Below, piece by piece: positions 1 through 64,000 of a DNA stretch of 64,000 nt. Position numbers and translations under genes: made by a program. The notes below the pieces were generated by a model. That model worked only from the letters and a program-made list of their open reading frames with translations. It did no database searches and was not told the origin of the DNA. The number at the start of each line of letters is the position of its first letter. Positions within the stretch are counted from its first letter, which is position 1. The stretch spans positions 13,421 through 77,420 of the forward strand of contig JABMNZ010000026.1 in assembly GCA_013204395.1 (NCBI GenBank), written 5' to 3'. Origin of the DNA: Parcubacteria group bacterium (GTDB lineage: Bacteria; Patescibacteriota; Patescibacteriia; UBA9934; GWF2-40-263).

Positions 1-876
1 AACATTGTTTCTCTGCCTGAGTTTCTTAGAGAGGGAACAGCGTTCGAAGACTTTCATAATCCTGACCGCATTGTGATCGGAGCAGACGATGAGATCGCTG
101 CGCAAACAGTAGCAAGCTTGCATGATGGACTTGAGGCGCCAATCGTTATGACTTCTCTTGAATCAGCTGAGCTCATCAAGTACGCATCAAATGCTTTGCT
201 CGCCACAAAGATTAGTTTCATTAATGAGATAGCAAACCTAGCCGAGCGCGTTGGAGCTGATGTGCGAGATGTGGCTAAGGGAGTTGGTCTGGACAGACGA
301 ATCGGGCCACACTTTTTGAAAGCTGGAGTTGGTTATGGAGGATCTTGTTTCCCGAAAGATGTGAGTGCTCTTGCACAACTTGGAGGTGCCAAGGGGTACT
401 CGTTTAAACTTCTTTCTACTGTGATCGAGGTAAACAATCGACAGCGAGAAATTTTCTTTAAAAAAATTATTGACGAGTTGGGTGGTGTAAAGGGAAGACG
501 CATTGCTGTGTGGGGTCTGGCGTTCAAGCCTGATACGGATGACATTCGCGAAAGCGCAGGAGTAGATATTGCTCAACGTCTGTCTGCCTATGGCGCAGAT
601 CTCGCAGTCTATGACCCACAAGCCATGGACAATACTCGTCATGTCCTCTCAGATCATGTGGACTTCACGGCTACGGCCATGGATGCAGCACGGGGCGCAG
701 AGGCATTGATTGTACTTACGGAGTGGCCAGAGTTTCGCGATGTGTCTTTTGCGACCTTGAGCGAGATCATGGTTGGCCAGCACATCTTTGACGGTCGCAA
801 CCATTTTGCTGATATGGATTTACACAAGAAGGGGTTCAAATATCAGGGGGTCGGGCTCGGAAACTGTGCGAGTTAA
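1..876 (+). CDS. UDP-glucose 6-dehydrogenase family protein, C-terminal part (5' end outside window)
   Basis: Frame open from nt 1; GGSCFPKD active-site Cys motif and C-terminal UDP-sugar-binding domain typical of UDP-glucose/GDP-mannose dehydrogenases. Confidence 0.85.
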   Translation, partial: NIVSLPEFLREGTAFEDFHNPDRIVIGADDEIAAQTVASLHDGLEAPIVMTSLESAELIKYASNALLATKISFINEIANLAERVGADVRDVAKGVGLDRRIGPHFLKAGVGYGGSCFPKDVSALAQLGGAKGYSFKLLSTVIEVNNRQREIFFKKIIDELGGVKGRRIAVWGLAFKPDTDDIRESAGVDIAQRLSAYGADLAVYDPQAMDNTRHVLSDHVDFTATAMDAARGAEALIVLTEWPEFRDVSFATLSEIMVGQHIFDGRNHFADMDLHKKGFKYQGVGLGNCAS

Positions 877-2344
877 AACGATTATAAATTCACCGTCAAA
901 AACACTCGCCAGCGCTCTGGCGGTGTTTTGTTTTGGTATCTTGTTGGGTCCATTCATTCCGCCGGGGTGGTGGGAGGTTCTGCTTATCATCTCAATTGGA
1001 CTAATAGTTTCTAGTTCAGTGGTTCGACACAAGACATTCCGGTTTACTCTGGTGATGCTGGGGATATTCTTATTTGCTCTCTTCCGGTACACGCAAGTCG
1101 TCTTGCCCTCAAACATCCTTACCGTAGCTACTGCCCCTAGTTCCCAGATACGTGTCTCGGGAACAGTCGCTGGAGAAGTCGAGCAGCGTCTTGGTGGGCA
1201 ACGGATTGTGTTGGAGGATGTGGCTTTGGCGGACGAGTCTCGTTCTGGACGCTTGCTTGTGTGGGCACAGCTTTACCCAGAGATTAGTCATGGAGATGAG
1301 GTTGTGTTCACTTGCAAGGTGCAGACACCTGAACCATTTGAGGGATTTGCTTACGATCGCTTTTTAGAAAGTCAGGGGATCTTGGCTGTCTGCTATCGCC
1401 CTGAGTACATAGACGTTCATCCTAGAGAATCCTTTTCTCTCGTCGGATCCATTCTTTCATTCAAGCAGATCTCGATCAATCGTCTTGGACTCATCGTTCC
1501 AGAACCACACGCTTCGTTTTTATCTGGATTGATTTTTGGTGGAAGCTCGTCGCTTTCTTCTGAGATGAAAAATGATTTTTCTTCGACTGGTACATCACAC
1601 ATCCTGGCAGCGTCTGGTTTTAACGTTTCACTTTTCTCTCTCGTTTTTCTCGGTTGGATTCTGTCTACACGACTTGGTCGTCGCAAAGGCCTGATCCTCT
1701 CGACGATCCTGATTGTTGTTTATGTGATCATTGCTGGGGCAACTCCTGCTGTGGTGCGGGCGGGTCTTATGGGTGGGGTGGTCGTGCTCTCCTATGGAGT
1801 TAATCGCAAGAGCTCGCTTTTGAACGTTATGCTTGCCACGGCTGCACTGATGCTTTTGATCAACCCTCTCATCCTTATGGCAGACGTTGGGTTTCAGTTG
1901 TCGTTTGTTGCCACGGCGGCTGTATTGGCTCTGACTAAGCCACTGGAAAAATACCTCCAGTTCATCCCAAAGACTTTTGAGTTAAGAACATCATTCGCCG
2001 CATCGCTCTCAGCGATTATTCTCACACTCCCTATTTTGTTATGGCATTTTGGCCAGCTTTCTCTCATAGCCCCATTGGCAAACCTGCTCGTGCTTCCGTT
2101 GGTAGTCTACGCAATGGCGATAACTATTGTTGCATTGGTTGTCTCTGTGGCATTTGTTCCGCTAGGAACACTCGTTGCCTTTCCCGCATGGGCCTTGTCG
2201 TTTGTAATGCTCTGGCTCATTTCTGTGCTTGGATCGATTCCATTTGCCACGCTCGAACTTGCCCATGCCCGACTTTTGGCTATCACCGTGGCAGCAATCC
2301 TCTTTTTCATCTGGTTTCACTTTCGTTATGCGCGCCGCACCTAA
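866..2344 (+). CDS. comEC: ComEC/Rec2-like competence protein, polytopic membrane N-terminal part
   Basis: Multiple predicted TM helices, DUF4131/competence-domain-like sequence; GTG at 866 overlaps upstream stop; ends in a stop that overlaps next ORF in another frame. Confidence 0.55.
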   Translation: MRVKTIINSPSKTLASALAVFCFGILLGPFIPPGWWEVLLIISIGLIVSSSVVRHKTFRFTLVMLGIFLFALFRYTQVVLPSNILTVATAPSSQIRVSGTVAGEVEQRLGGQRIVLEDVALADESRSGRLLVWAQLYPEISHGDEVVFTCKVQTPEPFEGFAYDRFLESQGILAVCYRPEYIDVHPRESFSLVGSILSFKQISINRLGLIVPEPHASFLSGLIFGGSSSLSSEMKNDFSSTGTSHILAASGFNVSLFSLVFLGWILSTRLGRRKGLILSTILIVVYVIIAGATPAVVRAGLMGGVVVLSYGVNRKSSLLNVMLATAALMLLINPLILMADVGFQLSFVATAAVLALTKPLEKYLQFIPKTFELRTSFAASLSAIILTLPILLWHFGQLSLIAPLANLLVLPLVVYAMAITIVALVVSVAFVPLGTLVAFPAWALSFVMLWLISVLGSIPFATLELAHARLLAITVAAILFFIWFHFRYARRT

Positions 2345-3221
2345 AGCTCACCACCTCACACGAGAGAGGATCTACCAGGTAGGTCTCGTTTTATGTGTCT
2401 GTGGTTTTGCCATGGCGCTTTGGGCACACACAATTTCTTTGGTCATGCCGTGGGAGCAAAGACCATTGCGAGTCTGGATGTTGGATGTGGGTCAAGGTGA
2501 TTCATTGCTCATCGAGATGCCTACGGGCGAGAGAGTACTTATTGATGGTGGACGAGATAAAAGTGTACTTTCAAAAATCGGAACCATTTTGCCACCCTGG
2601 GATCGTCGCATAGATGTGATCATTCCAACGCATCCTGACGCGGACCATATTACTGGACTCATCGAACTCACAGAGCGTTATGAAGTTGGTCTCATGATAG
2701 AGACTGGTGCCATGGCGCACACTCCACAAGGAGAAGCATTTTCACAGATTGTTATTCCACGGAAGAAAGTGAGTGCCGGTGATGTGTTGGTGTACGGAGA
2801 TGTGACACTTGAAGTTCTTTGGCCAGAACAAACTAAGCAAGGGGAGTACCCTCAAGATCGCAACGGTGCATCGCTCGTGTTCCTGCTGACATACGGTCAG
2901 ACCACCATGCTTCTTACGGGTGACGCTGAGGAATCAGCTGAGCATGCTTTTTCGGAGCTCTCTGGTGATGTAGACGTACTCCATGTCGGTCATCATGGAA
3001 GTCTCACTTCTACTACTTGGAAACTTTTGAATCTGACGAGGCCCGAATTTGCTTTGATATCAGTTGGAGAAAATAATACCTATGGTCACCCACATCCCGT
3101 TGTTGTTTCAAGACTTATTCTCTCCGGTTCAAAAATCTTTAGGACAGATTTAGATGGTGACATATTGCTTACCTCTTATGGTGGGGAACCAACCGTTGCA
3201 CCGCATCCCTTGCTGTTCTGA
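2229..3221 (+). CDS. comEC: ComEC C-terminal metallo-beta-lactamase-fold domain (separate frame; frameshifted/split comEC)
   Basis: HPDADHITGL and HVGHHGS metal-binding motifs of ComEC MBL domain; overlaps 866..2344 by ~115 nt in different frame; alternative internal start ATG 2412. Confidence 0.55.
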   Translation: MDRFHLPRSNLPMPDFWLSPWQQSSFSSGFTFVMRAAPKAHHLTRERIYQVGLVLCVCGFAMALWAHTISLVMPWEQRPLRVWMLDVGQGDSLLIEMPTGERVLIDGGRDKSVLSKIGTILPPWDRRIDVIIPTHPDADHITGLIELTERYEVGLMIETGAMAHTPQGEAFSQIVIPRKKVSAGDVLVYGDVTLEVLWPEQTKQGEYPQDRNGASLVFLLTYGQTTMLLTGDAEESAEHAFSELSGDVDVLHVGHHGSLTSTTWKLLNLTRPEFALISVGENNTYGHPHPVVVSRLILSGSKIFRTDLDGDILLTSYGGEPTVAPHPLLF

Positions 3222-3265
3222 TAATTTCGTGGTAGTTTTCGCGCAAAATAACGTAAGAATTTATT

Positions 3266-3727
3266 ATGCCAGACACACAAAAAACACTCGTACTTTTGAA
3301 GCCCGATGCCCTACAGCGCGATTTACTTGGTGAGATAGTGATTCGGTTTGAGCGTAAGGGTCTCAAGATTGTTGGAATGAAACTTATTCGTCTCACTGAC
3401 GATCTTCTGGATGAACATTATGCTCATCATGTAGATAAGCCATTTTTTGCATCACTTAAAAAGTTCATGATGCAGACGCCTGTGGTTGGAATAGTTCTTG
3501 AGGGAATTAACGCTATCGATGAAGTGCGAAAAATTGTTGGGTCCACAAATCCACAGGAGGCTGATGCAGGAACTATCCGCGCAGACTTCTCGATGCATGT
3601 AGGATCAAATCTGATCCACGCATCTGACACAGTTGAAAACGCGCAGGCTGAATTGAAACGTTTCTTTAGTGATGATGAGATTTTCCAGTACGACAAGATC
3701 ACAGACAGTTACGTTTTTGGAGATTAG
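3266..3727 (+). CDS. ndk: nucleoside diphosphate kinase
   Basis: LVLLKPDALQRDLLGEIVIRFERKGLKIVGMK N-terminus and NDK active-site region (H in GSNLIHASD). Confidence 0.9.
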   Translation: MPDTQKTLVLLKPDALQRDLLGEIVIRFERKGLKIVGMKLIRLTDDLLDEHYAHHVDKPFFASLKKFMMQTPVVGIVLEGINAIDEVRKIVGSTNPQEADAGTIRADFSMHVGSNLIHASDTVENAQAELKRFFSDDEIFQYDKITDSYVFGD

Positions 3728-3741
3728 TTTTAGTTAGTTAA

Positions 3742-3788
3742 AAAGCAGGGTTTCAATAGAGATAAGCTCTAGGGCCCTGCTTTTTTGA
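3742..3788 (+). terminator. rho-independent terminator after ndk
   Basis: agcaggg…ccctgct stem followed by TTTTTTG. Confidence 0.6.
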
Positions 3789-3867
3789 TTGACTGAGCGA
3801 GAAGTCTTTGGTAGCTTAAATTTTGTGCATTTCACGCACTCAATTCTTACAAAGGGATTATTTCGCC

Positions 3868-4059
3868 ATGGGGAAGTTGTTGAAAGAGTTGGAGGAGCTC
3901 TGGCTGAAGGTGACCGAGAAGAGTTCTCGAATCGTTGATGCGTTCATGTCGAGCTTGCTCACGCTCGAGCAGGTTCGCTACGCATCTGCCACTTCCATGG
4001 GGACGCGTGCCTTGCGTCACTTCTGCAACATCGACGATCCACGATTGGCTCAGGCCTAG
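3868..4059 (+). CDS. small hypothetical protein (63 aa) in high-GC non-coding-like region
   Basis: ORF only; no RBS; may be remnant. Confidence 0.2.
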   Translation: MGKLLKELEELWLKVTEKSSRIVDAFMSSLLTLEQVRYASATSMGTRALRHFCNIDDPRLAQA

Positions 4060-4273
4060 CGTAGCAATCGTCGTCTAGCACGTAGAGACTGTGCTCGCGA
4101 GCGTGCACAACTCCTCTTAAATCGAATCCACTTGCCGAAGGTTCGGTTCCAGAGATTCCTCGGTTCGAGCACTGTTGGTTCATTCAGGCCTACCGTTCAC
4201 ATCTCTACGGCTGGTCACGGGGTTGATGGTCGGCCTCTTGTCTGTCTCAACGTCTCGCTCTGACACACGCACT

Positions 4274-4300
4274 GGATCCAAAGTGGGTCCTTTTTTATTA
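4274..4300 (+). terminator. degenerate copy of the family-specific terminator (ggatccaaagtgggtcc + T7 + ATTA)
   Basis: Same architecture and flanks as terminators at 8616 and 10271 (GGTCCAnACGyTGGACC TCTTTTTTATT). Confidence 0.5.
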
Positions 4301-4590
4301 TCCACAAGCTATTTGACAGAGGGTTCATCACACAGTAGCCTAATTGAAGTTATGAATCAGACAAGTTACATGATGCCCCACATCCTCTCAGCCGAGAATA
4401 TTCTCGACATTATTGTCGTTATTCTTCTAGGCTTTGCGGTGGCATAGTATTCTCTTGTAAATAAGAATCACTATCAATCACCGCTTAATAGCGGTGATTT
4501 CTTTTTACAAACAATGGTTCTTTCGCGACAAAACATTCTTCTGGGATGTTCTGTGGCGTAAGAAACGCCTGATTATCCTAGGAGGTGTGC

Positions 4591-5574
4591 ATGCAAGCAC
4601 TCGGCACGGTTGCCCAACTCATCAATCCCGAGTTCGTGGCCACAGAAGGTCTGTATGAGTTTCGGGAAGCTACGGCAGAAGACATTCCAGCGATTCGAGA
4701 GTTGCTGTTTGATTGGTACGGCCCCTCGTACCCTTACCCGGTCAGTGCCCTCGATCCCAAGGGGTACTACCCGGCGGCGATCGATCGGAGTACGGGCATG
4801 CTTGTCGGTTTTGCCAAAGCGGTTCCGTACAAGGGGTTTCCTTCTGTGTACGAGTTCGGTGGGCTGATCGTTGCCAAGTCTCACCGGGAGAAGAAGATCG
4901 CCAAGCATCTTACGCGGATGCGTGTCGATTGGGTTCTGTCGCTGGGTGGAGCCGCTGTGGTAAGCGAGCCCGTGTGCTATCTGAGTGGTTGTCCGAGCCA
5001 GGAGAATCTCATCAAGGCAGGTTTTCACCTGGTGGCTCTGCAGGTTGGGAAGTATCCCGACATCATGCACGACACACTTGGCTTGCAGCCCGAGAGTGTA
5101 CTCATGGCCGTTCGCTGGCTTCGTGGCAATTCCCGGCTGGGACATCGCAAGGTGTTCTTGCCTAGTTACTACCGCGGTGTGTTGCACACGTTCTTGCCCC
5201 GTTACCTGCACCAGCGGCCGTGGGACGAAACGTTTGAAGATGTGCCGATGCCCCCCGCCGTTCTCCACAAGGGGTTCACCACAGCAGGTGGAACAGGGGC
5301 AGAGTTCGCTGATGTTCCTGTGAATTGGCCCGAAGCTGAGGGGATCATTCACAGTCTTCGTCTGCAGGGATTCAGGATGTGCGGCATCCTTCCAGGCTTC
5401 GGCCGCCTGTCAGACGATCGACCTTACGACTACCTGCGCATGTACCGGTTGCCAGCAAGCTTCATCATCGGGTCAGAGTCTTTCGACTTTGACAAGGTGA
5501 ATGTTGTGCCGCAGCTGGCCGCACTCAAGCACTTTGCGAGCATGGAACTCCATGGGGACATTCCCATCGAGTAG
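4591..5574 (+). CDS. GNAT-fold acyltransferase-like protein, two-domain (~327 aa)
   Basis: GGAGGTG RBS 5 nt upstream; N-terminal GNAT-like core (EFGGLIVAKSHREKKIAKHL); high GC; tandem paralogue of next gene. Confidence 0.6.
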   Translation: MQALGTVAQLINPEFVATEGLYEFREATAEDIPAIRELLFDWYGPSYPYPVSALDPKGYYPAAIDRSTGMLVGFAKAVPYKGFPSVYEFGGLIVAKSHREKKIAKHLTRMRVDWVLSLGGAAVVSEPVCYLSGCPSQENLIKAGFHLVALQVGKYPDIMHDTLGLQPESVLMAVRWLRGNSRLGHRKVFLPSYYRGVLHTFLPRYLHQRPWDETFEDVPMPPAVLHKGFTTAGGTGAEFADVPVNWPEAEGIIHSLRLQGFRMCGILPGFGRLSDDRPYDYLRMYRLPASFIIGSESFDFDKVNVVPQLAALKHFASMELHGDIPIE

Positions 5575-5604
5575 AAACACAGACACACAGAAGACTTGGA
5601 GGGC

Positions 5605-6540
5605 ATGATGCAAGCAGAAATTGATCCAGAAGATCGTTCGAAGACCAGTGATGAACTTTATCTTCGTCCAGGGAGATCTGAAGATATTTCGGCGCTCGAG
5701 CAAATCTACCGTGAAATTTACGGAGAGATGTATCCCTACTTGCCGACCTTGGAGACCGTTTGTCCAAGCAAGGGTCACTTTCTCGTCGCTTTGATTGGGA
5801 AGGAAATCGTAGGCTGCGCTGCGGCCTACGAACAGACAAATCCTTTCCTCGTGGAGTGGGGGAGGCTCGTTGTCAGTGAGCGATTTCGTGGCAGGGGGAT
5901 CGCGAAGAAGTTTGGTCACGTACGTCGCCGCTTGCTCGCACAGGGCTCCATGAACATGGCACATTCTGAGTGCGTGTGTTACGGGAAGGCAAGCCAGCGG
6001 CTGTTGAGTGGTGTTGGCTTCACACACTGGGGCATCGAACCCCTCAAGCACCCAGGGCTCAAGCCAGATGTTTTGGGCACGCAGCCTGAGACAGTGGCAA
6101 TGAGTTTGCTCTGGGACGATGGGAAATTCGGTGGGCTGGGTACACGCTCCGTCTTCGTGCCAGAGGATTGGGTTGATGGCCTGCAACTCTTGGCTCCCAC
6201 AGATATTTTTGAACAAGCACGGCAGGTACGTGCAGGTTTCTGTGTTTCCTCATCGCAAGCACAGTACTATCACCCGCGCACCGATACGTCGACAGGAATC
6301 GAAGGTTCAACTCTGGTTGATGTCGATGTGAATCATGTCAGTGCCCTGAGTGTGATCGCTCAGCTGCGCGCGGAAGATTTCCGTCTGTGCGCGTTCATGC
6401 CTGGGGTGGTTGACCGTGAAGGTGGTATCGCCTCTGATCGTGTTCGGCTCTATCGATCTTCACCCGGTACTTACATCGACTGGAGCCTTATCCAGCTCGA
6501 ACCACAAGTCCACTCCTTCTGTGAGTGGATGCGTGCGTAA
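5605..6540 (+). CDS. GNAT-fold acyltransferase-like protein, paralogue of 4591..5574
   Basis: GGAGGG RBS; GNAT motif A RGRGIAKKFG; same length and shared motifs (PE[ST]V.M, RLYR, DW) with upstream gene. Confidence 0.6.
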   Translation: MMQAEIDPEDRSKTSDELYLRPGRSEDISALEQIYREIYGEMYPYLPTLETVCPSKGHFLVALIGKEIVGCAAAYEQTNPFLVEWGRLVVSERFRGRGIAKKFGHVRRRLLAQGSMNMAHSECVCYGKASQRLLSGVGFTHWGIEPLKHPGLKPDVLGTQPETVAMSLLWDDGKFGGLGTRSVFVPEDWVDGLQLLAPTDIFEQARQVRAGFCVSSSQAQYYHPRTDTSTGIEGSTLVDVDVNHVSALSVIAQLRAEDFRLCAFMPGVVDREGGIASDRVRLYRSSPGTYIDWSLIQLEPQVHSFCEWMRA

Positions 6541-6548
6541 CAAACGCA

Positions 6549-6578
6549 AAAGACCTCGACGCATGAGGTCTTTTTTAC
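6549..6578 (+). terminator. rho-independent terminator
   Basis: agacctc-gacgcat-gaggtct hairpin + TTTTTT. Confidence 0.7.
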
Positions 6579-6949
6579 TTGTGGAAATTTTGTGGATGAA
6601 CAGTGGACGTTTATCACTTGATTCACTTGCGTGGTTCTGGCAGCATGATAAAGTTTACTTGCCTTACGGTTCGGATGGGTGTGTCCGAAAAACAAATTGT
6701 AACAACTGGCCTGGGAATGCGGAGCTTCGGCACGGCAAAAGGGCCACACGGTTCTCAACTATCACAGCGTGGACGACATGGCGGATTAGACAAACTGCCA
6801 TCATCGCCACTAGTGATAGAGACAAAACCTGAAAGACTGGACTGGGTACTAGTCAGAACCGAACTGTGAACCAAAACTACAACAGGACCACCCATTCACC
6901 CGTTAGGCGCCAAAAAAATATAACCACCCCCCGCGGCGCGGGGGGTGGT

Positions 6950-6978
6950 TTGACGTTTAGGGGGTTTTCTTCTATTCT
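6950..6978 (+). promoter_or_regulatory. sigma70-like promoter TTGACG-N17-TATTCT preceded by GC hairpin 6924..6948
   Basis: Consensus-like -35/-10 with 17-nt spacer ~40 nt upstream of ATG 7019. Confidence 0.5.
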
Positions 6979-7018
6979 CTGCCCTTGCTCTTCTCAATTG
7001 AACACGAAAGGAAGTGTT

Positions 7019-8599
7019 ATGGAAACAAAGTTGTTCCGAGCCATTCACCTGCTGGCTGTGATCAGTGTGGCTCAATATGCGGTCGTACGTGCTTACACGT
7101 GGGGGTACCTCGGTAGCACCCCGGAGATGTTGGATTTCATGATGTGGCTATGTATTGCATACATAGGCGTATTTGAGCCACTAGCCGGTGTATTGGATAG
7201 ACGTCATGAACGGATCCTGAACTCCTTGGAATACCAAGTTGGCCACTTTGCGGCGCGGATCCAGTTCAAGACGGCTGACATGGAAGACTGTTTCGTGGCC
7301 ATGATCACTCGCCAGGCAACCAAGCACGGAATCCATTCCAGTGGTGGGTGGGCCGCAACGATTGCAGAAATCGTTTCTCGTCACATCTCCCGATGGGGGC
7401 AAGTTGATGACATGGGAGGACTACATCTCCATACGCAGTTGGAGAGAAGTGGCATCCAATTTGACTTGGATGAGATAGATCGATTCGACACCACCCTCTT
7501 CCAGATAGTGGAACGTCACGCGTCCCCATTACCTTTGGGTGTGGATCCGCTGGGTCACCAATATCTACTTGCTCGCGCCTACCTAGCAGGTGCTCTCAAA
7601 GGACTTGCTGGGTTGACCAAAGAGCTCGGTGGAGACGAGTCGATTACTCGAAACGTGCGGCCTGAGGATTTCGCCCTAGCGATTGATCTCTACTGCATGG
7701 ATCCCAGAGTGACTGACATGACGATGCTGTGGACGATGGAAGGTGATGGGGAAGTCCCGGTTGGTGCCTATGACCTCTTCTGGGTCCTGGCACATTGTCT
7801 TTACATCGGCATCGATCCTAAGTCTCTCAGACGCTACCTCGGTTACCACGGCAGTTACAGCTTCCTGGCTTTGGAAGAGCTGCTTCTGCTCAAGGCCATG
7901 AACACGCGCGTCCTTCAAGAGCTCACGGACAGGCCGAACTCCTTGGACGGGGTCCCATACGAGGAGATCAACGCCCTCGTTTGCCGATGGGAAAGTTGTG
8001 GATATCCAGAGAGCTTGGCGGTGTTCCGACAGTTCCCGGACGATGCAGCGTACTACGCCCACGTCCAAGCGCAGGAGCACGGGCGGGAACAGTTGGCTCG
8101 TCAAGAAGTTGAGCGTCGGGCACAAGAGGCTCATGAACTCGCGGCTCGAAAGGCAGAAAGCGCGCCCAAGGGTCGCAAGCGTGGTCAGGGAAACGCTCCG
8201 GTTTCTGAGCCAGTGGATCTTGATCTTCAGGCTCTGTGCGATGCGCTTGTCGTTTCCACTTCGTTCGAACATCTCGATGGAACGATCGTTTCTGTGATCA
8301 TGGTGATGGGTCTGATGGCGACCGGGGATCGTCTGCCCGCTTGGCAGGATCGACCTTCCCGTACTCGCGGAAAGATCTGGGGCCAGATCCGCTCGGTGGT
8401 TTCTGGATACGATCAGCCTCGGCGGATGGTAGATGACACGGTCACTGCTCTCGTCCGAGAGAGGGTGATTGATTACACGGGTGGCAACTACCGTCTGCGC
8501 GAGCCAAACGACGCCTTGCGAACAAGGAGTCCCGACTCACACGCACTACTCATCAGTGCCAAGGGGCTCATCAGTCGAGCCAAGGCACTAGCAAGCTGA
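7019..8599 (+). CDS. hypothetical protein, member 1 of a 3-copy paralogous family with conserved C-terminal ~130-aa domain
   Basis: AAGGAAG RBS before ATG 7019; C-terminal block D..ALC..L.V…F..LDG……GL…G.RL……P.R…K.WGQ……GGNY.L..PN aligns with 8723..10252 and 27300..28874. Confidence 0.55.
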   Translation: METKLFRAIHLLAVISVAQYAVVRAYTWGYLGSTPEMLDFMMWLCIAYIGVFEPLAGVLDRRHERILNSLEYQVGHFAARIQFKTADMEDCFVAMITRQATKHGIHSSGGWAATIAEIVSRHISRWGQVDDMGGLHLHTQLERSGIQFDLDEIDRFDTTLFQIVERHASPLPLGVDPLGHQYLLARAYLAGALKGLAGLTKELGGDESITRNVRPEDFALAIDLYCMDPRVTDMTMLWTMEGDGEVPVGAYDLFWVLAHCLYIGIDPKSLRRYLGYHGSYSFLALEELLLLKAMNTRVLQELTDRPNSLDGVPYEEINALVCRWESCGYPESLAVFRQFPDDAAYYAHVQAQEHGREQLARQEVERRAQEAHELAARKAESAPKGRKRGQGNAPVSEPVDLDLQALCDALVVSTSFEHLDGTIVSVIMVMGLMATGDRLPAWQDRPSRTRGKIWGQIRSVVSGYDQPRRMVDDTVTALVRERVIDYTGGNYRLREPNDALRTRSPDSHALLISAKGLISRAKALAS

Positions 8600-8615
8600 C
8601 CGACATGCTCGGTCT

Positions 8616-8645
8616 GAGGTCCATACGTTGGACCTCTTTTTTATT
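8616..8645 (+). terminator. rho-independent terminator (gaggtccatacgttggacctc + T-run)
   Basis: Perfect hairpin and TTTTTTATT; near-identical to 10271..10300. Confidence 0.8.
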
Positions 8646-8654
8646 GTCATTCTC

Positions 8655-8683
8655 TTGACAAAGAGGCCTTTTCCCCTTAATCT
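8655..8683 (+). promoter_or_regulatory. sigma70-like promoter TTGACA-N17-TAATCT
   Basis: Consensus -35, 17-nt spacer, ~40 nt upstream of ATG 8723. Confidence 0.5.
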
Positions 8684-8722
8684 CCCTCCTTCGCCTAGGA
8701 AGGCGATGAGAAAGGTTTCTTC

Positions 8723-10252
8723 ATGGGAAAGATGCGTGCCGTTAGGGGAAAGAAGTTCCGTCTGACCGTCCCCGGGCATGGGATGCCTGAAGAAGTGAGG
8801 TCCCTCACTCAAGGACCCGTGCTCGCAAGGTTGATGTCAACCGATTCTGCATCGGTAGTTCTGATCGATGAGCTGATCAAGTCCATGCGTTTGCTCTCAT
8901 CGGACGTCTCGTCTGTACGCGAAGCTCTGCGACGATTTGTGGAGTCTGAGCACAAGGCAGGTGAGGGTTTCGACAAGACACTCTGTCGAGTGATTGAGCA
9001 GCTATCTGAGCGCTGGACTGAGCATGGGATCAGATCCGGAATCAGGACCCTGATCTATCTGGAGAGGCACGGTTTTGCCTACGAGACACTGGGTGAACAC
9101 CTGGAGTGCTTGCGTGGTATGACGGACGTCATCATCATCGCGATCGAAGAGGGGGCACAGTTTCCCCACACCTTGGCTGGGGCTTTCCCCCTTCTTCTGC
9201 AAACGAGGGGAGAGGAGTTCCTCGTTTTGGCGATTCACATGTTCGTTCACGCACTCTCTGAGGAAGAGGGGATGGTGTGTCTGGACTACGCTCCCAGAGG
9301 ACGAAGGGTCTTGAGCATTCCTGTGGTACCCAGTGTGATGATGATGTACTGGAGAGACATGTTCGAGATCTTCAGTCCGGAGTTCGACAGAAAGAAGGCC
9401 ATTGGGCTCCCGACCACACCGTTTGACACAGGGAAACTTATCCCTGATGGGTGGAGGTGCTTCAAGCGCATTGGTGAGCTGGACCTCAATCCAGATGAAC
9501 AAAAGCGGGTCATCGATCTGGGCGCCATTCGTTTGGTTCAAGTTCTGAGGGATCGTGAGCTCAGTGTGCGGACCATGCGTTTGGCACTTTTGGCGACTGT
9601 CTCAAACACAGAACTTCAGAAGCTTCTGGACAATACTCCCGAGTACATCAGGACCGTGAAGGTCTGGGAAGCTCTGGCGTGTCTGTGCTCGCTTGGCGAA
9701 TTCCACACACTCGGAGGAACCCAGGATGCGTGGGAGACTCATGTCGCCAAGAAGGAATCTGACCGAATGCTCCGCGCAGAGCAGGTAAGGCAGAAAGCCG
9801 AGGAAGAAGCTCGTCTTCGACAAGAGCGTCAGGCTGCCAATGCTCCCAACCCACAAAAACGCGGAAGTCGCGGGTACGCTCCGGGCAAGCCTGCAGAAGT
9901 GGACTTCGAGGCCCTGTGCTCCGAGCTCGACGTCTGTACGCAGTTTCCTGGAATGGATGGTGACATCACACGCATCATCCTGGTGCACGGCTTGCTTCGC
10001 GACGGTGAGCGACTGGCTTCACTAGCAAGTCTGCCCGAGCGCAACGAGAAGAAGCTCTGGGGCCAGTGCAAGACATTCTTGGGCGGTGGCACATCACGTC
10101 GCGAGTTCAAGGGTGCTCTCGGGAAGCTCGTATCTGCTCATCTGGTTTCCTTCTCCGGAGGCAGCTACCAGCTTGGCAAACCAAACCCGCGCTTCCCTCA
10201 GGCAAACGCGGTGCTCACACAGCTCCGCGGCCTGGTGAACAAGTACAGCTGA
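8723..10252 (+). CDS. hypothetical protein, member 2 of the paralogous family
   Basis: Conserved C-terminal domain (…FEALCSELDVCTQFPGMDGD…GGSYQLGKPNPRFPQAN…); charged coiled-coil-like linker before it as in other copies. Confidence 0.6.
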   Translation: MGKMRAVRGKKFRLTVPGHGMPEEVRSLTQGPVLARLMSTDSASVVLIDELIKSMRLLSSDVSSVREALRRFVESEHKAGEGFDKTLCRVIEQLSERWTEHGIRSGIRTLIYLERHGFAYETLGEHLECLRGMTDVIIIAIEEGAQFPHTLAGAFPLLLQTRGEEFLVLAIHMFVHALSEEEGMVCLDYAPRGRRVLSIPVVPSVMMMYWRDMFEIFSPEFDRKKAIGLPTTPFDTGKLIPDGWRCFKRIGELDLNPDEQKRVIDLGAIRLVQVLRDRELSVRTMRLALLATVSNTELQKLLDNTPEYIRTVKVWEALACLCSLGEFHTLGGTQDAWETHVAKKESDRMLRAEQVRQKAEEEARLRQERQAANAPNPQKRGSRGYAPGKPAEVDFEALCSELDVCTQFPGMDGDITRIILVHGLLRDGERLASLASLPERNEKKLWGQCKTFLGGGTSRREFKGALGKLVSAHLVSFSGGSYQLGKPNPRFPQANAVLTQLRGLVNKYS

Positions 10253-10270
10253 CCGAGTTTCGCTCGGTCC

Positions 10271-10300
10271 GAGGTCCAAACGCTGGACCTCTTTTTTATT
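10271..10300 (+). terminator. rho-independent terminator (gaggtccaaacgctggacctc + T-run)
   Basis: Perfect hairpin + TTTTTTATT. Confidence 0.8.
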
Positions 10301-10354
10301 AAGCTATCTGTGGATATCGCTTTACTTGACTAAAGTATTGTAAGCTGTTATCTT

Positions 10355-10654
10355 GTGGGCATGCGTATTGAAGATAAAAATACAGAGAGTCTTTTTCTCG
10401 CCATATTAAGTTTGCAAACCCTTGAAGAATCAAAGGCATTCTTTAGAGATTTACTCACGGAAAAAGAGATTGAGGAGTTCTCCAATCGTTGGAAAGCGGC
10501 TCGTATGCTTTCTGAGGGCATTCCCTATTCAAAGATTCAAACGGAAACAGGATTATCTTCACGGACGGTGGCTCGTATTTCCAAATGGCTCCAGTCTGGT
10601 AAGGATGGATATAAACTTATGATTAACCGAACACATCATCATGACGACTCCTAG
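10355..10654 (+). CDS. TrpR-like YerC/YecD family DNA-binding protein
   Basis: ~100 aa, …SNRW.AARMLSEG.PYS.I….GLSSRTVARISKWL… characteristic of YerC/YecD. Confidence 0.7.
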   Translation: MGMRIEDKNTESLFLAILSLQTLEESKAFFRDLLTEKEIEEFSNRWKAARMLSEGIPYSKIQTETGLSSRTVARISKWLQSGKDGYKLMINRTHHHDDS

Positions 10655-10679
10655 GAGATGCGTCATTTGAATTGTTCAA

Positions 10680-10709
10680 AAACACGCGTCTCCGGCGCGT
10701 GTTTTTTAT
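10680..10709 (+). terminator. rho-independent terminator
   Basis: acacgcg-tctccgg-cgcgtgt + TTTTTTATT. Confidence 0.75.
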
Positions 10710-10724
10710 TAGAAATGAAAAAAT

Positions 10725-11870
10725 ATGAATGTTCGTGAACTAACAAAAAAACTCATCTCTCTTCAAAGTTTTGATGATGGAAGACTTTATGAAAAACCAA
10801 TGTCTGATTTTTTGGTCGCCTATGTAGAAAAGAATCTTCCATGGTTGAGTATTGATCTTCAGGAAGTGGAACCGAATCGTTTCAATGTCTATTTACGAGA
10901 TAGTTCTCCAACAAAACTTCTGGTTGTTGATCAGATTGATACGGTTGTGCCAGAGCAGGGTTGGGACGGGGAGGCACTGCTGCCTGTTGAAAGTGATGGA
11001 AGAATTTACGGTCTTGGATCAAGTGATTCAAAGGGGAACGTTGCTGCGTTTTTAAAAGCACTTGAGCGTTTCGGTGAAACAAAAGGTCTTGCCATCTTGC
11101 TTTACGTTGACGAGGAATATTGTTTCAAAGGCATGAAGTATTTTATTTCATCTTCGCTTGCTAAGAATATACAACCAGAGTTCGTCTTGTCGATCGATGG
11201 CAACGGTTCGGTTTTGGGAAGCGGTTGCCGCGGGTTGGTTGAGTTTGATATTCAGATTCGTTCTGAGTCGGGACACACGGCAAACCCAAAAACACCTGGG
11301 GCGCTTTTGCCTTACTTGACCGTTTTTCAAAAATTTCAAACATGGCTAAAGCAATACTCTGATTTGGAGCAAGGGGAGGCTACAGCACAGATTGCGAATT
11401 TACGAAGTGGTTTGATTGTTAACGAATCAGATGAAGGTTTCGTGTTCGGAAAAGAGGGTAACCGCCTTCCGAATTTCACAGAGGCGAAGATTGAAATTAG
11501 AACGACACCGACTCTCTCATGGAAAGAGATTGAAAGCTTCTGGAAGTCTGAGTTGGGTCGCTACGCTGATCTTGACGCAAGCCTAACAGGAATATTCGAT
11601 CTTGATGGATTCTCTACACCTCGTGAGAGATTGAAGCTTTTGGAGCAATCCGTTTTCGATTCCATTGGAAGTGTTTCTTACTTAGATCCATCGACTTTCG
11701 GTTACCTGGATGTGGCGATGTTGAAGACGGTTTTTCCAGATGCAAGTTTGTGTTCTTTTGGAATTGGCGAGCCGGGGGTCAATCATAAGCCAAACGAGTA
11801 TGTTCGTATCGATAGATTAGACGAGGGAGTATCTGTGTACTTGCAGATACTCAAGAAACTTCTCACCTAG
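10725..11870 (+). CDS. M20 family metallopeptidase/deacylase (ArgE/DapE-like)
   Basis: Length and motifs (LGSSDSKGN…; HTANP…) of M20 peptidase family; low GC. Confidence 0.6.
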   Translation: MNVRELTKKLISLQSFDDGRLYEKPMSDFLVAYVEKNLPWLSIDLQEVEPNRFNVYLRDSSPTKLLVVDQIDTVVPEQGWDGEALLPVESDGRIYGLGSSDSKGNVAAFLKALERFGETKGLAILLYVDEEYCFKGMKYFISSSLAKNIQPEFVLSIDGNGSVLGSGCRGLVEFDIQIRSESGHTANPKTPGALLPYLTVFQKFQTWLKQYSDLEQGEATAQIANLRSGLIVNESDEGFVFGKEGNRLPNFTEAKIEIRTTPTLSWKEIESFWKSELGRYADLDASLTGIFDLDGFSTPRERLKLLEQSVFDSIGSVSYLDPSTFGYLDVAMLKTVFPDASLCSFGIGEPGVNHKPNEYVRIDRLDEGVSVYLQILKKLLT

Positions 11871-11879
11871 GAGACAGAC

Positions 11880-12728
11880 ATGGAATCCGTTCTTTTGACT
11901 CAGGGCAGTTGGAAGCGTCAGCGAGAGATCGTCGACGCTCTGGTGCTCGCATACGCAACACAGTTCTGGTGCGGGACCTGGAGAGAGCTGCTCGCGATTC
12001 GTGACGCCGACGGTTGCATCGAACAACAGTTCGGCACCTTCGATCAATACGGCAGCATCTACCCGGAGACACAACAGCTTCTGGAGCTCGCTGGTATTGG
12101 AGAGGATGATCCAAATTGGCCCAACAGGCTTTGGGCCCTGGCCGAATCTGGAGAGCTGAGGACGGTGGATGGCCGACTGGTCACGCCGTACTGGTCGCTG
12201 GATAGTGCAAGGCAGGAACTCCTCAGGTTCGTTACGTCAACGGATTCGGATGGGTACGGAGGCGAACTGCTGGTTCTCGTTGAGAGATCACAGATCGTGG
12301 GCTTCACGGCATACACATGCCTTCGTGACGCGGACGGACGTCAGGTCGCGGACAAGCGATTTCCTGTGGAGCGTCTGCACATTCCGATCGACAGTCCAGA
12401 GGCTACACAAATGTGTCTGGGGGAGTACCTGAAGAGTCAGTACGGTGAGTCACTGACCCTTGGGATCTTTCTCGATCACGCCGTCTCAGAAGTGTATCGC
12501 GGACAACGTCTGGGAAGCCGTCTGTTCGACGAGCGAATCACCCGACTGTTGGAGTTGGGTGCTGAGGTGATTCTCGGAAGAACCATCCTGACGTCCCCCA
12601 GGCAGTACCGTGGCAACTACCTCGCCCGAGGTCTTCGGCCATTTGCCGCTGACGGCACTGACGCCTTCAGCCTGTCCAAGCACTACTTCTGCACAGAAGT
12701 TTCCGAGCTCACTCCCCGAGCGAGCTGA
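11880..12728 (+). CDS. GNAT family acetyltransferase with N-terminal extra domain
   Basis: TAGGAGA RBS; C-terminal GNAT core …VYRGQRLGSRLF…; abrupt switch to high GC 9 nt after upstream stop. Confidence 0.55.
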   Translation: MESVLLTQGSWKRQREIVDALVLAYATQFWCGTWRELLAIRDADGCIEQQFGTFDQYGSIYPETQQLLELAGIGEDDPNWPNRLWALAESGELRTVDGRLVTPYWSLDSARQELLRFVTSTDSDGYGGELLVLVERSQIVGFTAYTCLRDADGRQVADKRFPVERLHIPIDSPEATQMCLGEYLKSQYGESLTLGIFLDHAVSEVYRGQRLGSRLFDERITRLLELGAEVILGRTILTSPRQYRGNYLARGLRPFAADGTDAFSLSKHYFCTEVSELTPRAS

Positions 12729-12735
12729 TTACGCA

Positions 12736-12762
12736 CCCAAGCCACCTGGCTTGGGTTTTTTT
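12736..12762 (+). terminator. rho-independent terminator
   Basis: cccaagcc-acct-ggcttggg + T7. Confidence 0.8.
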
Positions 12763-12770
12763 GTTATACT
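12762..12770 (+). promoter_or_regulatory. extended -10 promoter TGtTATACT for dtd (near-leaderless)
   Basis: TGnTATACT 9 nt upstream of ATG 12780, directly abutting terminator T-run. Confidence 0.4.
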
Positions 12771-12779
12771 AGTGTCTAT

Positions 12780-13217
12780 ATGAAAGCTGTTGTTCAACGA
12801 GTAAAACGTGCGTCTGTTACGGTCGATGGGGAAGTGACAGGCTCGATCGATCAAGGGCTTTTGGTTTTTCTTGGGATCCATCAAGACGACACGGACGAGA
12901 TGATTGAAAAGATGGCTGGGAAGATCGCCAAGCTGAGAATTTTTGAAGATGAAGAAGGAAAGATGTCGCGATCTGTGGAAGATATCGGTGGAAGCGTTTT
13001 GATGGTTAGTCAGTTCACACTCTACGGAGATGTGCGTAAAGGCAATCGCCCAAGCTTTATAGAATCGGCTCGACCAGAAAAAGCCGAACCCATGTATGAA
13101 GCAGTAGTCGAGTCTATTAGAGGTCTGGGTCTTCCAGTCGAAACTGGGCGCTTCACAGCTATGATGGATGTGGAGTTAGTGAACGACGGGCCTGTAACGA
13201 TACTCATTGAACTCTAG
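12780..13217 (+). CDS. dtd: D-aminoacyl-tRNA deacylase
   Basis: MKAVVQRV…GLLVFLGI…SQFTLYGD… hallmark Dtd motifs, 145 aa. Confidence 0.85.
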
Positions 13218-13221
13218 AATG

Positions 13222-13248
13222 ATCTGAGCAACACGCTCAGATTTTTTG
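13222..13248 (+). terminator. rho-independent terminator after dtd
   Basis: atctgagc-aacacg-gctcagat + TTTTTTG. Confidence 0.75.
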
Positions 13249-13331
13249 TACCTGCTCTTTTCAATGTCACGCATCTTCCGTAGGTAAGACCGATGCGTGC
13301 CACCTTGAAAAGCATGCTTTGAAGAATGATT

Positions 13332-13363
13332 AAAATAAAAACCCACCCGCGTTAAAGGGTGGG
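13332..13363 (-). terminator. rho-independent terminator of nadE (minus strand)
   Basis: A-run then cccaccc-gcgttaaa-gggtggg hairpin immediately 3' of nadE stop. Confidence 0.7.
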
Positions 13364-13370
13364 TGGAAGC

Positions 13371-15401
13371 CTAGGTGGCCTCGAGTTCGGCGATCATGGC
13401 GTCCACTTCGTCGACGAAGACCTGAGGGTCGCCGTCGCTGGGCCAGCGCCACTTGTCGTGGGCGCCGAGCCCCAGGGATGCCACCAGCACGGAGTCCGGG
13501 CTGGCGTTCCTCTTGAACTGCGCGAAGTCAAACTTGATGTACCAGTCGCGCATCCACTTGAGAAGGAACGCTCGGTCGTAGATGACGTCGTCGTCCTTCT
13601 CCTTGCGACCAAAGGCTGTCTCAGCCAGGAAGGCCATGCGTCTGGGCTCGGCGCCCGTTCGCATCATATCGTGCATGTAGAAGTCCGTGACGGGGTAGGG
13701 CCCCATCTTGTCTTCAGAGGACTGGATCTCTTCTCCCTCTGCCACCTGCACCAGTTCTGGTGAGATGCGTCGGTTGACGATCCTCATGAGAACCTCTTTG
13801 AGAGGCTCTTCATGGGTCATGTACTCGATGTAGTACTGGACCAGGTACTGGACCAAGGTCTTGGGGATGTTGGCGATGACGTGGAAGTGCGACGACTGGT
13901 CGCCGCCTTCCGTGCACCACCCCTTGGCCGCTTCGCTCATGTCCCCGGTTCCCAGGTTGAATCCCAGGGTCTTGAGGACGAAGGTTCGGGCGCGGGCTTG
14001 GGCATTCTCGCACTGCGTGCACTTCCAGCACGGGTCGTGGCCAGCGGCCTTGAGTGCTGCTGTGGCCAACTCGGTGATGTCAGCCGTGTGAATTCCCGTA
14101 CCTAGTGCTCGGGCCAGGGTGAGCGAGTCGTCCTGTGACTCATCACCTGAGGCAGGGCCTGGAAGCCGGACGCTGGTGAAGAACTGTCGAGACCACCCAA
14201 GGCGGTCGTAGCTGTACACCGTCACCAGGTCAGCAAGACAAGAGTCGAGTCCTCCAGAGAGTCCCATAAATGTCTTGACGGGTTCTCCGTCTTTGCTGAG
14301 GTGCCACAGGCGACCGATGACTCCTTGACCGAGCCCGTTGAAGAGCTCTCTACCCACCTTCTCCATGGCCGTCGGGTCACTGGGGACAAACGGCAGGCGC
14401 TTGAGCTCACGGCGGAAGTCCTTGGTGTCAGGGAACCAGCTGCGCACTTCCGTGGTCACGAAGCGGTAGGGGAAGCGAGCGACACGTTGCGCCTGCCTCC
14501 AGCCATCGTCAGCGTTTCGGTCGTGCATCAGCTTGCCAATGTCGATGTCGCTCACCAACAGCTCGCTTTGGCCAGGCAACATCCAGCGCTTGCTGGACGC
14601 CAGGATGCGACCATCCTCGATGATCATCGAATGTCCATCCCACACCACCGACGAGGTGGAATCACCTGCCTGGATAGCGTAGATGTACACGCTCTTTTGA
14701 CGACCTGAGTTCGCCGGGAACAGCACTTCTCGCCACGTATCCTTGCCCAGCACCCAGTTGGATGCGGACAGATTCACAATGACGGTGGCACCGTTGTGAG
14801 CGTGGCGATCTGCTGGACTTGGCGTTTGCCATCCATCCTCGCAGATCTCGATCCCCATGGTGAACACGTCTTCATATCGTCTGTCGACAAACGGGATCAG
14901 AATGTCCGTCCCAATGGGAACAGGTGTGTCCTGCCACTCGAGCTTGACCTCGGTGGCTTGCAGGTCACACGCGGCGGAGAACCACTCGTTCTCCTGCCAC
15001 TCGCTGCGTCCAGCCAGGTAGCTCTTGGGAATGAACGCGATGACCTGTCCTTGAGAGACAACCGCCGCGACGTTGAACAGAGCGTCCAGTGCGAGGGGGA
15101 GTCCCAAGACAAACGTCGTTGCGATGTCAGCGGTTTTCAAGCAGAAAGTCTCAAGCGCTTCCAGGCAGGCGATCTGTAGACCGCGCTGACGGAAGGCATT
15201 GCGGCAGCCGTAGCCAGAGAGGCCCAGCTCAGGAAAAGCCATGAGCTGGATCTTCTCGGCGTCAGCCCGCAAGGCCATTTCCAGATGGCGCTTGAGGTTG
15301 ATGGCAACGCCCTTGGGCTTTGTCCAGAACGTGGCTGTTGCTACACGAGCAAAGCCGAAGCTGCTTGAACGACCGCGAGCGGTCTGTACTCGTTGGGTCA
15401 T
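13371..15401 (-). CDS. nadE: glutamine-dependent NAD+ synthetase (N-terminal nitrilase/CN-hydrolase domain + C-terminal NAD synthetase)
   Basis: 676 aa two-domain architecture (CEDGWQ catalytic Cys region; SGGLDS PP-loop); AAGGAG RBS; high GC. Confidence 0.85.
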   Translation of the reverse strand: MTQRVQTARGRSSSFGFARVATATFWTKPKGVAINLKRHLEMALRADAEKIQLMAFPELGLSGYGCRNAFRQRGLQIACLEALETFCLKTADIATTFVLGLPLALDALFNVAAVVSQGQVIAFIPKSYLAGRSEWQENEWFSAACDLQATEVKLEWQDTPVPIGTDILIPFVDRRYEDVFTMGIEICEDGWQTPSPADRHAHNGATVIVNLSASNWVLGKDTWREVLFPANSGRQKSVYIYAIQAGDSTSSVVWDGHSMIIEDGRILASSKRWMLPGQSELLVSDIDIGKLMHDRNADDGWRQAQRVARFPYRFVTTEVRSWFPDTKDFRRELKRLPFVPSDPTAMEKVGRELFNGLGQGVIGRLWHLSKDGEPVKTFMGLSGGLDSCLADLVTVYSYDRLGWSRQFFTSVRLPGPASGDESQDDSLTLARALGTGIHTADITELATAALKAAGHDPCWKCTQCENAQARARTFVLKTLGFNLGTGDMSEAAKGWCTEGGDQSSHFHVIANIPKTLVQYLVQYYIEYMTHEEPLKEVLMRIVNRRISPELVQVAEGEEIQSSEDKMGPYPVTDFYMHDMMRTGAEPRRMAFLAETAFGRKEKDDDVIYDRAFLLKWMRDWYIKFDFAQFKRNASPDSVLVASLGLGAHDKWRWPSDGDPQVFVDEVDAMIAELEAT

Positions 15402-15504
15402 GGCGTCTCCTTAGGTCCAGTTAAACGTGAGGGCATGATCAGAGATTTGATCGAGCTCTCGCGTAAAAGCTCGTGCGTACCACGAGCGGGTGGGGACCTG
15501 AGGG

Positions 15505-16155
15505 TCAGGTCATTTCGTAGGACTTGTTGGAGTTGCGATCTCCGGCCGACGCGGCCTGCGGACGCTTTGCTTCGGCCAGCTGCTGCTTCAAGCGTTCGGC
15601 TCGCAGCCACTGGGCGAAGGCGAAGGTGCGCACGCCGTCGTGGATGGTGGTTGGATCGCAGAACACGCTGATGGGCATCCACAGACGGCTGATGTCCTCA
15701 CCTTCATTGGGATTGCCAAGGCCGGTGTCAGGGCCAGTCACCTTTGCTGTGTCGATCCTTGCCACGCTCAGGAAGGCGCGCTCGGTGAGGATGCCAGCGG
15801 ACAGGCTCATGGAGCGCCCACCATTGAGGACGACGACTGCGTCTTCCGTCATGGCCGCACCAGCTTCTTCCGAAGCTTCCTTTACCGCCAAAGCCTTGGG
15901 GCCGAGGTCGACATCAAAGCGCCCGGCGACCGTTTCGATTTCGACACCCGTGGGGTTGTCATCGCGCATTTGCGTCAGGTGCATCTGTGAGATGAGGAGA
16001 ACGCGGTCTCCTTCCAGATCAATCAGCAGGCAGCTGACAGAGTCGGTCACGCGGACCACTTCTCGAGTGTTTCCGCCGCTGTCCAACCAGGATTCCACTT
16101 GGCAGAAGCCGTCGTGGAAGGTGGCCTCATGTGAGGGGGCTGAGGGTTCTGACAT
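15505..16155 (-). CDS. Nudix hydrolase (possible ADP-ribose pyrophosphatase)
   Basis: GGAGGTGA RBS before internal ATG at 16155; Nudix box-like …GPKALAVKEASEEAGA…; longer ORF to 16392 rejected. Confidence 0.5.
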   Translation of the reverse strand: MSEPSAPSHEATFHDGFCQVESWLDSGGNTREVVRVTDSVSCLLIDLEGDRVLLISQMHLTQMRDDNPTGVEIETVAGRFDVDLGPKALAVKEASEEAGAAMTEDAVVVLNGGRSMSLSAGILTERAFLSVARIDTAKVTGPDTGLGNPNEGEDISRLWMPISVFCDPTTIHDGVRTFAFAQWLRAERLKQQLAEAKRPQAASAGDRNSNKSYEMT

Positions 16156-16261
16156 GGTCACCTCCTTAGATACTCTATCTGCTAAGCCGCCGAGCATCGG
16201 CAACTTGGTAAATAGGGCGAGGGTACTTGGTGGGTACCAAGGCCTCGCCGCGTTGTTGGAC

Positions 16262-17563
16262 TCAGACCCTCTGGGCGTGGAAGTAGTCCACATCGTAGTC
16301 GAACACCCGCTTGAGGCGTTCGATGAATTCCGGGTCACCGATCGCCTTGGCGATGTTGTCGGTGAGCTTGCCGGTGGGGTACCAGATGCCATCAGTTCCG
16401 GTTTTGGCGAACCAGGGCTTGATCACCACCGAGCAGGTCGGAAGACCCAGGTCGTTGGTGAGGTTGGTGCCCCAGCCAAAGGAGGTCTTGACCTGGTTCA
16501 GGAACTTGCTGGCCAGCTCGCACATCAATTTGAGGTCCAGGCCGTCGGAGAAGATGACCATCTTGGATCGAGGGTCGATCCCGAGTGCCTTGTAGAAGGC
16601 GATCATCTTGAAGCAGTAGTCCTTGGGGTCTCCCGAGTCCTGACGGGTACCCTTCCAGTTGCGCGCCATCTCCTGCGTGAAGTCACGGAGGAAGGCGTCG
16701 GTGCCGAAGGTGTCGGTCAGTGCGATGGAGAGACCTTCACCGAAGGAATTCCACCACAGATCGAGCAGCTGACGCTGGACGCCAGCCAGGGCGGCATCAG
16801 GATCCTCAGCGGCCATACACAGTGCGGCCATGACCATGACGAGCTGGTGGGCGTTGGTGCCCATGGGAAGCAGAGAGAAGTTCATAGCTGCCTCCACGTT
16901 GGAGGTGCCAAGGAACTGCTCGGGGAGCTCTTCGGCCATTCGCTGATCGATGTACCGCTGCCAGGCACGGTGGAAGCGACGACGTGTACCGAAGTCGCAG
17001 AACATCAGGTACGGGTGGTACTTACGAAGGAATGCGATCTTCTCGTGAAGCCGGCTGACACCTTGAGCCATGGTGGCTTCTCGATCCATGCGAGACATGG
17101 CACGCAGGGCGTTGCGCGAGCGCATGCCGTTGATGAGCGACAGGGCAGGGACTTCCCAGTGCATGCCCCGACCCCAGTTCCCACCAAACGTCAGATCGAA
17201 CTGCCCATCCACAACACTCAGGTGGTAGCCCGGACGCTGTAGGTCGCGGAGATGATCTACGTACGAGGCGGAGAACATGCGTTCTCCGTACTCGTCCGTG
17301 CCCTTGATGTAGTGCAACTCCGAGCGCTGGAAGCGTTGGGCCTGGAGCTTGTCGAGCTCATCACCGAGGTCGTCGACATCGATCTCATCCGCCAGGCGAA
17401 CGTCTGCCGTCCTGTTGGTCAGGCCGTACCTGACCTCCACGTCCGGGAACTCTGTGTGGATCACACGTCCCATGGTGAAGGTGTAGAAGTCGTCGTCGAG
17501 CATTCCGCCGACCAATGGGCCGTCGAGAATCTCATCGATCAGGTTGCCAAAGGGTGCTGACAT
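16262..17563 (-). CDS. pncB: nicotinate phosphoribosyltransferase
   Basis: DFGTRRRF, LPMGTNAH, IALTDT…DAFLRDF, RQDSGDP, FSDGLDL motifs match PncB throughout; GGAGGA RBS. Confidence 0.85.
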   Translation of the reverse strand: MSAPFGNLIDEILDGPLVGGMLDDDFYTFTMGRVIHTEFPDVEVRYGLTNRTADVRLADEIDVDDLGDELDKLQAQRFQRSELHYIKGTDEYGERMFSASYVDHLRDLQRPGYHLSVVDGQFDLTFGGNWGRGMHWEVPALSLINGMRSRNALRAMSRMDREATMAQGVSRLHEKIAFLRKYHPYLMFCDFGTRRRFHRAWQRYIDQRMAEELPEQFLGTSNVEAAMNFSLLPMGTNAHQLVMVMAALCMAAEDPDAALAGVQRQLLDLWWNSFGEGLSIALTDTFGTDAFLRDFTQEMARNWKGTRQDSGDPKDYCFKMIAFYKALGIDPRSKMVIFSDGLDLKLMCELASKFLNQVKTSFGWGTNLTNDLGLPTCSVVIKPWFAKTGTDGIWYPTGKLTDNIAKAIGDPEFIERLKRVFDYDVDYFHAQRV

Positions 17564-17615
17564 GTCTGTCCTCCAAGTAGGTGCAGGTCCTCACGACGTT
17601 TATCGTCGTGGGGAG

Positions 17616-17648
17616 AAATCTGGTCTCGAGTTGCTCGAGCTCAGGTTT
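17616..17648. repeat. 33-bp imperfect palindrome AAATCTGGTCTC-N9-GAGCTCAGGTTT, copy 1 (upstream of pncB)
   Basis: Second copy at 19209..19241 with identical 12-nt arms and different 9-nt centre. Confidence 0.7.
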
Positions 17649-17707
17649 CTTTTTTTAAATAGGTCGCGCCGCCCAGGAGAGAAGCTCCAGGACGGGCGAC
17701 AGAGGGA

Positions 17708-19156
17708 TCACGTGGGGAAGTAGAGTCCACGGATCTTGGCAGCGAGGTTGGTCTCTGGGAAGAACCCGAGGGTCGCCGCGTGGGTGCGCGAGAGGCGCAT
17801 GGAGACGCGGATCACGTCCTCCATGCGGACACGACCGTTGAGCAGGAGCTGCATCGGTCGCTTGCGGGTCGTCTCGATGTCGACGGTGACTTCGTCCTCT
17901 GCGCTCAAGCGGGCGAAGTTCCATCGTTGACCGCGGTAGGTGGTTCCTGCGCCTACGAGGATCATCTCTGGGGTACCGGCCGTCAGGGGCATGCCACCGT
18001 GAGAGCGAGCCCATCCTGTGGAACCCGCTGCTGTGGCGAGCATGAGGCCGTCGCCGGAGAGGCGATCGAAGACGAGGTTTCCGTTGAGGTACACCCGCAT
18101 GGCTCCGCTCTGTACGGATGTGCCATTGCTGACGGCGCGGATGAAAGCCTCGTTGAAGGCGAGCTCCTTGATCTGCCGACCATTGGAGTCTATAGCCGAG
18201 ACTTCCAGCAGCGGTTGCTGGTACAGGTGCACCACTCCGCGTTTCAGACGCGCTTCCAGCTCCGTAATGGTTCCGCCGTTGAGAAGGAAACCTACGGTGC
18301 CAGCGTTGAGTCCGATGGACGGGCGAGGGTCACCAGGGTTTTCTTGGACACAGTCCAGAAAGTATCCATCCCCACCGATGACGATCTTGTGGGTGAGGAG
18401 ACGATCGCTCAGGCCGTTCACTCGGTCCATCATGAGGCCAAGGGCTGTTTCCCGATCGCTGCGTTCAGGATCTGTGCTGCAAGCCACCATGACTTGCGCT
18501 CGGCCCTTCAGCGTGGCGCGGACCGGACCCAGGGCGACGCGGCTGGTGTACAGGCCGTACATGCACATGTAGGCCGCGACGCCCGGAGAGACGAGGTGCT
18601 CGAACTCTTCGTATAGGGCCGCGTTCTCGCGAATCGCCCTGCTGGAAGCTCCACGTGAGAGCCAGTTGTCGAGGAGCTCAGAGTTCGGTGGAAGATCCGC
18701 TTTGTCGAAGTGGACACCTGCTCGTGGAATCACGAGGAACTTGGCGTGGGCCCAGAGCCTCTGACCTTGGTGCCAGTTCTTCTGGATCTCACTTTCCTGG
18801 TCAGCGCCACCAACGATGAGATCACCACCGACCACCAGCCAGACATCATGCCCCTGACTCGTGAGTCGATCGAGTACACAAGCGGACCGTTCGTACTCGT
18901 CACGCTCAAGATCGCTGAGATCCAGGGTGATGCGCGAGTCGCGAGCCTCAAAGGCGATGCGGCACAGGTTGGCGCGATGCAAAGGACTGACGTCCTGTGT
19001 GCTTTCCTTGTCCGGTCGACCTCCACAAGGGATGATCAACAGACGGTCAGCTGAAGTCATGTGGTCCAGAATGATGTCCGCGATGCTCTCGTGATGACGT
19101 CCCGGGGGGTTGAAACTCCCTCCCAAGAAGAATGTACGTCCTTCGGGTTTCTTCAT
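17708..19156 (-). CDS. fusion protein: nicotinate/nicotinamide mononucleotide adenylyltransferase (N-term) + NAD kinase (C-term)
   Basis: N-term GGSFNPPGRHH (H/TxGH) and SSRAIRE (SxTxxR) nucleotidyltransferase motifs; C-term GGDGYFL, NEAFI, DGLMLATAAGSTGWARSHGG NAD-kinase motifs; GGAGGAG RBS before ATG 19156. Confidence 0.7.
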   Translation of the reverse strand: MKKPEGRTFFLGGSFNPPGRHHESIADIILDHMTSADRLLIIPCGGRPDKESTQDVSPLHRANLCRIAFEARDSRITLDLSDLERDEYERSACVLDRLTSQGHDVWLVVGGDLIVGGADQESEIQKNWHQGQRLWAHAKFLVIPRAGVHFDKADLPPNSELLDNWLSRGASSRAIRENAALYEEFEHLVSPGVAAYMCMYGLYTSRVALGPVRATLKGRAQVMVACSTDPERSDRETALGLMMDRVNGLSDRLLTHKIVIGGDGYFLDCVQENPGDPRPSIGLNAGTVGFLLNGGTITELEARLKRGVVHLYQQPLLEVSAIDSNGRQIKELAFNEAFIRAVSNGTSVQSGAMRVYLNGNLVFDRLSGDGLMLATAAGSTGWARSHGGMPLTAGTPEMILVGAGTTYRGQRWNFARLSAEDEVTVDIETTRKRPMQLLLNGRVRMEDVIRVSMRLSRTHAATLGFFPETNLAAKIRGLYFPT

Positions 19157-19208
19157 GATCTCCTCCAAGGGAATGAGTGAGTCTCCATGAACGATTGCTC
19201 CTGGAGTA

Positions 19209-19241
19209 AAATCTGGTCTCAAGCGATTTGAGCTCAGGTTT
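19209..19241. repeat. 33-bp imperfect palindrome, copy 2 (upstream of nadD::nadK)
   Basis: AAATCTGGTCTC-aagcgattt-GAGCTCAGGTTT. Confidence 0.7.
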
Positions 19242-19308
19242 AGAAAAGGGGAGGGTGTCGAGGGGTGCTCGACGACCCGTCCCCGAGATTGTGTGGGTGT
19301 GTTCGTGC

Positions 19309-20130
19309 TCAGCCCACGACGAACTGGCTGGTGTGGGAGAACTTGACGCCGGCGGCCTGCAGCCTAGCGAAGATGGCCAGACGATCTTCCTGAGAGATGA
19401 ACGCCAGGAAGCCGATGGAGTCCATGACCATGTACACCTCGATGCCGAAGCGCGAGAGGTTCAGAGCGGTCAGCATGATGCAGACTTCCAGGGCGTTGCC
19501 ACCGAGGAAGACCCGGCGAACCATCTGGGGTCGCGCGGCGATGCACTCCATCACACCGACCGGGTTGCCCACCGCATCCCAGATTCCGCTGTGGGAGTAG
19601 TGGAGGGGGTGCGTTCCCTTGTAGAAGATGTTGGAGAACAGTCTCGGGAAGATCGGGGTGATGAAGAGGGTCTCGAAGGTACCGATCAAGGCATGCTGCG
19701 CCCAGATGACCTGATCGCTTCCGGTGAACATCCGCGTCAGGCGCGCGTGATGGAGTAGGCTTCCCAAGGAGAACTGCGCGTAGGGCTGCAGGATGTGTTG
19801 CTCACCGATGCGCATCCAGCCTTGGATCAACTCCTCGGTGAGGAGGGTGTGGTTGGGGATGACGCCCGCCACTTCGGTGTAGGCATCGTGACCGTGAGCA
19901 CTGCCTGGGACATGCGCGTCGCACACGGCCAGGCAGTTCTCGCGTTCCATGAGGGTCATGACGTTGAGGCTGTTCAAGGCTGCCTCGAGAGACCCTTCCA
20001 CTGGCAGGGTGCCATCGAGACCAAAGGCGCCCGTGTCGTCGACACTCAGCCAGATGTCCTGGCCGGGGGTGATGTCTACTGGTCCTTTGACCAAGAGATG
20101 GTCTGGGGTAACGGAAAGGGCGGTGGGCAT
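19309..20130 (-). CDS. pncA: nicotinamidase/isochorismatase-family hydrolase
   Basis: N-term …WLSVDDTGAFGLDGTLPV… (D of triad) and …VFLGGNALEVCIMLTALN… catalytic Cys motif; AGGAG RBS. Confidence 0.7.
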   Translation of the reverse strand: MPTALSVTPDHLLVKGPVDITPGQDIWLSVDDTGAFGLDGTLPVEGSLEAALNSLNVMTLMERENCLAVCDAHVPGSAHGHDAYTEVAGVIPNHTLLTEELIQGWMRIGEQHILQPYAQFSLGSLLHHARLTRMFTGSDQVIWAQHALIGTFETLFITPIFPRLFSNIFYKGTHPLHYSHSGIWDAVGNPVGVMECIAARPQMVRRVFLGGNALEVCIMLTALNLSRFGIEVYMVMDSIGFLAFISQEDRLAIFARLQAAGVKFSHTSQFVVG

Positions 20131-20228
20131 TCAAGACTCCTGGGTGAAAGTACTTGCGGCGGTCGCAAGCGTAATCACACTATTTTTAGTGAAATTACGT
20201 CTGTGGCCACATCTCTCAACAAGGCGAG

Positions 20229-20257
20229 AGAATAGTTAATTTTGACGGTTTTGTCAA
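20229..20257 (-). promoter_or_regulatory. sigma70 promoter TTGACA-N17-TATTCT on minus strand, ~95 nt upstream of pncA
   Basis: Perfect -35, 17-nt spacer. Confidence 0.55.
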
Positions 20258-20530
20258 TGATTTATGGATGGATATGAAATGAATTTTTTTACGTGTAAAC
20301 CTCCGTGGGTACGACACATGCACGTAATTGCTATGAGTTAAGTTTTTATCATTTTGTCGGGAGCGCGCTCGGGTCTAGGCTCAAAAGGTCTAAACCCGAG
20401 CCGCTCTCTCTTTCCAGCATCGTACGCTGGGGTGCGGGGAGAGAGGGTCATCCCGCACCTTAGGGTATGATGATGTAGATACTACACTAAGTCTTGGTAG
20501 TGTTTAGGCGGGGAATGATCCCCGCCTATT

Positions 20531-21226
20531 TTATACAACTTGTACGTAGACAAGTTTTCTTTCTTTGAATCGATAGAGGGCTGCTGGCCTATGGGCTTGG
20601 CCGGATCGTTTATGACCGGTGGCCTGGATCAGGTGGAGTTCATTAATTCGTTTTCTGAAGTTTCTTTTATCAAGATCTTGATCCATGACGATCTCGTATA
20701 CACGTTGGAGCTCTGTGAGAGTGAATTCTTTTGCAAGCAGACTCCAGGCGATGTTGGTGTATTGGATTTTTGTTTTTACGCGCTCCAATGTGGTCTGCAC
20801 GATCGTCTTGTGATCGTAAGCCAGGGGAGGGAGCTTGCTCACAGGCCACCACTTAACGTCCAGGTATTTTTCACTGGTCTTTAGTGAGGCATGTTCATCT
20901 GGAACAAGAGCGACATGGGCAATAGAAATGACTCGTCCTGCTGGGTCGCGGTCTGGTTCATCAAACGTCATAAGTTGCTCAAGGTATACCTGAGTGAGTC
21001 CGGTCGATTCTTTCAAGATTCTGCTCGCAGCCTGTTCGCTGGTCTCTTCTTCTTCAAGAAGCCCACCAGGTAATGCCCATTGCCCCTCAAACGGTTGCTT
21101 CTTCATTTGAATGAGCAAGACATGAAGTTCATCATCTTGAATAGAAAGAATGCACGTATCAACCGCGGCTTTAATATTCTGTGGTGATGAGTGATGCTTA
21201 ATCATATTGGTGTGTATTGTACACAA
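20531..21226 (-). CDS. nrtR: NrtR-type regulator: Nudix (ADP-ribose-binding) domain + C-terminal winged-helix
   Basis: Nudix box GQWALPGGLLEEEETSEQAASRILKESTG; C-terminal FTLTELQRVYEIVMDQDLDKRNFRKRINEL… resembles NrtR wHTH; low GC. Confidence 0.6.
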   Translation of the reverse strand: MCTIHTNMIKHHSSPQNIKAAVDTCILSIQDDELHVLLIQMKKQPFEGQWALPGGLLEEEETSEQAASRILKESTGLTQVYLEQLMTFDEPDRDPAGRVISIAHVALVPDEHASLKTSEKYLDVKWWPVSKLPPLAYDHKTIVQTTLERVKTKIQYTNIAWSLLAKEFTLTELQRVYEIVMDQDLDKRNFRKRINELHLIQATGHKRSGQAHRPAALYRFKERKLVYVQVV

Positions 21227-21273
21227 ACTATGGTGGATGTCAAGTCAAAAGAAAGACGCTATACTTTTGAGGT

Positions 21274-22254
21274 ATGAAATTGGAAAGGATTAGCTCTATT
21301 TCTTGGGAAGAGATCTGGCGGCGATGGCGCGCAGACGAAGAAGAAGTCTGGCGAGATCACTATCAAGAAAAGGGACATGATAATTGGGAGAGCTGGCGCG
21401 GTGCGTCCGTGAATAAACATCATCCTGAAACCTGGTCATGGACTTTGTATGCGGCTGATGAGTTTCTCGTCGATGTGCCCGACATGTTTGTGGGGACATT
21501 CCCCGGGTGGAGAACATTTTTTTCAGATCGGGAGCATTCTCGGTTTAAGGACATAGCCGTCTATCCAGGCTTTCTTGGTGGTCAGACTCATGAGAAGATC
21601 GAGTCTATTTTAGAAGACTTCCCGAGAGACATTCAACTCGTGGGAGTAAGATTCGGTGAGGAGATAATGATTCTTGAGTGTACCCACAGATCGACGGCCA
21701 TAGCGGTGGCTGTTAGTGAAGGGAGGGAACTAGAGGCAAAAGTGACCATTGCTTTAACAGAACTTACGCAGAAGCAGTGGAACCAATATTGCAGAAAGTT
21801 TATGTGCATTTCATCCCCCGTGTTTAATCACCAGTCGCTCATTCCATCGCTCTACACCTGTGACGGTGACAATGTAAGTCCACCGCTGGTGTTTAAAGAC
21901 GTCCCGGAGGGTGCGGTTTCATTGGCTCTAATTATCGAAGATCCAGATATACCCGCCTATATCAGAGAGGATGGCATGTGGAACCATTGGGTGGTTTGGA
22001 ACATTTCTCCAGACAGATTGGGAATTGAAGAAGCAGAGGAATCCCCTGGGGTTGTGGGTCTTTCAACACGTGAGGTGAACAAGTATGGTGGGCCCTGCCC
22101 TCCAGATCGAGAACATAGATACTTTTTCTATCTGTATGCCTTGGACTCGATGCTTGAGTTACCTGTAGCTTCTACAAAAGAAGACTTGCTTGGTGCCATG
22201 GAGGGGCATGTGATCGAGCGGGCGGAATTAATGGGTCGCTACGAGCGAAAATAA
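21274..22254 (+). CDS. two-domain protein with C-terminal YbhB/YbcL (PEBP) family domain
   Basis: …LALIIEDPDIPA…WNHWVVWNI…GPCPPDREHRYFFYLYALD… PEBP signature. Confidence 0.6.
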   Translation: MKLERISSISWEEIWRRWRADEEEVWRDHYQEKGHDNWESWRGASVNKHHPETWSWTLYAADEFLVDVPDMFVGTFPGWRTFFSDREHSRFKDIAVYPGFLGGQTHEKIESILEDFPRDIQLVGVRFGEEIMILECTHRSTAIAVAVSEGRELEAKVTIALTELTQKQWNQYCRKFMCISSPVFNHQSLIPSLYTCDGDNVSPPLVFKDVPEGAVSLALIIEDPDIPAYIREDGMWNHWVVWNISPDRLGIEEAEESPGVVGLSTREVNKYGGPCPPDREHRYFFYLYALDSMLELPVASTKEDLLGAMEGHVIERAELMGRYERK

Positions 22255-22255
22255 T

Positions 22256-22996
22256 ATGCATCTAAAAAGATCTTTGTTCGCAAACGAAATAATCGCGGAG
22301 TTTCTCCCGCCGGTCAGACCATCAAATCGTGTGGTTATTTTGTGTGATGGTCTGCCATCTGTTCCTGGAAAGGCACAGGTGGTGCGATGGTTCTCAAAAA
22401 AAGGTTACTGGTGTTTCAACTTGAGATATCGCGGGACTTGGGAGAGCCTTGGAAATTTTCTCGATCACGATCCCACACAAGACGTGCTGGACCTGATCGA
22501 TTCTTTACCAGGGGGGTTCAGAACTATTTGGAGTGAGGAAGATTTTCAAGTTGAGCCTGATTTTGTGGCCGTAGTGGGTGCAAGCTTTGGTGGGGCTGTT
22601 GCGCTGATGGCGTCGCTTGATGATCGAGTACAAAAAGTTGTGGCTCTGGCGCCTGTAATCGATTGGACTGATGAAAGTGAGGATGAGCCAATGGACTGGT
22701 TTGCGAATGTGATAAGGCAGGGATACGGGGGAGCTATAACATTTAGAGATGAGGATTGGGGTCGTCTTAGTCGCGGGGAATTTTTTCAACCGGCCGCACA
22801 CATAGATCAGCTTGATCCACACAAGCTCTTCATAGTCCATGCTCAGGATGATAGAGTGGTTCACATAGGTCCGACACTAGAATTGCTCAAACGAACCGGT
22901 TGTAAGGGTAAGGTGTTAAAGCGTGGTGGACATTTGTCCTCTAGGATTGTGACAAAATGGCCACTCAGTCGTCAGGTTCAAAAATTCCTTTCATAA
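22256..22996 (+). CDS. alpha/beta-hydrolase fold protein
   Basis: GASFGG nucleophile elbow; D/H later. Confidence 0.5.
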   Translation: MHLKRSLFANEIIAEFLPPVRPSNRVVILCDGLPSVPGKAQVVRWFSKKGYWCFNLRYRGTWESLGNFLDHDPTQDVLDLIDSLPGGFRTIWSEEDFQVEPDFVAVVGASFGGAVALMASLDDRVQKVVALAPVIDWTDESEDEPMDWFANVIRQGYGGAITFRDEDWGRLSRGEFFQPAAHIDQLDPHKLFIVHAQDDRVVHIGPTLELLKRTGCKGKVLKRGGHLSSRIVTKWPLSRQVQKFLS

Positions 22997-22997
22997 T

Positions 22998-23357
22998 ATG
23001 CGTGCACAATTTATCTATATCGCCGTTATCGTCATCACCACGTTTATTCCGTGGTTGATTACTCTTGCCGCGCTAGGTCCCGCCAGCTCACTGCCAAGGT
23101 TTCTTTTTCTGGCGGTGTACTATGCCATAAGCGTTCTGCTCTTCGGGGTGGCGTTTGCAAATTATTTTAAGGGTCACCAAAAAGAAAGTCCGTTTTCTGT
23201 CATGGGAGTAGCCATGCTAAGCATCTTCTTTTTCGAGATCGTCTATTTCAAATATCTTTATGTGGGTGACCTGTGGTTTCTCACCTATCTTGATTGGGTC
23301 GTGCCAGTGTTCCTCATATCCTCAACCATTTACTTCGTAGGAAAGGCCCTTAAGTGA
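22998..23357 (+). CDS. small 4-TM membrane protein (paralogue of 29087..29452)
   Basis: Shared C-terminal block E.V.F.YLY.G..WFL...DW.VPVFL...TIY.VG. Confidence 0.5.
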   Translation: MRAQFIYIAVIVITTFIPWLITLAALGPASSLPRFLFLAVYYAISVLLFGVAFANYFKGHQKESPFSVMGVAMLSIFFFEIVYFKYLYVGDLWFLTYLDWVVPVFLISSTIYFVGKALK

Positions 23358-23420
23358 GGCCTTTTCTGTTTGGAGTATCTCTGCTAACCTCTCTCGACAT
23401 GCTCAACGGGAGGTAGTGCT

Positions 23421-24281
23421 ATGTTCAAGAAGTTTCTGGGAATCATGACGGTCGTGATCTTTGCGATCGGAATGCTGATCGTGTCGATCCCCGAACTGCT
23501 CTGTCGCAGAATGCTGAATGCACTCAAACGTGCAGATGAAGACGTCCGAAGTCACACCGAACGTCGGTGGCAGGCTGTCTGGGCCAGACGGTACTGGTGG
23601 CTGATCAAGGCCATCATGGGCATGGAGATGACGCCGAAGTTTCTGGGTCCGCCCCAGACAACTGGTGGGCCGTACATTTACCTACTCAACCACCGATGTG
23701 TCCTGGATCACTTCCTTGGCCAAATGGTGATTGACGCTCAATTTGTTCACGACAGCTTTTGGGTGATCAAGGAAGCTATGGCGCGAGCTCCAGGAATGGG
23801 GCGATCCATGGCGACGGCCGGGTACGCGCTGGTCAAGCGTGGCGGTCAGGATCCTGAAGGGGACATTGAGCGCATCTGCGAGATGGCCAGGCGTGCCAAG
23901 CTCATCGGGGCGTCAGTGGTGATCTACGCAGAGGGAACGCGTTACGATTACCTGGAGCGGTCGCTCAGAGGACAGCGAAGCGACTTCGATCCCCATTTGG
24001 CCAACCCAAGGACAGCTGGCTTCAATGCCCTGTGTAGCGAGCTTCCAGATTACCGCGTGAAGGTGGTGTGTCTGGACTGGGCTGGCATGGAAGGGGGACG
24101 CACTCTCTGGGATGGCAGGGCCTTCGTTGGTCTTCATGGCAGTGTCCATGTCTGGGAAGAGGAGAATCCTGGAGCAGACGGCGCAGCCAACTTCCTACAC
24201 GCGATGTGGCAGCGCATGCACGACACCATGAGCGGCAAAGACGGACTGTCCTTGCGCGTGGTCAGCAACACAGGAGCCTGA
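23421..24281 (+). CDS. lysophospholipid (1-acyl-sn-glycerol-3-phosphate) acyltransferase family
   Basis: NHRCVLDH (HX4D) and YAEGTR (FPEGTR) motifs; GGGAGG RBS; high GC. Confidence 0.7.
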   Translation: MFKKFLGIMTVVIFAIGMLIVSIPELLCRRMLNALKRADEDVRSHTERRWQAVWARRYWWLIKAIMGMEMTPKFLGPPQTTGGPYIYLLNHRCVLDHFLGQMVIDAQFVHDSFWVIKEAMARAPGMGRSMATAGYALVKRGGQDPEGDIERICEMARRAKLIGASVVIYAEGTRYDYLERSLRGQRSDFDPHLANPRTAGFNALCSELPDYRVKVVCLDWAGMEGGRTLWDGRAFVGLHGSVHVWEEENPGADGAANFLHAMWQRMHDTMSGKDGLSLRVVSNTGA

Positions 24282-24321
24282 TCGGTTCCAACGCACTCGT
24301 CGAGTCATCGGCGGGTTTTTT

Positions 24322-24330
24322 TGTTACACT
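24322..24330 (+). promoter_or_regulatory. extended -10 TGtTACACT, 6 nt before ATG 24337 (leaderless-type)
   Basis: Directly follows T7 run ending high-GC gene. Confidence 0.35.
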
Positions 24331-24336
24331 GGATTC

Positions 24337-24669
24337 ATGAGAGTCTTTTACTATAATGACCAATGTCCTTACTGTCGGAGCTGGGCTCGGTGGTGTGAGG
24401 CTAGGGTGGGGGAGTTCGTTGCGTTTAAACCGCTTGGCCCAACGGATTCAAAAACATCGCCGAAGTATATCGACGACGCTGGAACGATTTTTTTGGGCTC
24501 GCGTGGCGTGTTTGAGATGTTGTCTTTTTCAAAGCGTTGGCGATGGCTCAAGACACTGTATCGATTTGTTCCTGGGTTTGCCCCTGTGAGCGAGTGGCTA
24601 TTTGCCTATCTGTCCAAGTGCCCGGTATGTGCCAGTAAATTTACACGTTTAATTTTAAGATCTAAATAA
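24337..24669 (+). CDS. DCC-family thiol-disulfide oxidoreductase (DUF393)
   Basis: VFYYNDQCPYC…. Confidence 0.6.
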   Translation: MRVFYYNDQCPYCRSWARWCEARVGEFVAFKPLGPTDSKTSPKYIDDAGTIFLGSRGVFEMLSFSKRWRWLKTLYRFVPGFAPVSEWLFAYLSKCPVCASKFTRLILRSK

Positions 24670-24674
24670 GACTT

Positions 24675-24878
24675 ATGTCACACGGTGATTATTATAAGGT
24701 AACAGGTTTAATCTTTCTTCTTGTGGCTGGGCTACACGGTACTCGAGCATGGCTTGGTTGGGAGCTCGTCTTAAACGGCTGGTTAATTCCCATCTGGGCA
24801 TCTTGGGCGGCCGTAGTTATCCTTGGGTTATTAGCGGCAAATGGTTTTTACCACACAGCCAAGCACAATATCGGTTAA
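24675..24878 (+). CDS. small membrane protein
   Basis: 67 aa, two hydrophobic helices. Confidence 0.35.
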   Translation: MSHGDYYKVTGLIFLLVAGLHGTRAWLGWELVLNGWLIPIWASWAAVVILGLLAANGFYHTAKHNIG

Positions 24879-25015
24879 AGATTATTCAGGAAAAATATCT
24901 AGCTTAAGCTGGGTATTTTTATTGAGATATACACATGGGAACTTTTTAAACCCTTAACAAGTTCATTTTTCTCGTCTATAGTTGCGTGGTTTTAAGATTA
25001 ACCACCCTTGTAGAT

Positions 25016-26407
25016 ATGATTATGGATCACGCAAAGATGTTGTGGCGCACAAAACGGTTTCATGTAATTTCTTTCTCCGCTTTGGTTGTGTTGGCTGCAA
25101 ATACCGTTACTGCTTCTGGAGGGGGAGGGGCTGTGGAGGGTCATGGGGCAAGTATTACGTTGCTTTGGATCGCCCTCATATTAATTGCGGCAAAACTTGC
25201 CTCACTTGTTGAGCGTTGGGGGCAGCCTGCGGTTCTTGGTGAGCTCGTCATGGGTGTGATTCTCGGAAACTTGTTCTTATTTGGTATCGACATTTTTGAA
25301 CCTATTAAGAGCGATGAGATCATTGCCTTTCTTTCAGAGCTCGGGGTGATTATTCTCCTGTTTCAAATTGGTCTTGAGTCCAATATCGCTGAGATGAAAA
25401 AGGTGGGTCTACGAGCCCTGCTTGTGGCTATCGTTGGGGTTGTGGTGCCGTTTGTCTTGGGAACATATGTTGTTGGACCATGGCTCATGCCGGGTCTAGA
25501 AGCAACCGCTTACCTGTTCTTGGGAGCCGCATTGACCGCAACGTCCGTTGGTATCACGGCTCGAGTGTTTAAGGATCTTGGAAAGTTGCAGACAAAAGAA
25601 GCTCAGATTGTTCTTGGTGCTGCCGTCTTTGATGATGTGTTTGGTTTGATCATCCTTGCTGTGGTGAGTGCGATTGCAACTGTTGGAGCGGTTTCAGCAG
25701 GGGTTGTGAGCTTGATTGTAGCTAAGGCCTTTTTGTTCCTCGTGTTATCCATTGTTCTCGGTCACCTTGGGGCACCTTATGTAGGAAAGGCATTTTCAAA
25801 AATTCATACAGGCGTAGGCATGAAGTTTACGTTGGCTGTGTCCATTTGTCTTATCTTTGCGTATGTCGCTGGCCTTATTGGCCTGGCACCTATTATTGGT
25901 GCTTTTGCCGCAGGACTTGTTCTTGATCCAGTCCACTTTAGGTACTTTAAGGCACCTAAGATGGTCCATGATATCCGTAAGCTTGCAAAAAAACATAATG
26001 GAAGTTTTAAGGATGACCTTGAAGAAATCCTTGAGCCTCACGCTCACAGACATATTGAGGATCTGATTGAGCCGCTTTCGTACTTTCTCGTTCCGATCTT
26101 CTTTGTGGTTACAGGTATGAAAGTGTCTATGGAGAGTTTGTTTAATACACAAATTCTTGGTGTCGCTTTAGGGATCACCCTGGTGGCGATTATTGGTAAG
26201 TATGTAGCTGGGTATGTAGCTGGTAACGTAAACAAGAGGATCGTAGGGATTGGCATGGTGCCACGTGGAGAGGTTGGACTCATCTTTGCTGCGATCGGTC
26301 AGAATTTAGGGGTGCTTTCAGATGACCTATTTTCTGTGATTGTGGTTATGGTTGTTATCACGACTCTATTGGCTCCACCGATGTTGGCAAAATTGTTACA
26401 GAAATAG
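25016..26407 (+). CDS. cation:proton antiporter (Na+/H+ exchanger family)
   Basis: ~12 TM, GELVMGVILGN…, …MVPRGEVGLIFA… motifs; start ambiguous (GTG 24986 / ATG 25016 / 25023). Confidence 0.7.
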   Translation: MIMDHAKMLWRTKRFHVISFSALVVLAANTVTASGGGGAVEGHGASITLLWIALILIAAKLASLVERWGQPAVLGELVMGVILGNLFLFGIDIFEPIKSDEIIAFLSELGVIILLFQIGLESNIAEMKKVGLRALLVAIVGVVVPFVLGTYVVGPWLMPGLEATAYLFLGAALTATSVGITARVFKDLGKLQTKEAQIVLGAAVFDDVFGLIILAVVSAIATVGAVSAGVVSLIVAKAFLFLVLSIVLGHLGAPYVGKAFSKIHTGVGMKFTLAVSICLIFAYVAGLIGLAPIIGAFAAGLVLDPVHFRYFKAPKMVHDIRKLAKKHNGSFKDDLEEILEPHAHRHIEDLIEPLSYFLVPIFFVVTGMKVSMESLFNTQILGVALGITLVAIIGKYVAGYVAGNVNKRIVGIGMVPRGEVGLIFAAIGQNLGVLSDDLFSVIVVMVVITTLLAPPMLAKLLQK

Positions 26408-26422
26408 TCCTAGAGAATAAAA

Positions 26423-26447
26423 CCGCCCGCGTTGGGCGGTTTTTTTG
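26423..26447 (+). terminator. rho-independent terminator
   Basis: ccgcccgcgttgggcgg + T8. Confidence 0.8.
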
Positions 26448-26450
26448 TAC

Positions 26451-26478
26451 AAAAAATCCCCACCGTCGTAGGTGGGGG
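26451..26478 (-). terminator. rho-independent terminator (minus)
   Basis: A6 then ccccaccgtcgtaggtgggg hairpin. Confidence 0.7.
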
Positions 26479-26479
26479 G

Positions 26480-27208
26480 TCATGACTGGTCCAGCCAAGT
26501 CATGATGCGGTCGAGTGTTGGGCGAACTCTCTGGAAGTTCTCTGTGCAGATCAAGCTGTGGTCACCGGCGGTGCGCACGGTCTGAACGTCCTCGCCAGGG
26601 TAGGTGGCAGCAGAGACGAAGAAGTCGTTCTCTGGCACGATCGCCATCACTGGGCAAGGGAAAGGCTTTTGCCAGAGTCGAAGTGGTGGAAGAGCAAGCT
26701 GCTTCACGGCCTTGCAGGGTTCTCCATGCATGGCTCCCATGAGCTGCCGCTTGAAGGACGAGTCACCGTCTTCAGACGTTCCATTGAGCATCAGCGCGTC
26801 GAGCTGAGTTGGTGTGTCCAGTATCAGGTCGTGGCCGCGCAGGACTCTCCAGAGGGGCTTGAAGGCGATGGGGAGCGAATGTAGGAGGACCAGTATTCGG
26901 ATCCCGCAACGTTCTAGGCCGCTGATGAGTACTACCTTCTTGAAGAGGTTTGGACGCAGAGTCGCAACACCCCGAGCTGTCTGGGCTCCAGCGCTGTAGC
27001 AGATCGCGAAGGCCCCGTCTGGAACGTCTCGGAGCTTTGCTTCAGCATCGCTGACGTAGTCCTTGAGAGAGTGGCTACGGTAAGAGATCAGGATGATGTT
27101 CCAGTCCACGAAGTGACTGATCACGTGGCGGAACCACCAACGGACATACTTCTCGTTTCTGTTTCCCCAAGAGCCCGGAAAGAGCACTAGGTTTTGTCTG
27201 CCTCCCAT
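26480..27208 (-). CDS. alpha/beta-hydrolase fold serine hydrolase
   Basis: …ICYSAGA… nucleophile elbow; GGAGGA RBS; high GC. Confidence 0.5.
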   Translation of the reverse strand: MGGRQNLVLFPGSWGNRNEKYVRWWFRHVISHFVDWNIILISYRSHSLKDYVSDAEAKLRDVPDGAFAICYSAGAQTARGVATLRPNLFKKVVLISGLERCGIRILVLLHSLPIAFKPLWRVLRGHDLILDTPTQLDALMLNGTSEDGDSSFKRQLMGAMHGEPCKAVKQLALPPLRLWQKPFPCPVMAIVPENDFFVSAATYPGEDVQTVRTAGDHSLICTENFQRVRPTLDRIMTWLDQS

Positions 27209-27271
27209 GAATCCTCCGGAAAAAGGGTGACATGGGAGCGTAGGTAATTTTAGGGTTCACGTCAAGGAATA

Positions 27272-27301
27272 TAAAGAAAAATGAGACTCCGTATGAGTCT
27301 C
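27272..27301 (-). terminator. rho-independent terminator (minus) after paralogue 3
   Basis: gagactc-cgtat-gagtctc hairpin then U-run on minus strand. Confidence 0.65.
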
Positions 27302-28874
27302 ATGTCGAGTACTTTGCCACCAGGCCCCAGAGCTGCGAGAGCAGGGTGTTGGCCTTGGGGAACCGTGGATTTTTGCGGGCGAGTTGGTAGTTGCCGCCCG
27401 TGTAGCTGATCAGGTGGGCATCCACCAGTGATCGCATGGCTTTGACCAGCTGCCTTCGGCTGGTAAGTGACACGTGATCTTTCACCTGTCGCCACACCTT
27501 CTTGTCATCTCGCGATGGCAGGGAGTCTGCCGTTGCCAAACGCTCTCCAGTTTGCAGGAGCCCGTAGACAAGTACTGCGCTCACGAGATCTCCGTCCAGG
27601 TCCGGGAAGGACGCGCAAACGTTGAGCTCGGAGCAGAGTGCATCAAAATCTGCAGATGCTTGCTCGCCATCATCTTTGAAGTTGGGGTGATGGCGTTTGT
27701 TTCCGGTTGGTTTTTGTTCGACAGGACGAGTGGGTGGGGACGTGTTTGCATCGCCTGATGGGATTGCTTGCAGACGTGGCAAAACCGTTTCCGTTTTCAG
27801 GGCCTCTAGGGCTGCTTTCGCGGTCAGGTGATTGTTCCAGTCAGCAGCAGAGCCACCAATGTCCCAAAACTCCCTGAGCAGGCAGGGACGTCCGACTTGC
27901 TCCCATTGATCAACAAGGTGTCGTAGTAGAGCCTGGTCGTTAAAGGTATAACGGAGGAGATCTGGTTCCTGCAGGCAGAGCGTCAAACTCTCTTGCGTGA
28001 GATCTCCGCGCTCGATCATGAGAAGGGCCATGAGTCCACCCGTGAACGAGAGTTCCTCGATGACTTTGCGCAAGTCGACCCTTCTGAATCCACTCAGTCG
28101 CGCTGCTGTGAACAGCTCCCACAACCGAAGTGGACCGTAGATCTCTTCGTAGAACATGACCCTATCGCAGACGTCGCGAATCTCAGGGAACGAGAGAAAG
28201 AACTCAATGGCAAGTAGCAGTGCGTCAAGGTCCTGCGGGTCTGGAAGGACAGGAGGATTTTCACTGAGAATGATCCGCCGGTCTTTGGTCAAGGCCAGCA
28301 TGGCCGTTACGGCGATTAGGCGCTTCGCCTGCGGTCCGTAATTACTGTCCGATGTCTCGATGACGTCAAGCTTGTTTTTGCTCAGGTCACTAAGACGGTT
28401 CACGAAGCTTTGAAGGTTCCTTGTACTTGTGAACCTCAGACCAAACGTCTCTACGATGTGTAGAACGCTGAGTGTCCTGTCGAGGTCTTTGCCGAAGATG
28501 TCCGTAAGTGATGCCACAACGCTGTTCATCGTGGCCAGGTATCCACCACGCTTCATGGGGCCCACACTGAGCGTCATTCTCGTGAGTGCCGTCGTCAGAC
28601 ATTCAACTGAGCCGGGTTGGATTCCCTTGTCTTCAAGCCATTTGCGCCACGTGGAGGGGATGAGACGATCGTCATCCTTGATCATTCTCCATGCATGGCT
28701 AGAGGGAATGATGTCGATGTCCATTTCACGGCCAAGCGAGTGGAGTACACCATTACGACGCTGCCCCTTGTATCCGGGGATTTGTTCGAACTCTGCTGTA
28801 AGCCTGGGTTCGATGGTGAGACACTGGATGTAGCGGTATCCACGACTGGATCTGCCTTGCAGTTTCACGTGCAC
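27300..28874 (-). CDS. hypothetical protein, member 3 of the paralogous family
   Basis: AAGGAGGTG RBS; C-terminal …FDALCSELNVCASFPDLDGD…GGNYQLARKNPRFPKAN…. Confidence 0.6.
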   Translation of the reverse strand: MHVKLQGRSSRGYRYIQCLTIEPRLTAEFEQIPGYKGQRRNGVLHSLGREMDIDIIPSSHAWRMIKDDDRLIPSTWRKWLEDKGIQPGSVECLTTALTRMTLSVGPMKRGGYLATMNSVVASLTDIFGKDLDRTLSVLHIVETFGLRFTSTRNLQSFVNRLSDLSKNKLDVIETSDSNYGPQAKRLIAVTAMLALTKDRRIILSENPPVLPDPQDLDALLLAIEFFLSFPEIRDVCDRVMFYEEIYGPLRLWELFTAARLSGFRRVDLRKVIEELSFTGGLMALLMIERGDLTQESLTLCLQEPDLLRYTFNDQALLRHLVDQWEQVGRPCLLREFWDIGGSAADWNNHLTAKAALEALKTETVLPRLQAIPSGDANTSPPTRPVEQKPTGNKRHHPNFKDDGEQASADFDALCSELNVCASFPDLDGDLVSAVLVYGLLQTGERLATADSLPSRDDKKVWRQVKDHVSLTSRRQLVKAMRSLVDAHLISYTGGNYQLARKNPRFPKANTLLSQLWGLVAKYST

Positions 28875-28916
28875 CTCCTTTCTCTACGCCTAACGTTGCC
28901 GTAGACGAAGAAATGA

Positions 28917-28975
28917 GATTAGTTGAATTGGACTCTACCGTCAAGGATTATAGGATCTGAAAAAAGGGTGTCAAA
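28917..28975 (-). promoter_or_regulatory. two tandem sigma70-like promoters on minus strand (TTGACA-N16-TATAAT; TTGACG-N17-TAATCT)
   Basis: Consensus hexamers; second matches promoter of paralogue 2. Confidence 0.5.
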
Positions 28976-29086
28976 GTTGGAGAGAGGTCCTTCTGGTACC
29001 TTGAGTTCTCGCGCACTGGTCAGGAAATACGTTTCCGTATGTAGCGCACAATGTGGTCTTTTTCTACATGACGAGCTCGTGTACCA

Positions 29087-29452
29087 TTGATACATATGTT
29101 ATTTAGCACCGTCATCCTTATAGCCTTACATACCTTCTTGGCCTGGATACTCATCGAGTCATTTGTGAATTTGTCTCATAAACTTGCACGTTCGACGTAT
29201 GTGCTTACGCACTACGCGGTTGTGGTGGGAACATTCAGCACACTTTTCGCCGTCTATTTTCGGTATTTTTCAGATGGAGTTTCAGTCTTTTGGGTGGTGG
29301 TTACCTCTCTTACCTTTTTATTGTTCTACGAGTTGGTAGTATTCCGGTATCTCTATAGTGGGGAACGATGGTTCTTAAACTGGACCGACTGGATCGTCCC
29401 AGTATTTTTATCCATGACCACTATTTATAGTGTTGGAAGATTAATGACATAA
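29087..29452 (+). CDS. small 4-TM membrane protein (paralogue of 22998..23357)
   Basis: Conserved C-terminal block. Confidence 0.5.
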   Translation: MIHMLFSTVILIALHTFLAWILIESFVNLSHKLARSTYVLTHYAVVVGTFSTLFAVYFRYFSDGVSVFWVVVTSLTFLLFYELVVFRYLYSGERWFLNWTDWIVPVFLSMTTIYSVGRLMT

Positions 29453-29456
29453 TTAT

Positions 29457-32120
29457 ATGGATAGATTTGGAGAATCACATAGTCGCCGTGAAACCAGTGG
29501 GCAGGAGTCAATTGGTGAGACACACGAAAACATTTCAGATGCTGAGACCCTTGGTGTCGAATCAAAAAATAATTCAACACTATTTGATCGATTTGAAGAT
29601 GTTGTCAAAGAACACCTAACTTCACACGGGAAGGGTCTTTTGAAGGATCGCTTCATTGAACTAGAATCAATGATTCCTGATACTGGTGTGTTGAATCAAC
29701 TTGTCGATGAGATAGTGGGTGATGCGCATCCAAGTTATATTCTTTCAAAAGTTCTTGAGTTAAAACTAATGGTTGCAGAACTCTATAAGAATGGTGCGGA
29801 AGGTTTTTCTTGGTTTGAAAAAGTTGTTGGGCAATTCTCCCCCGCTACAGCACTCCGTTTTCTTGAGCAGGCGGATCGTATCGGGGCCGAAAATGTGCGG
29901 CTTTTTATTATGGAACGAGGGGGGGAATGGGATGAACAAGATGAGTTCCGTGGGGCTATTTTAGAGGAGTTTTTTGTTGATTATAAAGTTGCCGCAGAAT
30001 TGTCAAAACAAAAAATCGCTGCGATGGTTGCGGAGAGGTTGGCTCAGAATAGGCCGCTGGAGATGCCGGAGCAAGATGGGGTAGATGTGTCTGTGGGAGT
30101 GGTACTTGAGATGCCTTCCCTTGAATTTGATCCAGCTTGGTATTCACTCGATGATAACAAGTACTACAAATTTACAGATGATCATGATGATTCAGATTAT
30201 GAGCTCCCTTCTGAGTTGAAAGAATATGCAAGATTGGCACGATCCCCCAAAAAAGGAGATCTGCTACAACTCTATGCGTCTTTAAAAGAAGGTGCAGTAG
30301 ATGATTCCACTGAATTACTTGAATCCGTGATTGGACTTGGGCCGATACCACCAGAAAAATTAATCAAAGTAAGAAAGGCGTTAGATTTAATGGCACAGGT
30401 TTGGGGACTCCAAGAAGGAGATTCTGATGAGGTGGAGAAGTTGAAGGGGAAGTTAGAAGGTGTACGTGACAATTCACGTTTACCACCATCATCTGAATCA
30501 TTTTCGTTACATCATCAAACGCTCGATCGATCAAGAACCATCCCCTCATTTGAAAATGCTTTGCAGAAGCAGATGATGGAGTCTCTTGTTGCCTCTGCGG
30601 TTCATCACGCTCGGGTAGATGATGAAAACTATTTGCAGATGGCTGAGACATTAATTTCAGCTGAGCGCCAGGCGAGGAAAATGTATAAAGAGGTTGTTGA
30701 TAAGGGGGTTCCTGTTTTTAAAGAATATGTACGTTGGGTAAACACTGAGGCGAAAGAGGCTAAACAACAGGGCCGTGAGTACCCAGGAGAGTTCTATGTT
30801 GGAAGAGACACGTATCAGACACTGTATCCAGCTGCAAAAGCCATGAGGTGGGGTGGTATGTCTGGGGGAGAAAAAAACCGACTCACCGTATTTGTGAATG
30901 TATCACGCCCCTTGTTGGCAAACATGAACAAGGGACAAGAGGCAAAAGAAATCATGCGCGCCTGGTTAAAACAAGAGGGGGTCACGCAGGAGATGTTCGG
31001 TATAGATGGTGGGTACTCTGGAAGTGGGCCCTTTGGAGTGTTTAGGTCGCTCGATCCAGGATTTTCGTATGAGCAGGGAGATGAGCAAATTCGCTTGTTA
31101 GAAACAGGTCAAGATGAAAGACGTTTCAATCTCGATAAGGATTATTATGGAGTTGTTGAATGGATGGAAACTTTGCCAAAGTTTACAGATAGGGCTCAAA
31201 AAATTGGTGCCACAGACATGGGAAAGTATTATGCACAATCAAAGGACCGTTCACCTATAGAGCAAATGTTGGCATGGACCGTTCAGCATGCTGTGTGGAG
31301 AGAGATGGTGCAGTTTGATCCAGAGAATTCACTTGAAATGTCTGGTGAGAAAGCGGCCTCTGGCAATGACACGTCTGATGATACACACCCATCCTCTACT
31401 TGGAAGGATGGTTTAGAGGTTCCGGATGCCGTGGCTTTATCCATGGAGCATAAGTATGGAAAAACGTTATTTTATGAAGATATTGGTCATGTCATGACGA
31501 GTATTGAGTGGAATGCTGCCACTAAAAGGTATGAGCTTAGGTTGGACTCTTGGGAGACTGAGGAGATTGCCATTGAACTTCCATTCGGGGTGACGCAAGA
31601 TCAGGTTAATGGCCTAATTCCTGATATACGCACGATCGTTGCAAATAAAAGAGTGACTCAAGAAGCACAAGATGCTTTAAGGGACCTTATTACTACGATA
31701 CCCGTTTTGGAGAAAGAGTTTCAAATTGATCTGAGTTTAAAAGCGTATTATTCAGATAGTTTTGGGTATGTTTCGATAAGCCAACCTGGTTATCATGGCC
31801 CAGCCTCTATCTTTTTTCAGGATTCAAATATTCTCTTGAAGTTGCCACAGTTCGTGACTTCTTTAGAATTACCAGGGATTTGGGCTGGAGTTCTTGAGAT
31901 TCTTGCCGAAGAAAACCAGAAAGAAGAAGGTGAATTGAGTGTTCATGAGAAGATTGTTGAGTACCTCTCCTATCTATTCCCTGGTGAAGAAATTGAGCAA
32001 GCATCTTCAACTTGGCAAGACTATGGGGGTCATGAGGAAGAAGATGGAGATTTAGATGTTGAGGATATGTATTGGATGGACATGGACGGTGAGCTAGATA
32101 TGTACGAGGGACAATGGTAA
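29457..32120 (+). CDS. large hypothetical protein (887 aa), acidic N- and C-termini
   Basis: Uninterrupted ORF with consistent codon usage; no recognisable motifs. Confidence 0.5.
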   Translation: MDRFGESHSRRETSGQESIGETHENISDAETLGVESKNNSTLFDRFEDVVKEHLTSHGKGLLKDRFIELESMIPDTGVLNQLVDEIVGDAHPSYILSKVLELKLMVAELYKNGAEGFSWFEKVVGQFSPATALRFLEQADRIGAENVRLFIMERGGEWDEQDEFRGAILEEFFVDYKVAAELSKQKIAAMVAERLAQNRPLEMPEQDGVDVSVGVVLEMPSLEFDPAWYSLDDNKYYKFTDDHDDSDYELPSELKEYARLARSPKKGDLLQLYASLKEGAVDDSTELLESVIGLGPIPPEKLIKVRKALDLMAQVWGLQEGDSDEVEKLKGKLEGVRDNSRLPPSSESFSLHHQTLDRSRTIPSFENALQKQMMESLVASAVHHARVDDENYLQMAETLISAERQARKMYKEVVDKGVPVFKEYVRWVNTEAKEAKQQGREYPGEFYVGRDTYQTLYPAAKAMRWGGMSGGEKNRLTVFVNVSRPLLANMNKGQEAKEIMRAWLKQEGVTQEMFGIDGGYSGSGPFGVFRSLDPGFSYEQGDEQIRLLETGQDERRFNLDKDYYGVVEWMETLPKFTDRAQKIGATDMGKYYAQSKDRSPIEQMLAWTVQHAVWREMVQFDPENSLEMSGEKAASGNDTSDDTHPSSTWKDGLEVPDAVALSMEHKYGKTLFYEDIGHVMTSIEWNAATKRYELRLDSWETEEIAIELPFGVTQDQVNGLIPDIRTIVANKRVTQEAQDALRDLITTIPVLEKEFQIDLSLKAYYSDSFGYVSISQPGYHGPASIFFQDSNILLKLPQFVTSLELPGIWAGVLEILAEENQKEEGELSVHEKIVEYLSYLFPGEEIEQASSTWQDYGGHEEEDGDLDVEDMYWMDMDGELDMYEGQW

Positions 32121-32126
32121 TTAAAT

Positions 32127-32154
32127 ACCGGTAGGGAGACCTACCGGGTTTTTG
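32127..32154 (+). terminator. rho-independent terminator
   Basis: accggtagg-gaga-cctaccgg + TTTTTGTTT. Confidence 0.75.
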
Positions 32155-32155
32155 T

Positions 32156-33094
32156 TTACGGGACAAGTGCCCGTGCAACACGTGTAAGCGTTGCTCGTCC
32201 TTCCAGACAGTCTCGCCATTGACGTGGGACGGCACCTGGACCGAGTGTGGCCCCGAGGATGGCGCCAGCCATCGAGCCGGTCGAGTCACTGTCACCTGAG
32301 TGGTTGACGGCGAAGCGGACTCCTTCCAGGTAGTCCGTGGGGAAGCACCTTGCTGCGTAGATGCCCATTGCCAATGCGTCGTCCGCATCCCAACCGCTGC
32401 CTATATTGTCCATGTTGCGACGTTCGTTTGCGCCAACAGGGAGATCCAGTACAGATGTTGTGATTGGAAGAGTGCTTCTTCCGATCCTGTTGATCAAGAG
32501 CCTCATGACAGCCAGGCCCTCATCGAGAGTCGAGCCATCACACAGGGAGCTGATCAGAGCGGCCATGGCCCCGCCGGCTGTGACAGCTTCGGACCCTCCG
32601 TGCGTCAAGACACTGACTTCCATGCCGATTCGGAATGCCTCGTCTGGTTTTCCCGCGAAGGCGATGCCGACGGGGTGTACACGCATAACGGATCCACAGC
32701 TGTCTGAGTTGTTCAGTGGATCCTTGAGGGTTCCACTGCGCTGTCCGCTCAGTGAGCCCATAGACGTGCCACCAGGAGATCGGTTCTCCCGTGGGTCTGA
32801 CTGAGTCAGATGCCAGCGCTTGAGTTCGTTCCAGACTCGTCCGCGAATGGATTCGGTAGAATTCCCATCCAGAGCTGAGAGGATCAATCCTTCGGCAACG
32901 GCGTGTGCCTGCTGAGTATCATCGGTGATGACACCTGGCGGCAGTCGGAATGCAGGTTGTAGATCCTGGACTCCGTTTGGTCCATATCGTTTGAGGATCT
33001 CTGCATGGCTAATGAATTCGACGGCGGCACCCAAGGAATCACCTCCAGCCCCGCCAAGCATGCATCCAATAGCACGATCAATGGTAGTCAACAT
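32156..33094 (-). CDS. ADP-ribosylglycohydrolase family protein
   Basis: N-terminal AIGCMLGGAGGDSLGAAVEF (ARH/DraG family Gly-rich motif); AAGGAGGA RBS; high GC. Confidence 0.75.
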   Translation of the reverse strand: MLTTIDRAIGCMLGGAGGDSLGAAVEFISHAEILKRYGPNGVQDLQPAFRLPPGVITDDTQQAHAVAEGLILSALDGNSTESIRGRVWNELKRWHLTQSDPRENRSPGGTSMGSLSGQRSGTLKDPLNNSDSCGSVMRVHPVGIAFAGKPDEAFRIGMEVSVLTHGGSEAVTAGGAMAALISSLCDGSTLDEGLAVMRLLINRIGRSTLPITTSVLDLPVGANERRNMDNIGSGWDADDALAMGIYAARCFPTDYLEGVRFAVNHSGDSDSTGSMAGAILGATLGPGAVPRQWRDCLEGRATLTRVARALVP

Positions 33095-33155
33095 GGTTTC
33101 CTCCTTTGCTTAAGCTGGATGTCGACCGTGAAACATAGAGGAAAAAACCGTTATT

Positions 33156-33175
33156 GTCAACCGAAAAAGGTTGAC
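33156..33175. promoter_or_regulatory. perfect palindrome GTCAACC-N6-GGTTGAC between divergent ARH gene and murA
   Basis: Forms back-to-back TTGACA/TTGACC -35 boxes on opposite strands. Confidence 0.5.
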
Positions 33176-33207
33176 CTCACAGATGAGAGGGGTATCCTTA
33201 CGGCGCT

Positions 33208-34518
33208 ATGCCTGATGTATTTAAAGTTATGGGTGGTACCCCACTTCACGGGGAAATCACTGTTTCTGGCGCTAAGAACGCCGCGTCCAAGATGATGATC
33301 GCAAGCCTGCTCACCGATGAGCAGGTAGTTTTGTCTAATGTGCCACGTCAAAGGGAAACAGAAATTACGCTAGAGATTATTGAAACCGTTGGGGCTAAAA
33401 CTAGTTGGCAGGATCAAAACATTCTCGTCACTCAAACACAGGATGTGACAACAACGGCCGTGAGTAAACTTACGCGTAAGAACAGAATTTCAATTCTTGC
33501 TCTTGCTCCACTTTTACATCGAGCAGGAGAAGCGTTTGTTCCTGGCCCAGGGGGATGTCCACTCGGACCTCGGCCCGTGAACTTTCATATTGAGATTCTT
33601 AAACAGATGGGTGCACAGGTTGAGAATATCGATGACGGATATCATGCACATGTCACAGGACGTTTACAGGGAGCTGTGATTGAACTTGATTATCCATCTG
33701 TGGGAGCAACTGAGACCGCTATCTTGGCTGGAGTGCTTGCCAATGGCCGAACAACAATTCGAAATGCTGCCGGAGAGCCAGAGGTGAAAGAGCTAATTAT
33801 GATGCTTCAGAACATGGGAGCGATTATTCAGGTGAATACGGGAAGGCACATTGAAATAATCGGCGTAGAAAAGTTGCACGGTGTGCAGGCTCGAGTCATG
33901 CCCGACAGAATGGAAGCTGCGTCGTTTGCTTGTATGGCCCTTGGGACCGGTGGCGAGATTTTTATCAGAGAAGCTGAGCAAACACACATGATCACTTTTT
34001 TAAATGCTGTGCGAAAGATTGGCGGCACTTATGAGGTGAGGCCTGATGGAATTTTGTTTCGTGGTACAAAACCATTTCATGGCATGGAGCTAGAGACCGA
34101 TACCCATCCAGGATTCATGACAGACTGGCAGCAACCGTTTTTGGTTGTGCTCACTCAGGCCAAGGGAACGTCTGTTATTCACGAGACGGTGTATGAGGAA
34201 CGATTTGGTTATACAGACGCCTTAAAAAAGATGGGAGCAGAGGTAACACTTTTTAGTAATTGTCTTGGAGAGATCGACTGTCGGTTTAAAGGCCGGAACT
34301 ATAAACACTCAGCCGTGATTACTGGACCACGGAATTTAAAAGCTGCGGACGTTGACGTACCAGACATCCGCGCTGGTCTGGCATTGGTGGTCGCTGCATT
34401 GGTTGCAGATGGAACGTCGACACTTAATGGTATCCATCATTTAGATCGCGGCTACGAGAGGTTGGAGGAAAAGCTGCGAGGTGTGGGAGCAAAGATTGAA
34501 AGGGTGGTAGAGAATTAA
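33208..34518 (+). CDS. murA: UDP-N-acetylglucosamine 1-carboxyvinyltransferase
   Basis: Full-length collinear match to MurA incl. active-site C (…GGCPLGPRPV…) and C-terminal HLDRGYERLEEKLRGVGAKIERV. Confidence 0.9.
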   Translation: MPDVFKVMGGTPLHGEITVSGAKNAASKMMIASLLTDEQVVLSNVPRQRETEITLEIIETVGAKTSWQDQNILVTQTQDVTTTAVSKLTRKNRISILALAPLLHRAGEAFVPGPGGCPLGPRPVNFHIEILKQMGAQVENIDDGYHAHVTGRLQGAVIELDYPSVGATETAILAGVLANGRTTIRNAAGEPEVKELIMMLQNMGAIIQVNTGRHIEIIGVEKLHGVQARVMPDRMEAASFACMALGTGGEIFIREAEQTHMITFLNAVRKIGGTYEVRPDGILFRGTKPFHGMELETDTHPGFMTDWQQPFLVVLTQAKGTSVIHETVYEERFGYTDALKKMGAEVTLFSNCLGEIDCRFKGRNYKHSAVITGPRNLKAADVDVPDIRAGLALVVAALVADGTSTLNGIHHLDRGYERLEEKLRGVGAKIERVVEN

Positions 34519-34552
34519 AAAAACACTCCGCATGTTGCGGAGTGTTTTTTCT
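34519..34552. terminator. bidirectional rho-independent terminator
   Basis: A7-acactccgcatgttgcggagtgt-T6. Confidence 0.8.
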
Positions 34553-35262
34553 TAGTAGGCAAAAGCCTTATTTAGTTCTTGGAAAAGTAGATCGATCTGC
34601 CCGACGTTACGCCTAAAGGGTTCGATTCCCATTGTGTCAGCTCGACTTATTTCATACTGAATGAGCAGGAAATCTTCCCAGTCAATATCAATCGCATTCA
34701 CATCTAATGCTTCAAGCGGTTCCATTAACTTCTTCTCCAGGAGTGTTTTGATACCGTCGCGAAATTTGGCACCAGTTCTGGATAGCAAGTTGATGTTATA
34801 TCCAAAGTAGTCACATGTCTGTAAAAGAGTAGCGAATACTTTTTTATCTGCATCGATTTTAAAGAATTCAGGATCAGTTTCTTCAATTTCACGAATTGCT
34901 TCTTCAGCCGCAGACGTTTTTGATGAGCGTCGATCACCATGCTCTTCTCCGCTTTTGTCTAGGTCGTGATAAAGTGCAACCATTCGCATTAGCTCAGGTA
35001 CATTGAAAGTTGTTCCATCTAAGGACATTTTAGACAGTTTGTCTGTACGAAGATTGGTTAGGACCAGTCTTGTGTGTTCTAAAATTGTTTTACCGTCAAT
35101 TTCGTGCCTTATATTTTCTAGATTCAAAACTTTCTTTCTTTTTAAATTCGCAGCAACAAATTGTTCCCGGTTGGAAATACTCATTCTGAACTCTGAATCA
35201 AGCATTTCCCCTCGTCGAAGTTCTGTTGGTTCCCTTGTTGGCATTTCTAGCATATTCAACAT
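34552..35262 (-). CDS. HD-domain-like hypothetical protein
   Basis: …VALYHDLDK… HD motif. Confidence 0.4.
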   Translation of the reverse strand: MLNMLEMPTREPTELRRGEMLDSEFRMSISNREQFVAANLKRKKVLNLENIRHEIDGKTILEHTRLVLTNLRTDKLSKMSLDGTTFNVPELMRMVALYHDLDKSGEEHGDRRSSKTSAAEEAIREIEETDPEFFKIDADKKVFATLLQTCDYFGYNINLLSRTGAKFRDGIKTLLEKKLMEPLEALDVNAIDIDWEDFLLIQYEISRADTMGIEPFRRNVGQIDLLFQELNKAFAY

Positions 35263-35313
35263 TGATCATGTTACGAGAATAGAATACCATCTTAGTGAAT
35301 AAGATATACATAT

Positions 35314-35829
35314 ATGTTTTCCACAAATGAATTAAGAGATCATGGCAAAGCTGGGGGCAGAGGTGAATGGAAGCGGATAGAGAAAAAAAATGCTTTGCAA
35401 TTTGAGATAACTGACGAGTTAGAAGAAGCTCAAGAAATTGTTGCAGAACTTCTTAGGTCCGGTGAAAAACCTGTGATCACTGTTCCAGATGAGCACATTG
35501 AGAACATAAAAAAGAATGGCATCCCACAGATTTCTCAGTACGACCGTTCTGGTATGGGTAAACATTACAGTGTTCTGGCTGGACGATTGGGGTCTGAACC
35601 GTATTTTAATGCCAAGGAGGAAAGATGGGTTGTGGTTATTGATCCAAGTAACCTTACTATTAGTCCAAGAATGACTGGTAAGGATGATTCATTTTACGGC
35701 ACGATTACAATTGATGGTCGTGTGCCAGCTGAAAGCATTACTGTTCTTGGTAAGTTTTCAAAAAAAACTTGGGCAGAGTATTCAGAGAAGAATGATAAGG
35801 AATCGGAGGTAGATAATTTGGCTGCATAA
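35314..35829 (+). CDS. hypothetical protein
   Basis: ORF, low GC. Confidence 0.35.
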   Translation: MFSTNELRDHGKAGGRGEWKRIEKKNALQFEITDELEEAQEIVAELLRSGEKPVITVPDEHIENIKKNGIPQISQYDRSGMGKHYSVLAGRLGSEPYFNAKEERWVVVIDPSNLTISPRMTGKDDSFYGTITIDGRVPAESITVLGKFSKKTWAEYSEKNDKESEVDNLAA

Positions 35830-35854
35830 AAAAAGAAGTCAATGGAAATTGACC

Positions 35855-36256
35855 TCAGCGCGTGTAGCTGTCACGACCTTCTCCAAAGACCTCCAGGGTC
35901 AGTGGGTTCCATCGCATGCCAATCCGTCCGGATGAGCCGTTGATGAGAACTGGAAGACCGAACATGAGTTGTTCGATGGCGTCGGAAGCTTCTGCGAAAG
36001 AGAAGTGGGTGAATTCCGTGTCGTCGCCGATAGGCACTATCTTGTGCCCAGATACGTGGCCAGTGGAATCAAGGATCACACCTCCACGACCATCGGCTTG
36101 GTAGCCGGCTAGTGAGAGTCGATCTCCAGTTGAGAACTGGCTCAGTACTCGAAGTTGATCCTTTCGAATCTCTTCAACTTCCTCCAGTTCACCTGTGGGT
36201 GCGGAGGAAACTTTGTCACGGTTGACGCCCGTGACAGTAATCTTAATCACTTTCAT
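35855..36256 (-). CDS. hypothetical protein
   Basis: ORF, moderately high GC. Confidence 0.35.
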   Translation of the reverse strand: MKVIKITVTGVNRDKVSSAPTGELEEVEEIRKDQLRVLSQFSTGDRLSLAGYQADGRGGVILDSTGHVSGHKIVPIGDDTEFTHFSFAEASDAIEQLMFGLPVLINGSSGRIGMRWNPLTLEVFGEGRDSYTR

Positions 36257-36355
36257 GACACCGTCCGGGTTGTGTTGGTTCAGTGGGCTGATGAGTATCT
36301 ACTAACTAAAGTATCTTGTCAATACTATGAGTAACATCCTTTTTCAGAAATCTAT

Positions 36356-37039
36356 ATGTTTTTAGAACTTTTTTTTGGATCACCGGCTATTGCGTTTGCT
36401 TGGGTTGCGGCGATTTTGATTTCTCTGACCGTTCATGAGTTTTCTCATGCACTTATGGCAAAGTGGCGTGGAGACCGTACGGCTGAGCGTGAGGGGAGAC
36501 TTACGTTGAATCCAATAGCTCACATGGATCCAATGGGGACCATTTTGATTTTGTTGTTTGGATTTGGGTGGGCTAAGCCAGTTCCTTACAACCCATATAA
36601 CCTAAAGGAACCAAAGTGGGATTCTGTGAAGATTGGGTTGGCTGGGCCAGCATCAAACTTAATAATGGCCATTGCGGCTGGAATTGGATTTAGACTTCTC
36701 GTTGGTGGAGATGCTTTGAGTGTATTTAATCTCCTTTCGATTTTTTTATTCTGGTTGATTCTTTTAAATTTATTTCTTTTGTTGTTTAATATAATTCCTG
36801 TGCACCCTCTTGATGGGTCAAAACTATTCTTTGCCATTTTTGATCAACCAAAGTACGCTAAAATGCGTCAACTTGTGGCAACGCGAGGCCCTCAGGTCCT
36901 GATGGTTGCCGTGCTTTTAAGCGCGTTTACATCACTTAACATCTTTTTCTTTATCTCAGAGCCAGCCTTTGGGATCTGTGATGCACTTACAGGAACAAGT
37001 TGTATCCGTTACTTTTCAGGAATTTTTTCATTGATCTAG
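36356..37039 (+). CDS. M50 family site-2-protease-like membrane metalloprotease
   Basis: HEFSHALMA (HExxH) in TM helix; NxxPxxxxDG motif (NIIPVHPLDG). Confidence 0.65.
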   Translation: MFLELFFGSPAIAFAWVAAILISLTVHEFSHALMAKWRGDRTAEREGRLTLNPIAHMDPMGTILILLFGFGWAKPVPYNPYNLKEPKWDSVKIGLAGPASNLIMAIAAGIGFRLLVGGDALSVFNLLSIFLFWLILLNLFLLLFNIIPVHPLDGSKLFFAIFDQPKYAKMRQLVATRGPQVLMVAVLLSAFTSLNIFFFISEPAFGICDALTGTSCIRYFSGIFSLI

Positions 37040-37098
37040 CTGTGGAGCTCCCGTCTTGACCAAAAAAAGGTCGGATGGTACGCTTCCGCCGAAAAATT

Positions 37099-37524
37099 AT
37101 GCCAACAGTAAATCAACTTATTCGAAAGGGTCGCAAGACAAAAGCTGTCAAAAGCAAGTCTCCGGCCATGCAGTACACCCTGGACTCGCTGCACCGTAAA
37201 CAAACTCTCCTGAAGAAGGGTAGTTCGTTTAAACGTGGTGTTTGTGTGAAAGTGGCTACCATGACTCCAAAGAAACCGAACTCAGCTATCCGAAAGGTTG
37301 CTCGTGTCCGTCTTTCAAATGGAACAGAGGTCAACGCTTACATTCCAGGTGAAGGTCATAATCTCCAAGAGCACTCTATCGTGATGATTCGCGGTGGCCG
37401 TGTGAAGGATCTTCCTGGTGTGCGTTATCACGTTGTACGTGGTGTCTTTGATACACAGGGTGTTGAGGGGCGTATGCAGAGTCGGTCAAAGTATGGAGTG
37501 AAGCGACCAAAAAAGAAAAAATAG
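37099..37524 (+). CDS. rpsL: 30S ribosomal protein S12
   Basis: [12 protein letters not shown]…. Confidence 0.9.
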
Positions 37525-37624
37525 ATCGTAGAAAGTAGAGAGCCCTGCTTTCTACTTTTATTTAATACATTCGTCGGAGTACCTCATCGCATGGGGGAAG
37601 ACTCGGCGAGGAACCGTCATAACT

Positions 37625-38095
37625 ATGCGAGGTAAGCAAGCCCCACGGCGCGTAATTACGCCAGACCCAAAATACGGTAACGTCTACGTTGCCAAACTTA
37701 TTAATTACATAATGCTCGACGGCAAAAAGTCTACAGCTCGAAAAGTTGTATACGATGCTTTTGAGACCATGGCTGAGAAAACGAAGACTGATGCCATTGA
37801 TGTTTTTGAAAAAGCCCTCAAGAATGTAATGCCTTCACTTGAGGTGAAGAGCAAGCGTGTTGGAGGGGCAAACTACCAGGTGCCAATGTCTGTGCGTGGC
37901 GAACGTCGTTACGTTTTGGCTTATCGTTGGATTATCACGGCAGCTCGAACAAAGAAGGGTCGTCCAATGGCACAGCGTTTAGCTGATGAACTCATTGCTG
38001 CTTCACTTGGAGAAGGTGATGCAATGAAGAAGAAACAAGATGTACAACGGATGGCCGAGGCCAACCGTGCTTTTGCTCATTTCGCTCGAAGATAA
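37625..38095 (+). CDS. rpsG: 30S ribosomal protein S7
   Basis: S7 signature. Confidence 0.9.
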   Translation: MRGKQAPRRVITPDPKYGNVYVAKLINYIMLDGKKSTARKVVYDAFETMAEKTKTDAIDVFEKALKNVMPSLEVKSKRVGGANYQVPMSVRGERRYVLAYRWIITAARTKKGRPMAQRLADELIAASLGEGDAMKKKQDVQRMAEANRAFAHFARR

Positions 38096-38104
38096 ACATT
38101 TTAT

Positions 38105-40192
38105 ATGGCACGTGAATATCCATTGGATAAGATCCGAAATTTCGGAATTTTTGCACACATTGATGCGGGTAAGACAACTGTTTCTGAGCGCATTCTTTTT
38201 TACACAGGCCGCAAGCATAAGATTGGGGAGGTTCATGAGGGTGGTGCAACTATGGACTGGATGGAGCAGGAGCAGGAGCGTGGGATTACCATCACTGCAG
38301 CCGCTACGACTTGTTTTTGGAAAGATCACCGATTGAACTTGATCGACACTCCAGGGCACATTGACTTTACTGTTGAGGTGAAGCGTTCTATGCGCGTTCT
38401 TGATGGAGGTATTGCTGTATTTGATGGTGTCGCAGGTGTGGAGCCACAGTCTGAGACTAACTGGCGCTATGCTGATGAGTATAAAGTTCCACGTATTGTT
38501 TTCATTAACAAAATGGATCGTACAGGAGCTGATTTTTATAAAGACTTAGATTCAGTTCACGATCGATTGACTAAGAGCGCATACGCAATTCAGTTGCCAA
38601 TCGGGGCTGAGGCAGATTATCTCGGTGAAATTGATTTGATTCGGATGAATGCGACCATTTATCATGATGACTTAGGGCGTGAGATGGAAGTGATTGAGAT
38701 TCCAGATGAGCACAAGGAAAAGGCAAAAGAGTGGCATGCAAAACTTATGGAGGCCGTTGCAGAGAATGATGAGGTGCTCATGGACAAGTATTTGTCAGGG
38801 GAAGAACTTCCAGTGGAAGATGTTATTCGTGTGATTCGAAAGGCCACTCTCGCAAATGATTTTATCCCTGTAATGTGTGGAACAGCTTTGAAGAACAAAG
38901 GCGTCCAATCACTTCTAGATGCTGCCGTAGCCTTTTTACCAAGTCCATTGGACGTGGAACCTGTAAAAGGACTTGATCCAGACGATGATGATAAGGAGAT
39001 TGTTCGAAAGCATTCTGATGAAGATCCGTTTTCTGCGCTTGCATTTAAGATCGCAGCTGACCCATTTGTTGGGAAACTTGCATTCTTCCGAGTGTACTCG
39101 GGTTCTGTAAAAGCTGGTTCTTACATTTTAAATTCCTCTACTGGGAAACGAGAACGTGTCGGCCGTATTGTACGTCTACATGCAAACTCACGAGAAGAAC
39201 TCGATGAAGTGTTTGCTGGTGAAATTGCTGCCATGGTGGGACTTAAAGAGACTTTTACTGGTCATACACTTTGTGATCCTGACCATCCGATTATTCTAGA
39301 GTCGATTTCATTCCCTGAGCCTGTTATCTCGATTGCTATTGAACCAAAAACAAAACAAGATCAAGAAAAAATGGGTGTGGCATTACAGAAACTTGCCGAG
39401 GAAGATCCAACGTTCCGTGTGCGAACAGATGATGAGACAAACCAGATCATTATTTCTGGAATGGGCGAACTTCATTTAGATATCATTGTTGATCGCATGA
39501 AGCGCGAGTTTAATGTTGAATGTAATGTTGGACAGCCTCAGGTGAGTTACCGAGAGACTATTAAGGGTGATGCTGAAGGTGAGGGTAAGTTTGTGCGACA
39601 ATCAGGAGGACGAGGGCAGTACGGACACTGTCTGGTGCGCATGGAGAAGTTGAAGCCAGGAGAAGGTGTCCAATTTGAAGAGGTTGTGAAAGGTGGAGCT
39701 ATTCCAAAGGAATACTTCAATGCTATTGAAAAAGGTGTTCGCGAAGCAGCGGATCGTGGTGTGCTTGCTGGATATCCGATACTTGATTTGAAAGTAACTT
39801 TATACGATGGAACCTATCATGATGTGGATTCATCTGAGGCTGCGTTCAAAATTGCAGGGTCCATGGCCTTTCAAGTGGCTGCAAAAAAAGCTGGTGTGGA
39901 TTTGTTGGAACCGATTATGAAGGTGGAGGTAAGTACCCCCGAGGATTTTATGGGATCAGTTGTTGGTGATTTAAATGCAAAACGAGGTCAGATTCAGGAA
40001 ATGAATGATCGGGTTGGTGCTAAATTAATCTCTGCATTTGTTCCACTAGCTGAAATGTTTGGTTATGCAACATCACTTCGTTCCATGACTCAGGGTCGCG
40101 CCAGTTACTCTATGGAATTTGATCATTATGGAGTAGTTCCATCAAATGTAGCTAAAGAGATTGTGGAGAAACGCGGCGGTTCGGGAAGATAA
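38105..40192 (+). CDS. fusA: elongation factor G
   Basis: [18 protein letters not shown]-domain motifs, 695 aa. Confidence 0.95.
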
Positions 40193-40230
40193 TCAGGATT
40201 TAAAATAGAGCCCCATGGGCTCTATTTTTA

Positions 40231-40770
40231 TTACACGATATATAATATAGCTTTTCCTCGTTTTGATATTGGGATTCGTTCTGGTATCTCGAAGGCATTT
40301 GAAATAATACGTGTTCCCTTTGGAAGTTCTGTTTCTATTTTATCTCTTAGCTTTTCCATGGAATAAGGGATTTGGTATAGGAATACAACCGTAGTTTCAG
40401 ATAGATCTGCTTTCCACATGGATTGTTTCCTAATTTCCACTTTGTTGGCAATACCAGCAAGACTTACTTTCTGCCTAGATAATTTCACTAGTCCTGGATG
40501 AATCTCATATCCAATAGCTTTTGTTGCACCAGCTCTTGTGGCAGCTATTAATATTCGTCCATCTCCAGAACCAAGATCAATTACCGTATCAGTCTCTTTA
40601 AGATTTGCAATTGATATCATGTCCTTAACAATTTCATGTCCTGTTGGAACATACGGTCCACCACCAGCAATAATGGGAATAAACATACTTCCAAGCCAGC
40701 AAATTGCCGCGATATCTGTGGCTATGATAAGTGTAGCAAAGAGTAAAAAGAAGAATGTGATAGAATCCAT
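40231..40770 (-). CDS. class I SAM-dependent methyltransferase with N-terminal TM helix
   Basis: VIDLGSGDGRIL motif I. Confidence 0.55.
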   Translation of the reverse strand: MDSITFFFLLFATLIIATDIAAICWLGSMFIPIIAGGGPYVPTGHEIVKDMISIANLKETDTVIDLGSGDGRILIAATRAGATKAIGYEIHPGLVKLSRQKVSLAGIANKVEIRKQSMWKADLSETTVVFLYQIPYSMEKLRDKIETELPKGTRIISNAFEIPERIPISKRGKAILYIV

Positions 40771-40775
40771 ACGCT

Positions 40776-41795
40776 ATGAAAAATTCAATTCCTAAAGAAG
40801 TTCTTGAAGCTAATGATATAGGGAAAATCGATTCAGTGAAAGTTGTTACTGATGGATTGGTACATAAAACGTATGATCTCAAGACGGATAGGGGGCGGTT
40901 TATCTTACAGAGGGTTCATTCGGTTCTTGCAACTAAAGCTGTGTCTGCCGATTTTTTGGCCGTTACCAGTTTTCTTTGTGAAAAGGGATTCCCAACGCCG
41001 AAAGCGGTATTGTCAAAGTCTGGAGAAGTGCTTGTTCATAGCAGAGGAGATAAGTGGAGAATGCAAACAAAACTTCCTGGAAAGACATTTCATGTTTTGA
41101 ATGATCGAACAATGGCGTATGAAGCAGGGAAGATTTACGCCGACTTTCACAATGTTCTAAATGAGATCTCTTATAAATTTAAGGCAAAAAAACTTCTTCA
41201 CGAGACAGAGAAGATTTACAATAAATTTTTGGGGGAGATAAGGAGACCCAGACACACTTCATTTTTAGGTGATGTTGAAAAGGAAATTGAATTCATAAAA
41301 TTGGAGTTACCAACTTATTTCTTGCCGAATGATCTTCCGATTCGTGTCATTCATGGAGATCCAAAGATTTCAAATATTTTGTTTGATGGAAAAGGAAGGG
41401 CTAAAGCAATTATTGATTTAGATACCTGTAATCGTAGACCGCTTCTTGTTGAGCTTGGAGATGCGTTTCGATCGTGGTGTGGAAATGAAGAAGATGATCC
41501 AAAAAATAAGTTTTGCCTTCAAATGTTTCAGTCATCTTGGGGTGGTTACAAAGAGGGTGCTGGAGACCTTATGACAGATCGTGAAAAAGAATATCTTCCG
41601 CAAGCTATTGGAACTATTACTCTTGAGCTGGCGTGCCGTTTTCTGACAGATTATTTTACCGACAATTACTTTGGTTGGGATGATGGGAGATATACCTCTC
41701 GTAGAGCACATAATTTGGCTAGGTGCCGCGGTCAGATCAAGCAGTTTCAATCCTATAAGAAAAAGCTGTCAAAGATAGAAAAGATTATTGCTTAA
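40776..41795 (+). CDS. protein-kinase-like phosphotransferase (APH/choline-kinase family)
   Basis: HGDPKISNILFD (HGDxxxxN) and IDLD motifs. Confidence 0.55.
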   Translation: MKNSIPKEVLEANDIGKIDSVKVVTDGLVHKTYDLKTDRGRFILQRVHSVLATKAVSADFLAVTSFLCEKGFPTPKAVLSKSGEVLVHSRGDKWRMQTKLPGKTFHVLNDRTMAYEAGKIYADFHNVLNEISYKFKAKKLLHETEKIYNKFLGEIRRPRHTSFLGDVEKEIEFIKLELPTYFLPNDLPIRVIHGDPKISNILFDGKGRAKAIIDLDTCNRRPLLVELGDAFRSWCGNEEDDPKNKFCLQMFQSSWGGYKEGAGDLMTDREKEYLPQAIGTITLELACRFLTDYFTDNYFGWDDGRYTSRRAHNLARCRGQIKQFQSYKKKLSKIEKIIA

Positions 41796-42043
41796 AACAA
41801 AACACCCGGTCGCTTGGACCGGGTGTTTAAATCTGAGCATGGAAGTTCTGTTTCAGGCTTAACAGTGTTACTTACATCCTGTTCATCAACTTCTTCCTGT
41901 GCTGCACTGGCTCAGAATATCATCGTCAAGTATTAACATTGACTGAATCGCGATATCGCACAAGAAGACAGGATAGCAAAGATAGAAGATTATGTCAAGG
42001 TATTTCACCTATACTCCTTTAAACATAGCTCAAATTTGTCTCC

Positions 42044-42071
42044 TTGACACCAAACGATTATGGGCTAAAAT
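42044..42071 (+). promoter_or_regulatory. sigma70 promoter TTGACA-N16-TAAAAT
   Basis: 10 nt upstream of ATG 42081. Confidence 0.45.
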
Positions 42072-42080
42072 GCCGGCACT

Positions 42081-42560
42081 ATGAATAATAATTTTGAGCG
42101 CATTTTGAATCTTGTGAGGCGGACGGGGGATAAAATAGTCGTTTTCGAGAAGGAAACTGATTCAGGTTATGTTGTCATGGATATTGAAGAATATGAACTA
42201 ATGGTTGATGTTCAAGATGACTTGTGTGAGCTTGCTGGTCATGATCCATATGAAACAGGGGATGATTTTGAGCAATCTACAGATGATTCTTTTGACGACA
42301 ATGACTTGGAGACGAGTGGTAAGATTAATGTGTGGGATGTGATGCAGAGTGCTGGAAATGAGGGGGAAACATGGGATCCAGCTGATCTTACGGATAGTGA
42401 GCTTGTGGAGCTTGAGGAGCAGTACCAGGCATTTGCGAATCGTCATTTGCAAGAGGCTATTACTGAAACCCAGTCAAAAGAGGTGGAAAGTAAATCTAAG
42501 TCCAAAGATTCAGAGGATGATTTTGGAGAAGAATCTTTTTATCTGGAACCCGTAGAATAG
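42081..42560 (+). CDS. acidic hypothetical protein
   Basis: ORF with D/E-rich composition. Confidence 0.4.
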   Translation: MNNNFERILNLVRRTGDKIVVFEKETDSGYVVMDIEEYELMVDVQDDLCELAGHDPYETGDDFEQSTDDSFDDNDLETSGKINVWDVMQSAGNEGETWDPADLTDSELVELEEQYQAFANRHLQEAITETQSKEVESKSKSKDSEDDFGEESFYLEPVE

Positions 42561-42708
42561 TCCTGTTTTATGGTGTTAATAACTCGTGAGTAGAAGGCTT
42601 GCATCATTTAATACCCTCTGTTATACTGCGCCACGTCTCTAATTTGAGCTAAAAACAGTAAAAAATCGTAATTAATTTCGGGCAAAAATGCCCAAATCTT
42701 ATATCGTT

Positions 42709-43902
42709 ATGGCCGAAGTCTTTGAACGAAATAAGCCGCACGTGAACGTAGGTACAATTGGTCACGTTGACCATGGTAAAACCACCACGACGGCAGCCCT
42801 ACTCGCAGTTTTGAGTGCAAGGGGAATGAGTGCCCAGACAAAGGGTGTTGATGATTTGGACAAAGCTCCTGAATCTAAAGCACGCGGCATTACAATTGCA
42901 ACTGCTCATTGTGAGTACGAGTCAGATAAACGTCATTATGCGCACGTAGATTGCCCTGGTCACGCTGACTACATCAAAAACATGATTACAGGTGCGGCAC
43001 AGATGGATGGTGCAATTTTGGTAGTATCTGCAGCAGACGGCCCAATGCCACAGACACGTGAGCATATCCTTCTTGCCCATCAGGTTGGTGTTCCAGCCAT
43101 GGTTGTTTTTTTGAACAAAGTAGATCAAGTGGACGACCCTGAGCTTATAGATCTTGTGGAAGAGGAAGTTCGTGACCTTTTAAAGCAATACAAGTATCCA
43201 GGGGATGAGATCCCGGTTATTCGTGGAAGTGCATTGAAGGCCCTTGAAAATCCAACTGACCCTGAAGCAAGTAAACCAATCATGGAGATAATTGAAGCAC
43301 TTGATAATTATATTCCTGAGCCAGTTCGTGACACTGAGAAGCCATATTTGATGCCAATTGAGGATGTGTTCTCAATTGAAGGTCGTGGAACAGTTGTAAC
43401 TGGTCGTATTGAGCGTGGAATTGTCAAGGTTGGTGGTGAGATAGAAATTGTTGGTATTAAAGAAGAATCAACAAAAACAACCGTCACAGGTATTGAAATG
43501 TTCAATAAGTCATTGGACGAAGGGCGTGCTGGTGATAATGCCGGTATACTACTACGTGGAATTAAGAAAGAAGATGTTGAGCGCGGAATGGTGCTTGCAG
43601 CTCCTGGATCTATTACTCCACATACAGTGTTTGAGGCAGAGGTGTACGCACTATCAAAGGAAGAGGGTGGTCGTCATAAGCCATTCTTTAAAGGCTACAA
43701 GCCACAGTTCTACATTCGAACTACTGATGTTACAGGTGATGTGACATTGCCAGAAGGAACTGAAATGGTCATGCCTGGAGATACAACAAATCTTACAATT
43801 ACATTGATTCAACCAGTTGCACTTGAAGAAAAGATGACATTCGCAATTCGTGAAGGTGGTCGAACTGTTGGTGCTGGAATCGTAACAAAAATTATTACTT
43901 AA
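42709..43902 (+). CDS. tuf: elongation factor Tu
   Basis: [26 protein letters not shown]…; alternative upstream ATG 42688. Confidence 0.95.
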
Positions 43903-43940
43903 TCCAGAGGAGGGATCCAGAGTGTCTGGATCCCTCCTTA
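43899..43940 (+). terminator. rho-independent terminator after tuf
   Basis: ggagggatcca-gagtgtc-tggatccctcc hairpin + T-rich. Confidence 0.7.
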
Positions 43941-43959
43941 TTCGTTCCTTTTTACGCTT

Positions 43960-44292
43960 GTGTCTGAAGAAAAAAAAATTAAAGACGAAAAGACCCGCAT
44001 CCGCATTAAGATCAAGGCCTATGATCATAAGATAATTGATCAAGCCACTCAGACGATTATAAAAACGGCTGAACGATCTGGTGCTCAAGTTGTTGGTCCG
44101 GTCCCGCTTCCGACTGAGAAGCGAAAGTATACCGTAAATAGATCAACCTTTGTTTTTAAGGACTCTCGAGAACAGTACGAGATCAGAGTTCATAAAAGGC
44201 TTATCGATATCACCAATCCTACAGATAGGACGATTGATGCGCTCATGAGTCTGAATTTACCAGCAGGTGTAGACGTTGAAATTAAAACTTAA
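43960..44292 (+). CDS. rpsJ: 30S ribosomal protein S10 (GTG start)
   Basis: S10 signature …[12 protein letters not shown]…. Confidence 0.9.
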
Positions 44293-44580
44293 CTTTGATG
44301 GGGTGGAAATTGAGAAGATTATGTTCACATGTCTTTTCAACAGCCACCCTATCAACAAGCGACCCGGAAACGGGGAAGATAGATCTCGTGTTACTAGACG
44401 CTGATTTTGGAGAAAACCTTCCTGTGATTAACGGATTCGCTTATGGAGACCTTCATATTCTAATATTCATTTACTCTCAATCTTTATTTTCGAGCCATTA
44501 AGCTTGATCGATTGTGAGCTAGGAGTCGGTAGAGGATTATATCTTCCTCTTTCGACTTCTAGCTTTTATACTTCCCTCAT

Positions 44581-45210
44581 ATGACATTCATCGTCGGACG
44601 AAAAATTGAAATGACTCAGCAATTCAAAGATGACGGAACTGTTGTTGCCGTAACTTTAATTAAGGCTGAGCCAAATGTTGTTACTCAAGTTTGTGATCCA
44701 ATAGACTGTGAACACAGGACTGTCCAGATTGGTTTTGAGGTTTCTTCAAAGTTGAACAAGCCTGAATCAGGGCACTTAAAAGATCTGCCGCAAGTGCAGA
44801 CTCTTAAGGAATTTCGTGTCGCTAAAGATGCGGATTTTTCACGCGGAGACAGTATTACCGTTGAATCTTTTTCTCCTGGAAATCATGTTGATGTAACTGG
44901 GGTTTCGAAAGGAAAGGGGTTTGCTGGAGTTATGAAACGTCATGGTTTCAAATGTGGACAGGCGACGCATGGAAATAAGGACCAGCAGCGTATGCCAGGA
45001 TCAATTGCTTCTTTTCCACAAGGTAAGATTATCAAGGGAAAGCGTATGGCGGGACGGATGGGAACTGATCGTGTGACAGTGAAAAATTTGGAGATCATCT
45101 CTATTGATCCTGCAAATCATGTGATTGCAATTAAAGGTGCCGTTCCAGGTGCACGTGGAGGTCTTGTTATGATTAAGACTCGTGAAGGAAAATTAGTATG
45201 GCAAGCGTAA
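44581..45210 (+). CDS. rplC: 50S ribosomal protein L3
   Basis: L3 signature. Confidence 0.9.
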   Translation: MTFIVGRKIEMTQQFKDDGTVVAVTLIKAEPNVVTQVCDPIDCEHRTVQIGFEVSSKLNKPESGHLKDLPQVQTLKEFRVAKDADFSRGDSITVESFSPGNHVDVTGVSKGKGFAGVMKRHGFKCGQATHGNKDQQRMPGSIASFPQGKIIKGKRMAGRMGTDRVTVKNLEIISIDPANHVIAIKGAVPGARGGLVMIKTREGKLVWQA

Positions 45211-45833
45211 CGCTTTATAGAATTGACGGAACACAGAACGGGGCTCTGGATTTACCAGATGCATTGTTCGGTGTGAAGGTTGATCCGGGATTGGTTCACG
45301 AAGCTGTCGTGGCACAGGGGGCGAACTCTCGCTCTGCTATTGCTCACACAAAGACACGGGGTGAGGTGCGTGGTGGTGGGCGAAAGCCATGGAAACAAAA
45401 GGGGACAGGTCGAGCTCGTCATGGATCTCGTCGTTCACCTATTTGGTCTGGTGGTGGAATTACATTTGGTCCTAGATCAAATCGAAATTTTTCACTAAAA
45501 ATGAACAGGAAGGCTCGTCAAAAGGCTCTTGCAATGGTTTTGACAGATAAGCTTGCGAGCGAACGCTTGGTGGCACTAGAGTCACTTTCTTTTGATGAAG
45601 TTAAAACAAAGGTATTGGTTGATGTTCTAAAGAAGTTGCCAGTTAACGGAAAAAAGACATTAATTGTAACAACTCCAGAGAATAAAAGCGTGTCTTTGGC
45701 TGCAAAGAACATTCCTTTAGTTGATACACTTCCTGCAAATGCCTTGAATGTGATCGATCTTCTGCGTTTTGATTATCTCTTGATAACAAAAGACGCTGCT
45801 GAATTTATCGGTGCTCACTATAATAGAACATAG
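45198..45833 (+). CDS. rplD: 50S ribosomal protein L4
   Basis: L4 signature; overlaps rplC by 13 nt. Confidence 0.9.
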   Translation: MASVTLYRIDGTQNGALDLPDALFGVKVDPGLVHEAVVAQGANSRSAIAHTKTRGEVRGGGRKPWKQKGTGRARHGSRRSPIWSGGGITFGPRSNRNFSLKMNRKARQKALAMVLTDKLASERLVALESLSFDEVKTKVLVDVLKKLPVNGKKTLIVTTPENKSVSLAAKNIPLVDTLPANALNVIDLLRFDYLLITKDAAEFIGAHYNRT

Positions 45834-45835
45834 AT

Positions 45836-46249
45836 ATGAGTCTTTTAAATCGATTCAAAAAATCTGATAGTGAGATACCTGTCAAGAAAAAGGCACTATC
45901 TGAAGCAAAGCTTCCTGATGTTCAGGTTGCAAAAAATAAATCAGTTAAAGCTGGTTCATTATCTGCCGTGACAACAGATGTTGTAGTAAAGCCTTTGGTT
46001 ACGGAAAAGACAGCTGTGCTTGCCAGTAATGGGAAGTATGTATTTGTGGTGAGCGGTGGAGCCAATCGTGTTCAAGTAAAAATTGCCATTAATGAAATGT
46101 TTGGCGTCATGCCGACATTCGTCAACATACAAAATGTGCGAGGAAAACGAGTACGTTTTGGAAAACGGCATGGAAAACGTTCAGATTGGAAAAAGGCAAT
46201 AGTTACACTTCCAAAGGGTCAGAAAATTAATGTCTACGAAGGCGTTTAA
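45836..46249 (+). CDS. rplW: 50S ribosomal protein L23 with ~45-aa N-terminal extension
   Basis: C-terminal 90 aa = L23. Confidence 0.85.
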
Positions 46250-46254
46250 ACGAT

Positions 46255-47103
46255 ATGGGTGTAAAGAGATATAAACCAACTACTCCAGGACGCCGCATTT
46301 CAAGTGTGGATGATTTTTCTGATGTAACAAAGTCGTCACCAGAGAAAAAGCTGACGATTAAAAAAAATAGGAAAGCCGGACGTACAAATGGAAAGATTAC
46401 TGTTCGTCACAGGGGTGGTGGAGCAAAGCGTCGTATTCGTCTAGTTGATTACAAGCGCGATAAATTTGATGTTCCAGCAAAGGTTGCCTCTATTGAATAT
46501 GATCCAAATCGAGGAGCCAGACTCGCACTGCTACATTATGTAGACGGAGAGAAGCGATATATGGTGGCACCAGTTGGATTGAAGGTTGGTGACTCGGTAG
46601 TTTCATCAATGAGTAAGGGTGAGATTCAGACCGGAAATCGTTACAAGTTGGAGCACATTCCTATTGGAATGCAGGTGTATAACATCGAACTCAAGCCTGG
46701 AAAGGGCGGGCAAATTGTACGAGGTGCCGGAACGACAGCCCAGTTAATGGCGGTTGATGGATCACATGCAACAGTTCGTCTTCCATCAGGGGAGGTTCGA
46801 ATGGTGGCAAAGCTTTGCATGGCAACACTTGGACAGACCTCAAATCCAGATCGTAGATTGATTAGATGGGGTAAAGCTGGTAGAACACGTCTCCGTGGAA
46901 TTCGTCCTACGGTGCGTGGAAAAGCAATGAACCCTGTGGATCACCCTCATGGTGGTGGAGAGGGTAGAAACCCAATTGGTCTAAAGAGACCTAAGACACC
47001 AACTGGTAAACCAGCACTGGGAGTAAAGACACGGCGCAAACGCGCATCAGATAAACTGATTATCAAACGTCGAAAGAAAGGGCGATTTGTAGGCGGAAAA
47101 TAA
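46255..47103 (+). CDS. rplB: 50S ribosomal protein L2
   Basis: L2 signature …GGGEGRNP…. Confidence 0.95.
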
Positions 47104-47104
47104 T

Positions 47105-47374
47105 ATGTCTCGAAGCTTGAAAAAAGGACCTTACGTCCACCCAAAATTGTTAAAGAAAATCGCTGCGCGAAAGCCTGGTGAGGGAGCACCCATTAAAACT
47201 TGGGCGCGTGCTTCTACTATTACGCCAGAGATGGTTGGATTTACCTTTGCTGTTCATAACGGAGGAGATTTTATCTCAGTTCGTGTTGTAGAGAATATGG
47301 TTGGGCACAAGCTGGGAGAATTTTCTCCAACACGAAAGTTTGTTCGTCATGGAGGTAAAGCTCAGAAAGGATAA
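47105..47374 (+). CDS. rpsS: 30S ribosomal protein S19
   Basis: S19 signature. Confidence 0.9.
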
Positions 47375-47379
47375 ACTGT

Positions 47380-47763
47380 ATGGATGTAAATGCAAAAGCA
47401 AGATATGTACGCATGTCACCACGTAAAGTTCGTCTCGTGGTCGATTTGATTCGTGGAATGACTGTCGCGGAAGCTAGGTCTCAGTTGAAGTTCATGAAGA
47501 AGGCTGCCGCTGAACCAGTGTTGAAGCTGTTGAATTCTGCCGTTGCTAATGCGGAGCATAACTTCAATCTTGATACTCTGGAATTGTATGTGAAAGAGAT
47601 TAAGGCTGATGGTGGGCCAGTGTTAGGACGATGGCGCGCACGTGCATTTGGACGGGCGGCACCAATCCGAAAACGTACCACGCACATTTCTATCATAGTT
47701 AGCGAGAAGGAAAAAAAAGCTCCAAAGCAAGAAAAAGAAATTGTTAACACATCAGCAAACTAA
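47380..47763 (+). CDS. rplV: 50S ribosomal protein L22
   Basis: L22 signature. Confidence 0.9.
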   Translation: MDVNAKARYVRMSPRKVRLVVDLIRGMTVAEARSQLKFMKKAAAEPVLKLLNSAVANAEHNFNLDTLELYVKEIKADGGPVLGRWRARAFGRAAPIRKRTTHISIIVSEKEKKAPKQEKEIVNTSAN

Positions 47764-47771
47764 TCATCCGT

Positions 47772-48419
47772 ATGGGACAGAAGGTACATCCAAAAGCTTT
47801 CAGACTTGGCATCATCCGTGGATGGGACGGAGTTTGGTTTGCAAACAAAAAGAACTTTCAAAACTTACTTAAAGAGGATGTTGCCCTACGCTCGTTCTTG
47901 AAGAAAAAACTTAAGGACGCACTTGTTGATCGGATCGCGATTGAACGCTCACGTCAGGAGGTTAGACTAATCGTGCATTCTGCAAAACCAGGTATCATAA
48001 TCGGTCGTGGTGGTGCTGGAATTGAGGATTTGACCAAAGAAATAAAAGCTAAGTTCTTTCCAGGACGTCGCACAAAGTTGAGTGTTAATGTAAAGGAGCT
48101 CCAAAAACCCTCTCTTTCAGCTGAAGTGGTTGCTCAACAGATCGTTGCTGATATTGAGAAACGCATGCCATTTAGACGTGTTATGAAGATGTCTCGGGAA
48201 CGTGTCATGAAAGCAAGTGCCGAAGGAGTTAAGATCAGTGTTGCCGGCCGATTAAATGGAGCAGATATTGCTCGCACTGAAACAATTTCCCAGGGCAAGA
48301 TTCCGTTGCACAATCTTCGTTCAGACATCGACTATGCATCAGTGCCTGCACGTACAATTTTTGGGGCAATTGGTGTGAAGGTGTGGATAAATCGTGGTGA
48401 AGTCTTTGAGAATAACTAA
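47772..48419 (+). CDS. rpsC: 30S ribosomal protein S3
   Basis: KH domain, S3 signature. Confidence 0.9.
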
Positions 48420-48427
48420 ACAGACGT

Positions 48428-48847
48428 ATGTTGATTCCAAAGAAACTAAAACATCGAAAATGGCATAAGGGACGTGGACGTGGAAAGCGTATTGCTTCAC
48501 GGACCACAACCATTGCATTTGGAACGATCGGATTAAAAGCAACCACCGAGGCGTGGGTGACTTCCCGTCAGATTGAAGCTGCTCGTCGTGCGATGACTCG
48601 TGCGGTAAAACGTGGTGGTAAAATCTGGATTCGCATCTTCCCAAGCAAGCCTGTTACATCCAAGGGTTCTGAAATGCCTATGGGAAAAGGTAAGGGTGCC
48701 GTTGATCACTATGTCCGAGTTGTTCGACCTGGTACTGTATTGTTTGAAATGGCTGGTGTAGATGAAGAGCTTGCAAGAAAGGCTTTGACTCTCGCGGCTC
48801 ATAAATTGCCAGTCAAGTGGAAGATTGTTACTCGAGACATGATGTAA
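48428..48847 (+). CDS. rplP: 50S ribosomal protein L16
   Basis: L16 signature. Confidence 0.9.
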
Positions 48848-49056
48848 TGCTTATGACAGCTCAAACTTTAAAAGACAAAACAGTGATGGCTCTTGAGAAA
48901 GAGCTTGATGAAGCAATGAATCACATTAAGGAGCTTCGTTTCAAAATTTCAGCAAATCAGCTGAAGAATGTGCGTGACGTACGAAAGACTCGTCAGGTTA
49001 TCGCACAGATTCGAACAGCTCTTGCGGAAAAGAAAACTGAGAAAGAACAAACATAA
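48847..49056 (+). CDS. rpmC: 50S ribosomal protein L29
   Basis: [11 protein letters not shown]… start overlaps L16 stop. Confidence 0.8.
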   Translation: MLMTAQTLKDKTVMALEKELDEAMNHIKELRFKISANQLKNVRDVRKTRQVIAQIRTALAEKKTEKEQT

Positions 49057-49060
49057 TTGT

Positions 49061-49309
49061 ATGACCACTGAAACAATTCAACGCAAACTTACTGGCACTG
49101 TCGTCTCAACAAAGATGGACAAGACGCTTGTGGTACGTGTAGAACGCACTGTCATACACTCAAAGTATCAAAAACGTTATGTTCAAAGCCGTAAATATCA
49201 CGTCCATGATGAGAATAATGCTTATCAGGTTGGTGAAACGGTTACGTTCCTTCAGTGTCGTCCTTATTCAAAGACTAAGTGCTGGAGAGTGCTAGCCAAG
49301 AAAGCATAG
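49061..49309 (+). CDS. rpsQ: 30S ribosomal protein S17
   Basis: S17 signature from internal ATG. Confidence 0.85.
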
Positions 49310-49313
49310 TTGT

Positions 49314-49685
49314 ATGGTGCAAAATCTATCAATGCTACAGGTCGCAGATAATAGTGGGGCTAAAAGGCTCATGGTTATTCGTGTTCTTGGAGGGTACAAG
49401 AAGAGATATGCAGGCATAGGGGATATTATCACCGCGACAGTGAAAGAGGCGATTCCCCATGGCAATATCAAAAAAAGTGATATTGTCACAGCTGTGGTTG
49501 TTCGAACAAGAAAAGAAACTCGTAGGAAGAATGGTACGTACATTCGTTTTGATGAGAACGCAGCGGTAATTATTGATAAGAAAACGAAAGAACCTAAAGG
49601 AACGCGCATTTTCGGGCCTATTGCTCGCGAGCTTCGTTCTCTAGGTTATAAAAAGATCATTTCTTTGGCCCCAGAGGTCCTTTAG
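49314..49685 (+). CDS. rplN: 50S ribosomal protein L14
   Basis: …VADNSGAK…. Confidence 0.9.
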
Positions 49686-49689
49686 TTGT

Positions 49690-50013
49690 ATGAAGATTAA
49701 AACTGGTGACAACGTCCGAGTTCTCTCGGGAAAAGACAAGGGAAAGCAAGGGAAGGTTCTTCAGGTGTTTCCTGAACTGAGCCGTCTTGTTGTTGATGAA
49801 GTAAACATGATGACAAAACATCTTCGTAAGCAAGGAGATCGCCCAGGTCAGAAGATTCAGTTTCCGGCTCCACTTCATATTTCAAATGTTCAACTAGTAT
49901 CATCAAAGAGTGGTATATCTGGACGTGTTGGGTATAAGATGATTGAAAAGGATGGTGCAAAAACGAAAATCCGTGTAATTCGATCGAAGGGTCAATCAGA
50001 AGATATTGAATAA
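49690..50013 (+). CDS. rplX: 50S ribosomal protein L24
   Basis: KOW motif. Confidence 0.9.
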   Translation: MKIKTGDNVRVLSGKDKGKQGKVLQVFPELSRLVVDEVNMMTKHLRKQGDRPGQKIQFPAPLHISNVQLVSSKSGISGRVGYKMIEKDGAKTKIRVIRSKGQSEDIE

Positions 50014-50020
50014 TCTTATG

Positions 50021-50560
50021 GCATTTAAAGCATTTTACAACCAAGAGGTGATCCCTAAGCTCCGTGAGGAATTCGGTTTCAAAAACCCAAATGCCGTACC
50101 GACTGTTAAGTCAATTGTATTGAATGTGGGTCTTGGTTCTGGCCTAAAAGATTCCAAGTTCATTGAAACGGTTGAAAATACTCTGACTCGAATTTCTGGA
50201 CAAAAACCAGTAAATACCAAGGCTAGAAAATCGATTGCTGGCTTTAAGATTCGTGAGGGGAATGTTGTTGGAATGAAAGTGACATTGAGGGGTGCACGTA
50301 TGTGGGATTTTCTCGAAAAACTTATAAAGGTCTCCTTACCACGCGTTCGAGACTTCCGTGGTTTGTCGGGTCAGTCATTTGATGGGCAAGGAAATTACTC
50401 AATGGGTTTAAAAGAACACATCGCGTTTCCGGAAATTCGAAGTGATGAGATTGAGCAGATTCACGGCGTACAAGTCACCATATCAACATCGTCAGAGAAT
50501 GATGATCAAGCTCGGTCCCTCCTCACTCATCTCGGTCTTCCACTGAAAAAGCAGGAATAA
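50021..50560 (+). CDS. rplE: 50S ribosomal protein L5
   Basis: L5 signature; start at internal ATG after L24 stop. Confidence 0.9.
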   Translation, partial: AFKAFYNQEVIPKLREEFGFKNPNAVPTVKSIVLNVGLGSGLKDSKFIETVENTLTRISGQKPVNTKARKSIAGFKIREGNVVGMKVTLRGARMWDFLEKLIKVSLPRVRDFRGLSGQSFDGQGNYSMGLKEHIAFPEIRSDEIEQIHGVQVTISTSSENDDQARSLLTHLGLPLKKQE

Positions 50561-50563
50561 CCT

Positions 50564-50749
50564 ATGGCAACTGAAAACCAAATTGCTAAATCAAAAAAGA
50601 CACCAAAGTTTTCATCGAGAACGGTGAATCGTTGCTGGTGTTGCGGACGGAAACGTGGGTACATGCGGGCCTTCGGTCTTTGTAGAATCTGTTTCCGTGA
50701 GCTTGCAAACCGAGGAGAAATTCCAGGTGTAAGAAAATCAAGCTGGTAG
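50564..50749 (+). CDS. rpsZ: 30S ribosomal protein S14 type Z (zinc-binding)
   Basis: 61 aa with CxxC…CxxC. Confidence 0.9.
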
Positions 50750-50750
50750 T

Positions 50751-51143
50751 ATGATGACTGATCCAATTTCAGACATGTTGACACGCATTCGTAATGCGCA
50801 GATGGTCCATAAATCTGACGTGTCTTTGCCATACTCAAAAATGAAGTTCGCCATTGCAAAGCTTTTGCAAAAAGAAGGATACGTAGGGAAAGTCGATCGT
50901 ATCGAGGTGGCTAAATTTTCTGAGTTGCATATTCAACTTAACTACAACGATCGTGCTCCAAAAATCCAGTCTATTAGACGGGTGAGTAAACCTGGTCGTC
51001 GCGTATACGCGAAGTTTTCTGAACTTCCTCGTGTACTTTCTGATTACGGAATTGCTATCATTTCGACACCAAACGGTATAATGACCAATAAAGAAGCTCG
51101 AGCCCGACATCTTGGGGGAGAGGTTATTTGCGAGATTTCATAG
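50751..51143 (+). CDS. rpsH: 30S ribosomal protein S8
   Basis: S8 signature. Confidence 0.9.
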   Translation: MMTDPISDMLTRIRNAQMVHKSDVSLPYSKMKFAIAKLLQKEGYVGKVDRIEVAKFSELHIQLNYNDRAPKIQSIRRVSKPGRRVYAKFSELPRVLSDYGIAIISTPNGIMTNKEARARHLGGEVICEIS

Positions 51144-51145
51144 AT

Positions 51146-51703
51146 ATGTCACGTGTTGGAAAAAAACTAGTGGTTATCCCAAATGGCGTTGATGTCACAG
51201 TTGATGGCAATGTCGTTACGGTGAAAGGCCCAAAAGGACAGTTATTTGAGAACCTCAACGAGGCTGTATCAATTTCTCTTTCTGATATTGATGGAGTAAA
51301 AGCGGTTAATGTTACGGTTACAAATGAGACTGACAAGAATGAGCGTTCTCAGTGGGGAACGGCTCGTGCATTAATATCCAATATGGTAGTTGGTGTGACT
51401 GACGGGTTCTCAAAACAATTGGAGGTGAATGGTGTTGGGTATCGTGTAAACTTATCTGGACGTGCTGTTGTTCTGAACGTTGGATACTCACACGAGGTTC
51501 CTTATCAGCTTCCAGATGGAATTGAAGCGTCAGTAGAGGGGAATCTTATAACCATTTCTGGTGCAAGCAAACACATGGTTGGTGAAGTTGCTGACAACAT
51601 TCGGAAGGTTCGAAAGCCAGAGCCATACAAGGGCAAAGGTATTAAATATGTCGATGAGATTATCCGTCGTAAGGCTGGTAAAACTCAGAAGGCTGGTGAA
51701 TAG
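51146..51703 (+). CDS. rplF: 50S ribosomal protein L6
   Basis: MSRVGKK…. Confidence 0.9.
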   Translation: MSRVGKKLVVIPNGVDVTVDGNVVTVKGPKGQLFENLNEAVSISLSDIDGVKAVNVTVTNETDKNERSQWGTARALISNMVVGVTDGFSKQLEVNGVGYRVNLSGRAVVLNVGYSHEVPYQLPDGIEASVEGNLITISGASKHMVGEVADNIRKVRKPEPYKGKGIKYVDEIIRRKAGKTQKAGE

Positions 51704-51706
51704 TCT

Positions 51707-52057
51707 ATGAATTCCTCTACAAAACAAAATGCTGCAAAACGTCGGGCACATCGAACACGTGCCCGTCTACATGGGACAAGTGAACGACCACGTTTAACCG
51801 TGAAGCGTTCTCTTAAGCATGTGTATGCTCAACTTATCGATGACGATAAGGGTGTGACCATTGTCTCTGCTTCAGATAAAGATATCGCCACTAAAGGTAA
51901 ACCTCTTGAAGTTGCTCAGGCGGTGGGGGTATTAATTGCAGAAAAGGCAAAGGTCGCAGGGTTAACTGCAGCCATTTTTGATAGAGGGAGTTATCGGTAT
52001 CATGGTCGTGTGGCTGCGATTGCTGACGGCGCTCGTGAAGCAGGGTTGAAAATCTAA
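51707..52057 (+). CDS. rplR: 50S ribosomal protein L18
   Basis: L18 signature. Confidence 0.9.
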   Translation: MNSSTKQNAAKRRAHRTRARLHGTSERPRLTVKRSLKHVYAQLIDDDKGVTIVSASDKDIATKGKPLEVAQAVGVLIAEKAKVAGLTAAIFDRGSYRYHGRVAAIADGAREAGLKI

Positions 52058-52061
52058 ACGT

Positions 52062-52703
52062 ATGGCTGAAACAACAAGAACAACTTACAAAAAGCCAGGG
52101 GATAACACGAATAATTCTTCTGGTGGAAACGATCGAAATCGTGGCCGAGGCCGTGGTCGTGGTAAACGTCCAGAAAGAGCTCCACAAGAATTTGAGCAGA
52201 AAATTCTTGATCTTGCTCGTGTGACTCGAGTTACCGCTGGTGGAAAGCGTATGTCTTTCCGTTGCGCACTCGTGATCGGTGATAAAAAGGGGCGAGTTGG
52301 ATTTGGTGTGGCAAAGGGTGCCGACGTGCAGATTGCTATTGAAAAAGCTTTCAAACAGGCAAAAAAGAATGTTATTACAGTTCCAATTATTGATGAGACC
52401 ATTCCTCATTTAGTCTGGGTGAAATACGGTTCAGCTTTGGTAATGTTAAAACCAGCTCCTGCTGGTACTGGACTTAAGGCTGGTGGCGCTATGCGTATGG
52501 TGCTGGAGTTTGCCGGAGTTCCAAATGCTGTTTCAAAAATTGTAAACTCATCAAATAAAATAAACATTGCTAAGGCCACGCTTGAGGGCATCCGACAGAT
52601 GCGAGTCATTGAGAGACCTGCTAAGAAGCAGGCGCCAGCGACTCCAGACGCGTCAGCGGAAAAAGTGGAAGCAGTGGTTGTTGATAAGGAAACCACAAAA
52701 TAA
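52062..52703 (+). CDS. rpsE: 30S ribosomal protein S5 with Gly/Arg-rich N-terminal extension
   Basis: S5 core from ~aa 45; N-term GGNDRNRGRGRGRGKRPE. Confidence 0.9.
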   Translation: MAETTRTTYKKPGDNTNNSSGGNDRNRGRGRGRGKRPERAPQEFEQKILDLARVTRVTAGGKRMSFRCALVIGDKKGRVGFGVAKGADVQIAIEKAFKQAKKNVITVPIIDETIPHLVWVKYGSALVMLKPAPAGTGLKAGGAMRMVLEFAGVPNAVSKIVNSSNKINIAKATLEGIRQMRVIERPAKKQAPATPDASAEKVEAVVVDKETTK

Positions 52704-52708
52704 TTGAT

Positions 52709-53155
52709 ATGCCACTTACTCTAAATACAATCTCGCCAAAGAAAGGCTCACGTAAATCCAAAAAACGTATTGGACGTGGTTTAGGTTCAACAGGTCGTTA
52801 TAGTGGACGTGGTATCAAAGGACAGCGTTCCCGTTCTGGTGGAAAATCTGGTCTTGCCTTGAAGGGTCTCCGTCAAGTCATGTTGGCCACACCAAAGCAA
52901 AAAGGATTCAAGAGCGGACGTCCTAAGGCTCAAGTTGTTAATGTTTCTGCTTTGAATAAAGCATTTAAAGGTGGGGTGAAAGTGACACCAAAGCTTCTTG
53001 TGCAAAAAGGACTTATTTCAAATATCACAGATCCTGTAAAGATTCTCGGTACAGGTTCAATTGCCATTACTATAACAGTCTCAGGTTGCAATGTTTCAGA
53101 GGCCGCTAAGAAGAAGATTGAGGATGCAGGCGGAAGTGTAATTATCTCCAAGTAA
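52709..53155 (+). CDS. rplO: 50S ribosomal protein L15
   Basis: L15 signature. Confidence 0.9.
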   Translation: MPLTLNTISPKKGSRKSKKRIGRGLGSTGRYSGRGIKGQRSRSGGKSGLALKGLRQVMLATPKQKGFKSGRPKAQVVNVSALNKAFKGGVKVTPKLLVQKGLISNITDPVKILGTGSIAITITVSGCNVSEAAKKKIEDAGGSVIISK

Positions 53156-53164
53156 TCATTCGTT

Positions 53165-54427
53165 ATGAACACGCTCCTTCGCATTTGGAAAGTGAAAGAG
53201 GTGCGCAACAGCATTCTCTTCATTATTGCCATGCTCATTCTTTTTAGAATCACGGCACATATTCCTGTTCCTGGTGTAGATGCGAGTGTGCTCAAAGATA
53301 TTTTTGGTGATAATCAATTCTTTGGTCTCCTTAACATCTTTTCAGGTGGAACCCTTGAGAGCTTCTCGGTGGTGGCTATGGGGGTCATGCCGTACATTAC
53401 AGCCTCGATCATTTTTCAGCTTCTTGGCATGATTGTCCCCCAGATTGAGGAAATGCAGAAAGAAGAACAGGGACGCCAGAAGATAAATCAGTGGACTCGA
53501 TTAGCAACAATTCCATTGTCTGCCGTACAGGCTTATGGTCTCATTTTACTTCTTTCTCAGCAGGGAAGCTTTTTTACAAGTTCAAGTGGGTGGATGACAT
53601 TATTTGCCATCGTGAGCATGACCACAGGTACGGTTTTCCTCATGTGGATTGGAGAGCTAATTTCAGAAAAAAACATTGGAAACGGAATTTCGATTCTGAT
53701 CCTAGCTGGTATTATTGCTGGACTTCCAACTTTCTTGAGCCAGTCCCTTTCAATTTACGATCGTAGTCAGCTCGTCACTTTGATTCTGTTTGTTGCAGCA
53801 TCAATTATAACTGTTGTGAGTATCGTGATTATGAACGAGGCTCAGCGCAATATACCTGTTCAGTATGCAAGGCACATGCGAGGATCACGACTCTCTGGGT
53901 CTGTGAGTTCTCACATTCCACTTCGTCTGAACATGGGTGGTGTGATTCCAATCATTTTCGCCATTTCCATAGTCTTGTTCCCAACCATGATTGCTCAGTT
54001 TTTCATCAATGCACGAACAGTGTGGTTGCGTGAGGTTGCGACATGGACACTTCAAATTTTTCAGAACCAACTATTCTACGGAATTATCTACTTCGTTCTT
54101 GTATTCACATTCGCATATTTCTATACGGCCGTAATTTTTCATCCAGATCAAGTGGCTGAAAATATCCAGAAGCAAGGAGGATTTATTCCTGGTATTCGAC
54201 CTGGGAAACAGACATCTGATTATCTAGGTTGGGTCGTAAACCGTTTACTCTTTGTTGGTGCCAGCTTCCTGTCATTAGTTGCTGTTCTTCCACTTATAGT
54301 TCAACAGTTTACTGGTAATGCCAGTTTAGTTATTGGTGGCACATCAATTCTGATCATTGTTGCTGTTGTGATTGACTCTGTAAGACAGGTTGAGGCACAG
54401 CTTACGATGCGTGAGTACGATGCCTAG
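53165..54427 (+). CDS. secY: preprotein translocase SecY
   Basis: 10 TM SecY topology and motifs. Confidence 0.95.
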   Translation: MNTLLRIWKVKEVRNSILFIIAMLILFRITAHIPVPGVDASVLKDIFGDNQFFGLLNIFSGGTLESFSVVAMGVMPYITASIIFQLLGMIVPQIEEMQKEEQGRQKINQWTRLATIPLSAVQAYGLILLLSQQGSFFTSSSGWMTLFAIVSMTTGTVFLMWIGELISEKNIGNGISILILAGIIAGLPTFLSQSLSIYDRSQLVTLILFVAASIITVVSIVIMNEAQRNIPVQYARHMRGSRLSGSVSSHIPLRLNMGGVIPIIFAISIVLFPTMIAQFFINARTVWLREVATWTLQIFQNQLFYGIIYFVLVFTFAYFYTAVIFHPDQVAENIQKQGGFIPGIRPGKQTSDYLGWVVNRLLFVGASFLSLVAVLPLIVQQFTGNASLVIGGTSILIIVAVVIDSVRQVEAQLTMREYDA

Positions 54428-54519
54428 GGACTTAATAGAAATATCTCATCAAAGAATCCGTCACTTGGCGGATTTTTGAATACTCGACGCCCTGACGAAT
54501 TTTGCTATACTGGGCCCAT

Positions 54520-55137
54520 ATGATGCATAAAATATTACTTATGGGTCCGCAGGGAAGCGGAAAAGGAACAGAGGCAGAAATCTTCTCAGAAAGACTTAAT
54601 ATCCCGGCGTTTGGAATGGGACAGCTTATTCGAGATGAAATTGTCACAGGATCAGATTTTGGTAAGAAAATGGAAGAGATCATTTTGCGTGGAGAGCTTG
54701 TCTCAGATGAGAACGCCGCGCATCTGCTGAAACTTCGACTTGCAAAACCCGATACTGAAAACGGATACATTCTTGATGGATATCCTCGTAACATCTCCCA
54801 ATACAATGCCTTTGATTTTGACACGCCCACACACGTTCTTGTGATAGACATACCGCGCGACGAGTCGCTTAAGCGTCTTAGTGGCCGGCTTACCTGTAAA
54901 GGTTGTGGCAGGGTCGGGGCAGTGAGTGGTGATCTAAAGGCTGGTGATCTTTGTGGGTGTGGAGGGGAGTGGTACCAACGGGACGATGACACACCAGAGG
55001 CAATAACTCGTCGACTAGAGATTTATAAAAATGATACTGCACCTGTTATTGAAAAATATGGAGATCTTGTGAAGATGATAGATGGGGTTGGTAGTATTGA
55101 AGTGGTAACAGATCGGATTGAAAAAGTACTAGCGTAA
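54520..55137 (+). CDS. adk: adenylate kinase (zinc-lid type)
   Basis: LLMGPQGSGKGT P-loop; CxxC…CxC lid. Confidence 0.9.
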   Translation: MMHKILLMGPQGSGKGTEAEIFSERLNIPAFGMGQLIRDEIVTGSDFGKKMEEIILRGELVSDENAAHLLKLRLAKPDTENGYILDGYPRNISQYNAFDFDTPTHVLVIDIPRDESLKRLSGRLTCKGCGRVGAVSGDLKAGDLCGCGGEWYQRDDDTPEAITRRLEIYKNDTAPVIEKYGDLVKMIDGVGSIEVVTDRIEKVLA

Positions 55138-55139
55138 TT

Positions 55140-55922
55140 ATGGCTTTGACTAAAACAACCGAAGAAATTGATTCAATGAGACGTGGCGGAGCTTTGCTTT
55201 CAAAAGCATTGGGAGCGGCCGTGGCTTTGGTAGCTCCCGGTGTGAGATTGAGAGAGCTCGATGCTGCTGCAGAGAAAGTTATCCTAGATGGTGGCGGACA
55301 ACCTTCATTTAAGGGGTATAAGGGTCATCCAGATGATACTCCGTTTCCAAGCACTGTTTGTATTTCTGTTGATGAAGAAATTGTTCACGGTTTAGGAAAT
55401 CGAGATCGTGTACTTGTAGAGGGAGAAATTGTTGGTTTAGATATTGGTCTATGGCTTGAAGGACTTTGCACAGACATGGCCATCACTGTACCTGTTGGAA
55501 AAGTGAATCAAGCACTGATCGACCTGATGCAAGTTACACGCGATTCATTAATGAAGGGGGTCGAGGCTGCACGTGTTGGTTCTGCCATTAAGGATATTAG
55601 TAGGGCCATTGAAGAGCATGTTAAGCCGCATGAGTATGGAATTGTACGCGCCCTTGTTGGGCATGGTGTTGGGCATCAGGTACATGAGGCTCCACATGTA
55701 CCAAACTTCGTTTCAAGTAGCTATCCTTATATCGAAATTCAAGAAGGTATGTGCCTCGCACTCGAGCCTATGGTTGGGTTGGGTGGAGACCCGCGTATTG
55801 ATACAGCTGATGACGGTTGGAGTATTCTCATGAGAGACGGCAAGCCAGGTGCACACTTTGAGGTCACGATTGCTATCACGAAAGAAGGTGGGGCAGAAAT
55901 TCTTACTCCGCTGCCTGTATGA
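55140..55922 (+). CDS. map: type I methionine aminopeptidase
   Basis: MAP metal ligands D/D/H/E/E pattern. Confidence 0.9.
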   Translation: MALTKTTEEIDSMRRGGALLSKALGAAVALVAPGVRLRELDAAAEKVILDGGGQPSFKGYKGHPDDTPFPSTVCISVDEEIVHGLGNRDRVLVEGEIVGLDIGLWLEGLCTDMAITVPVGKVNQALIDLMQVTRDSLMKGVEAARVGSAIKDISRAIEEHVKPHEYGIVRALVGHGVGHQVHEAPHVPNFVSSSYPYIEIQEGMCLALEPMVGLGGDPRIDTADDGWSILMRDGKPGAHFEVTIAITKEGGAEILTPLPV

Positions 55923-56311
55923 GAATTTTGGGAATCGACTACGGTGATAAAAAGATAGGTTTGGCTTTCGGGGAAAGCGATGCTCGATTAGCGATACCTT
56001 TAGATGTTGCGCCAAACAAAGGAGAGGAAACTATTCGAATTTTTGCTGAGCGCGCTAAGGTTGATGATATTGATTTGATCGTCGTGGGTGTTCCTCTTTC
56101 TACTGGTGGACATCATGACTCCGAACAACTTAAAAAGACTCGGACTTTTATTGATGCTCTGCGACTGGCAGTTGAGATTCCTGTGGAAGAACAAGACGAA
56201 TCTTTTACAACAGCAGACAGTATTCGTTTACAAGAAGAAGAGGGTGCTACAGCGGATGAGGATGCCCTAGCTGCCATGCTGATTATTAAATCGTATTTTG
56301 ATAGTATTTAA
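55919..56311 (+). CDS. ruvX: YqgF/RuvX-like Holliday-junction-resolvase-fold nuclease
   Basis: ILGIDYGDKKIGLA N-terminus. Confidence 0.8.
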   Translation: MRILGIDYGDKKIGLAFGESDARLAIPLDVAPNKGEETIRIFAERAKVDDIDLIVVGVPLSTGGHHDSEQLKKTRTFIDALRLAVEIPVEEQDESFTTADSIRLQEEEGATADEDALAAMLIIKSYFDSI

Positions 56312-56319
56312 GAAAGTAT

Positions 56320-56778
56320 ATGACAGCGCACTCTGAAAGATTCAAAGCCATTCCCTCCGTGTACCTGATTTTGCTCAATGATGCAGGAGAGGTGCTGCTG
56401 TTAAAGCGTCAGAACACTGGTTACAAAGATGGGGAGTGGGGATTGCCCGCAGGGCACGTCGATGGCAAAGAGGAGCTTAAGGTTGCTATGGCACGTGAGG
56501 CCAAGGAAGAAGTTGGGATTGATCTTGATCCAGAGTATCTGTCACTTTCACATGTCATGCACCGCAATCATGAAGAGCGCGAAGAAGATGAGCGCATGGA
56601 CTTTTTCTTCACCTCGCGCAAATGGACTGGTGAGATAAGTAACTGTGAGGAACATAAATGTTCGGAACTCATGTGGGCGCCCATGGACAATCTTCCAGAT
56701 GGTGTGATCGACTATTACATTGAGGTCTTCGATAAGATTCGTCAGGGAGAGGTGTACAGTAGTCGTGGGTGGAATTAA
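56320..56778 (+). CDS. Nudix hydrolase (MutT-like)
   Basis: GEWGLPAGHVDGKEELKVAMAREAKEEVG Nudix box. Confidence 0.75.
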   Translation: MTAHSERFKAIPSVYLILLNDAGEVLLLKRQNTGYKDGEWGLPAGHVDGKEELKVAMAREAKEEVGIDLDPEYLSLSHVMHRNHEEREEDERMDFFFTSRKWTGEISNCEEHKCSELMWAPMDNLPDGVIDYYIEVFDKIRQGEVYSSRGWN

Positions 56779-56795
56779 TAAAGAACTATTTGAAT

Positions 56796-57044
56796 ATGGA
56801 ATCAAGAAACTCACATCGCATGTCAGGAAAAGAAGTGGCCGCACTTTTTGGGCGCGAAGAACTTCTGGCAGAGGAAGCGCGACTAGAAGAGCTGAAAGCT
56901 GAGCTGACTGTGCATGAGGAAAACAAGGAGCTTGACTGGGAGACCTATGAAACAGAGCGCGCACGTCTCCGAGAAGAGGTTCGTGTCCAAGATGGAAAGG
57001 TTCGTGCTGGCAGCAGAGAGTGGGCAAAGAAACGCGCGAGTTAA
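56796..57044 (+). CDS. small coiled-coil hypothetical protein
   Basis: ORF from internal ATG. Confidence 0.3.
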   Translation: MESRNSHRMSGKEVAALFGREELLAEEARLEELKAELTVHEENKELDWETYETERARLREEVRVQDGKVRAGSREWAKKRAS

Positions 57045-57066
57045 TGGGATGTTGAACTAGAGTATG

Positions 57067-57097
57067 AAAACAGCCAATGTGGCTGTTTTTTGTTTTG
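57067..57097 (+). terminator. rho-independent terminator
   Basis: aaaacagcc-aatgt-ggctgtttt + TTTTGTTTTG; near-identical copy at 58036. Confidence 0.8.
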
Positions 57098-57177
57098 CGC
57101 GTGCACGAATGAAACCATTGACAAAACTATAAAAATATGGAAATATATTGCACGCAACATTGGAATTGGAGACCCAC

Positions 57178-57597
57178 ATGCACATGGCCATCGGGCTGCT
57201 CGCAGTCCTCTATCTCGTCTCGGCGCGCCTGATCGGCCTGCCACTTGCCAAGCTGTCCTGGGACATCTGGGACGGCGTGAAGAGGGATCACCCTCGCGCC
57301 AAGTTCTTCTTCCCCATCTCGGTGAAGTCGAGGTACTTCGGCAACGATTACTTCGCCTGGAGCCTTCTCATGAGCTTCTGGCACGGTGAGTTCAGTGGCA
57401 ATGGGTTCGGGGTCATGAATCCGGGACCTCGTGCTCGGGCGTACTACTTCTTCACCTACGCCATGACCTGGCCCATCGACGTGGCCATCAACGTGACCCT
57501 CATGACGGTCTTCTTCCTATACGGGGTCGCTGCCCGGCTCTGGAACAGCAGCTGCGACCTGCTCTACAAGGGCGTGACAGCAGTCGTTGGGTCCTAG
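57178..57597 (+). CDS. hypothetical membrane protein (high GC)
   Basis: GGAGA RBS 5 nt upstream of ATG 57178; 3-4 TM helices. Confidence 0.45.
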   Translation: MHMAIGLLAVLYLVSARLIGLPLAKLSWDIWDGVKRDHPRAKFFFPISVKSRYFGNDYFAWSLLMSFWHGEFSGNGFGVMNPGPRARAYYFFTYAMTWPIDVAINVTLMTVFFLYGVAARLWNSSCDLLYKGVTAVVGS

Positions 57598-57681
57598 TAC
57601 CCACGCTCCCGGTCTTCTGATCGGGTTTTTTCATTGGTATTTTTTTGACGCTCAGATCGAGTGTATATAAGATGCTCTGGT

Positions 57682-58035
57682 ATGTCTGATATCAAAGAAA
57701 TGACCGAGGCAATTCTGAAGTTTCGCAGTGAGCGAGACTGGGAGAAGTTTCATAAGCCCAAGGACTGCGCGATTTCACTTACCCTAGAAGCCGCCGAAGT
57801 GGCCGAGCTTTTTCAGTGGAAGACTGATCAGGAAATGGATGCGATGAAGACAAGCGAAGGCCAAGAAGACCTAGCTGACGAACTCTCAGACGTCATCTGG
57901 TGGGCCCTACTCATGGCACACGACTTTGACATCGACATGAAAGAGGCTTTTATGAGAAAGGTGGAGAAGTCGGGGGAAAAGTATCCGGCGGAGAAGTCTA
58001 AGGGGAATGCGATTAAGTATACGAAGTTGGGGTAG
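57682..58035 (+). CDS. MazG-like nucleotide pyrophosphohydrolase domain protein
   Basis: …FRSERDWEKFHKPKDCAISLTLEAAEVAELFQW…EDLADELSDVIWW… MazG motifs. Confidence 0.6.
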   Translation: MSDIKEMTEAILKFRSERDWEKFHKPKDCAISLTLEAAEVAELFQWKTDQEMDAMKTSEGQEDLADELSDVIWWALLMAHDFDIDMKEAFMRKVEKSGEKYPAEKSKGNAIKYTKLG

Positions 58036-58069
58036 TAAAAAAGCAGCCGTAATGGCTGTTTTTTGTTTT
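58036..58069 (+). terminator. rho-independent terminator
   Basis: aaaagcagcc-gtaat-ggctgctttt type. Confidence 0.8.
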
Positions 58070-58138
58070 GACTGGTGGGGTTGAGGGGGCTATTATGAGT
58101 GCATTGATCTCGGCTAAATATGCTGGATTTTTGTTATT

Positions 58139-58441
58139 ATGACCCATAGTACTCGTGCAAAAGTTTGGCTTCATGCTTCTGATAAGGCTGCTTGGCATTT
58201 TGTTACACTGTCGAATGCTGTTGCTACAAAATTAGAAAAAGAGTTTAAACGTCCACGTCGAGGCTGGGGTTCGATTCCTATTCAGGTTACTATTGGAAAA
58301 AGTGTTTGGAAGACATCGATATTTCCAAATAAGAAATCCGGAGGTCTTATTTTGCCGATTAAATCAAAGGTTCGTAAGGCTGAGGGAGTTTCAGCAGGAG
58401 ACACGGTTTCTTTCATTGTTGAAGTAGACCGTTGGCGTTGA
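58139..58441 (+). CDS. DUF1905-like small protein
   Basis: …LPIKSKVRKAEGVSAGDTVSF…. Confidence 0.45.
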   Translation: MTHSTRAKVWLHASDKAAWHFVTLSNAVATKLEKEFKRPRRGWGSIPIQVTIGKSVWKTSIFPNKKSGGLILPIKSKVRKAEGVSAGDTVSFIVEVDRWR

Positions 58442-58449
58442 TCAATTAT

Positions 58450-59547
58450 ATGAAAAAAGAACTTATTGGATTTTTGGCGGTATCACTATTACTCGTGCCA
58501 GTTGCGGGTGTCTTTGCTAGTGGGGAAGTTCGAGAACATTTGGTTCAGCCGGGGGAGAATCTTTGGCAGATTGCTGGGGACGAGCTTGGGAGTCCTTGGT
58601 GCTGGACGCTGATCGCGGCTATTCCTGAAAATGATCTTGATTATCAAGGGTATCTTTATGCTGGCGACTCAATCACATTGCCGCCTGTGGAATCCTGCAC
58701 TGCCTTGGCCAATCCATTGTCAGTTAGTGGGAGTCAGGTTGATGAAGAGGTTCTTGAGCACGTACTAATACATCCTTGGTATGCAACCGGTTCTAAGGCT
58801 GAGACTTACATAGAAAAAACCTATCGTGATGCAGTCAATCTTGTTGGTTATTCAAAGGCTGATGACATGTACCATAGAAATGATCCGGATTTGTATCGAG
58901 AGCGTGATGGAGATACTTGGTACGTCAATTCAAGAGGAGAGCGCAGTCAGGCTTGGGACTATGTAGATCATGTTTTGAAGAATGATCAGACGGGTTCTGT
59001 TTTTTATCGTGCGCGTGATATTCAGGGCCGGTGGTATTTGGTGAGTAATGAGGAGTCAACACTTCTTTCATTTGAACCTAATTATGTCTACCTGAACACC
59101 ATTACAGATGAGGCCTTTGTGTATCGTGGAGACGATGATTCAACTCAGTTTTACTCGTCAACTGAATCATGGGTTGTTTCACAGCGACTGTATGTTGTGG
59201 CAGCGGCTTCAGATGGGAGAATCTTGTTTCAGAATAAAAATAACATCGCATTACGAACGATCGACGATAACGGTGAGATTGTAGATATGTGTGATAGTGC
59301 TGCTTGCTCGTCTGAGATAACGTATTGGTTGAGTGGAGAAAAGATTGCAACAGTGTCTAGCACAATGGTGCCACTTTTTTCTCAATCAGACGCAGCTGTG
59401 AAACTCCCATTTTATTTTGTGGGAGCACAGAAGGCATTTAAGTACTACGGCGCCTTTGGCCGCCCGTGGTTTGATGCTGATGGAAATCTTGTCTTTACCA
59501 CCATCTTTGATAATAGAATTTCCAAGCAGACATTTGATCTTAAGTAG
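58450..59547 (+). CDS. secreted LysM-domain protein
   Basis: Signal peptide; HLVQPGENLWQIA…DSITLP LysM-like. Confidence 0.5.
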   Translation: MKKELIGFLAVSLLLVPVAGVFASGEVREHLVQPGENLWQIAGDELGSPWCWTLIAAIPENDLDYQGYLYAGDSITLPPVESCTALANPLSVSGSQVDEEVLEHVLIHPWYATGSKAETYIEKTYRDAVNLVGYSKADDMYHRNDPDLYRERDGDTWYVNSRGERSQAWDYVDHVLKNDQTGSVFYRARDIQGRWYLVSNEESTLLSFEPNYVYLNTITDEAFVYRGDDDSTQFYSSTESWVVSQRLYVVAAASDGRILFQNKNNIALRTIDDNGEIVDMCDSAACSSEITYWLSGEKIATVSSTMVPLFSQSDAAVKLPFYFVGAQKAFKYYGAFGRPWFDADGNLVFTTIFDNRISKQTFDLK

Positions 59548-59550
59548 GTT

Positions 59551-59796
59551 ATGTGGACCATTTACATCTTGAGGTGCAGTGACGACACACTCTACACAGG
59601 CATCACCACAGATCTTGATAACAGGATCGAGGTTCATAATGCAGGTAAGGGTGCTAAGTACACACGTGGTCGTGGACCTGTGAAGGTGGTGTGGTCACGC
59701 GGTGGTCTTACTGAAAGTGAGGCTCGAAAGAAAGAAATTCAGATAAAGAAAATGTCACGGAAAGAAAAAGAGACTTATGCCAGGAACGACTCGTAA
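59551..59796 (+). CDS. GIY-YIG nuclease family protein
   Basis: [26 protein letters not shown]. Confidence 0.75.
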
Positions 59797-59974
59797 AAAT
59801 ATTACTCCAGGGCTGTATGTAGCCATCGTGCAGAAAGAAGATCAAAGGTCTGGGAAATTGACTCAGGGATTTGTGAAGGATCTGCTTACTAGCTCTTCTG
59901 TACATCCAAGGGGAATCAAGGTTCGCTTAGATACTGGGGAGGTTGGGCGTGTTCAGCATATTCTGCAGAGGTGA
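59777..59974 (+). CDS. YwbE family small protein
   Basis: …[24 protein letters not shown]…HPRGIKVRL…GEVGRV. Confidence 0.6.
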
Positions 59975-60025
59975 TATCTGCTATAATAGAATTATAAATA
60001 GGTAATGATGTAGAACAATAACTAT

Positions 60026-60391
60026 ATGGAAACATTTTTTCTTGTCGCTCAGGTGATTCTCGGTATGTATTTTGTTATGGCTGGTGTCATGCATTTTATG
60101 AAGCTGGATATGATGGTTGGTTATGCCACCTCAAAAAAGTTGCCTGCACCAAAGTTAGCAACGATTCTTTCAGGGCTAGTTCTTCTTCTTGGAGGTCTCG
60201 GTATCTTATTCCAGTACGAGCTTACATGGTCCTATGGTCTACTTGCAGGATTTCTAGCCGTGGCTGCTCTCACAATGCATCGTTTTTGGGAAGATAAAAC
60301 TCCTGAGGCAAAGATGTCAAATATGATCAACTTTGAAAAGAACCTGGCCTTAGCATCAGCACTCGTGATGCTATTGGTTCTCCAGTCATAA
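60026..60391 (+). CDS. DoxX family membrane protein
   Basis: 4-TM, DoxX-like. Confidence 0.6.
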   Translation: METFFLVAQVILGMYFVMAGVMHFMKLDMMVGYATSKKLPAPKLATILSGLVLLLGGLGILFQYELTWSYGLLAGFLAVAALTMHRFWEDKTPEAKMSNMINFEKNLALASALVMLLVLQS

Positions 60392-60465
60392 TAGTACTTT
60401 TTAAAAATCCTCCTTAGGGGGGATTTTTTTGTTTTGTCATGTTTCTCTTAATTCGACCTCTACCA

Positions 60466-60493
60466 TTGACGAAACTCTTAAAATGACTATACT
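60466..60493 (+). promoter_or_regulatory. sigma70 promoter TTGACG-N16-TATACT
   Basis: Consensus-like, 30 nt upstream of ATG 60523. Confidence 0.5.
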
Positions 60494-60522
60494 ATTCAGA
60501 CCTCGCTCGAAAGGAGCATCTC

Positions 60523-60924
60523 ATGCTCGAGGCTCACACCACCCCATCTGCCATCCCCAGCAAACCTGGGGCCACCGTCGTCTACTTACACAAGTGGCGA
60601 GGCTTCAGGAACAAGGAGATCGGACCCTGTTTCACTCCGATCGCGGTCAAGACGCTGCGCAGGATGCAGCCTGGATCGCTGGTCTGGGTCGACACCGACC
60701 CCATGCACATGCAAGGAAAGGTCTACGGCTACACGCTCGTTACGATCGGCTCGATCACGGATCGTGGCAACGGAAAGTTCTGGATCTCGTTCAACGGTGG
60801 CGGATCCCTGGTCGATGGCAACAAGACCAAGCAGCACAAGTTCATGCGGGTGCAGGCCCCGGTTCGACTCGAGGGCTTGCTCCGAGACAATCCCGACGCC
60901 ACGAAGCCCGCTCACGAATACTGA
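60523..60924 (+). CDS. hypothetical protein (high GC)
   Basis: AAAGGAG RBS; 133 aa. Confidence 0.45.
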   Translation: MLEAHTTPSAIPSKPGATVVYLHKWRGFRNKEIGPCFTPIAVKTLRRMQPGSLVWVDTDPMHMQGKVYGYTLVTIGSITDRGNGKFWISFNGGGSLVDGNKTKQHKFMRVQAPVRLEGLLRDNPDATKPAHEY

Positions 60925-60975
60925 GTCTTCGATCGAAGACTCCCCCCCGTCTCTTGCAGACGGGTTTTTTGTTTT
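60923..60975 (+). terminator. double-hairpin rho-independent terminator
   Basis: gagtcttcgatcgaagactc then cccgtctcttgcagacggg + T6GT4. Confidence 0.75.
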
Positions 60976-61005
60976 CACCACTCACATTTGTTACACTGAT
61001 CGCCT

Positions 61006-61674
61006 ATGAATACTCCTAAACTTGTTGGATTAGATTTTGATGGCGTTGTTGTAGCAGGATCGAATCAAGCTTACTTTGATGCGTACCACATGGCCCTTGA
61101 GGCCGTGGGTGTGAAGCTGGATCCAAAGGTGGAACATGAGCGAATCATTCAAGGATGGGGGAGCGGTTGCATTGAACAGCTGGAGATTATTCTGGCCGAG
61201 CATCCAGATAAGGTTGAACAAGCTGGTGTGGTTTGGAATGAGCATGTTGAGTCAGAAGCTTTTTGGGAGAAGGTTTCCATTATCAAGGGGTGCAAGGAGG
61301 CGATAGAGAGGATGTCTCGCATTGTGCCTGTGGTGGTTGTTAGTGGAACGCGCGTGCATCACATAGAAGCGCTCCTGAAGGAGGGTGGCATCCAGGGGGT
61401 ATCAGCTATATACTCTTCTTATGACGTGGCGTCTGAACTAAAGAAACCTCACCCTCACACCCTTCAGCTCGCTTTGGAGAAATTCAATGTGGTCCCAGAA
61501 GATACAATTTACGTCGGTGACATGGTCAACGATATAGTCATGACTCGCGCAGCAGGTGCGAGGCCCGTGGCCGTGCTGACCGGGGAGCTGGATACCCCCA
61601 CGGCAGAGTCAATGGAGGTTGAGTTTATAGGAGGGGATTTGTTGGCTGTTGCGAACCAGTATTTTCCACAGTAG
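61006..61674 (+). CDS. HAD-superfamily hydrolase (phosphoglycolate-phosphatase-like)
   Basis: VGLDFDGVVV motif I; YVGDMVND motif III. Confidence 0.7.
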   Translation: MNTPKLVGLDFDGVVVAGSNQAYFDAYHMALEAVGVKLDPKVEHERIIQGWGSGCIEQLEIILAEHPDKVEQAGVVWNEHVESEAFWEKVSIIKGCKEAIERMSRIVPVVVVSGTRVHHIEALLKEGGIQGVSAIYSSYDVASELKKPHPHTLQLALEKFNVVPEDTIYVGDMVNDIVMTRAAGARPVAVLTGELDTPTAESMEVEFIGGDLLAVANQYFPQ

Positions 61675-61809
61675 TCCCTTTTATTCACATCCTAAGCCTT
61701 GACCAGTAAACGTTTCAGTGCTGTAATAGAAGTGGATGATAAGCTAGAAGATAAAAAGATAATCCCCCTACGTTATAAATACGTTGGGGGATTTGTGTTT
61801 TGAGTTGTT

Positions 61810-61889
61810 GGAACCGTGGGCCCGGCTTGGTGCGTCTTTTGGCTTATCATCCAAGAAGATTGGGGTTCGAAACCCCACGGGTCCACGGT
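61810..61889 (+). other. tRNA-like element: canonical T-arm (TGGGG-TTCGAAA-CCCCA) + 7-bp acceptor, enclosed by 13-bp stem; no canonical D-arm
   Basis: aaccgtgggcccg…cgggtccacggtt pairing; possible tRNA pseudogene/att remnant. Confidence 0.2.
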
Positions 61890-62035
61890 TTTAACGGCTT
61901 AAGATACGTCGATGCATAGAATTGTGTTTCCACACAAGATTTTGTGTTTGTTAAGTTACAAACGAAACATACGACGGCCGTCGTATAAAGCGTCGTGAAG
62001 ATGTTGGGTCACTTGTTACTGGCCGTACCGTACAG

Positions 62036-62791
62036 ATGACGTATAATGTCGTTGGTATGAATCGTGAGTATAAAATAAGGCTAGATAAGGAGTATGTTGC
62101 TCACGGTGTTTTTTCTGGTTCAGTAAAAAAGCCCTTGGTGATAATTGTTCATGGACTTGGTACGGGTATTACAGAGGGGTTGTATGAGCAGGCGCAAAGA
62201 TGGTTTACAGAAAACGGTTATGCGACCTATTTGTTTGGTCTTTACGGTTGGCAAAAAGATGCGCGACAATTAATCAACTGTACACTAGAAATACATTCAG
62301 CAGATCTCGATAAGGTGGTAGAGCATTTCCGTCGCAAGGGGATTAATAAGATCTACGCTGTTGGTCATAGTTTTGGAGGGCCAACAATATTACGTTCAAA
62401 AAAACAACGATTCGATGCAGTTGCGGTGTGGGACCCTTCGTACGATCTTTCTTTTACAAAAAAAAGTTACGGTATGCCCGGAGGAGAATACGTGAACCAA
62501 CTGGATGGATATCTTATGCCCTGGGGGATAAATGTTTTGATAGGGCGAGCTATGGCTGAAGAGTCAGATCAACTTGATTGGGCTGCAATTCCTAAAACGT
62601 TTCATGTCCCACTCAAGATCATTGTTGCTGGTGACGGGGTCTTGGTGTCTGGTTGTCAGAAATATTTTGCTTCTGCGAACAAGCCAAAACAGCTTTCTGT
62701 TCTGAAAGGAGCAACTCACTTTTTTAATGATTCACAAAAGATGCGTGAGAGATTGTTTAAACTAACGAGTAAGTGGTTCGAGAAGTTCTAG
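62036..62791 (+). CDS. alpha/beta-hydrolase fold protein
   Basis: GHSFGG nucleophile elbow. Confidence 0.55.
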   Translation: MTYNVVGMNREYKIRLDKEYVAHGVFSGSVKKPLVIIVHGLGTGITEGLYEQAQRWFTENGYATYLFGLYGWQKDARQLINCTLEIHSADLDKVVEHFRRKGINKIYAVGHSFGGPTILRSKKQRFDAVAVWDPSYDLSFTKKSYGMPGGEYVNQLDGYLMPWGINVLIGRAMAEESDQLDWAAIPKTFHVPLKIIVAGDGVLVSGCQKYFASANKPKQLSVLKGATHFFNDSQKMRERLFKLTSKWFEKF

Positions 62792-62793
62792 GT

Positions 62794-63570
62794 ATGTCCG
62801 TCCTCTATCAAACAACTGGAATTGTGCTGTCGCGCCGGGATCATAAGGAGGTAGATCGGTGGTACAGCGTTTTTACCCCCGACCGTGGGAAGGTCGAGTT
62901 TTTGGCGCGTGGAGGACACAAGCCGTTGGCGAAACTCACTCCCCACCTTGAGTCCGTTGCTGTTGTGGATCTTTTGTTGGTTTACGGACGGCACTATCAA
63001 ACCGTTGCCGGGGTAGATCGACGGAGGGCTTATGAGGGCGTGCGGACAGATCTTTCTCGACAGGTGCTCGCGTACAATGCCTTGCATCTGGTAGACATTG
63101 GCACGCGAGCTGACGAGGCAGATCCCTCCATTTACAGGTTAATCGAACAGTGGCTCGAGTTTCTCGATCAGGACGTAACGATTACTGCAGAGAGGGCAGG
63201 ATTCCTCCTTGGTGGATTTGCCCTGAAACTTCTTGGTCTAGTTGGGTATCACCCCGAGCTTCGTGAGTGTCTTGGGTGTCGGCTAGCGATAGGGGCAGGT
63301 CAATATCGATGGCATGGTCTAAGAGGAGGGGTGGTGTGTTCTGGGTGCACAGATAAAGACCAAGAGCAATGGTTTTCCGCACGTACAATGACCGATGAGG
63401 CCCTCAAATTGGTCCGTTTTGCCCTCTCAGAGGGCTTTGACGCTCAACTGCGCCCACATCTGTCTGGAGAGCATTTAACGGGCTTTCACGAGGCGACAGA
63501 ATCTCTCATGATTTCACACTTCCCAACTATCCCCGCCAGCTCATTGAGGGGGGCCTGTAGGGTGTGTTAA
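62794..63570 (+). CDS. recO: DNA repair protein RecO
   Basis: N-terminal OB-fold (GIVLSRRDHKE.DRW.SVFT…G) and C4 zinc finger CLGC…CSGC. Confidence 0.75.
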   Translation: MSVLYQTTGIVLSRRDHKEVDRWYSVFTPDRGKVEFLARGGHKPLAKLTPHLESVAVVDLLLVYGRHYQTVAGVDRRRAYEGVRTDLSRQVLAYNALHLVDIGTRADEADPSIYRLIEQWLEFLDQDVTITAERAGFLLGGFALKLLGLVGYHPELRECLGCRLAIGAGQYRWHGLRGGVVCSGCTDKDQEQWFSARTMTDEALKLVRFALSEGFDAQLRPHLSGEHLTGFHEATESLMISHFPTIPASSLRGACRVC

Positions 63571-63582
63571 GCTGTTTTTACT

Positions 63583-64000
63583 ATGAATTCAACAACCGTT
63601 TCTTCTATATCTACCCATGTCGGCCAAGAGGTTGAACTAAAGGGGTGGTGCTATAACTTCCGCTCAAGCGGAAAGATTTTTTTTCTACAGTTTCGCGATG
63701 GATCTGGACGTGTGCAAGTCGTCTATTCTAAGGGGGATCTTTCTGAAGAGCAGTGGGAGGCCTTGCAGTCACTCCGACTGGAATCATCTGTGATTGTCAC
63801 TGGGCTTGTGAAGGAAGACTCACGCTCTCCATCCGGTTTTGAACTTGAGGGACGTGGGGTGAACATCGTTCAGATTGCCGATGAGGGGTATCCCATTGGC
63901 AAGAAGGAACATGGCCCTGACTTCTTGCTAGACAATCGTCACCTTTGGCTGCGTTCTGAAAGTCAGTGGGCGGTTCAACGCGTGCGTGATCAGATCATCA
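63583..64000 (+). CDS. class IIb aminoacyl-tRNA synthetase (Asn/Asp type), N-terminal anticodon-binding OB domain; 3' end outside window
   Basis: …VELKGWCYNFRSSGKIFFLQFRDGSGRVQVV…FLLDNRHLWLRS…. Confidence 0.7.
   Translation, partial: MNSTTVSSISTHVGQEVELKGWCYNFRSSGKIFFLQFRDGSGRVQVVYSKGDLSEEQWEALQSLRLESSVIVTGLVKEDSRSPSGFELEGRGVNIVQIADEGYPIGKKEHGPDFLLDNRHLWLRSESQWAVQRVRDQII

What the first reader, a model, noticed from the sequence alone, without database searches (positions are those of the whole stretch)
13371..20130. Complete, horizontally acquired NAD salvage and synthesis cassette
On the minus strand, all high-GC and in order: pncA (nicotinamidase), then nadD::nadK, then pncB (nicotinate phosphoribosyltransferase), then a Nudix hydrolase, then a glutamine-dependent two-domain nadE. 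Together these give nicotinamide to nicotinate to NaMN to NaAD to NAD to NADP in one block. The block is expressed from a consensus TTGACA-N17-TATTCT promoter at 20229..20257. Organisms with reduced genomes usually lack de novo NAD synthesis. An imported salvage module, presumably host-derived, would make nicotinamide scavenging possible. The high-GC ADP-ribosylglycohydrolase at 32156..33094 and two further Nudix genes fit an ADP-ribose/NAD-turnover theme.
Basis: partly seen in the sequence, partly recalled or inferred. Interest (0 to 1): 0.7.

Follow-up and report, generated by a model that had tools for sequence, protein, structure and literature searches.

The report
NrtR-controlled NAD salvage operon in Parcubacteria
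This is a real five-gene operon that turns nicotinamide into NAD and NADP, but it is an ordinary NrtR-regulated NAD operon that related candidate-phyla-radiation (CPR) bacteria carry at the same locus, not a recent import from a host.

Summary
Five intact minus-strand genes lie in the stated order: a divergent nicotinamidase, a NadD::NadK fusion, PncB, an ADP-ribose-pyrophosphatase-like Nudix, and a glutamine-dependent NadE. GC is about 0.60 against about 0.45 in the flanks. A TTGACA-N17-TATTCT promoter and a strong terminator bound the block.

The horizontal-acquisition reading is not supported. The window comes from a Parcubacteria (CPR) MAG. The same cassette sits between the same flanking genes (nrtR, dtd) in relatives whose fusion protein is 70%, 73% and 43% identical. 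It is GC-rich relative to those flanks in all of them. NadE's nearest relatives (58-73% identity) include Uhrbacteria proteins. The fusion falls in a clade of cassette-linked fusions that includes a named Uhrbacteria locus and the window's syntenic relatives. No tRNA, mobility gene, flanking repeat, or phage or plasmid match marks the borders. Two genes (nadDK, nadE) do show allele replacement between related lineages.

The "Nudix" gene directly upstream is NrtR, and two 21-bp palindromic NrtR boxes (core GT-N7-AC) flank it. This is therefore a classical NrtR regulon.

Two features are unusual. The NadD::NadK fusion is widespread, and I found no paper describing it. The gene-specific GC mosaic is conserved across species and remains unexplained.

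The parts
21207..21227 (.). NrtR box 1 (autoregulatory). A 21-bp palindrome, TTTGTGTACAATACACACCAA on the minus strand, overlapping the -10 of the nrtR promoter.
   Evidence: PWM score 24.0, the best in the window. The same position is occupied in L002, L004, L008, L026, L046 and others. The core GT-N7-AC matches the published NrtR motif.
21216..21243 (-). nrtR promoter, TTGACA-N16-TACAAT.
   Evidence: 11 of 12 consensus matches. Conserved in L002 and L004.
20531..21205 (-). nrtR: a Nudix-related, ADP-ribose-responsive transcriptional repressor (224 aa).
   Evidence: PF21906 NrtR_WHD 6.8e-25 plus NUDIX 6.4e-17. NF050029 1e-43, below its cutoff. Full-length match to PDB 3gz5 (6e-36) and AraR 5bs6 (9e-41).
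20505..20528 (-). Intrinsic terminator-like hairpin after nrtR. It is a palindrome; the tool scored its T-run on the + strand, and a terminator role for nrtR is inferred.
   Evidence: 10-bp stem with 7 GC pairs. An equivalent hairpin follows nrtR in L085, L002 and L004.
20470..20490 (.). NrtR box 2 (cassette-proximal), TTAGTGTAGTATCTACATCAT on the minus strand. It may overlap a weak promoter, TAAACA-N16-TAGTAT.
   Evidence: PWM score 18.3. A box sits immediately after the nrtR terminator in most nrtR-bearing loci and in none of the five nrtR-less loci scanned.
20229..20257 (-).
   Evidence: 10 of 12 matches. The ATTGACAAAACC -35 and 17-nt spacing are conserved in L085, L002 and L004, and the motif is typical of the lineage.
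20131..20224 (-). Structured 5' leader: a long hairpin that partly pairs with the ribosome-binding site.
   Evidence: MFE -30.4 kcal/mol, z = -3.7. 9 of 26 pairs show compensatory change, but in only 3 sequences. No Rfam match.
19309..20130 (-). Divergent nicotinamidase (PncA-like, 273 aa) with a poorly modelled middle region (about residues 72-190) that is longer than the corresponding segment of canonical PncA.
   Evidence: Invariant D31, D71/H73/H79, H146, K171 and C217. PDB 29iv 7e-8. AF2 pTM 0.70, and the top Foldseek hits are nicotinamidases. Only 10 homologues were found.
19209..19241 (-). 33-nt hairpin element, AAACCTGAGCTC-N9-GAGACCAGATTT, copy 1, in the pncA|nadDK spacer.
   Evidence: Exactly two copies in the window against 0 expected by chance. 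Conserved in L085 with compensatory changes in the stem.
17708..19156 (-). NadD::NadK fusion: N-terminal NaMN adenylyltransferase (about residues 1-205, with a GxHH motif) and C-terminal NAD kinase (GGDG at 261-264).
   Evidence: AF2 pLDDT 90.5, pTM 0.90. Foldseek against PDB covers only the NAD kinase half.
17616..17648 (-). 33-nt hairpin element, copy 2, in the nadDK|pncB spacer.
16262..17563 (-). pncB: nicotinate phosphoribosyltransferase (433 aa).
   Evidence: TIGR01514 293.6 bits, above the 269.55 cutoff. PF04095 1e-51 and PF17767 1e-17. PDB 1ybe 1.8e-84.
15505..16155 (-). Nudix hydrolase resembling ADP-ribose pyrophosphatase (216 aa).
   Evidence: TIGR00052 1.8e-7 and NF008003 1e-5, both below cutoff. 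Best PDB hits are ADP-ribose pyrophosphatases at E about 0.01. The KEAxEE part of the Nudix box and an EGE loop are conserved in cassette homologues.
13371..15401 (-). nadE: glutamine-dependent NAD synthetase (676 aa, CN-hydrolase plus synthetase domains).
   Evidence: NF002730 523.5 bits, above the 473 cutoff. PDB 3dla 2.4e-92, full length.
13341..13364 (-). Intrinsic terminator closing the operon.
   Evidence: 8-bp stem with 6 GC pairs, followed by TTTTTATTTT. Identical in L085.
32156..33094 (-). ADP-ribosylglycohydrolase. Thematically linked as a producer of ADP-ribose, but no NrtR box lies nearby.
   Evidence: PF03747 1e-60. No box scoring above 13 outside the nrtR flanks. In relative L087 an ADP-ribosylglycohydrolase sits inside the nrtR-pncA cluster.

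Best explanation
The block is an NrtR-controlled operon for NAD(P) salvage and synthesis in a Parcubacteria (CPR) genome. It has been maintained at this locus since before the sampled relatives diverged.

**Pathway (inferred from family assignments).**
1. PncA-like deamidates nicotinamide to nicotinate.
2. PncB makes NaMN from nicotinate and PRPP.
3. The N-terminal domain of the fusion adenylylates NaMN to NaAD.
4. The two-domain NadE amidates NaAD to NAD, using glutamine.
5. The C-terminal NAD kinase domain of the fusion phosphorylates NAD to NADP.

**Regulation (inferred by analogy with characterised NrtR proteins).**
- NrtR binds two 21-bp palindromes that flank its own gene. It represses itself and the operon.
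- ADP-ribose, released when NAD is consumed, removes NrtR from the DNA and induces salvage.
- The co-transcribed Nudix enzyme would hydrolyse ADP-ribose to AMP and ribose-5-phosphate. That returns pentose towards PRPP for PncB and destroys the inducer, giving negative feedback.

**What the high GC is.** It is not the mark of a recent foreign import. It is a gene-specific property shared by the orthologues in related genomes. These genes also evolve faster at the protein level. At least nadDK and nadE have been replaced by alleles from related lineages.
For: **Gene identities.**

**Host lineage.** The exact fusion and NadE proteins are NCBI NQV89624.1 and NQV89621.1, labelled Parcubacteria group bacterium.

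**NrtR and its operators.**
- NrtR is identified.
- The window has only two strong boxes, and both flank nrtR.
- The same motif occupies the same two positions in about 15 nrtR-bearing loci. It is absent from the five nrtR-less loci scanned.
- The motif fits the published description: a 21-bp palindrome with core GT-N7-AC (PMC2330246).
- NrtR operons combining pncA, pncB, nadD and nadE are published for Clostridium acetobutylicum and Pseudomonas.

**Synteny.** The order nrtR, pncA-like, nadDK, pncB, (radical SAM), Nudix, nadE, dtd is found in L085/L086 and L002/L003. L004 has a variant of the cassette, with nrtR and the other upstream flanking genes conserved.

**Affinity with the backbone lineage.** NadE and the fusion tree.

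**Purifying selection.** dN/dS is 0.17-0.34 for the cassette genes.

**Transcription-unit boundaries.** Promoter and terminator.
Against: - NrtR box 2 lies 213 bp upstream of the strong promoter in this genome, about 110 bp upstream in L002 and about 24 bp in L004. Simple steric repression of that promoter is therefore not obvious. A weak promoter overlapping the box (8 of 12 matches) is only a guess.
- Every intergenic spacer is 100-150 nt long and carries a GC hairpin followed by a short T run. The genes may not be transcribed in strictly equal amounts as one unit.
- The NadD, NadK, PncA and Nudix assignments score below curated HMM cutoffs.
- The NadD domain carries GxHH in place of the catalytic HxGH motif.
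- Neither a niacin transporter nor Prs is seen in the window.
- Polarised synonymous changes in the GC-rich genes are biased GC to AT, 60:12 and 54:16. That is what an ancient GC-rich import still being ameliorated would also show.
Confidence: 0.78

Rival explanations
1. The cassette is a recently imported genomic island from a GC-rich organism, presumably the host (for example Actinomyces or Schaalia), and gives a reduced genome the ability to salvage nicotinamide.
For: The 6.8-kb block has GC of about 0.60 in a window averaging about 0.47. The composition changes sharply at both ends, at nrtR and dtd.
Against: - The same cassette, flanks and GC contrast are present in L085, L002 and L004, with fusion identities of 70%, 74% and 45%.
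- NadE's top tier (58-73% identity) includes Uhrbacteria-labelled proteins, and no Actinobacteria-labelled protein appears among the named hits in the top 120.
- The fusion clusters with cassette-linked fusions from syntenic relatives and a named Uhrbacteria locus in a rough tree.
- dS for pncA, pncB and the Nudix between the window and L085 is 0.31-0.53, within the range of the flanks (0.05-0.69).
- There is no tRNA, no integrase or transposase among the neighbours, no flanking direct repeats, and no phage or plasmid match.
- Other single GC-rich genes are scattered through the window, and their orthologues in relatives are also GC-rich.
Confidence: 0.04
2. An ancient import. The cassette entered an ancestor of this Parcubacteria group from a GC-rich donor. 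It has since been inherited vertically while slowly losing GC, with occasional exchange of cassette alleles between related CPR lineages.
For: - Polarised synonymous substitutions in GC-rich genes run 60:12 and 54:16 in the GC to AT direction on the two terminal branches. In GC-poor genes the counts are 26:9 and 12:12.
- nadDK and nadE have dS of 1.28 and 1.10 against 0.05-0.69 for neighbouring genes.
- The window's nadDK is closer to L002's (74%) than to L085's (70%), although the flanks say the opposite.
- NadE of L002 is only about 40% identical to the window's.
- L004 carries a different PncB type.
- NadD::NadK fusions also occur in Verrucomicrobia, Planctomycetes and Acidobacteria.
Against: - At 43-45% protein identity between cassette orthologues, synonymous sites are saturated, so an imported GC signal should have decayed.
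- GC-rich single genes with no link to NAD show the same conserved pattern, which would need many parallel imports.
- Some cassette-bearing relatives are uniformly GC-rich at 0.60-0.67 (L042, L050, L060, L073). High GC could therefore be ancestral to the whole genome rather than foreign.
- Parsimony polarisation with a GC-rich outgroup overestimates GC to AT changes.
Confidence: 0.15
3. The fusion is not a NadD plus NadK pair working in the Preiss-Handler order. Either its adenylyltransferase domain acts on NMN, so that the fused domains catalyse consecutive steps (NMN to NAD to NADP), or it is catalytically impaired and serves as a nucleotide-binding regulatory domain of the kinase.
For: - The catalytic HxGH motif is replaced by GxHH in all 22 family members.
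- NadD and NadK steps are not consecutive in the Preiss-Handler route.
- In Verrucomicrobia, Planctomycetes and Acidobacteria the fusion stands alone, with no NAD genes nearby.
- The high pTM (0.90) suggests a fixed arrangement of the two domains.
Against: - The N-terminal domain aligns over its full length with bacterial NadD structures (5db4 5e-10; profile against 1kam 1.4e-20). It keeps the GGxFxP and SSxxxR motifs.
- No other NadD candidate is present in the cassette, yet PncB and a NaAD-amidating NadE are there and need one.
- In loci where only the N-terminal half matched, a NadD-like gene occupies the same cassette position.
Confidence: 0.15

Closest known systems
[quoted passage not shown] 2008, PMC2330246
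   Same: - The regulator is a Nudix plus winged-helix protein.
- Its operators are 21-bp palindromes with core GT-N7-AC.
- One box autoregulates nrtR and one lies upstream of the NAD genes.
- The gene content covers salvage route I plus the universal NadD and NadE steps.
   Different: - NadD is fused to NAD kinase, so NADP synthesis is included.
- An ADP-ribose-pyrophosphatase-like Nudix is part of the operon.
- The PncA is highly divergent, with a longer middle region.
- The cassette-proximal box lies 213 bp upstream of the strong promoter.
- The host is a CPR bacterium, a group not covered in the 2008 study.
Stand-alone NadD::NadK fusion proteins of Verrucomicrobia, Planctomycetes and Acidobacteria, annotated only as NAD(+)/NADH kinase
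   Same: They share the two-domain architecture, the GxHH motif and the GGDG kinase motifs. Identity to the window protein is 26-37% over the full length.
   Different: Those genes have no NAD genes or nrtR nearby, and they form a separate cluster in the rough tree. I found no paper describing either form.
NadM-Nudix bifunctional enzyme (Synechocystis slr0787; PDB 2qjt) and NadR
   Same: These are precedents for NAD-pathway enzymes fused to a second NAD-related activity, and for an ADP-ribose pyrophosphatase being tied to the NrtR circuit.
   Different: The adenylyltransferase family differs (NadM or NadR, not NadD), the fusion partner differs (Nudix or ribosylnicotinamide kinase, not NAD kinase), and here the Nudix is a separate gene.
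680-residue glutamine-dependent NAD synthetase (PDB 3dla; Mycobacterium tuberculosis according to my recollection, not stated in the tool output)
   Same: Full-length match at 2.4e-92, with an N-terminal CN-hydrolase glutaminase and a C-terminal synthetase. It is the same NF002730 family.
   Different: It is only a distant sequence relative. The close relatives (58-73%) are CPR-type metagenomic proteins.
Compositional genomic island, a classical sign of horizontal transfer
   Same: A contiguous block with GC about 15 points above its flanks.
   Different: There are no mobility genes, no tRNA and no flanking repeats. The block and its composition are conserved at the same locus in diverged relatives, and the nearest enzyme relatives tested are from the same lineage.

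Membership tests
NrtR regulon | The regulator has an N-terminal Nudix-like domain and a C-terminal NrtR-type winged-helix domain. | tested here: met
   PF00293 6.4e-17 plus PF21906 6.8e-25. Full-length match to PDB 3gz5 and 5bs6. NF050029 scores 149.5 bits, below its equivalog cutoff of 400.
NrtR regulon | 21-bp palindromic operators with core GT-N7-AC lie upstream of the target genes. | tested here: met
   Boxes at 21207-21227 and 20470-20490. The motif recurs at the same positions in about 15 nrtR loci and is absent from the five nrtR-less loci scanned. The definition comes from PMC2330246.
NrtR regulon | The operator overlaps the promoter, or lies between the promoter and the start codon of the target. 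| tested here: inconclusive
   Met for nrtR itself, where the box overlaps the -10. For the cassette, the box is 213 bp upstream of the strong promoter and overlaps only a weak candidate (8 of 12).
NrtR regulon | DNA binding is relieved by ADP-ribose. | not testable with these tools
   Needs a gel-shift assay with purified protein.
Preiss-Handler / salvage I pathway | PncB, nicotinate phosphoribosyltransferase. | tested here: met
   TIGR01514 293.6, above the 269.55 cutoff. Both Pfam domains are present. PDB 1ybe 1.8e-84.
Preiss-Handler / salvage I pathway | Nicotinamidase with an Asp-Lys-Cys triad and a D-x-H...H metal site. | tested here: met
   D31, K171, C217, D71, H73, H79 and H146 are invariant in 10 homologues. 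Fold hits are nicotinamidases. HMM scores are below cutoff and there is no Pfam hit, so substrate specificity remains inferred.
Preiss-Handler / salvage I pathway | NadD with the (H/T)xGH and SxxxxR nucleotidyltransferase motifs. | tested here: inconclusive
   The domain aligns over its full length with NadD structures. The SSRAIR motif is present, but HxGH is replaced by GxHH. TIGR00482 scores 72.5, below the 112.45 cutoff.
Preiss-Handler / salvage I pathway | Glutamine-dependent NadE with glutaminase and synthetase domains. | tested here: met
   NF002730 523.5, above the 473 cutoff. PF00795 plus PF02540. PDB 3dla 2.4e-92.
NAD kinase | GGDG motif, NxGxxGFL motif, glycine-rich GSTxY-type motif, and the NAD kinase fold. 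| tested here: met
   GGDG at 261-264, plus NAGTVGFL and AAGSTGW, are invariant or nearly invariant. The profile hits NAD kinase structures at 8e-24. Foldseek TM-score to target is 0.76-0.80. All NCBIfam scores are below their equivalog cutoffs.
ADP-ribose pyrophosphatase (Nudix, YffH/AdpP group) | Canonical Nudix box Gx5Ex7REUxEExGU. | tested here: inconclusive
   The box reads GRFDVDLGPKALAVKEASEEAGA. The first Glu is Leu and the Arg is Lys, while the EE pair and an EGE loop are conserved. HMM hits are below cutoff.
Horizontally acquired genomic island | Atypical base composition. | tested here: met
   GC 0.60 against about 0.45. GC3 0.69-0.82 against 0.25-0.50.
Horizontally acquired genomic island | Absent from, or at a different locus in, close relatives. 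| tested here: not met
   The same locus and flanks are found in L085/L086, L002/L003 and L004.
Horizontally acquired genomic island | Mobility signatures at the borders (tRNA, integrase, direct repeats). | tested here: not met
   No tRNA. No mobility domains in the neighbours. No flanking repeats. No phage or plasmid matches.
Horizontally acquired genomic island | The genes group phylogenetically with a foreign lineage. | tested here: not met
   NadE's top tier includes Uhrbacteria-labelled proteins. The fusion clusters with cassette-linked fusions from syntenic relatives and a named Uhrbacteria locus in a rough tree. PncB, PncA and the Nudix were tested only against the fetched loci.

The most novel reading that the evidence does not exclude
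Two readings remain open.

1. The NadD::NadK protein may belong to a widespread but uncharacterised family of bifunctional enzymes. There are at least 590 relatives among bacterial species representatives. They occur in Verrucomicrobia, Planctomycetes and Acidobacteria, and in named CPR genomes as part of NrtR cassettes. The family carries a rearranged catalytic motif (GxHH instead of HxGH) and a rigid two-domain architecture. It could couple or co-regulate NAD and NADP synthesis in a way not yet described.

2. The cassette's persistently high GC, shared by orthologues across species, may reflect gene-specific mutation or fixation bias rather than foreign origin. One example would be slower GC loss in a normally repressed operon.
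Probability: 0.4. Interest if true: 0.5.

Novelty: new variant of a known kind. Interest (0 to 1): 0.3.

Why it matters
The cassette shows that some Parcubacteria keep a complete, regulated route from nicotinamide to NAD and NADP. That is useful for metabolic models of CPR bacteria, which are usually assumed to depend on partners for cofactors. It also serves as a caution: a sharp GC island in these genomes is not evidence of recent transfer, because the same mosaic is conserved across diverged relatives. The NadD::NadK fusion is common in several phyla, yet I found no description of it in the searchable literature. A short biochemical study could therefore annotate hundreds of genomes.

Tried and rejected
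- **Rfam.** A whole-window scan at gathering thresholds and a permissive scan of 20050-21300 found no riboswitch or known leader.
- **Literature.** Searches for a NadD-NadK fusion and for NAD salvage in CPR or Parcubacteria returned nothing relevant. One search was a syntax error.
- **Exact lookup.** Looking up the 504-aa ORF failed because the true start is the ATG that gives 482 aa.
- **Metagenome scan.** The scan for PncA-like relatives gave only three short contigs, two of them from Hainich groundwater. That is too few to test covariation in the leader.
- **AlphaFold-database fold search.** The library was unavailable.
- **ADP-ribosylglycohydrolase in the regulon.** I looked for an NrtR box near the gene at 32156-33094. 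None scored above 13, so I do not include it in the regulon.
- **Leader hairpin as a third NrtR box.** Rejected, because it lacks the GT-N7-AC core.
- **GC contrast as a strand effect.** Rejected, because GC-rich genes occur on both strands.
- **MAG labels.** "Uncultured Gammaproteobacteria" labels on several cassette-bearing MAGs could not be verified. Their NrtR identities (47-58%) interleave with those of named CPR genomes (52-60%), so I treat the labels as uncertain.

Full report
**What is in the sequence**

Between 13371 and 20130 the minus strand carries five consecutive, non-overlapping ORFs.
- **PncB and NadE.** Profile searches assign pncB (16262-17563) and a two-domain glutamine-dependent nadE (13371-15401) above curated cutoffs: TIGR01514 at 293.6 against 269.55, and NF002730 at 523.5 against 473. 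Both have full-length matches to solved structures: 1ybe at 1.8e-84 and 3dla at 2.4e-92.
- **The fusion.** The ORF at 17708-19156 is a genuine fusion.
  - Its first ~205 residues align end to end with bacterial NadD structures. Residues ~230-480 match NAD kinases and carry the GGDG, NAGTVGFL and GSTGW motifs.
  - The AlphaFold model is confident (pLDDT 90.5, pTM 0.90). No PDB chain covers both halves.
- **PncA-like.**
  - The first gene (19309-20130) has no Pfam hit.
  - It keeps the nicotinamidase Asp-Lys-Cys triad and the D-x-H...H metal site, all invariant in its ten known homologues.
  - It matches a nicotinamidase sequence in PDB at 7e-8.
  - Its model's best fold matches are all nicotinamidases.
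- **Nudix.** The 216-aa protein (15505-16155) resembles ADP-ribose pyrophosphatases only weakly, and its Nudix box is partly degenerate.
- **Composition and signals.** GC is ~0.60 across the block, and GC3 is 0.69-0.82, against 0.25-0.50 for most other genes. The promoter TTGACA-N17-TATTCT at 20257..20229 is confirmed, and a strong terminator lies at 13364..13341.

Two starts need small corrections: the fusion begins at the ATG at 19156, and the Nudix gene begins at 16155.

- **The regulator.** The gene immediately upstream (20531-21205, minus strand) is not just another Nudix hydrolase. It is NrtR, the Nudix-related repressor of NAD metabolism: PF21906 at 6.8e-25, with a full-length match to structure 3gz5.
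- **The motif.** Comparison with related loci revealed a 21-bp palindrome, consensus TTAGTGTA-N5-TACACTAA.
  - It occurs directly upstream of nrtR and directly after nrtR's terminator in about fifteen nrtR-bearing loci. It is absent from the five nrtR-less loci scanned.
  - A weight matrix built from these sites finds only two strong matches in the 64-kb window. They are at 21207-21227 (score 24.0, overlapping the nrtR -10) and 20470-20490 (score 18.3). The next best score is 12.6.
  - The motif fits the published NrtR description: a 21-bp palindrome with core GT-N7-AC (PMC2330246).

**Origin of the cassette**

The exact fusion and NadE proteins are in NCBI as NQV89624.1 and NQV89621.1, from a Parcubacteria group MAG.
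- **Conserved locus.**
  - Relatives were recovered by exact-protein lookup. They carry the same cassette between the same neighbours: acyltransferase, a 119-aa protein and nrtR on one side, and dtd and a Trp-repressor-like gene on the other.
  - L085/L086 are close relatives (NrtR 97% identical). L002/L003 are more distant (NrtR 79%). L004 is distant (NrtR 67%, fusion 45%).
  - L004 carries a variant cassette. Only its upstream flank could be compared, because the cassette runs to the end of that locus.
- **Shared GC contrast.** In all of these relatives the cassette genes have GC3 of 0.68-0.94, while nrtR, dtd and other flanking genes have 0.45-0.60. A weaker version of the contrast is seen in L008, L026 and the Uhrbacteria locus L045.
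- **Nearest relatives.**
  - NadE's closest relatives (58-73% identity) include two proteins labelled Candidatus Uhrbacteria. Identity then falls to 40% or less, and no Actinobacteria-labelled protein appears among the named hits in the top 120, most of which are unnamed.
  - A rough neighbour-joining tree places the window's fusion with cassette-linked fusions from the syntenic relatives and a named Uhrbacteria locus. The stand-alone fusions of Verrucomicrobia, Planctomycetes and Acidobacteria fall elsewhere.
- **No island signatures.** There is no tRNA, no mobility gene, no flanking direct repeat, and no phage or plasmid match.

The "host-derived" idea also assumed a Saccharibacteria-like biology that does not apply to this organism.

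**What the composition does reflect**

- **Faster protein evolution.**
  - Between the window and L085, GC3 correlates with protein divergence: Spearman 0.77 with dN (p = 0.003). It does not correlate with dS.
  - pncA, pncB and the Nudix have dS of 0.31-0.53, within the range of their flanks (0.05-0.69). Their dN is several-fold higher.
- **Allele replacement.** nadDK and nadE have dS of 1.28 and 1.10. The window's nadDK is closer to that of the more distant L002 than to that of L085. L002's NadE is only about 40% identical, and L004 uses a different PncB type. Individual cassette genes have thus been replaced by alleles from related lineages. This is horizontal exchange within the group, not import of the cassette.
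- **Direction of change.**
  - Polarised synonymous changes in the GC-rich genes run strongly GC to AT, 60:12 and 54:16. Several cassette-bearing relatives are uniformly GC-rich.
  - This fits an ancestral or ancient high GC that decays at gene-specific rates. It cannot exclude an ancient import. The parsimony test is also biased by the GC-rich outgroup.
  - I regard the mosaic as real and unexplained.

**How the cassette most likely works**

- **Shown.** The gene identities, the operon boundaries, and the presence of NrtR and its operators.
- **Inferred, pathway.**
  - Nicotinamide is converted to nicotinate (PncA-like) and then to NaMN (PncB).
  - NaMN goes to NaAD (fusion N-domain) and then to NAD (NadE, using glutamine).
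  - NAD is phosphorylated to NADP (fusion C-domain).
- **Inferred, regulation.**
  - NrtR represses itself and the operon. ADP-ribose from NAD consumption relieves repression, as shown for other NrtR proteins.
  - The co-transcribed Nudix enzyme removes ADP-ribose, which recycles ribose-5-phosphate and gives negative feedback.
  - An ADP-ribosylglycohydrolase at 32156-33094 fits the theme. In relative L087 such a gene sits inside the nrtR cluster. It has no NrtR box here.
- **Uncertain.**
  - The cassette-proximal box lies 213 bp upstream of the strong promoter. The distance is about 110 bp in L002 and about 24 bp in L004. The box may instead overlap a weaker promoter.
  - The spacers between genes are 100-150 nt long, and each carries a GC hairpin with a short T run.
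  - The NadD domain has GxHH where HxGH is expected.

**Comparison with what is known**

The block is a member of the well-described class of NrtR regulons for salvage I plus the universal pathway. It differs in four ways:
- NadD is fused to NadK.
- A Nudix gene is part of the operon.
- The nicotinamidase is very divergent.
- The host is a CPR bacterium.

The fusion itself is not rare. The genome scan found at least 590 relatives among species representatives. I found no paper describing it, and NCBI names it simply NAD(+)/NADH kinase.

**Verdict**

- The pathway interpretation is supported.
- The horizontal-acquisition interpretation is not supported.
- The cassette is a new variant of a known kind and is of modest interest.
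- The most interesting leftovers are the uncharacterised NadD::NadK family and the conserved gene-specific GC mosaic.

Noticed in passing
window 19209-19241 and 17616-17648 (minus strand): A 33-nt imperfect hairpin, AAACCTGAGCTC-N9-GAGACCAGATTT, occurs exactly twice in the window (0 expected by chance). The copies lie in the pncA|nadDK and nadDK|pncB spacers, each just after a terminator-like GC hairpin. In L085 the inner stem changes with compensatory substitutions. Its function is unknown; it could be a processing site, an attenuator or a protein-binding site.
   Followed up: partly
window 20131-20224 (minus strand): The ~95-nt 5' leader of pncA folds into a long hairpin (-30.4 kcal/mol, z = -3.7) that partly pairs with the ribosome-binding site. 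9 of 26 pairs change compensatorily across the window, L085 and L002. There is no Rfam match. Three sequences are too few to call it a conserved RNA element.
   Followed up: partly
whole window; L002, L004, L085: GC3 varies by gene from 0.25 to 0.84, and the pattern is conserved between orthologues in diverged relatives. GC-rich genes evolve faster at the protein level. They also show a GC to AT excess in polarised synonymous changes. Other GC-rich genes are at 4585-5574, 8723-10252, 11880-12728, 23421-24281, 26480-27208 and 57148-57597.
   Followed up: partly
window 17708-19156; alignment A1: In all 22 NadD::NadK fusion proteins, the nucleotidyltransferase signature HxGH is replaced by GxHH (G19, H21 and H22 invariant).
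   Followed up: partly
window 20258 and 57117; L002, L004, L046, L060, L080: ATTGACAAAACC is a recurrent extended -35 element at promoter-like sites in these genomes. It suggests a lineage-specific promoter signature.
   Followed up: no
window 21203-21243 (minus strand): The nrtR ATG at 21205 lies only about 4 nt downstream of the transcription start predicted from the TTGACA-N16-TACAAT promoter. The nrtR mRNA may therefore be nearly leaderless.
   Followed up: no
L004 11703-20542; L002 12991-14061; L046 13731-14681: Relatives extend the cassette with a radical-SAM gene. L004 also adds a nucleoside hydrolase, a PRPP synthetase, several unknown proteins and a different (542-aa) PncB type. The cassette appears to be a hot spot for gene gain and replacement.
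   Followed up: partly
L087 2698-6693: A related contig carries nrtR, a PncA-like gene, a 311-aa unknown gene and an ADP-ribosylglycohydrolase in one cluster. This links ADP-ribose release directly to the NrtR locus.
   Followed up: no
window 20367-20475 (minus strand): Two GC-rich hairpins lie between NrtR box 2 and the TTGACA promoter. One is conserved, with compensatory changes, in L002. They account for the variable distance between box and promoter among relatives.
   Followed up: no
L008, L026, L042, L044, L050, L077, L080: MAGs deposited as "uncultured Gammaproteobacteria" carry the same nrtR cassette and the same NrtR boxes as the named CPR genomes. Their taxonomic labels may be unreliable.
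   Followed up: no

What the first reader, a model, noticed from the sequence alone, without database searches (positions are those of the whole stretch)
17708..19156. Unusual NaMN/NMN adenylyltransferase–NAD kinase fusion protein
A single 482-aa ORF has an N-terminal nucleotidyltransferase with GGSFNPPGRHH and SSRAIRE motifs, NadD-like. It continues without interruption into a full NAD kinase domain with GGDGYFL, NEAFI and DGLMLATAAGSTGWARSHGG motifs. NadD and NadK are normally separate genes. Such a fusion would channel NaAD/NAD production to NADP and is rarely, if ever, annotated. A sequencing-level frame check is needed because the region is GC-rich.
Basis: seen in the sequence. Interest (0 to 1): 0.65.

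Follow-up and report, generated by a model that had tools for sequence, protein, structure and literature searches.

The report
NadD–NAD kinase fusion enzyme gene
A real single gene in a Parcubacteria chromosome joins a divergent NaMN adenylyltransferase (NadD) to an NAD kinase inside a vitamin-B3 salvage operon; the fusion occurs in many bacterial phyla but databases label it only as "NAD kinase".

Summary
Window 17708-19156, minus strand, is one 482-aa ORF with an ATG start and a GGAGGAG RBS. Residues 7-205 are a NadD-family domain and residues 210-482 are an NAD kinase.

It is not a frameshift artefact. About 140 full-length homologues (26-74 % identity) share the architecture, from Verrucomicrobiota, Planctomycetota, Acidobacteriota, proteobacterial MAGs and CPR. 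AlphaFold models are confident: the N-terminal half matches NadD structures and the C-terminal half matches NAD kinases.

Kinase motifs are about 100 % conserved. The NadD-like half keeps the SSxxIR motif, the P..RPDK motif and the Trp aligning with NadD's PKW, but carries PPGxHH instead of HxGH. Stand-alone GxHH NadDs sit in NrtR-linked NAD loci, so the variant is probably catalytic.

Here the gene lies in a GC-rich five-gene unit (pncA-like, fusion, pncB, Nudix, nadE) next to nrtR. That unit would convert nicotinamide to NADP.

"Channelling" is unsupported, because NadE acts between the two fused activities. The architecture is not rare in nature, only under-annotated, and I found no publication on it.

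Side finding: a covarying two-hairpin leader precedes the fusion gene and pncB.

Verdict: new variant of known enzymes, moderate interest.

The parts
17708..19156 (-). CDS of the 482-aa NadD-like / NAD kinase fusion protein. Identical to NCBI NQV89624.1, 'MAG: NAD(+)/NADH kinase [Parcubacteria group bacterium]'.
   Evidence: full-length homologues
18542..19138 (-). NadD-family nucleotidyltransferase domain (aa 7-205)
   Evidence: TIGR00482 E 4e-20, end to end. PDB NadD 5db4 aligns to aa 7-205. The AF2 domain model (pLDDT 92.7) has only NadD/NMNAT structures among its top 50 Foldseek hits, TMt 0.80-0.86 for Bacillus and Enterococcus NadD.
19091..19108 (-). Codons for PPGRHH (aa 17-22), the variant of the NadD P-x-H-x-G-H ATP-binding motif
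   Evidence: Alignment to NadD GGTFDPIHNGH. G19, H21 and H22 are invariant in 22 homologues. GxHH occurs in about two thirds of 140 members.
17711..18529 (-). NAD kinase module (aa 210-482; N-terminal alpha/beta domain plus C-terminal beta-sandwich)
   Evidence: NF003406 E 2e-31. PDB profile hits 2an1, 4hao and 7mh7 at E about 1e-23. Foldseek to Listeria NADK1 gives TMt 0.76-0.80.
18365..18376 (-). Codons for GGDG (aa 261-264), the NAD kinase catalytic motif
   Evidence: Read directly from the sequence. Conserved in 99-100 % of 140 family members.
19160..19166 (-). Ribosome-binding site GGAGGAG, 3 nt before the ATG
   Evidence: read from sequence
19181..19244 (-). Two-hairpin leader in the 5' UTR of the fusion gene
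   Evidence: R1 hit 64 bits
17587..17651 (-). Second copy of the two-hairpin leader, between the fusion stop codon and pncB
   Evidence: R1 hit 71 bits
19309..20130 (-). pncA-like gene (273 aa), a divergent isochorismatase/nicotinamidase-family protein and first gene of the unit
   Evidence: No Pfam hit. Weak NCBIfam nicotinamidase/pyrazinamidase NF008623, E 8e-6. The syntenic orthologues in L087/L088 carry PF00857 Isochorismatase.
16262..17563 (-). pncB, nicotinate phosphoribosyltransferase (433 aa)
   Evidence: Pfam NAPRTase E 1e-51. TIGR01514 scores 293.6 bits, above its 269.55 cut-off.
15505..16155 (-). Nudix hydrolase, YffH/AdpP (ADP-ribose pyrophosphatase-like) type. 216 aa from the ATG that follows an AAGGAGG RBS.
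   Evidence: 62 % identical 220-aa orthologue in L001
13371..15401 (-). nadE, glutamine-dependent NAD+ synthase (676 aa; CN_hydrolase + NAD_synthase domains)
   Evidence: NF002730 scores 523.5 bits, above its 473 cut-off
20531..21205 (-). nrtR, Nudix-related ADP-ribose-responsive repressor of NAD genes (224 aa from the internal ATG). Its GC content matches the host genome rather than the operon.
   Evidence: Pfam NrtR_WHD E 7e-25 plus NUDIX. NF050029 E 1e-43. GC 0.455.
20229..20257 (-). Predicted sigma-70 promoter of the five-gene unit (TTGACA-17-TATTCT). The sequence ATTGACAAAACC is conserved in L001 and L003.
20471..20490 (-). Candidate NrtR operator TTAGTGTAGTATCTACATCA with a GT-N7-AC core
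   Evidence: core consensus from PMC2330246. Conserved in L001, L003 and L087.
21207..21227 (.). Second candidate NrtR operator, a palindrome overlapping the -10 box of the nrtR promoter
13341..13364 (-). Intrinsic terminator after nadE, marking the end of the transcription unit

Best explanation
The ORF is a genuine bifunctional enzyme gene. Its N-terminal half is a divergent NadD-family NaMN (possibly also NMN) adenylyltransferase. That half uses a PPGxHH variant of the HxGH ATP-binding motif. Its C-terminal half is a short-type NAD kinase.

In this Parcubacteria chromosome it is the second gene of a single transcription unit: pncA-like, nadD~nadK, pncB, Nudix, nadE. The unit lies beside the ADP-ribose-responsive repressor gene nrtR.

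Together the unit would convert nicotinamide to NADP:
- Nam to NA (PncA-like)
- NA to NaMN (PncB)
- NaMN to NaAD (fusion, N-terminal domain)
- NaAD to NAD (NadE)
- NAD to NADP (fusion, C-terminal domain)

The two fused steps are not consecutive. The fusion therefore most likely serves co-expression and fixed stoichiometry, and possibly inter-domain regulation or scaffolding, rather than substrate channelling.

Shown here: the ORF, the homology and predicted fold of both halves, conservation of the architecture and motifs, and the gene context. Inferred: both catalytic activities, substrate preference, NrtR control, and the reason for the fusion.
For: Real gene and real fusion:
- The exact protein is in NCBI.
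- 22 homologues at 31-74 % identity align end to end.
- An exhaustive profile search finds 722 cluster representatives at E<=1e-30. Most of the best 150 are 450-490 aa and cover profile positions 1-466.
- About 65 of the 80 retrieved genome loci contain the whole fusion.

Kinase half:
- GGDG, N284, G286, D369, G378 and S379 are conserved in 94-100 % of 140 members.
- Foldseek TMt is 0.76-0.80 to Listeria NADK1.

NadD half:
- It aligns end to end with NadD.
- Its own model (pLDDT 92.7) has only NadD/NMNAT structures among the top 50 hits, TMt up to 0.86.
- R176 is 100 % conserved, W128 94 %, P17 96 % and H22 88 %.

The variant motif is probably active:
- Stand-alone 200-229-aa NadD-like proteins with GGSFNPPGxHH lie next to or near nrtR in L072, L076, L079 and L083. 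L082 has one on a contig with pncB. In L083 a separate short NadK gene follows.
- Where the internal domain has lost its His and Ser motifs (P0084, P0100, P0148), a canonical NadD domain (GGAFDPIHxGH, SSTxIR) is fused in front.

Pathway logic:
- The operon has pncB and nadE but no other nadD or nadK, and none was found anywhere in the 64-kb window.
- The same synteny occurs in L001/L002 and L087-L089, and at least nrtR plus the fusion are linked in L003, L044, L045, L041 and L025.

Tight fusion: whole-protein AF2 gives pLDDT 90.5 and pTM 0.90, with no low-confidence linker.
Against: - There are no biochemical data for any member.
- Both halves score below curated family cut-offs: TIGR00482 72.7 against 112, NF003406 109 against 211, and both Pfam kinase models are below GA.
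- The first His of the HxGH motif is Gly. From established knowledge of the nucleotidyltransferase superfamily, that residue is normally catalytic.
- Some family members add a second, canonical NadD domain. This could also mean that the internal domain is dispensable as an enzyme.
- The fused steps are non-consecutive, so no obvious kinetic benefit follows.
- Only 64 kb of the genome could be searched for other nadD or nadK genes.
Confidence: 0.7

Rival explanations
1. Only the kinase is catalytic. The NadD-like half would then be a pseudo-enzyme retained as a scaffold or as a ligand-sensing module (for NaMN, NaAD, NAD or NADP) that regulates the NAD kinase.
For: - The first His of HxGH is replaced by Gly.
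- NadD-half motifs are less conserved than kinase motifs: G19 and H21 64 %, against GGDG at about 100 %.
- The domain is kept even when clearly degenerate (ISTFDPPSLSD, RQPHELR) in P0084, P0100 and P0148, which implies a non-catalytic role as well.
- pTM 0.90 indicates rigid packing of the two halves.
- M. tuberculosis NadD has been crystallised with NADP bound (entries 4s1o and 5das, listed), so NadD folds can bind the kinase product.
Against: - G19, H21, H22, S171/S172, R176 and W128 are invariant or nearly so in the 22 closest homologues.
- GxHH NadD-like proteins also exist as stand-alone genes in NrtR-linked NAD loci, where a kinase-regulatory role makes no sense.
- The operon would have a pathway hole between PncB and NadE without it.
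- Degenerate copies are accompanied by a canonical NadD domain.
- From memory, eukaryotic NMNATs are active with T-x-x-H. About 18 % of family members carry a Thr at that position.
Confidence: 0.2
2. The fusion supports consecutive chemistry that differs from the textbook route. Either NMN goes to NAD and then NADP (an NMN-preferring adenylyltransferase feeding the kinase directly), or NaAD is phosphorylated to deamido-NADP, which NadE then amidates.
For: - A tight two-domain arrangement would suit hand-over of a dinucleotide product.
- The GSFNP and minority TxxH motif variants resemble eukaryotic dual-specificity NMNATs (the resemblance is recalled from memory).
- Substrate specificity cannot be read from sequence.
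Against: - The operon encodes PncA-like, PncB and NadE, which is the deamidated Preiss-Handler route through NaMN and NaAD, and no NMN-forming enzyme.
- All kinase substrate-site motifs are those of ordinary NAD kinases.
- To my knowledge no NAD kinase is known to prefer NaAD.
Confidence: 0.07
3. Assembly or sequencing artefact: two adjacent genes (nadD, nadK) merged by an indel in a GC-rich region.
For: - Unfused neighbouring NadD-like and short NadK genes exist in one Portnoybacteria MAG, L083.
- The locus is a metagenome-assembled contig.
Against: - The same continuous reading frame occurs in about 140 proteins from independent assemblies and phyla, including scaffolds deposited as genome assemblies rather than MAGs (Gemmata sp. 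IIL30; Gemmataceae isolate CJuql4).
- The junction (aa 200-260) is conserved and modelled with high confidence.
- The tblastn HSP is single and unbroken.
Confidence: 0.01

Closest known systems
Bacterial NadD, nicotinate-mononucleotide adenylyltransferase (COG1057, TIGR00482; PDB 1kaq, 3e27, 5db4, 8aih)
   Same: - Same fold, TMt 0.80-0.86.
- End-to-end sequence homology.
- Shared motifs: GGxFxP, P..RPDK, HR..M..A, G.D, SSxxIR, and the Trp that aligns with the Trp of the B. subtilis NadD 'PKW' segment.
- Same genomic role between PncB and NadE.
   Different: - HxGH is replaced by GxHH.
- The score is below the TIGR00482 trusted cut-off.
- It is covalently fused to an NAD kinase.
- Activity is untested.
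NAD kinase NadK/PpnK, short type (NCBIfam NF003406/PRK04761; PDB 2i2a Listeria NADK1, 1u0t M. tuberculosis)
   Same: - Two-domain fold.
- GGDG, NE/D and DG..(A/S)T..GST(G/A)(Y/W) motifs.
- About 45 residues precede GGDG, as in the short NF003406 type.
   Different: - The N-terminus continues directly from a NadD domain with no flexible linker.
- The score is 109 bits against a cut-off of 211.
- The nearest eukaryotic relatives are the long trypanosomatid 'ATP-NAD kinase-like' proteins.
Other multifunctional NAD-pathway proteins. These are NadM-Nudix (NMNAT plus ADP-ribose pyrophosphatase, NF003786 etc.), NadR (NMNAT plus ribosylnicotinamide kinase), and the archaeal NADP phosphatase/NAD kinase (NF010678).
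   Same: They follow the same principle: two NAD(P)-metabolic activities on one polypeptide, often under NrtR control (PMC2330246). NF010678 and the NF00378x models appear as weak hits.
   Different: The domain pair is different. None of them joins a NadD-type transferase to NadK. Apart from weak hits to their kinase or Nudix parts, there is no homology to those fusion proteins.
Eukaryotic NMNAT (PDB 1kqn, 1nup, 9rpk)
   Same: - The GSFNP start of the motif and the loss of the first His. The human motif GSFNPITNMH is quoted from memory.
- 18 % of family members have T at that position.
   Different: Profile E-values are much weaker (1e-11) than to bacterial NadD (1e-20). The eukaryotic insertions are absent.

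Membership tests
NadD / NMNAT nucleotidyltransferase family (PF01467, COG1057) | Rossmann-like nucleotidyltransferase fold of NadD | tested here: met
   The AF2 N-domain model has pLDDT 92.7. All top 50 Foldseek PDB hits are NadD/NMNAT, with E down to 3e-12 and TMt 0.80-0.86.
NadD / NMNAT nucleotidyltransferase family (PF01467, COG1057) | Full-length sequence homology to NadD profiles at curated threshold | tested here: inconclusive
   Pfam CTP_transf_like scores 25.1, above GA 21. TIGR00482 gives E 4e-20 over profile 2-194 of 194, but 72.7 bits is below the 112 cut-off. The family profile hits PDB NadD 1kam at 1.4e-20.
NadD / NMNAT nucleotidyltransferase family (PF01467, COG1057) | Canonical (H/T)xGH ATP-binding motif | tested here: not met
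   PPGRHH aligns with PIHNGH. The first His is Gly, the Gly is His, and the last His is kept. GxHH occurs in about two thirds of 140 members. I therefore treat it as a divergent NadD-family subgroup and not as a canonical NadD equivalog.
NadD / NMNAT nucleotidyltransferase family (PF01467, COG1057) | C-terminal ISSTxxR motif | tested here: met
   SSRAIR at aa 171-176. R176 is conserved in 100 % and S172 in 84 % of 140 members.
NadD / NMNAT nucleotidyltransferase family (PF01467, COG1057) | NaMN/NMN adenylyltransferase activity | not testable with these tools
   Inferred only from context: pncB and nadE are present with no other nadD, and stand-alone GxHH homologues occur in NAD loci.
NAD kinase (NadK/PpnK; PF01513 + PF20143) | Two-domain NAD kinase fold | tested here: met
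   Foldseek E about 2e-18 and TMt 0.76-0.80 to Listeria NADK1. Matches also to M. tuberculosis, P. aeruginosa and human NADK.
NAD kinase (NadK/PpnK; PF01513 + PF20143) | GGDG motif, NE/D motif and Gly-rich (A/S)TxxGST motif | tested here: met
   GGDG 261-264, NE 335-336, DGLMLATAAGSTG 369-381. Conserved in 94-100 % of the family.
NAD kinase (NadK/PpnK; PF01513 + PF20143) | Score above curated family thresholds | tested here: not met
   PF01513 scores 22.2, below 25.5. PF20143 scores 20.5, below 23.7. NF003406 scores 109, below 211. The E-values remain highly significant (2e-31), and NCBI itself names the protein an NAD(+)/NADH kinase.
NAD kinase (NadK/PpnK; PF01513 + PF20143) | NAD phosphorylation activity and phosphoryl donor (ATP or polyP) | not testable with these tools
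NrtR regulon (Nudix-related transcriptional regulator of NAD genes) | Adjacent NrtR gene with Nudix and winged-helix domains | tested here: met
   PF21906 E 7e-25 plus PF00293. NF050029 E 1e-43. Linkage of nrtR and the fusion is conserved in L001, L003, L007, L025, L037, L041, L043, L044, L045, L049, L059 and L087.
NrtR regulon (Nudix-related transcriptional regulator of NAD genes) | About 21-bp palindromic operator with a GT-N7-AC core near the regulated promoter | tested here: inconclusive
   Candidate sites lie at 20490..20471 and 21227..21207. The core definition comes from PMC2330246. The first site is about 215 bp upstream of the operon -35 box. Three pattern matches were found (one at 20471-20490, and 21207-21227 matching on both strands) against 0.67 expected by chance. 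Binding was not tested.

The most novel reading that the evidence does not exclude
The GxHH NadD module and the kinase may form an obligate, cross-regulated unit. One version is feedback of NADP, or sensing of NaAD or NAD, by the transferase fold. Another is a deamido-NADP or NMN-to-NADP shortcut. In addition, expression of this unit in CPR bacteria may be tuned by a previously undescribed two-hairpin leader RNA that recurs before individual genes of the NAD operon.
Probability: 0.12. Interest if true: 0.65.

Novelty: new variant of a known kind. Interest (0 to 1): 0.4.

Why it matters
1. Annotation. Because the proteins are labelled only as NAD kinase, genomes that carry this fusion may appear to lack the essential nadD step. 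The fusion occurs in many Verrucomicrobiota, Planctomycetota and Acidobacteriota, in some proteobacterial MAGs, and in CPR. Recognising it may close that gap in metabolic reconstructions. It also shows that at least some Parcubacteria can make NADP from nicotinamide with one compact operon.

2. Enzymology. A conserved GxHH replacement of the HxGH signature in a nucleotidyltransferase is a testable mechanistic variant.

3. Evolution. The family shows stepwise domain accretion. There are stand-alone NadD and NadK genes, then the two-domain fusion, then triple fusions carrying a canonical NadD or a CobT-like domain. Its kinase half is also the closest bacterial relative found here of the long trypanosomatid NAD kinases.

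None of this overturns known NAD biology, so interest is moderate.

Tried and rejected
- Phage origin: megablast of 13000-21500 against the phage collection found nothing. The window carries EF-G, EF-Tu, SecY and ComEC, so it is chromosomal.
- Known RNA families: the Rfam gathering scan of the window gave 0 hits. An E-value scan of 13200-21300 gave only chance-level hits with E>0.5. No NAD riboswitch was found.
- The 32-nt palindrome as an NrtR operator: rejected. It lacks the GT-N7-AC core. The distance between its conserved arms varies (16-18 nt, and about 100 nt in L087). Its stems covary. This fits an RNA hairpin and not a fixed-spacing operator.
- My first motif pattern had the wrong spacer and found nothing. 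It was corrected.
- Internal promoters or terminators between the operon genes: none passed the consensus scan.
- Trypanosomatid NADKs retaining the NadD-like C-terminal subdomain: the profile alignment starts at position 148-167, but pairwise BLAST supports only the kinase half. This is left as a weak lead.
- Literature: seven full-text searches and two papers read gave no description of a NadD-NadK fusion. The review I tried under PMC2738131 is not held.
Full report
**1. Observation**

The feature exists exactly where stated, but on the minus strand. The ATG is at 19156 and the stop at 17710-17708, giving 482 codons. A GGAGGAG ribosome-binding site lies 3 nt before the ATG.

A longer TTG-initiated version (504 aa, from 19222) is listed mechanically. 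The homologues align from about the ATG-initiated N-terminus, MKKPEGR....

- GGSFNPPGRHH, aa 12-22
- SSRAIRE, aa 171-177
- GGDGYFL, aa 261-267
- NEAFI, aa 335-339
- DGLMLATAAGSTGWARSHGG, aa 369-388

**2. Domain identity**

Pfam places CTP_transf_like on aa 11-159 at 25.1 bits, just above its gathering score. It places the two NAD-kinase models on aa 251-292 and 346-451, just below theirs.

NCBIfam is clearer. NAD kinase NF003406 matches aa 256-475 at E 2e-31. NadD TIGR00482 matches aa 11-203 across the whole profile at E 4e-20. Both score below the curated cut-offs. That may be why NCBI names the protein only 'NAD(+)/NADH kinase' (NQV89624.1, Parcubacteria group bacterium).

A profile of 22 homologues hits solved NAD kinases at E about 1e-23 (2an1, 4hao, 7mh7). 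It hits solved NadD enzymes at up to E 1.4e-20 (1kam, 8aih, 5db4). Human NMNATs score only about 1e-11.

The AlphaFold model of the whole protein is confident, with pLDDT 90.5 and pTM 0.90, and has no disordered linker.
- The C-terminal half superimposes on Listeria NADK1 with TMt 0.76-0.80.
- A separate model of aa 1-210 (pLDDT 92.7) has only NadD/NMNAT structures among its top 50 PDB neighbours. TMt is 0.80-0.86 to Bacillus and Enterococcus NadD.

**3. Not an artefact, and not rare**

The search for homologous proteins returned 23 full-length relatives (454-496 aa) at 32-73 % identity, besides the identical NCBI entry. Twenty-one of these plus the window protein align end to end.

An exhaustive HMM search of 1.84 billion cluster representatives gave 722 proteins at E<=1e-30. 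Most of the best 150 are 450-490 aa and match profile positions 1-466. By hmmsearch, 148 of the sequences I hold span both halves.

By my count of the record titles, about 65 contain the complete fusion:
- about 31 Verrucomicrobiota (Prosthecobacter, Verrucomicrobiaceae, Luteolibacter, Chthoniobacterales)
- about 17 Planctomycetota (Gemmata, Frigoriglobus, Pirellula), including the non-MAG assemblies Gemmata sp. IIL30 and Gemmataceae CJuql4
- 5 Acidobacteriota
- 6 MAGs labelled Gammaproteobacteria
- 3 Myxococcota or delta-proteobacterial
- 1 Gemmatimonadota
- 2 Uhrbacteria

A frameshift chimera is therefore excluded. A 43 %-identical homologue also aligns to the window as one unbroken tblastn HSP.

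**4. Are both halves catalytic?**

Across 140 full-length members the kinase signatures are essentially invariant. GGDG is 99-100 %, N284 97 %, G286 100 %, D369 94 % and G378 100 %.

The NadD-like half keeps the family's hallmark positions:
- P17 96 %
- P43, G45, R47 and D49, which form the 'P..RPDK' segment
- R61 and A62
- W128 94 %, which aligns with the Trp of the B. subtilis NadD 'PKW' segment; from memory, that Trp stacks on the pyridine ring
- S172 84 % and R176 100 %

The ATP-binding signature differs. PPGRHH aligns with NadD PIHNGH. The first His is Gly and the Gly is His, while the last His is kept (H22 88 %). GxHH accounts for about two thirds of the family. TxxH accounts for about 18 % and, from memory, resembles the eukaryotic NMNAT motif. 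HxGH and HxxH appear in a minority.

Two comparative observations argue that GxHH is a working variant.
- Stand-alone 200-229-aa proteins with GGSFNPPGxHH that end right after the NadD C-terminal helix lie next to or near nrtR in L072, L076, L079 and L083. L082 has one on a contig that also carries pncB. In L083 the NadD-like gene is followed about 640 bp downstream by a separate 262-aa NadK and then by pncB.
- In P0084, P0100 and P0148 the internal domain has lost its His and Ser motifs (ISTFDPPSLSD, IGSFDPPTSAQ, RQPHELR). In these proteins a canonical NadD domain (GGAFDPIHxGH, SSTxIR) is fused in front.

The second observation cuts both ways. It also shows the domain is retained when inactive, so it has a structural or regulatory role as well. 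I put about 70 % on both halves being active here, and about 20 % on a kinase with a non-catalytic NadD-like module.

**5. Context and proposed working**

All neighbours are on the minus strand. In transcription order they are:
- nrtR (20531-21205), with Nudix and NrtR winged-helix domains
- a divergent isochorismatase/nicotinamidase-like gene (19309-20130)
- the fusion gene
- pncB (16262-17563), above the TIGR01514 cut-off
- a YffH/AdpP-type Nudix gene (15505-16155)
- glutamine-dependent nadE (13371-15401), above the NF002730 cut-off

A consensus scan finds one good promoter in front of the pncA-like gene (20257..20229) and one terminator after nadE (13364..13341). No internal signals passed the scan. 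I therefore read the five genes as one transcription unit.

Candidate NrtR operators with the GT-N7-AC core described by Rodionov et al. (PMC2330246) lie at 20490..20471 and, overlapping the nrtR -10 box, at 21227..21207.

No other NadD or NadK homologue is found in the 64-kb window.

The unit thus encodes nicotinamide to NA to NaMN to NaAD to NAD to NADP, with the fusion supplying the third and fifth steps. Co-expression, fixed stoichiometry, or inter-domain regulation are more plausible reasons for the fusion, but these are inference only.

The same operon occurs in the 72-73 %-identical loci L001/L002 and L087-L089. Variants occur elsewhere:
- a radical-SAM gene is inserted in L001, L002, L003 and L087-L089
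- nadE is a short type in L087
- IU-nucleoside hydrolase and Prs are added in L003, and IU-nucleoside hydrolase and ADP-ribosylglycohydrolase in L091

In Planctomycetota and Verrucomicrobiota the fusion is a solitary gene with no NAD genes within 8-10 kb. It could be the housekeeping enzyme there.

**6. Comparison with what is known**

The closest families are bacterial NadD and short-type NadK. The protein is homologous to both but fails the curated thresholds of both, and it fails the canonical HxGH test. I therefore call it a divergent NadD-family module fused to an NAD kinase, and not a canonical NadD equivalog.

Other NAD-pathway fusions join different partners: NadM-Nudix, NadR, and the archaeal NADP phosphatase/NAD kinase.

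Public labels do not flag the fusion, with one exception:
- NCBI: 'NAD(+)/NADH kinase'
- UniRef, for the Gemmata proteins: 'Uncharacterized protein' and 'nicotinate-nucleotide--dimethylbenzimidazole phosphoribosyltransferase'
- one IMG product name: 'NAD kinase/nicotinic acid mononucleotide adenylyltransferase'; I take this two-part name to be automatic, but that is my inference

Seven full-text searches and two papers gave no description of the architecture. This is absence from the searchable library, not proof that it has never been published.

**7. Things noticed beyond the finding**

(a) A two-hairpin leader precedes the fusion gene (19244..19181) and pncB (17651..17587).
- Its arms, AAACCTG and CCAGATT, are identical in both window copies and in L001 and L087.
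- In L091, where the fusion protein is 44 % identical, three copies have a covarying outer stem. GAAAcCUG/CAGaUUUC becomes AGAGAcCUG/CAGaUCUCU, and the C.A mismatch is kept.
- 12 of 20 consensus pairs show compensatory changes over seven copies.
- A covariance model finds it only in NAD-operon spacers across 612 kb. One new hit (E 0.013, rough calibration) lies just upstream of the fusion gene in L025.
- Rfam has no match.

(b) The five-gene unit is a GC island, with GC 0.60 and GC3 0.70-0.82. The adjacent nrtR has GC 0.455 and the flanks 0.46-0.50. The same contrast recurs in relatives whose fusion proteins are only 43-73 % identical. I cannot explain this.

(c) Gemmata carries a triple fusion: a CobT-like phosphoribosyltransferase, a NadD-like domain and NadK (P0094, WP_162271905.1).

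(d) The kinase half is the closest bacterial relative found here of the 736-804-aa trypanosomatid NAD kinases, at 33 % identity over 228 aa.

**8. Verdict**

This is a correct and well-spotted observation of a real, conserved, under-annotated bifunctional architecture with an unusual catalytic motif. It extends known NAD enzymology without challenging it.

Interest 0.40; novelty: new variant of a known kind.

Noticed in passing
window 19181-19244 (-) and 17587-17651 (-); L001 9910-9974 and 11530-11594; L091 2577-2636, 4131-4186, 5368-5430; L087 3273-3330 and 4860-4924; L025 9865-9933: A conserved two-hairpin leader sits in the spacers before the fusion gene and pncB (and before an ADP-ribosylglycohydrolase gene in L091). 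Hairpin A has invariant arms AAACCUG/CCAGAUU, a conserved C.A mismatch and a free inner stem. Hairpin B lies just before the RBS. Twelve of 20 pairs show compensatory changes over 7 copies. A CM search of 612 kb finds it only in NAD-operon spacers. There is no Rfam match. It may be a new cis-regulatory or processing RNA.
   Followed up: partly
window ~13371-20130 versus the rest; L001, L003, L087, L091: The five NAD genes form a GC island (GC 0.60, GC3 0.70-0.82). The adjacent nrtR (0.455) and the flanks (0.46-0.50) have host-like composition. The same operon-versus-nrtR contrast persists in relatives whose fusion proteins are only 43-73 % identical. Possible causes are repeated cassette exchange or compositional selection. 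This is unexplained.
   Followed up: partly
window 20471-20490 (-) and 21207-21227: Two candidate NrtR operators carry the GT-N7-AC core. One lies just after the nrtR terminator, about 215 bp upstream of the operon -35 box. The other is palindromic and overlaps the -10 box of the nrtR promoter, which suggests autoregulation. Equivalent sites are present in L001, L003 and L087.
   Followed up: partly
P0094 (Gemmata sp. SH-PL17, WP_162271905.1, 779 aa), P0183 (Gemmata massiliana, 797 aa): A triple fusion: an N-terminal CobT-like DBI_PRT phosphoribosyltransferase domain (a family whose substrate is NaMN), then a NadD-like domain with a TTYH motif, then NAD kinase. RefSeq and UniRef name it after CobT only, or leave it uncharacterised.
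   Followed up: partly
P0084, P0100, P0148 (633-763 aa): A canonical NadD domain (GGAFDPIHxGH, SSTxIR) is fused in front of a degenerate copy of the family's NadD-like domain plus the kinase. The internal domain is therefore kept even when its catalytic motifs are lost.
   Followed up: partly
P0025-P0027, P0172 (Trypanosoma, 736-804 aa); P0173 (1267 aa): Long trypanosomatid 'ATP-NAD kinase-like' proteins are the best eukaryotic hits of this bacterial fusion family. Identity is 33 % over the kinase half. The profile alignment starts inside the NadD-like domain, at positions 148-167. A 'LDPPTVQH' string near the N-terminus of P0026 resembles the family's PPTxxH variant, but it is not significant on its own.
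   Followed up: partly
L083 2401-3033 and 3677-4465 (Portnoybacteria); L072, L076, L079, L082: Unfused forms exist. Stand-alone GxHH NadD-like genes of 200-229 aa lie next to or near nrtR. In L083 a separate 262-aa short NadK lies about 640 bp downstream, just before pncB. This is a plausible precursor, or a fission product, of the fusion.
   Followed up: partly
window 19309-20130 (-): The first gene of the unit (273 aa) has no Pfam hit and only a weak NCBIfam nicotinamidase/pyrazinamidase match over its C-terminal half (E 8e-6). Its syntenic orthologues carry an Isochorismatase domain. It is probably a very divergent PncA with an N-terminal extension of about 130 aa.
   Followed up: partly
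L001 12991-14061; L003 13431-14444; L087 6339-7391: A radical-SAM gene (337-356 aa) sits between pncB and the Nudix gene in related NAD operons but is absent from the window. nadE is also swapped among relatives: a long Gln-type in the window and L001 (only 38 % identical to each other), and a short 272-aa type in L087.
   Followed up: no
window 21274-22254 (+): A 326-aa protein is transcribed divergently from nrtR. It has a C-terminal PEBP (phosphatidylethanolamine-binding protein) domain at aa 190-323 and an unassigned N-terminal half.
   Followed up: no
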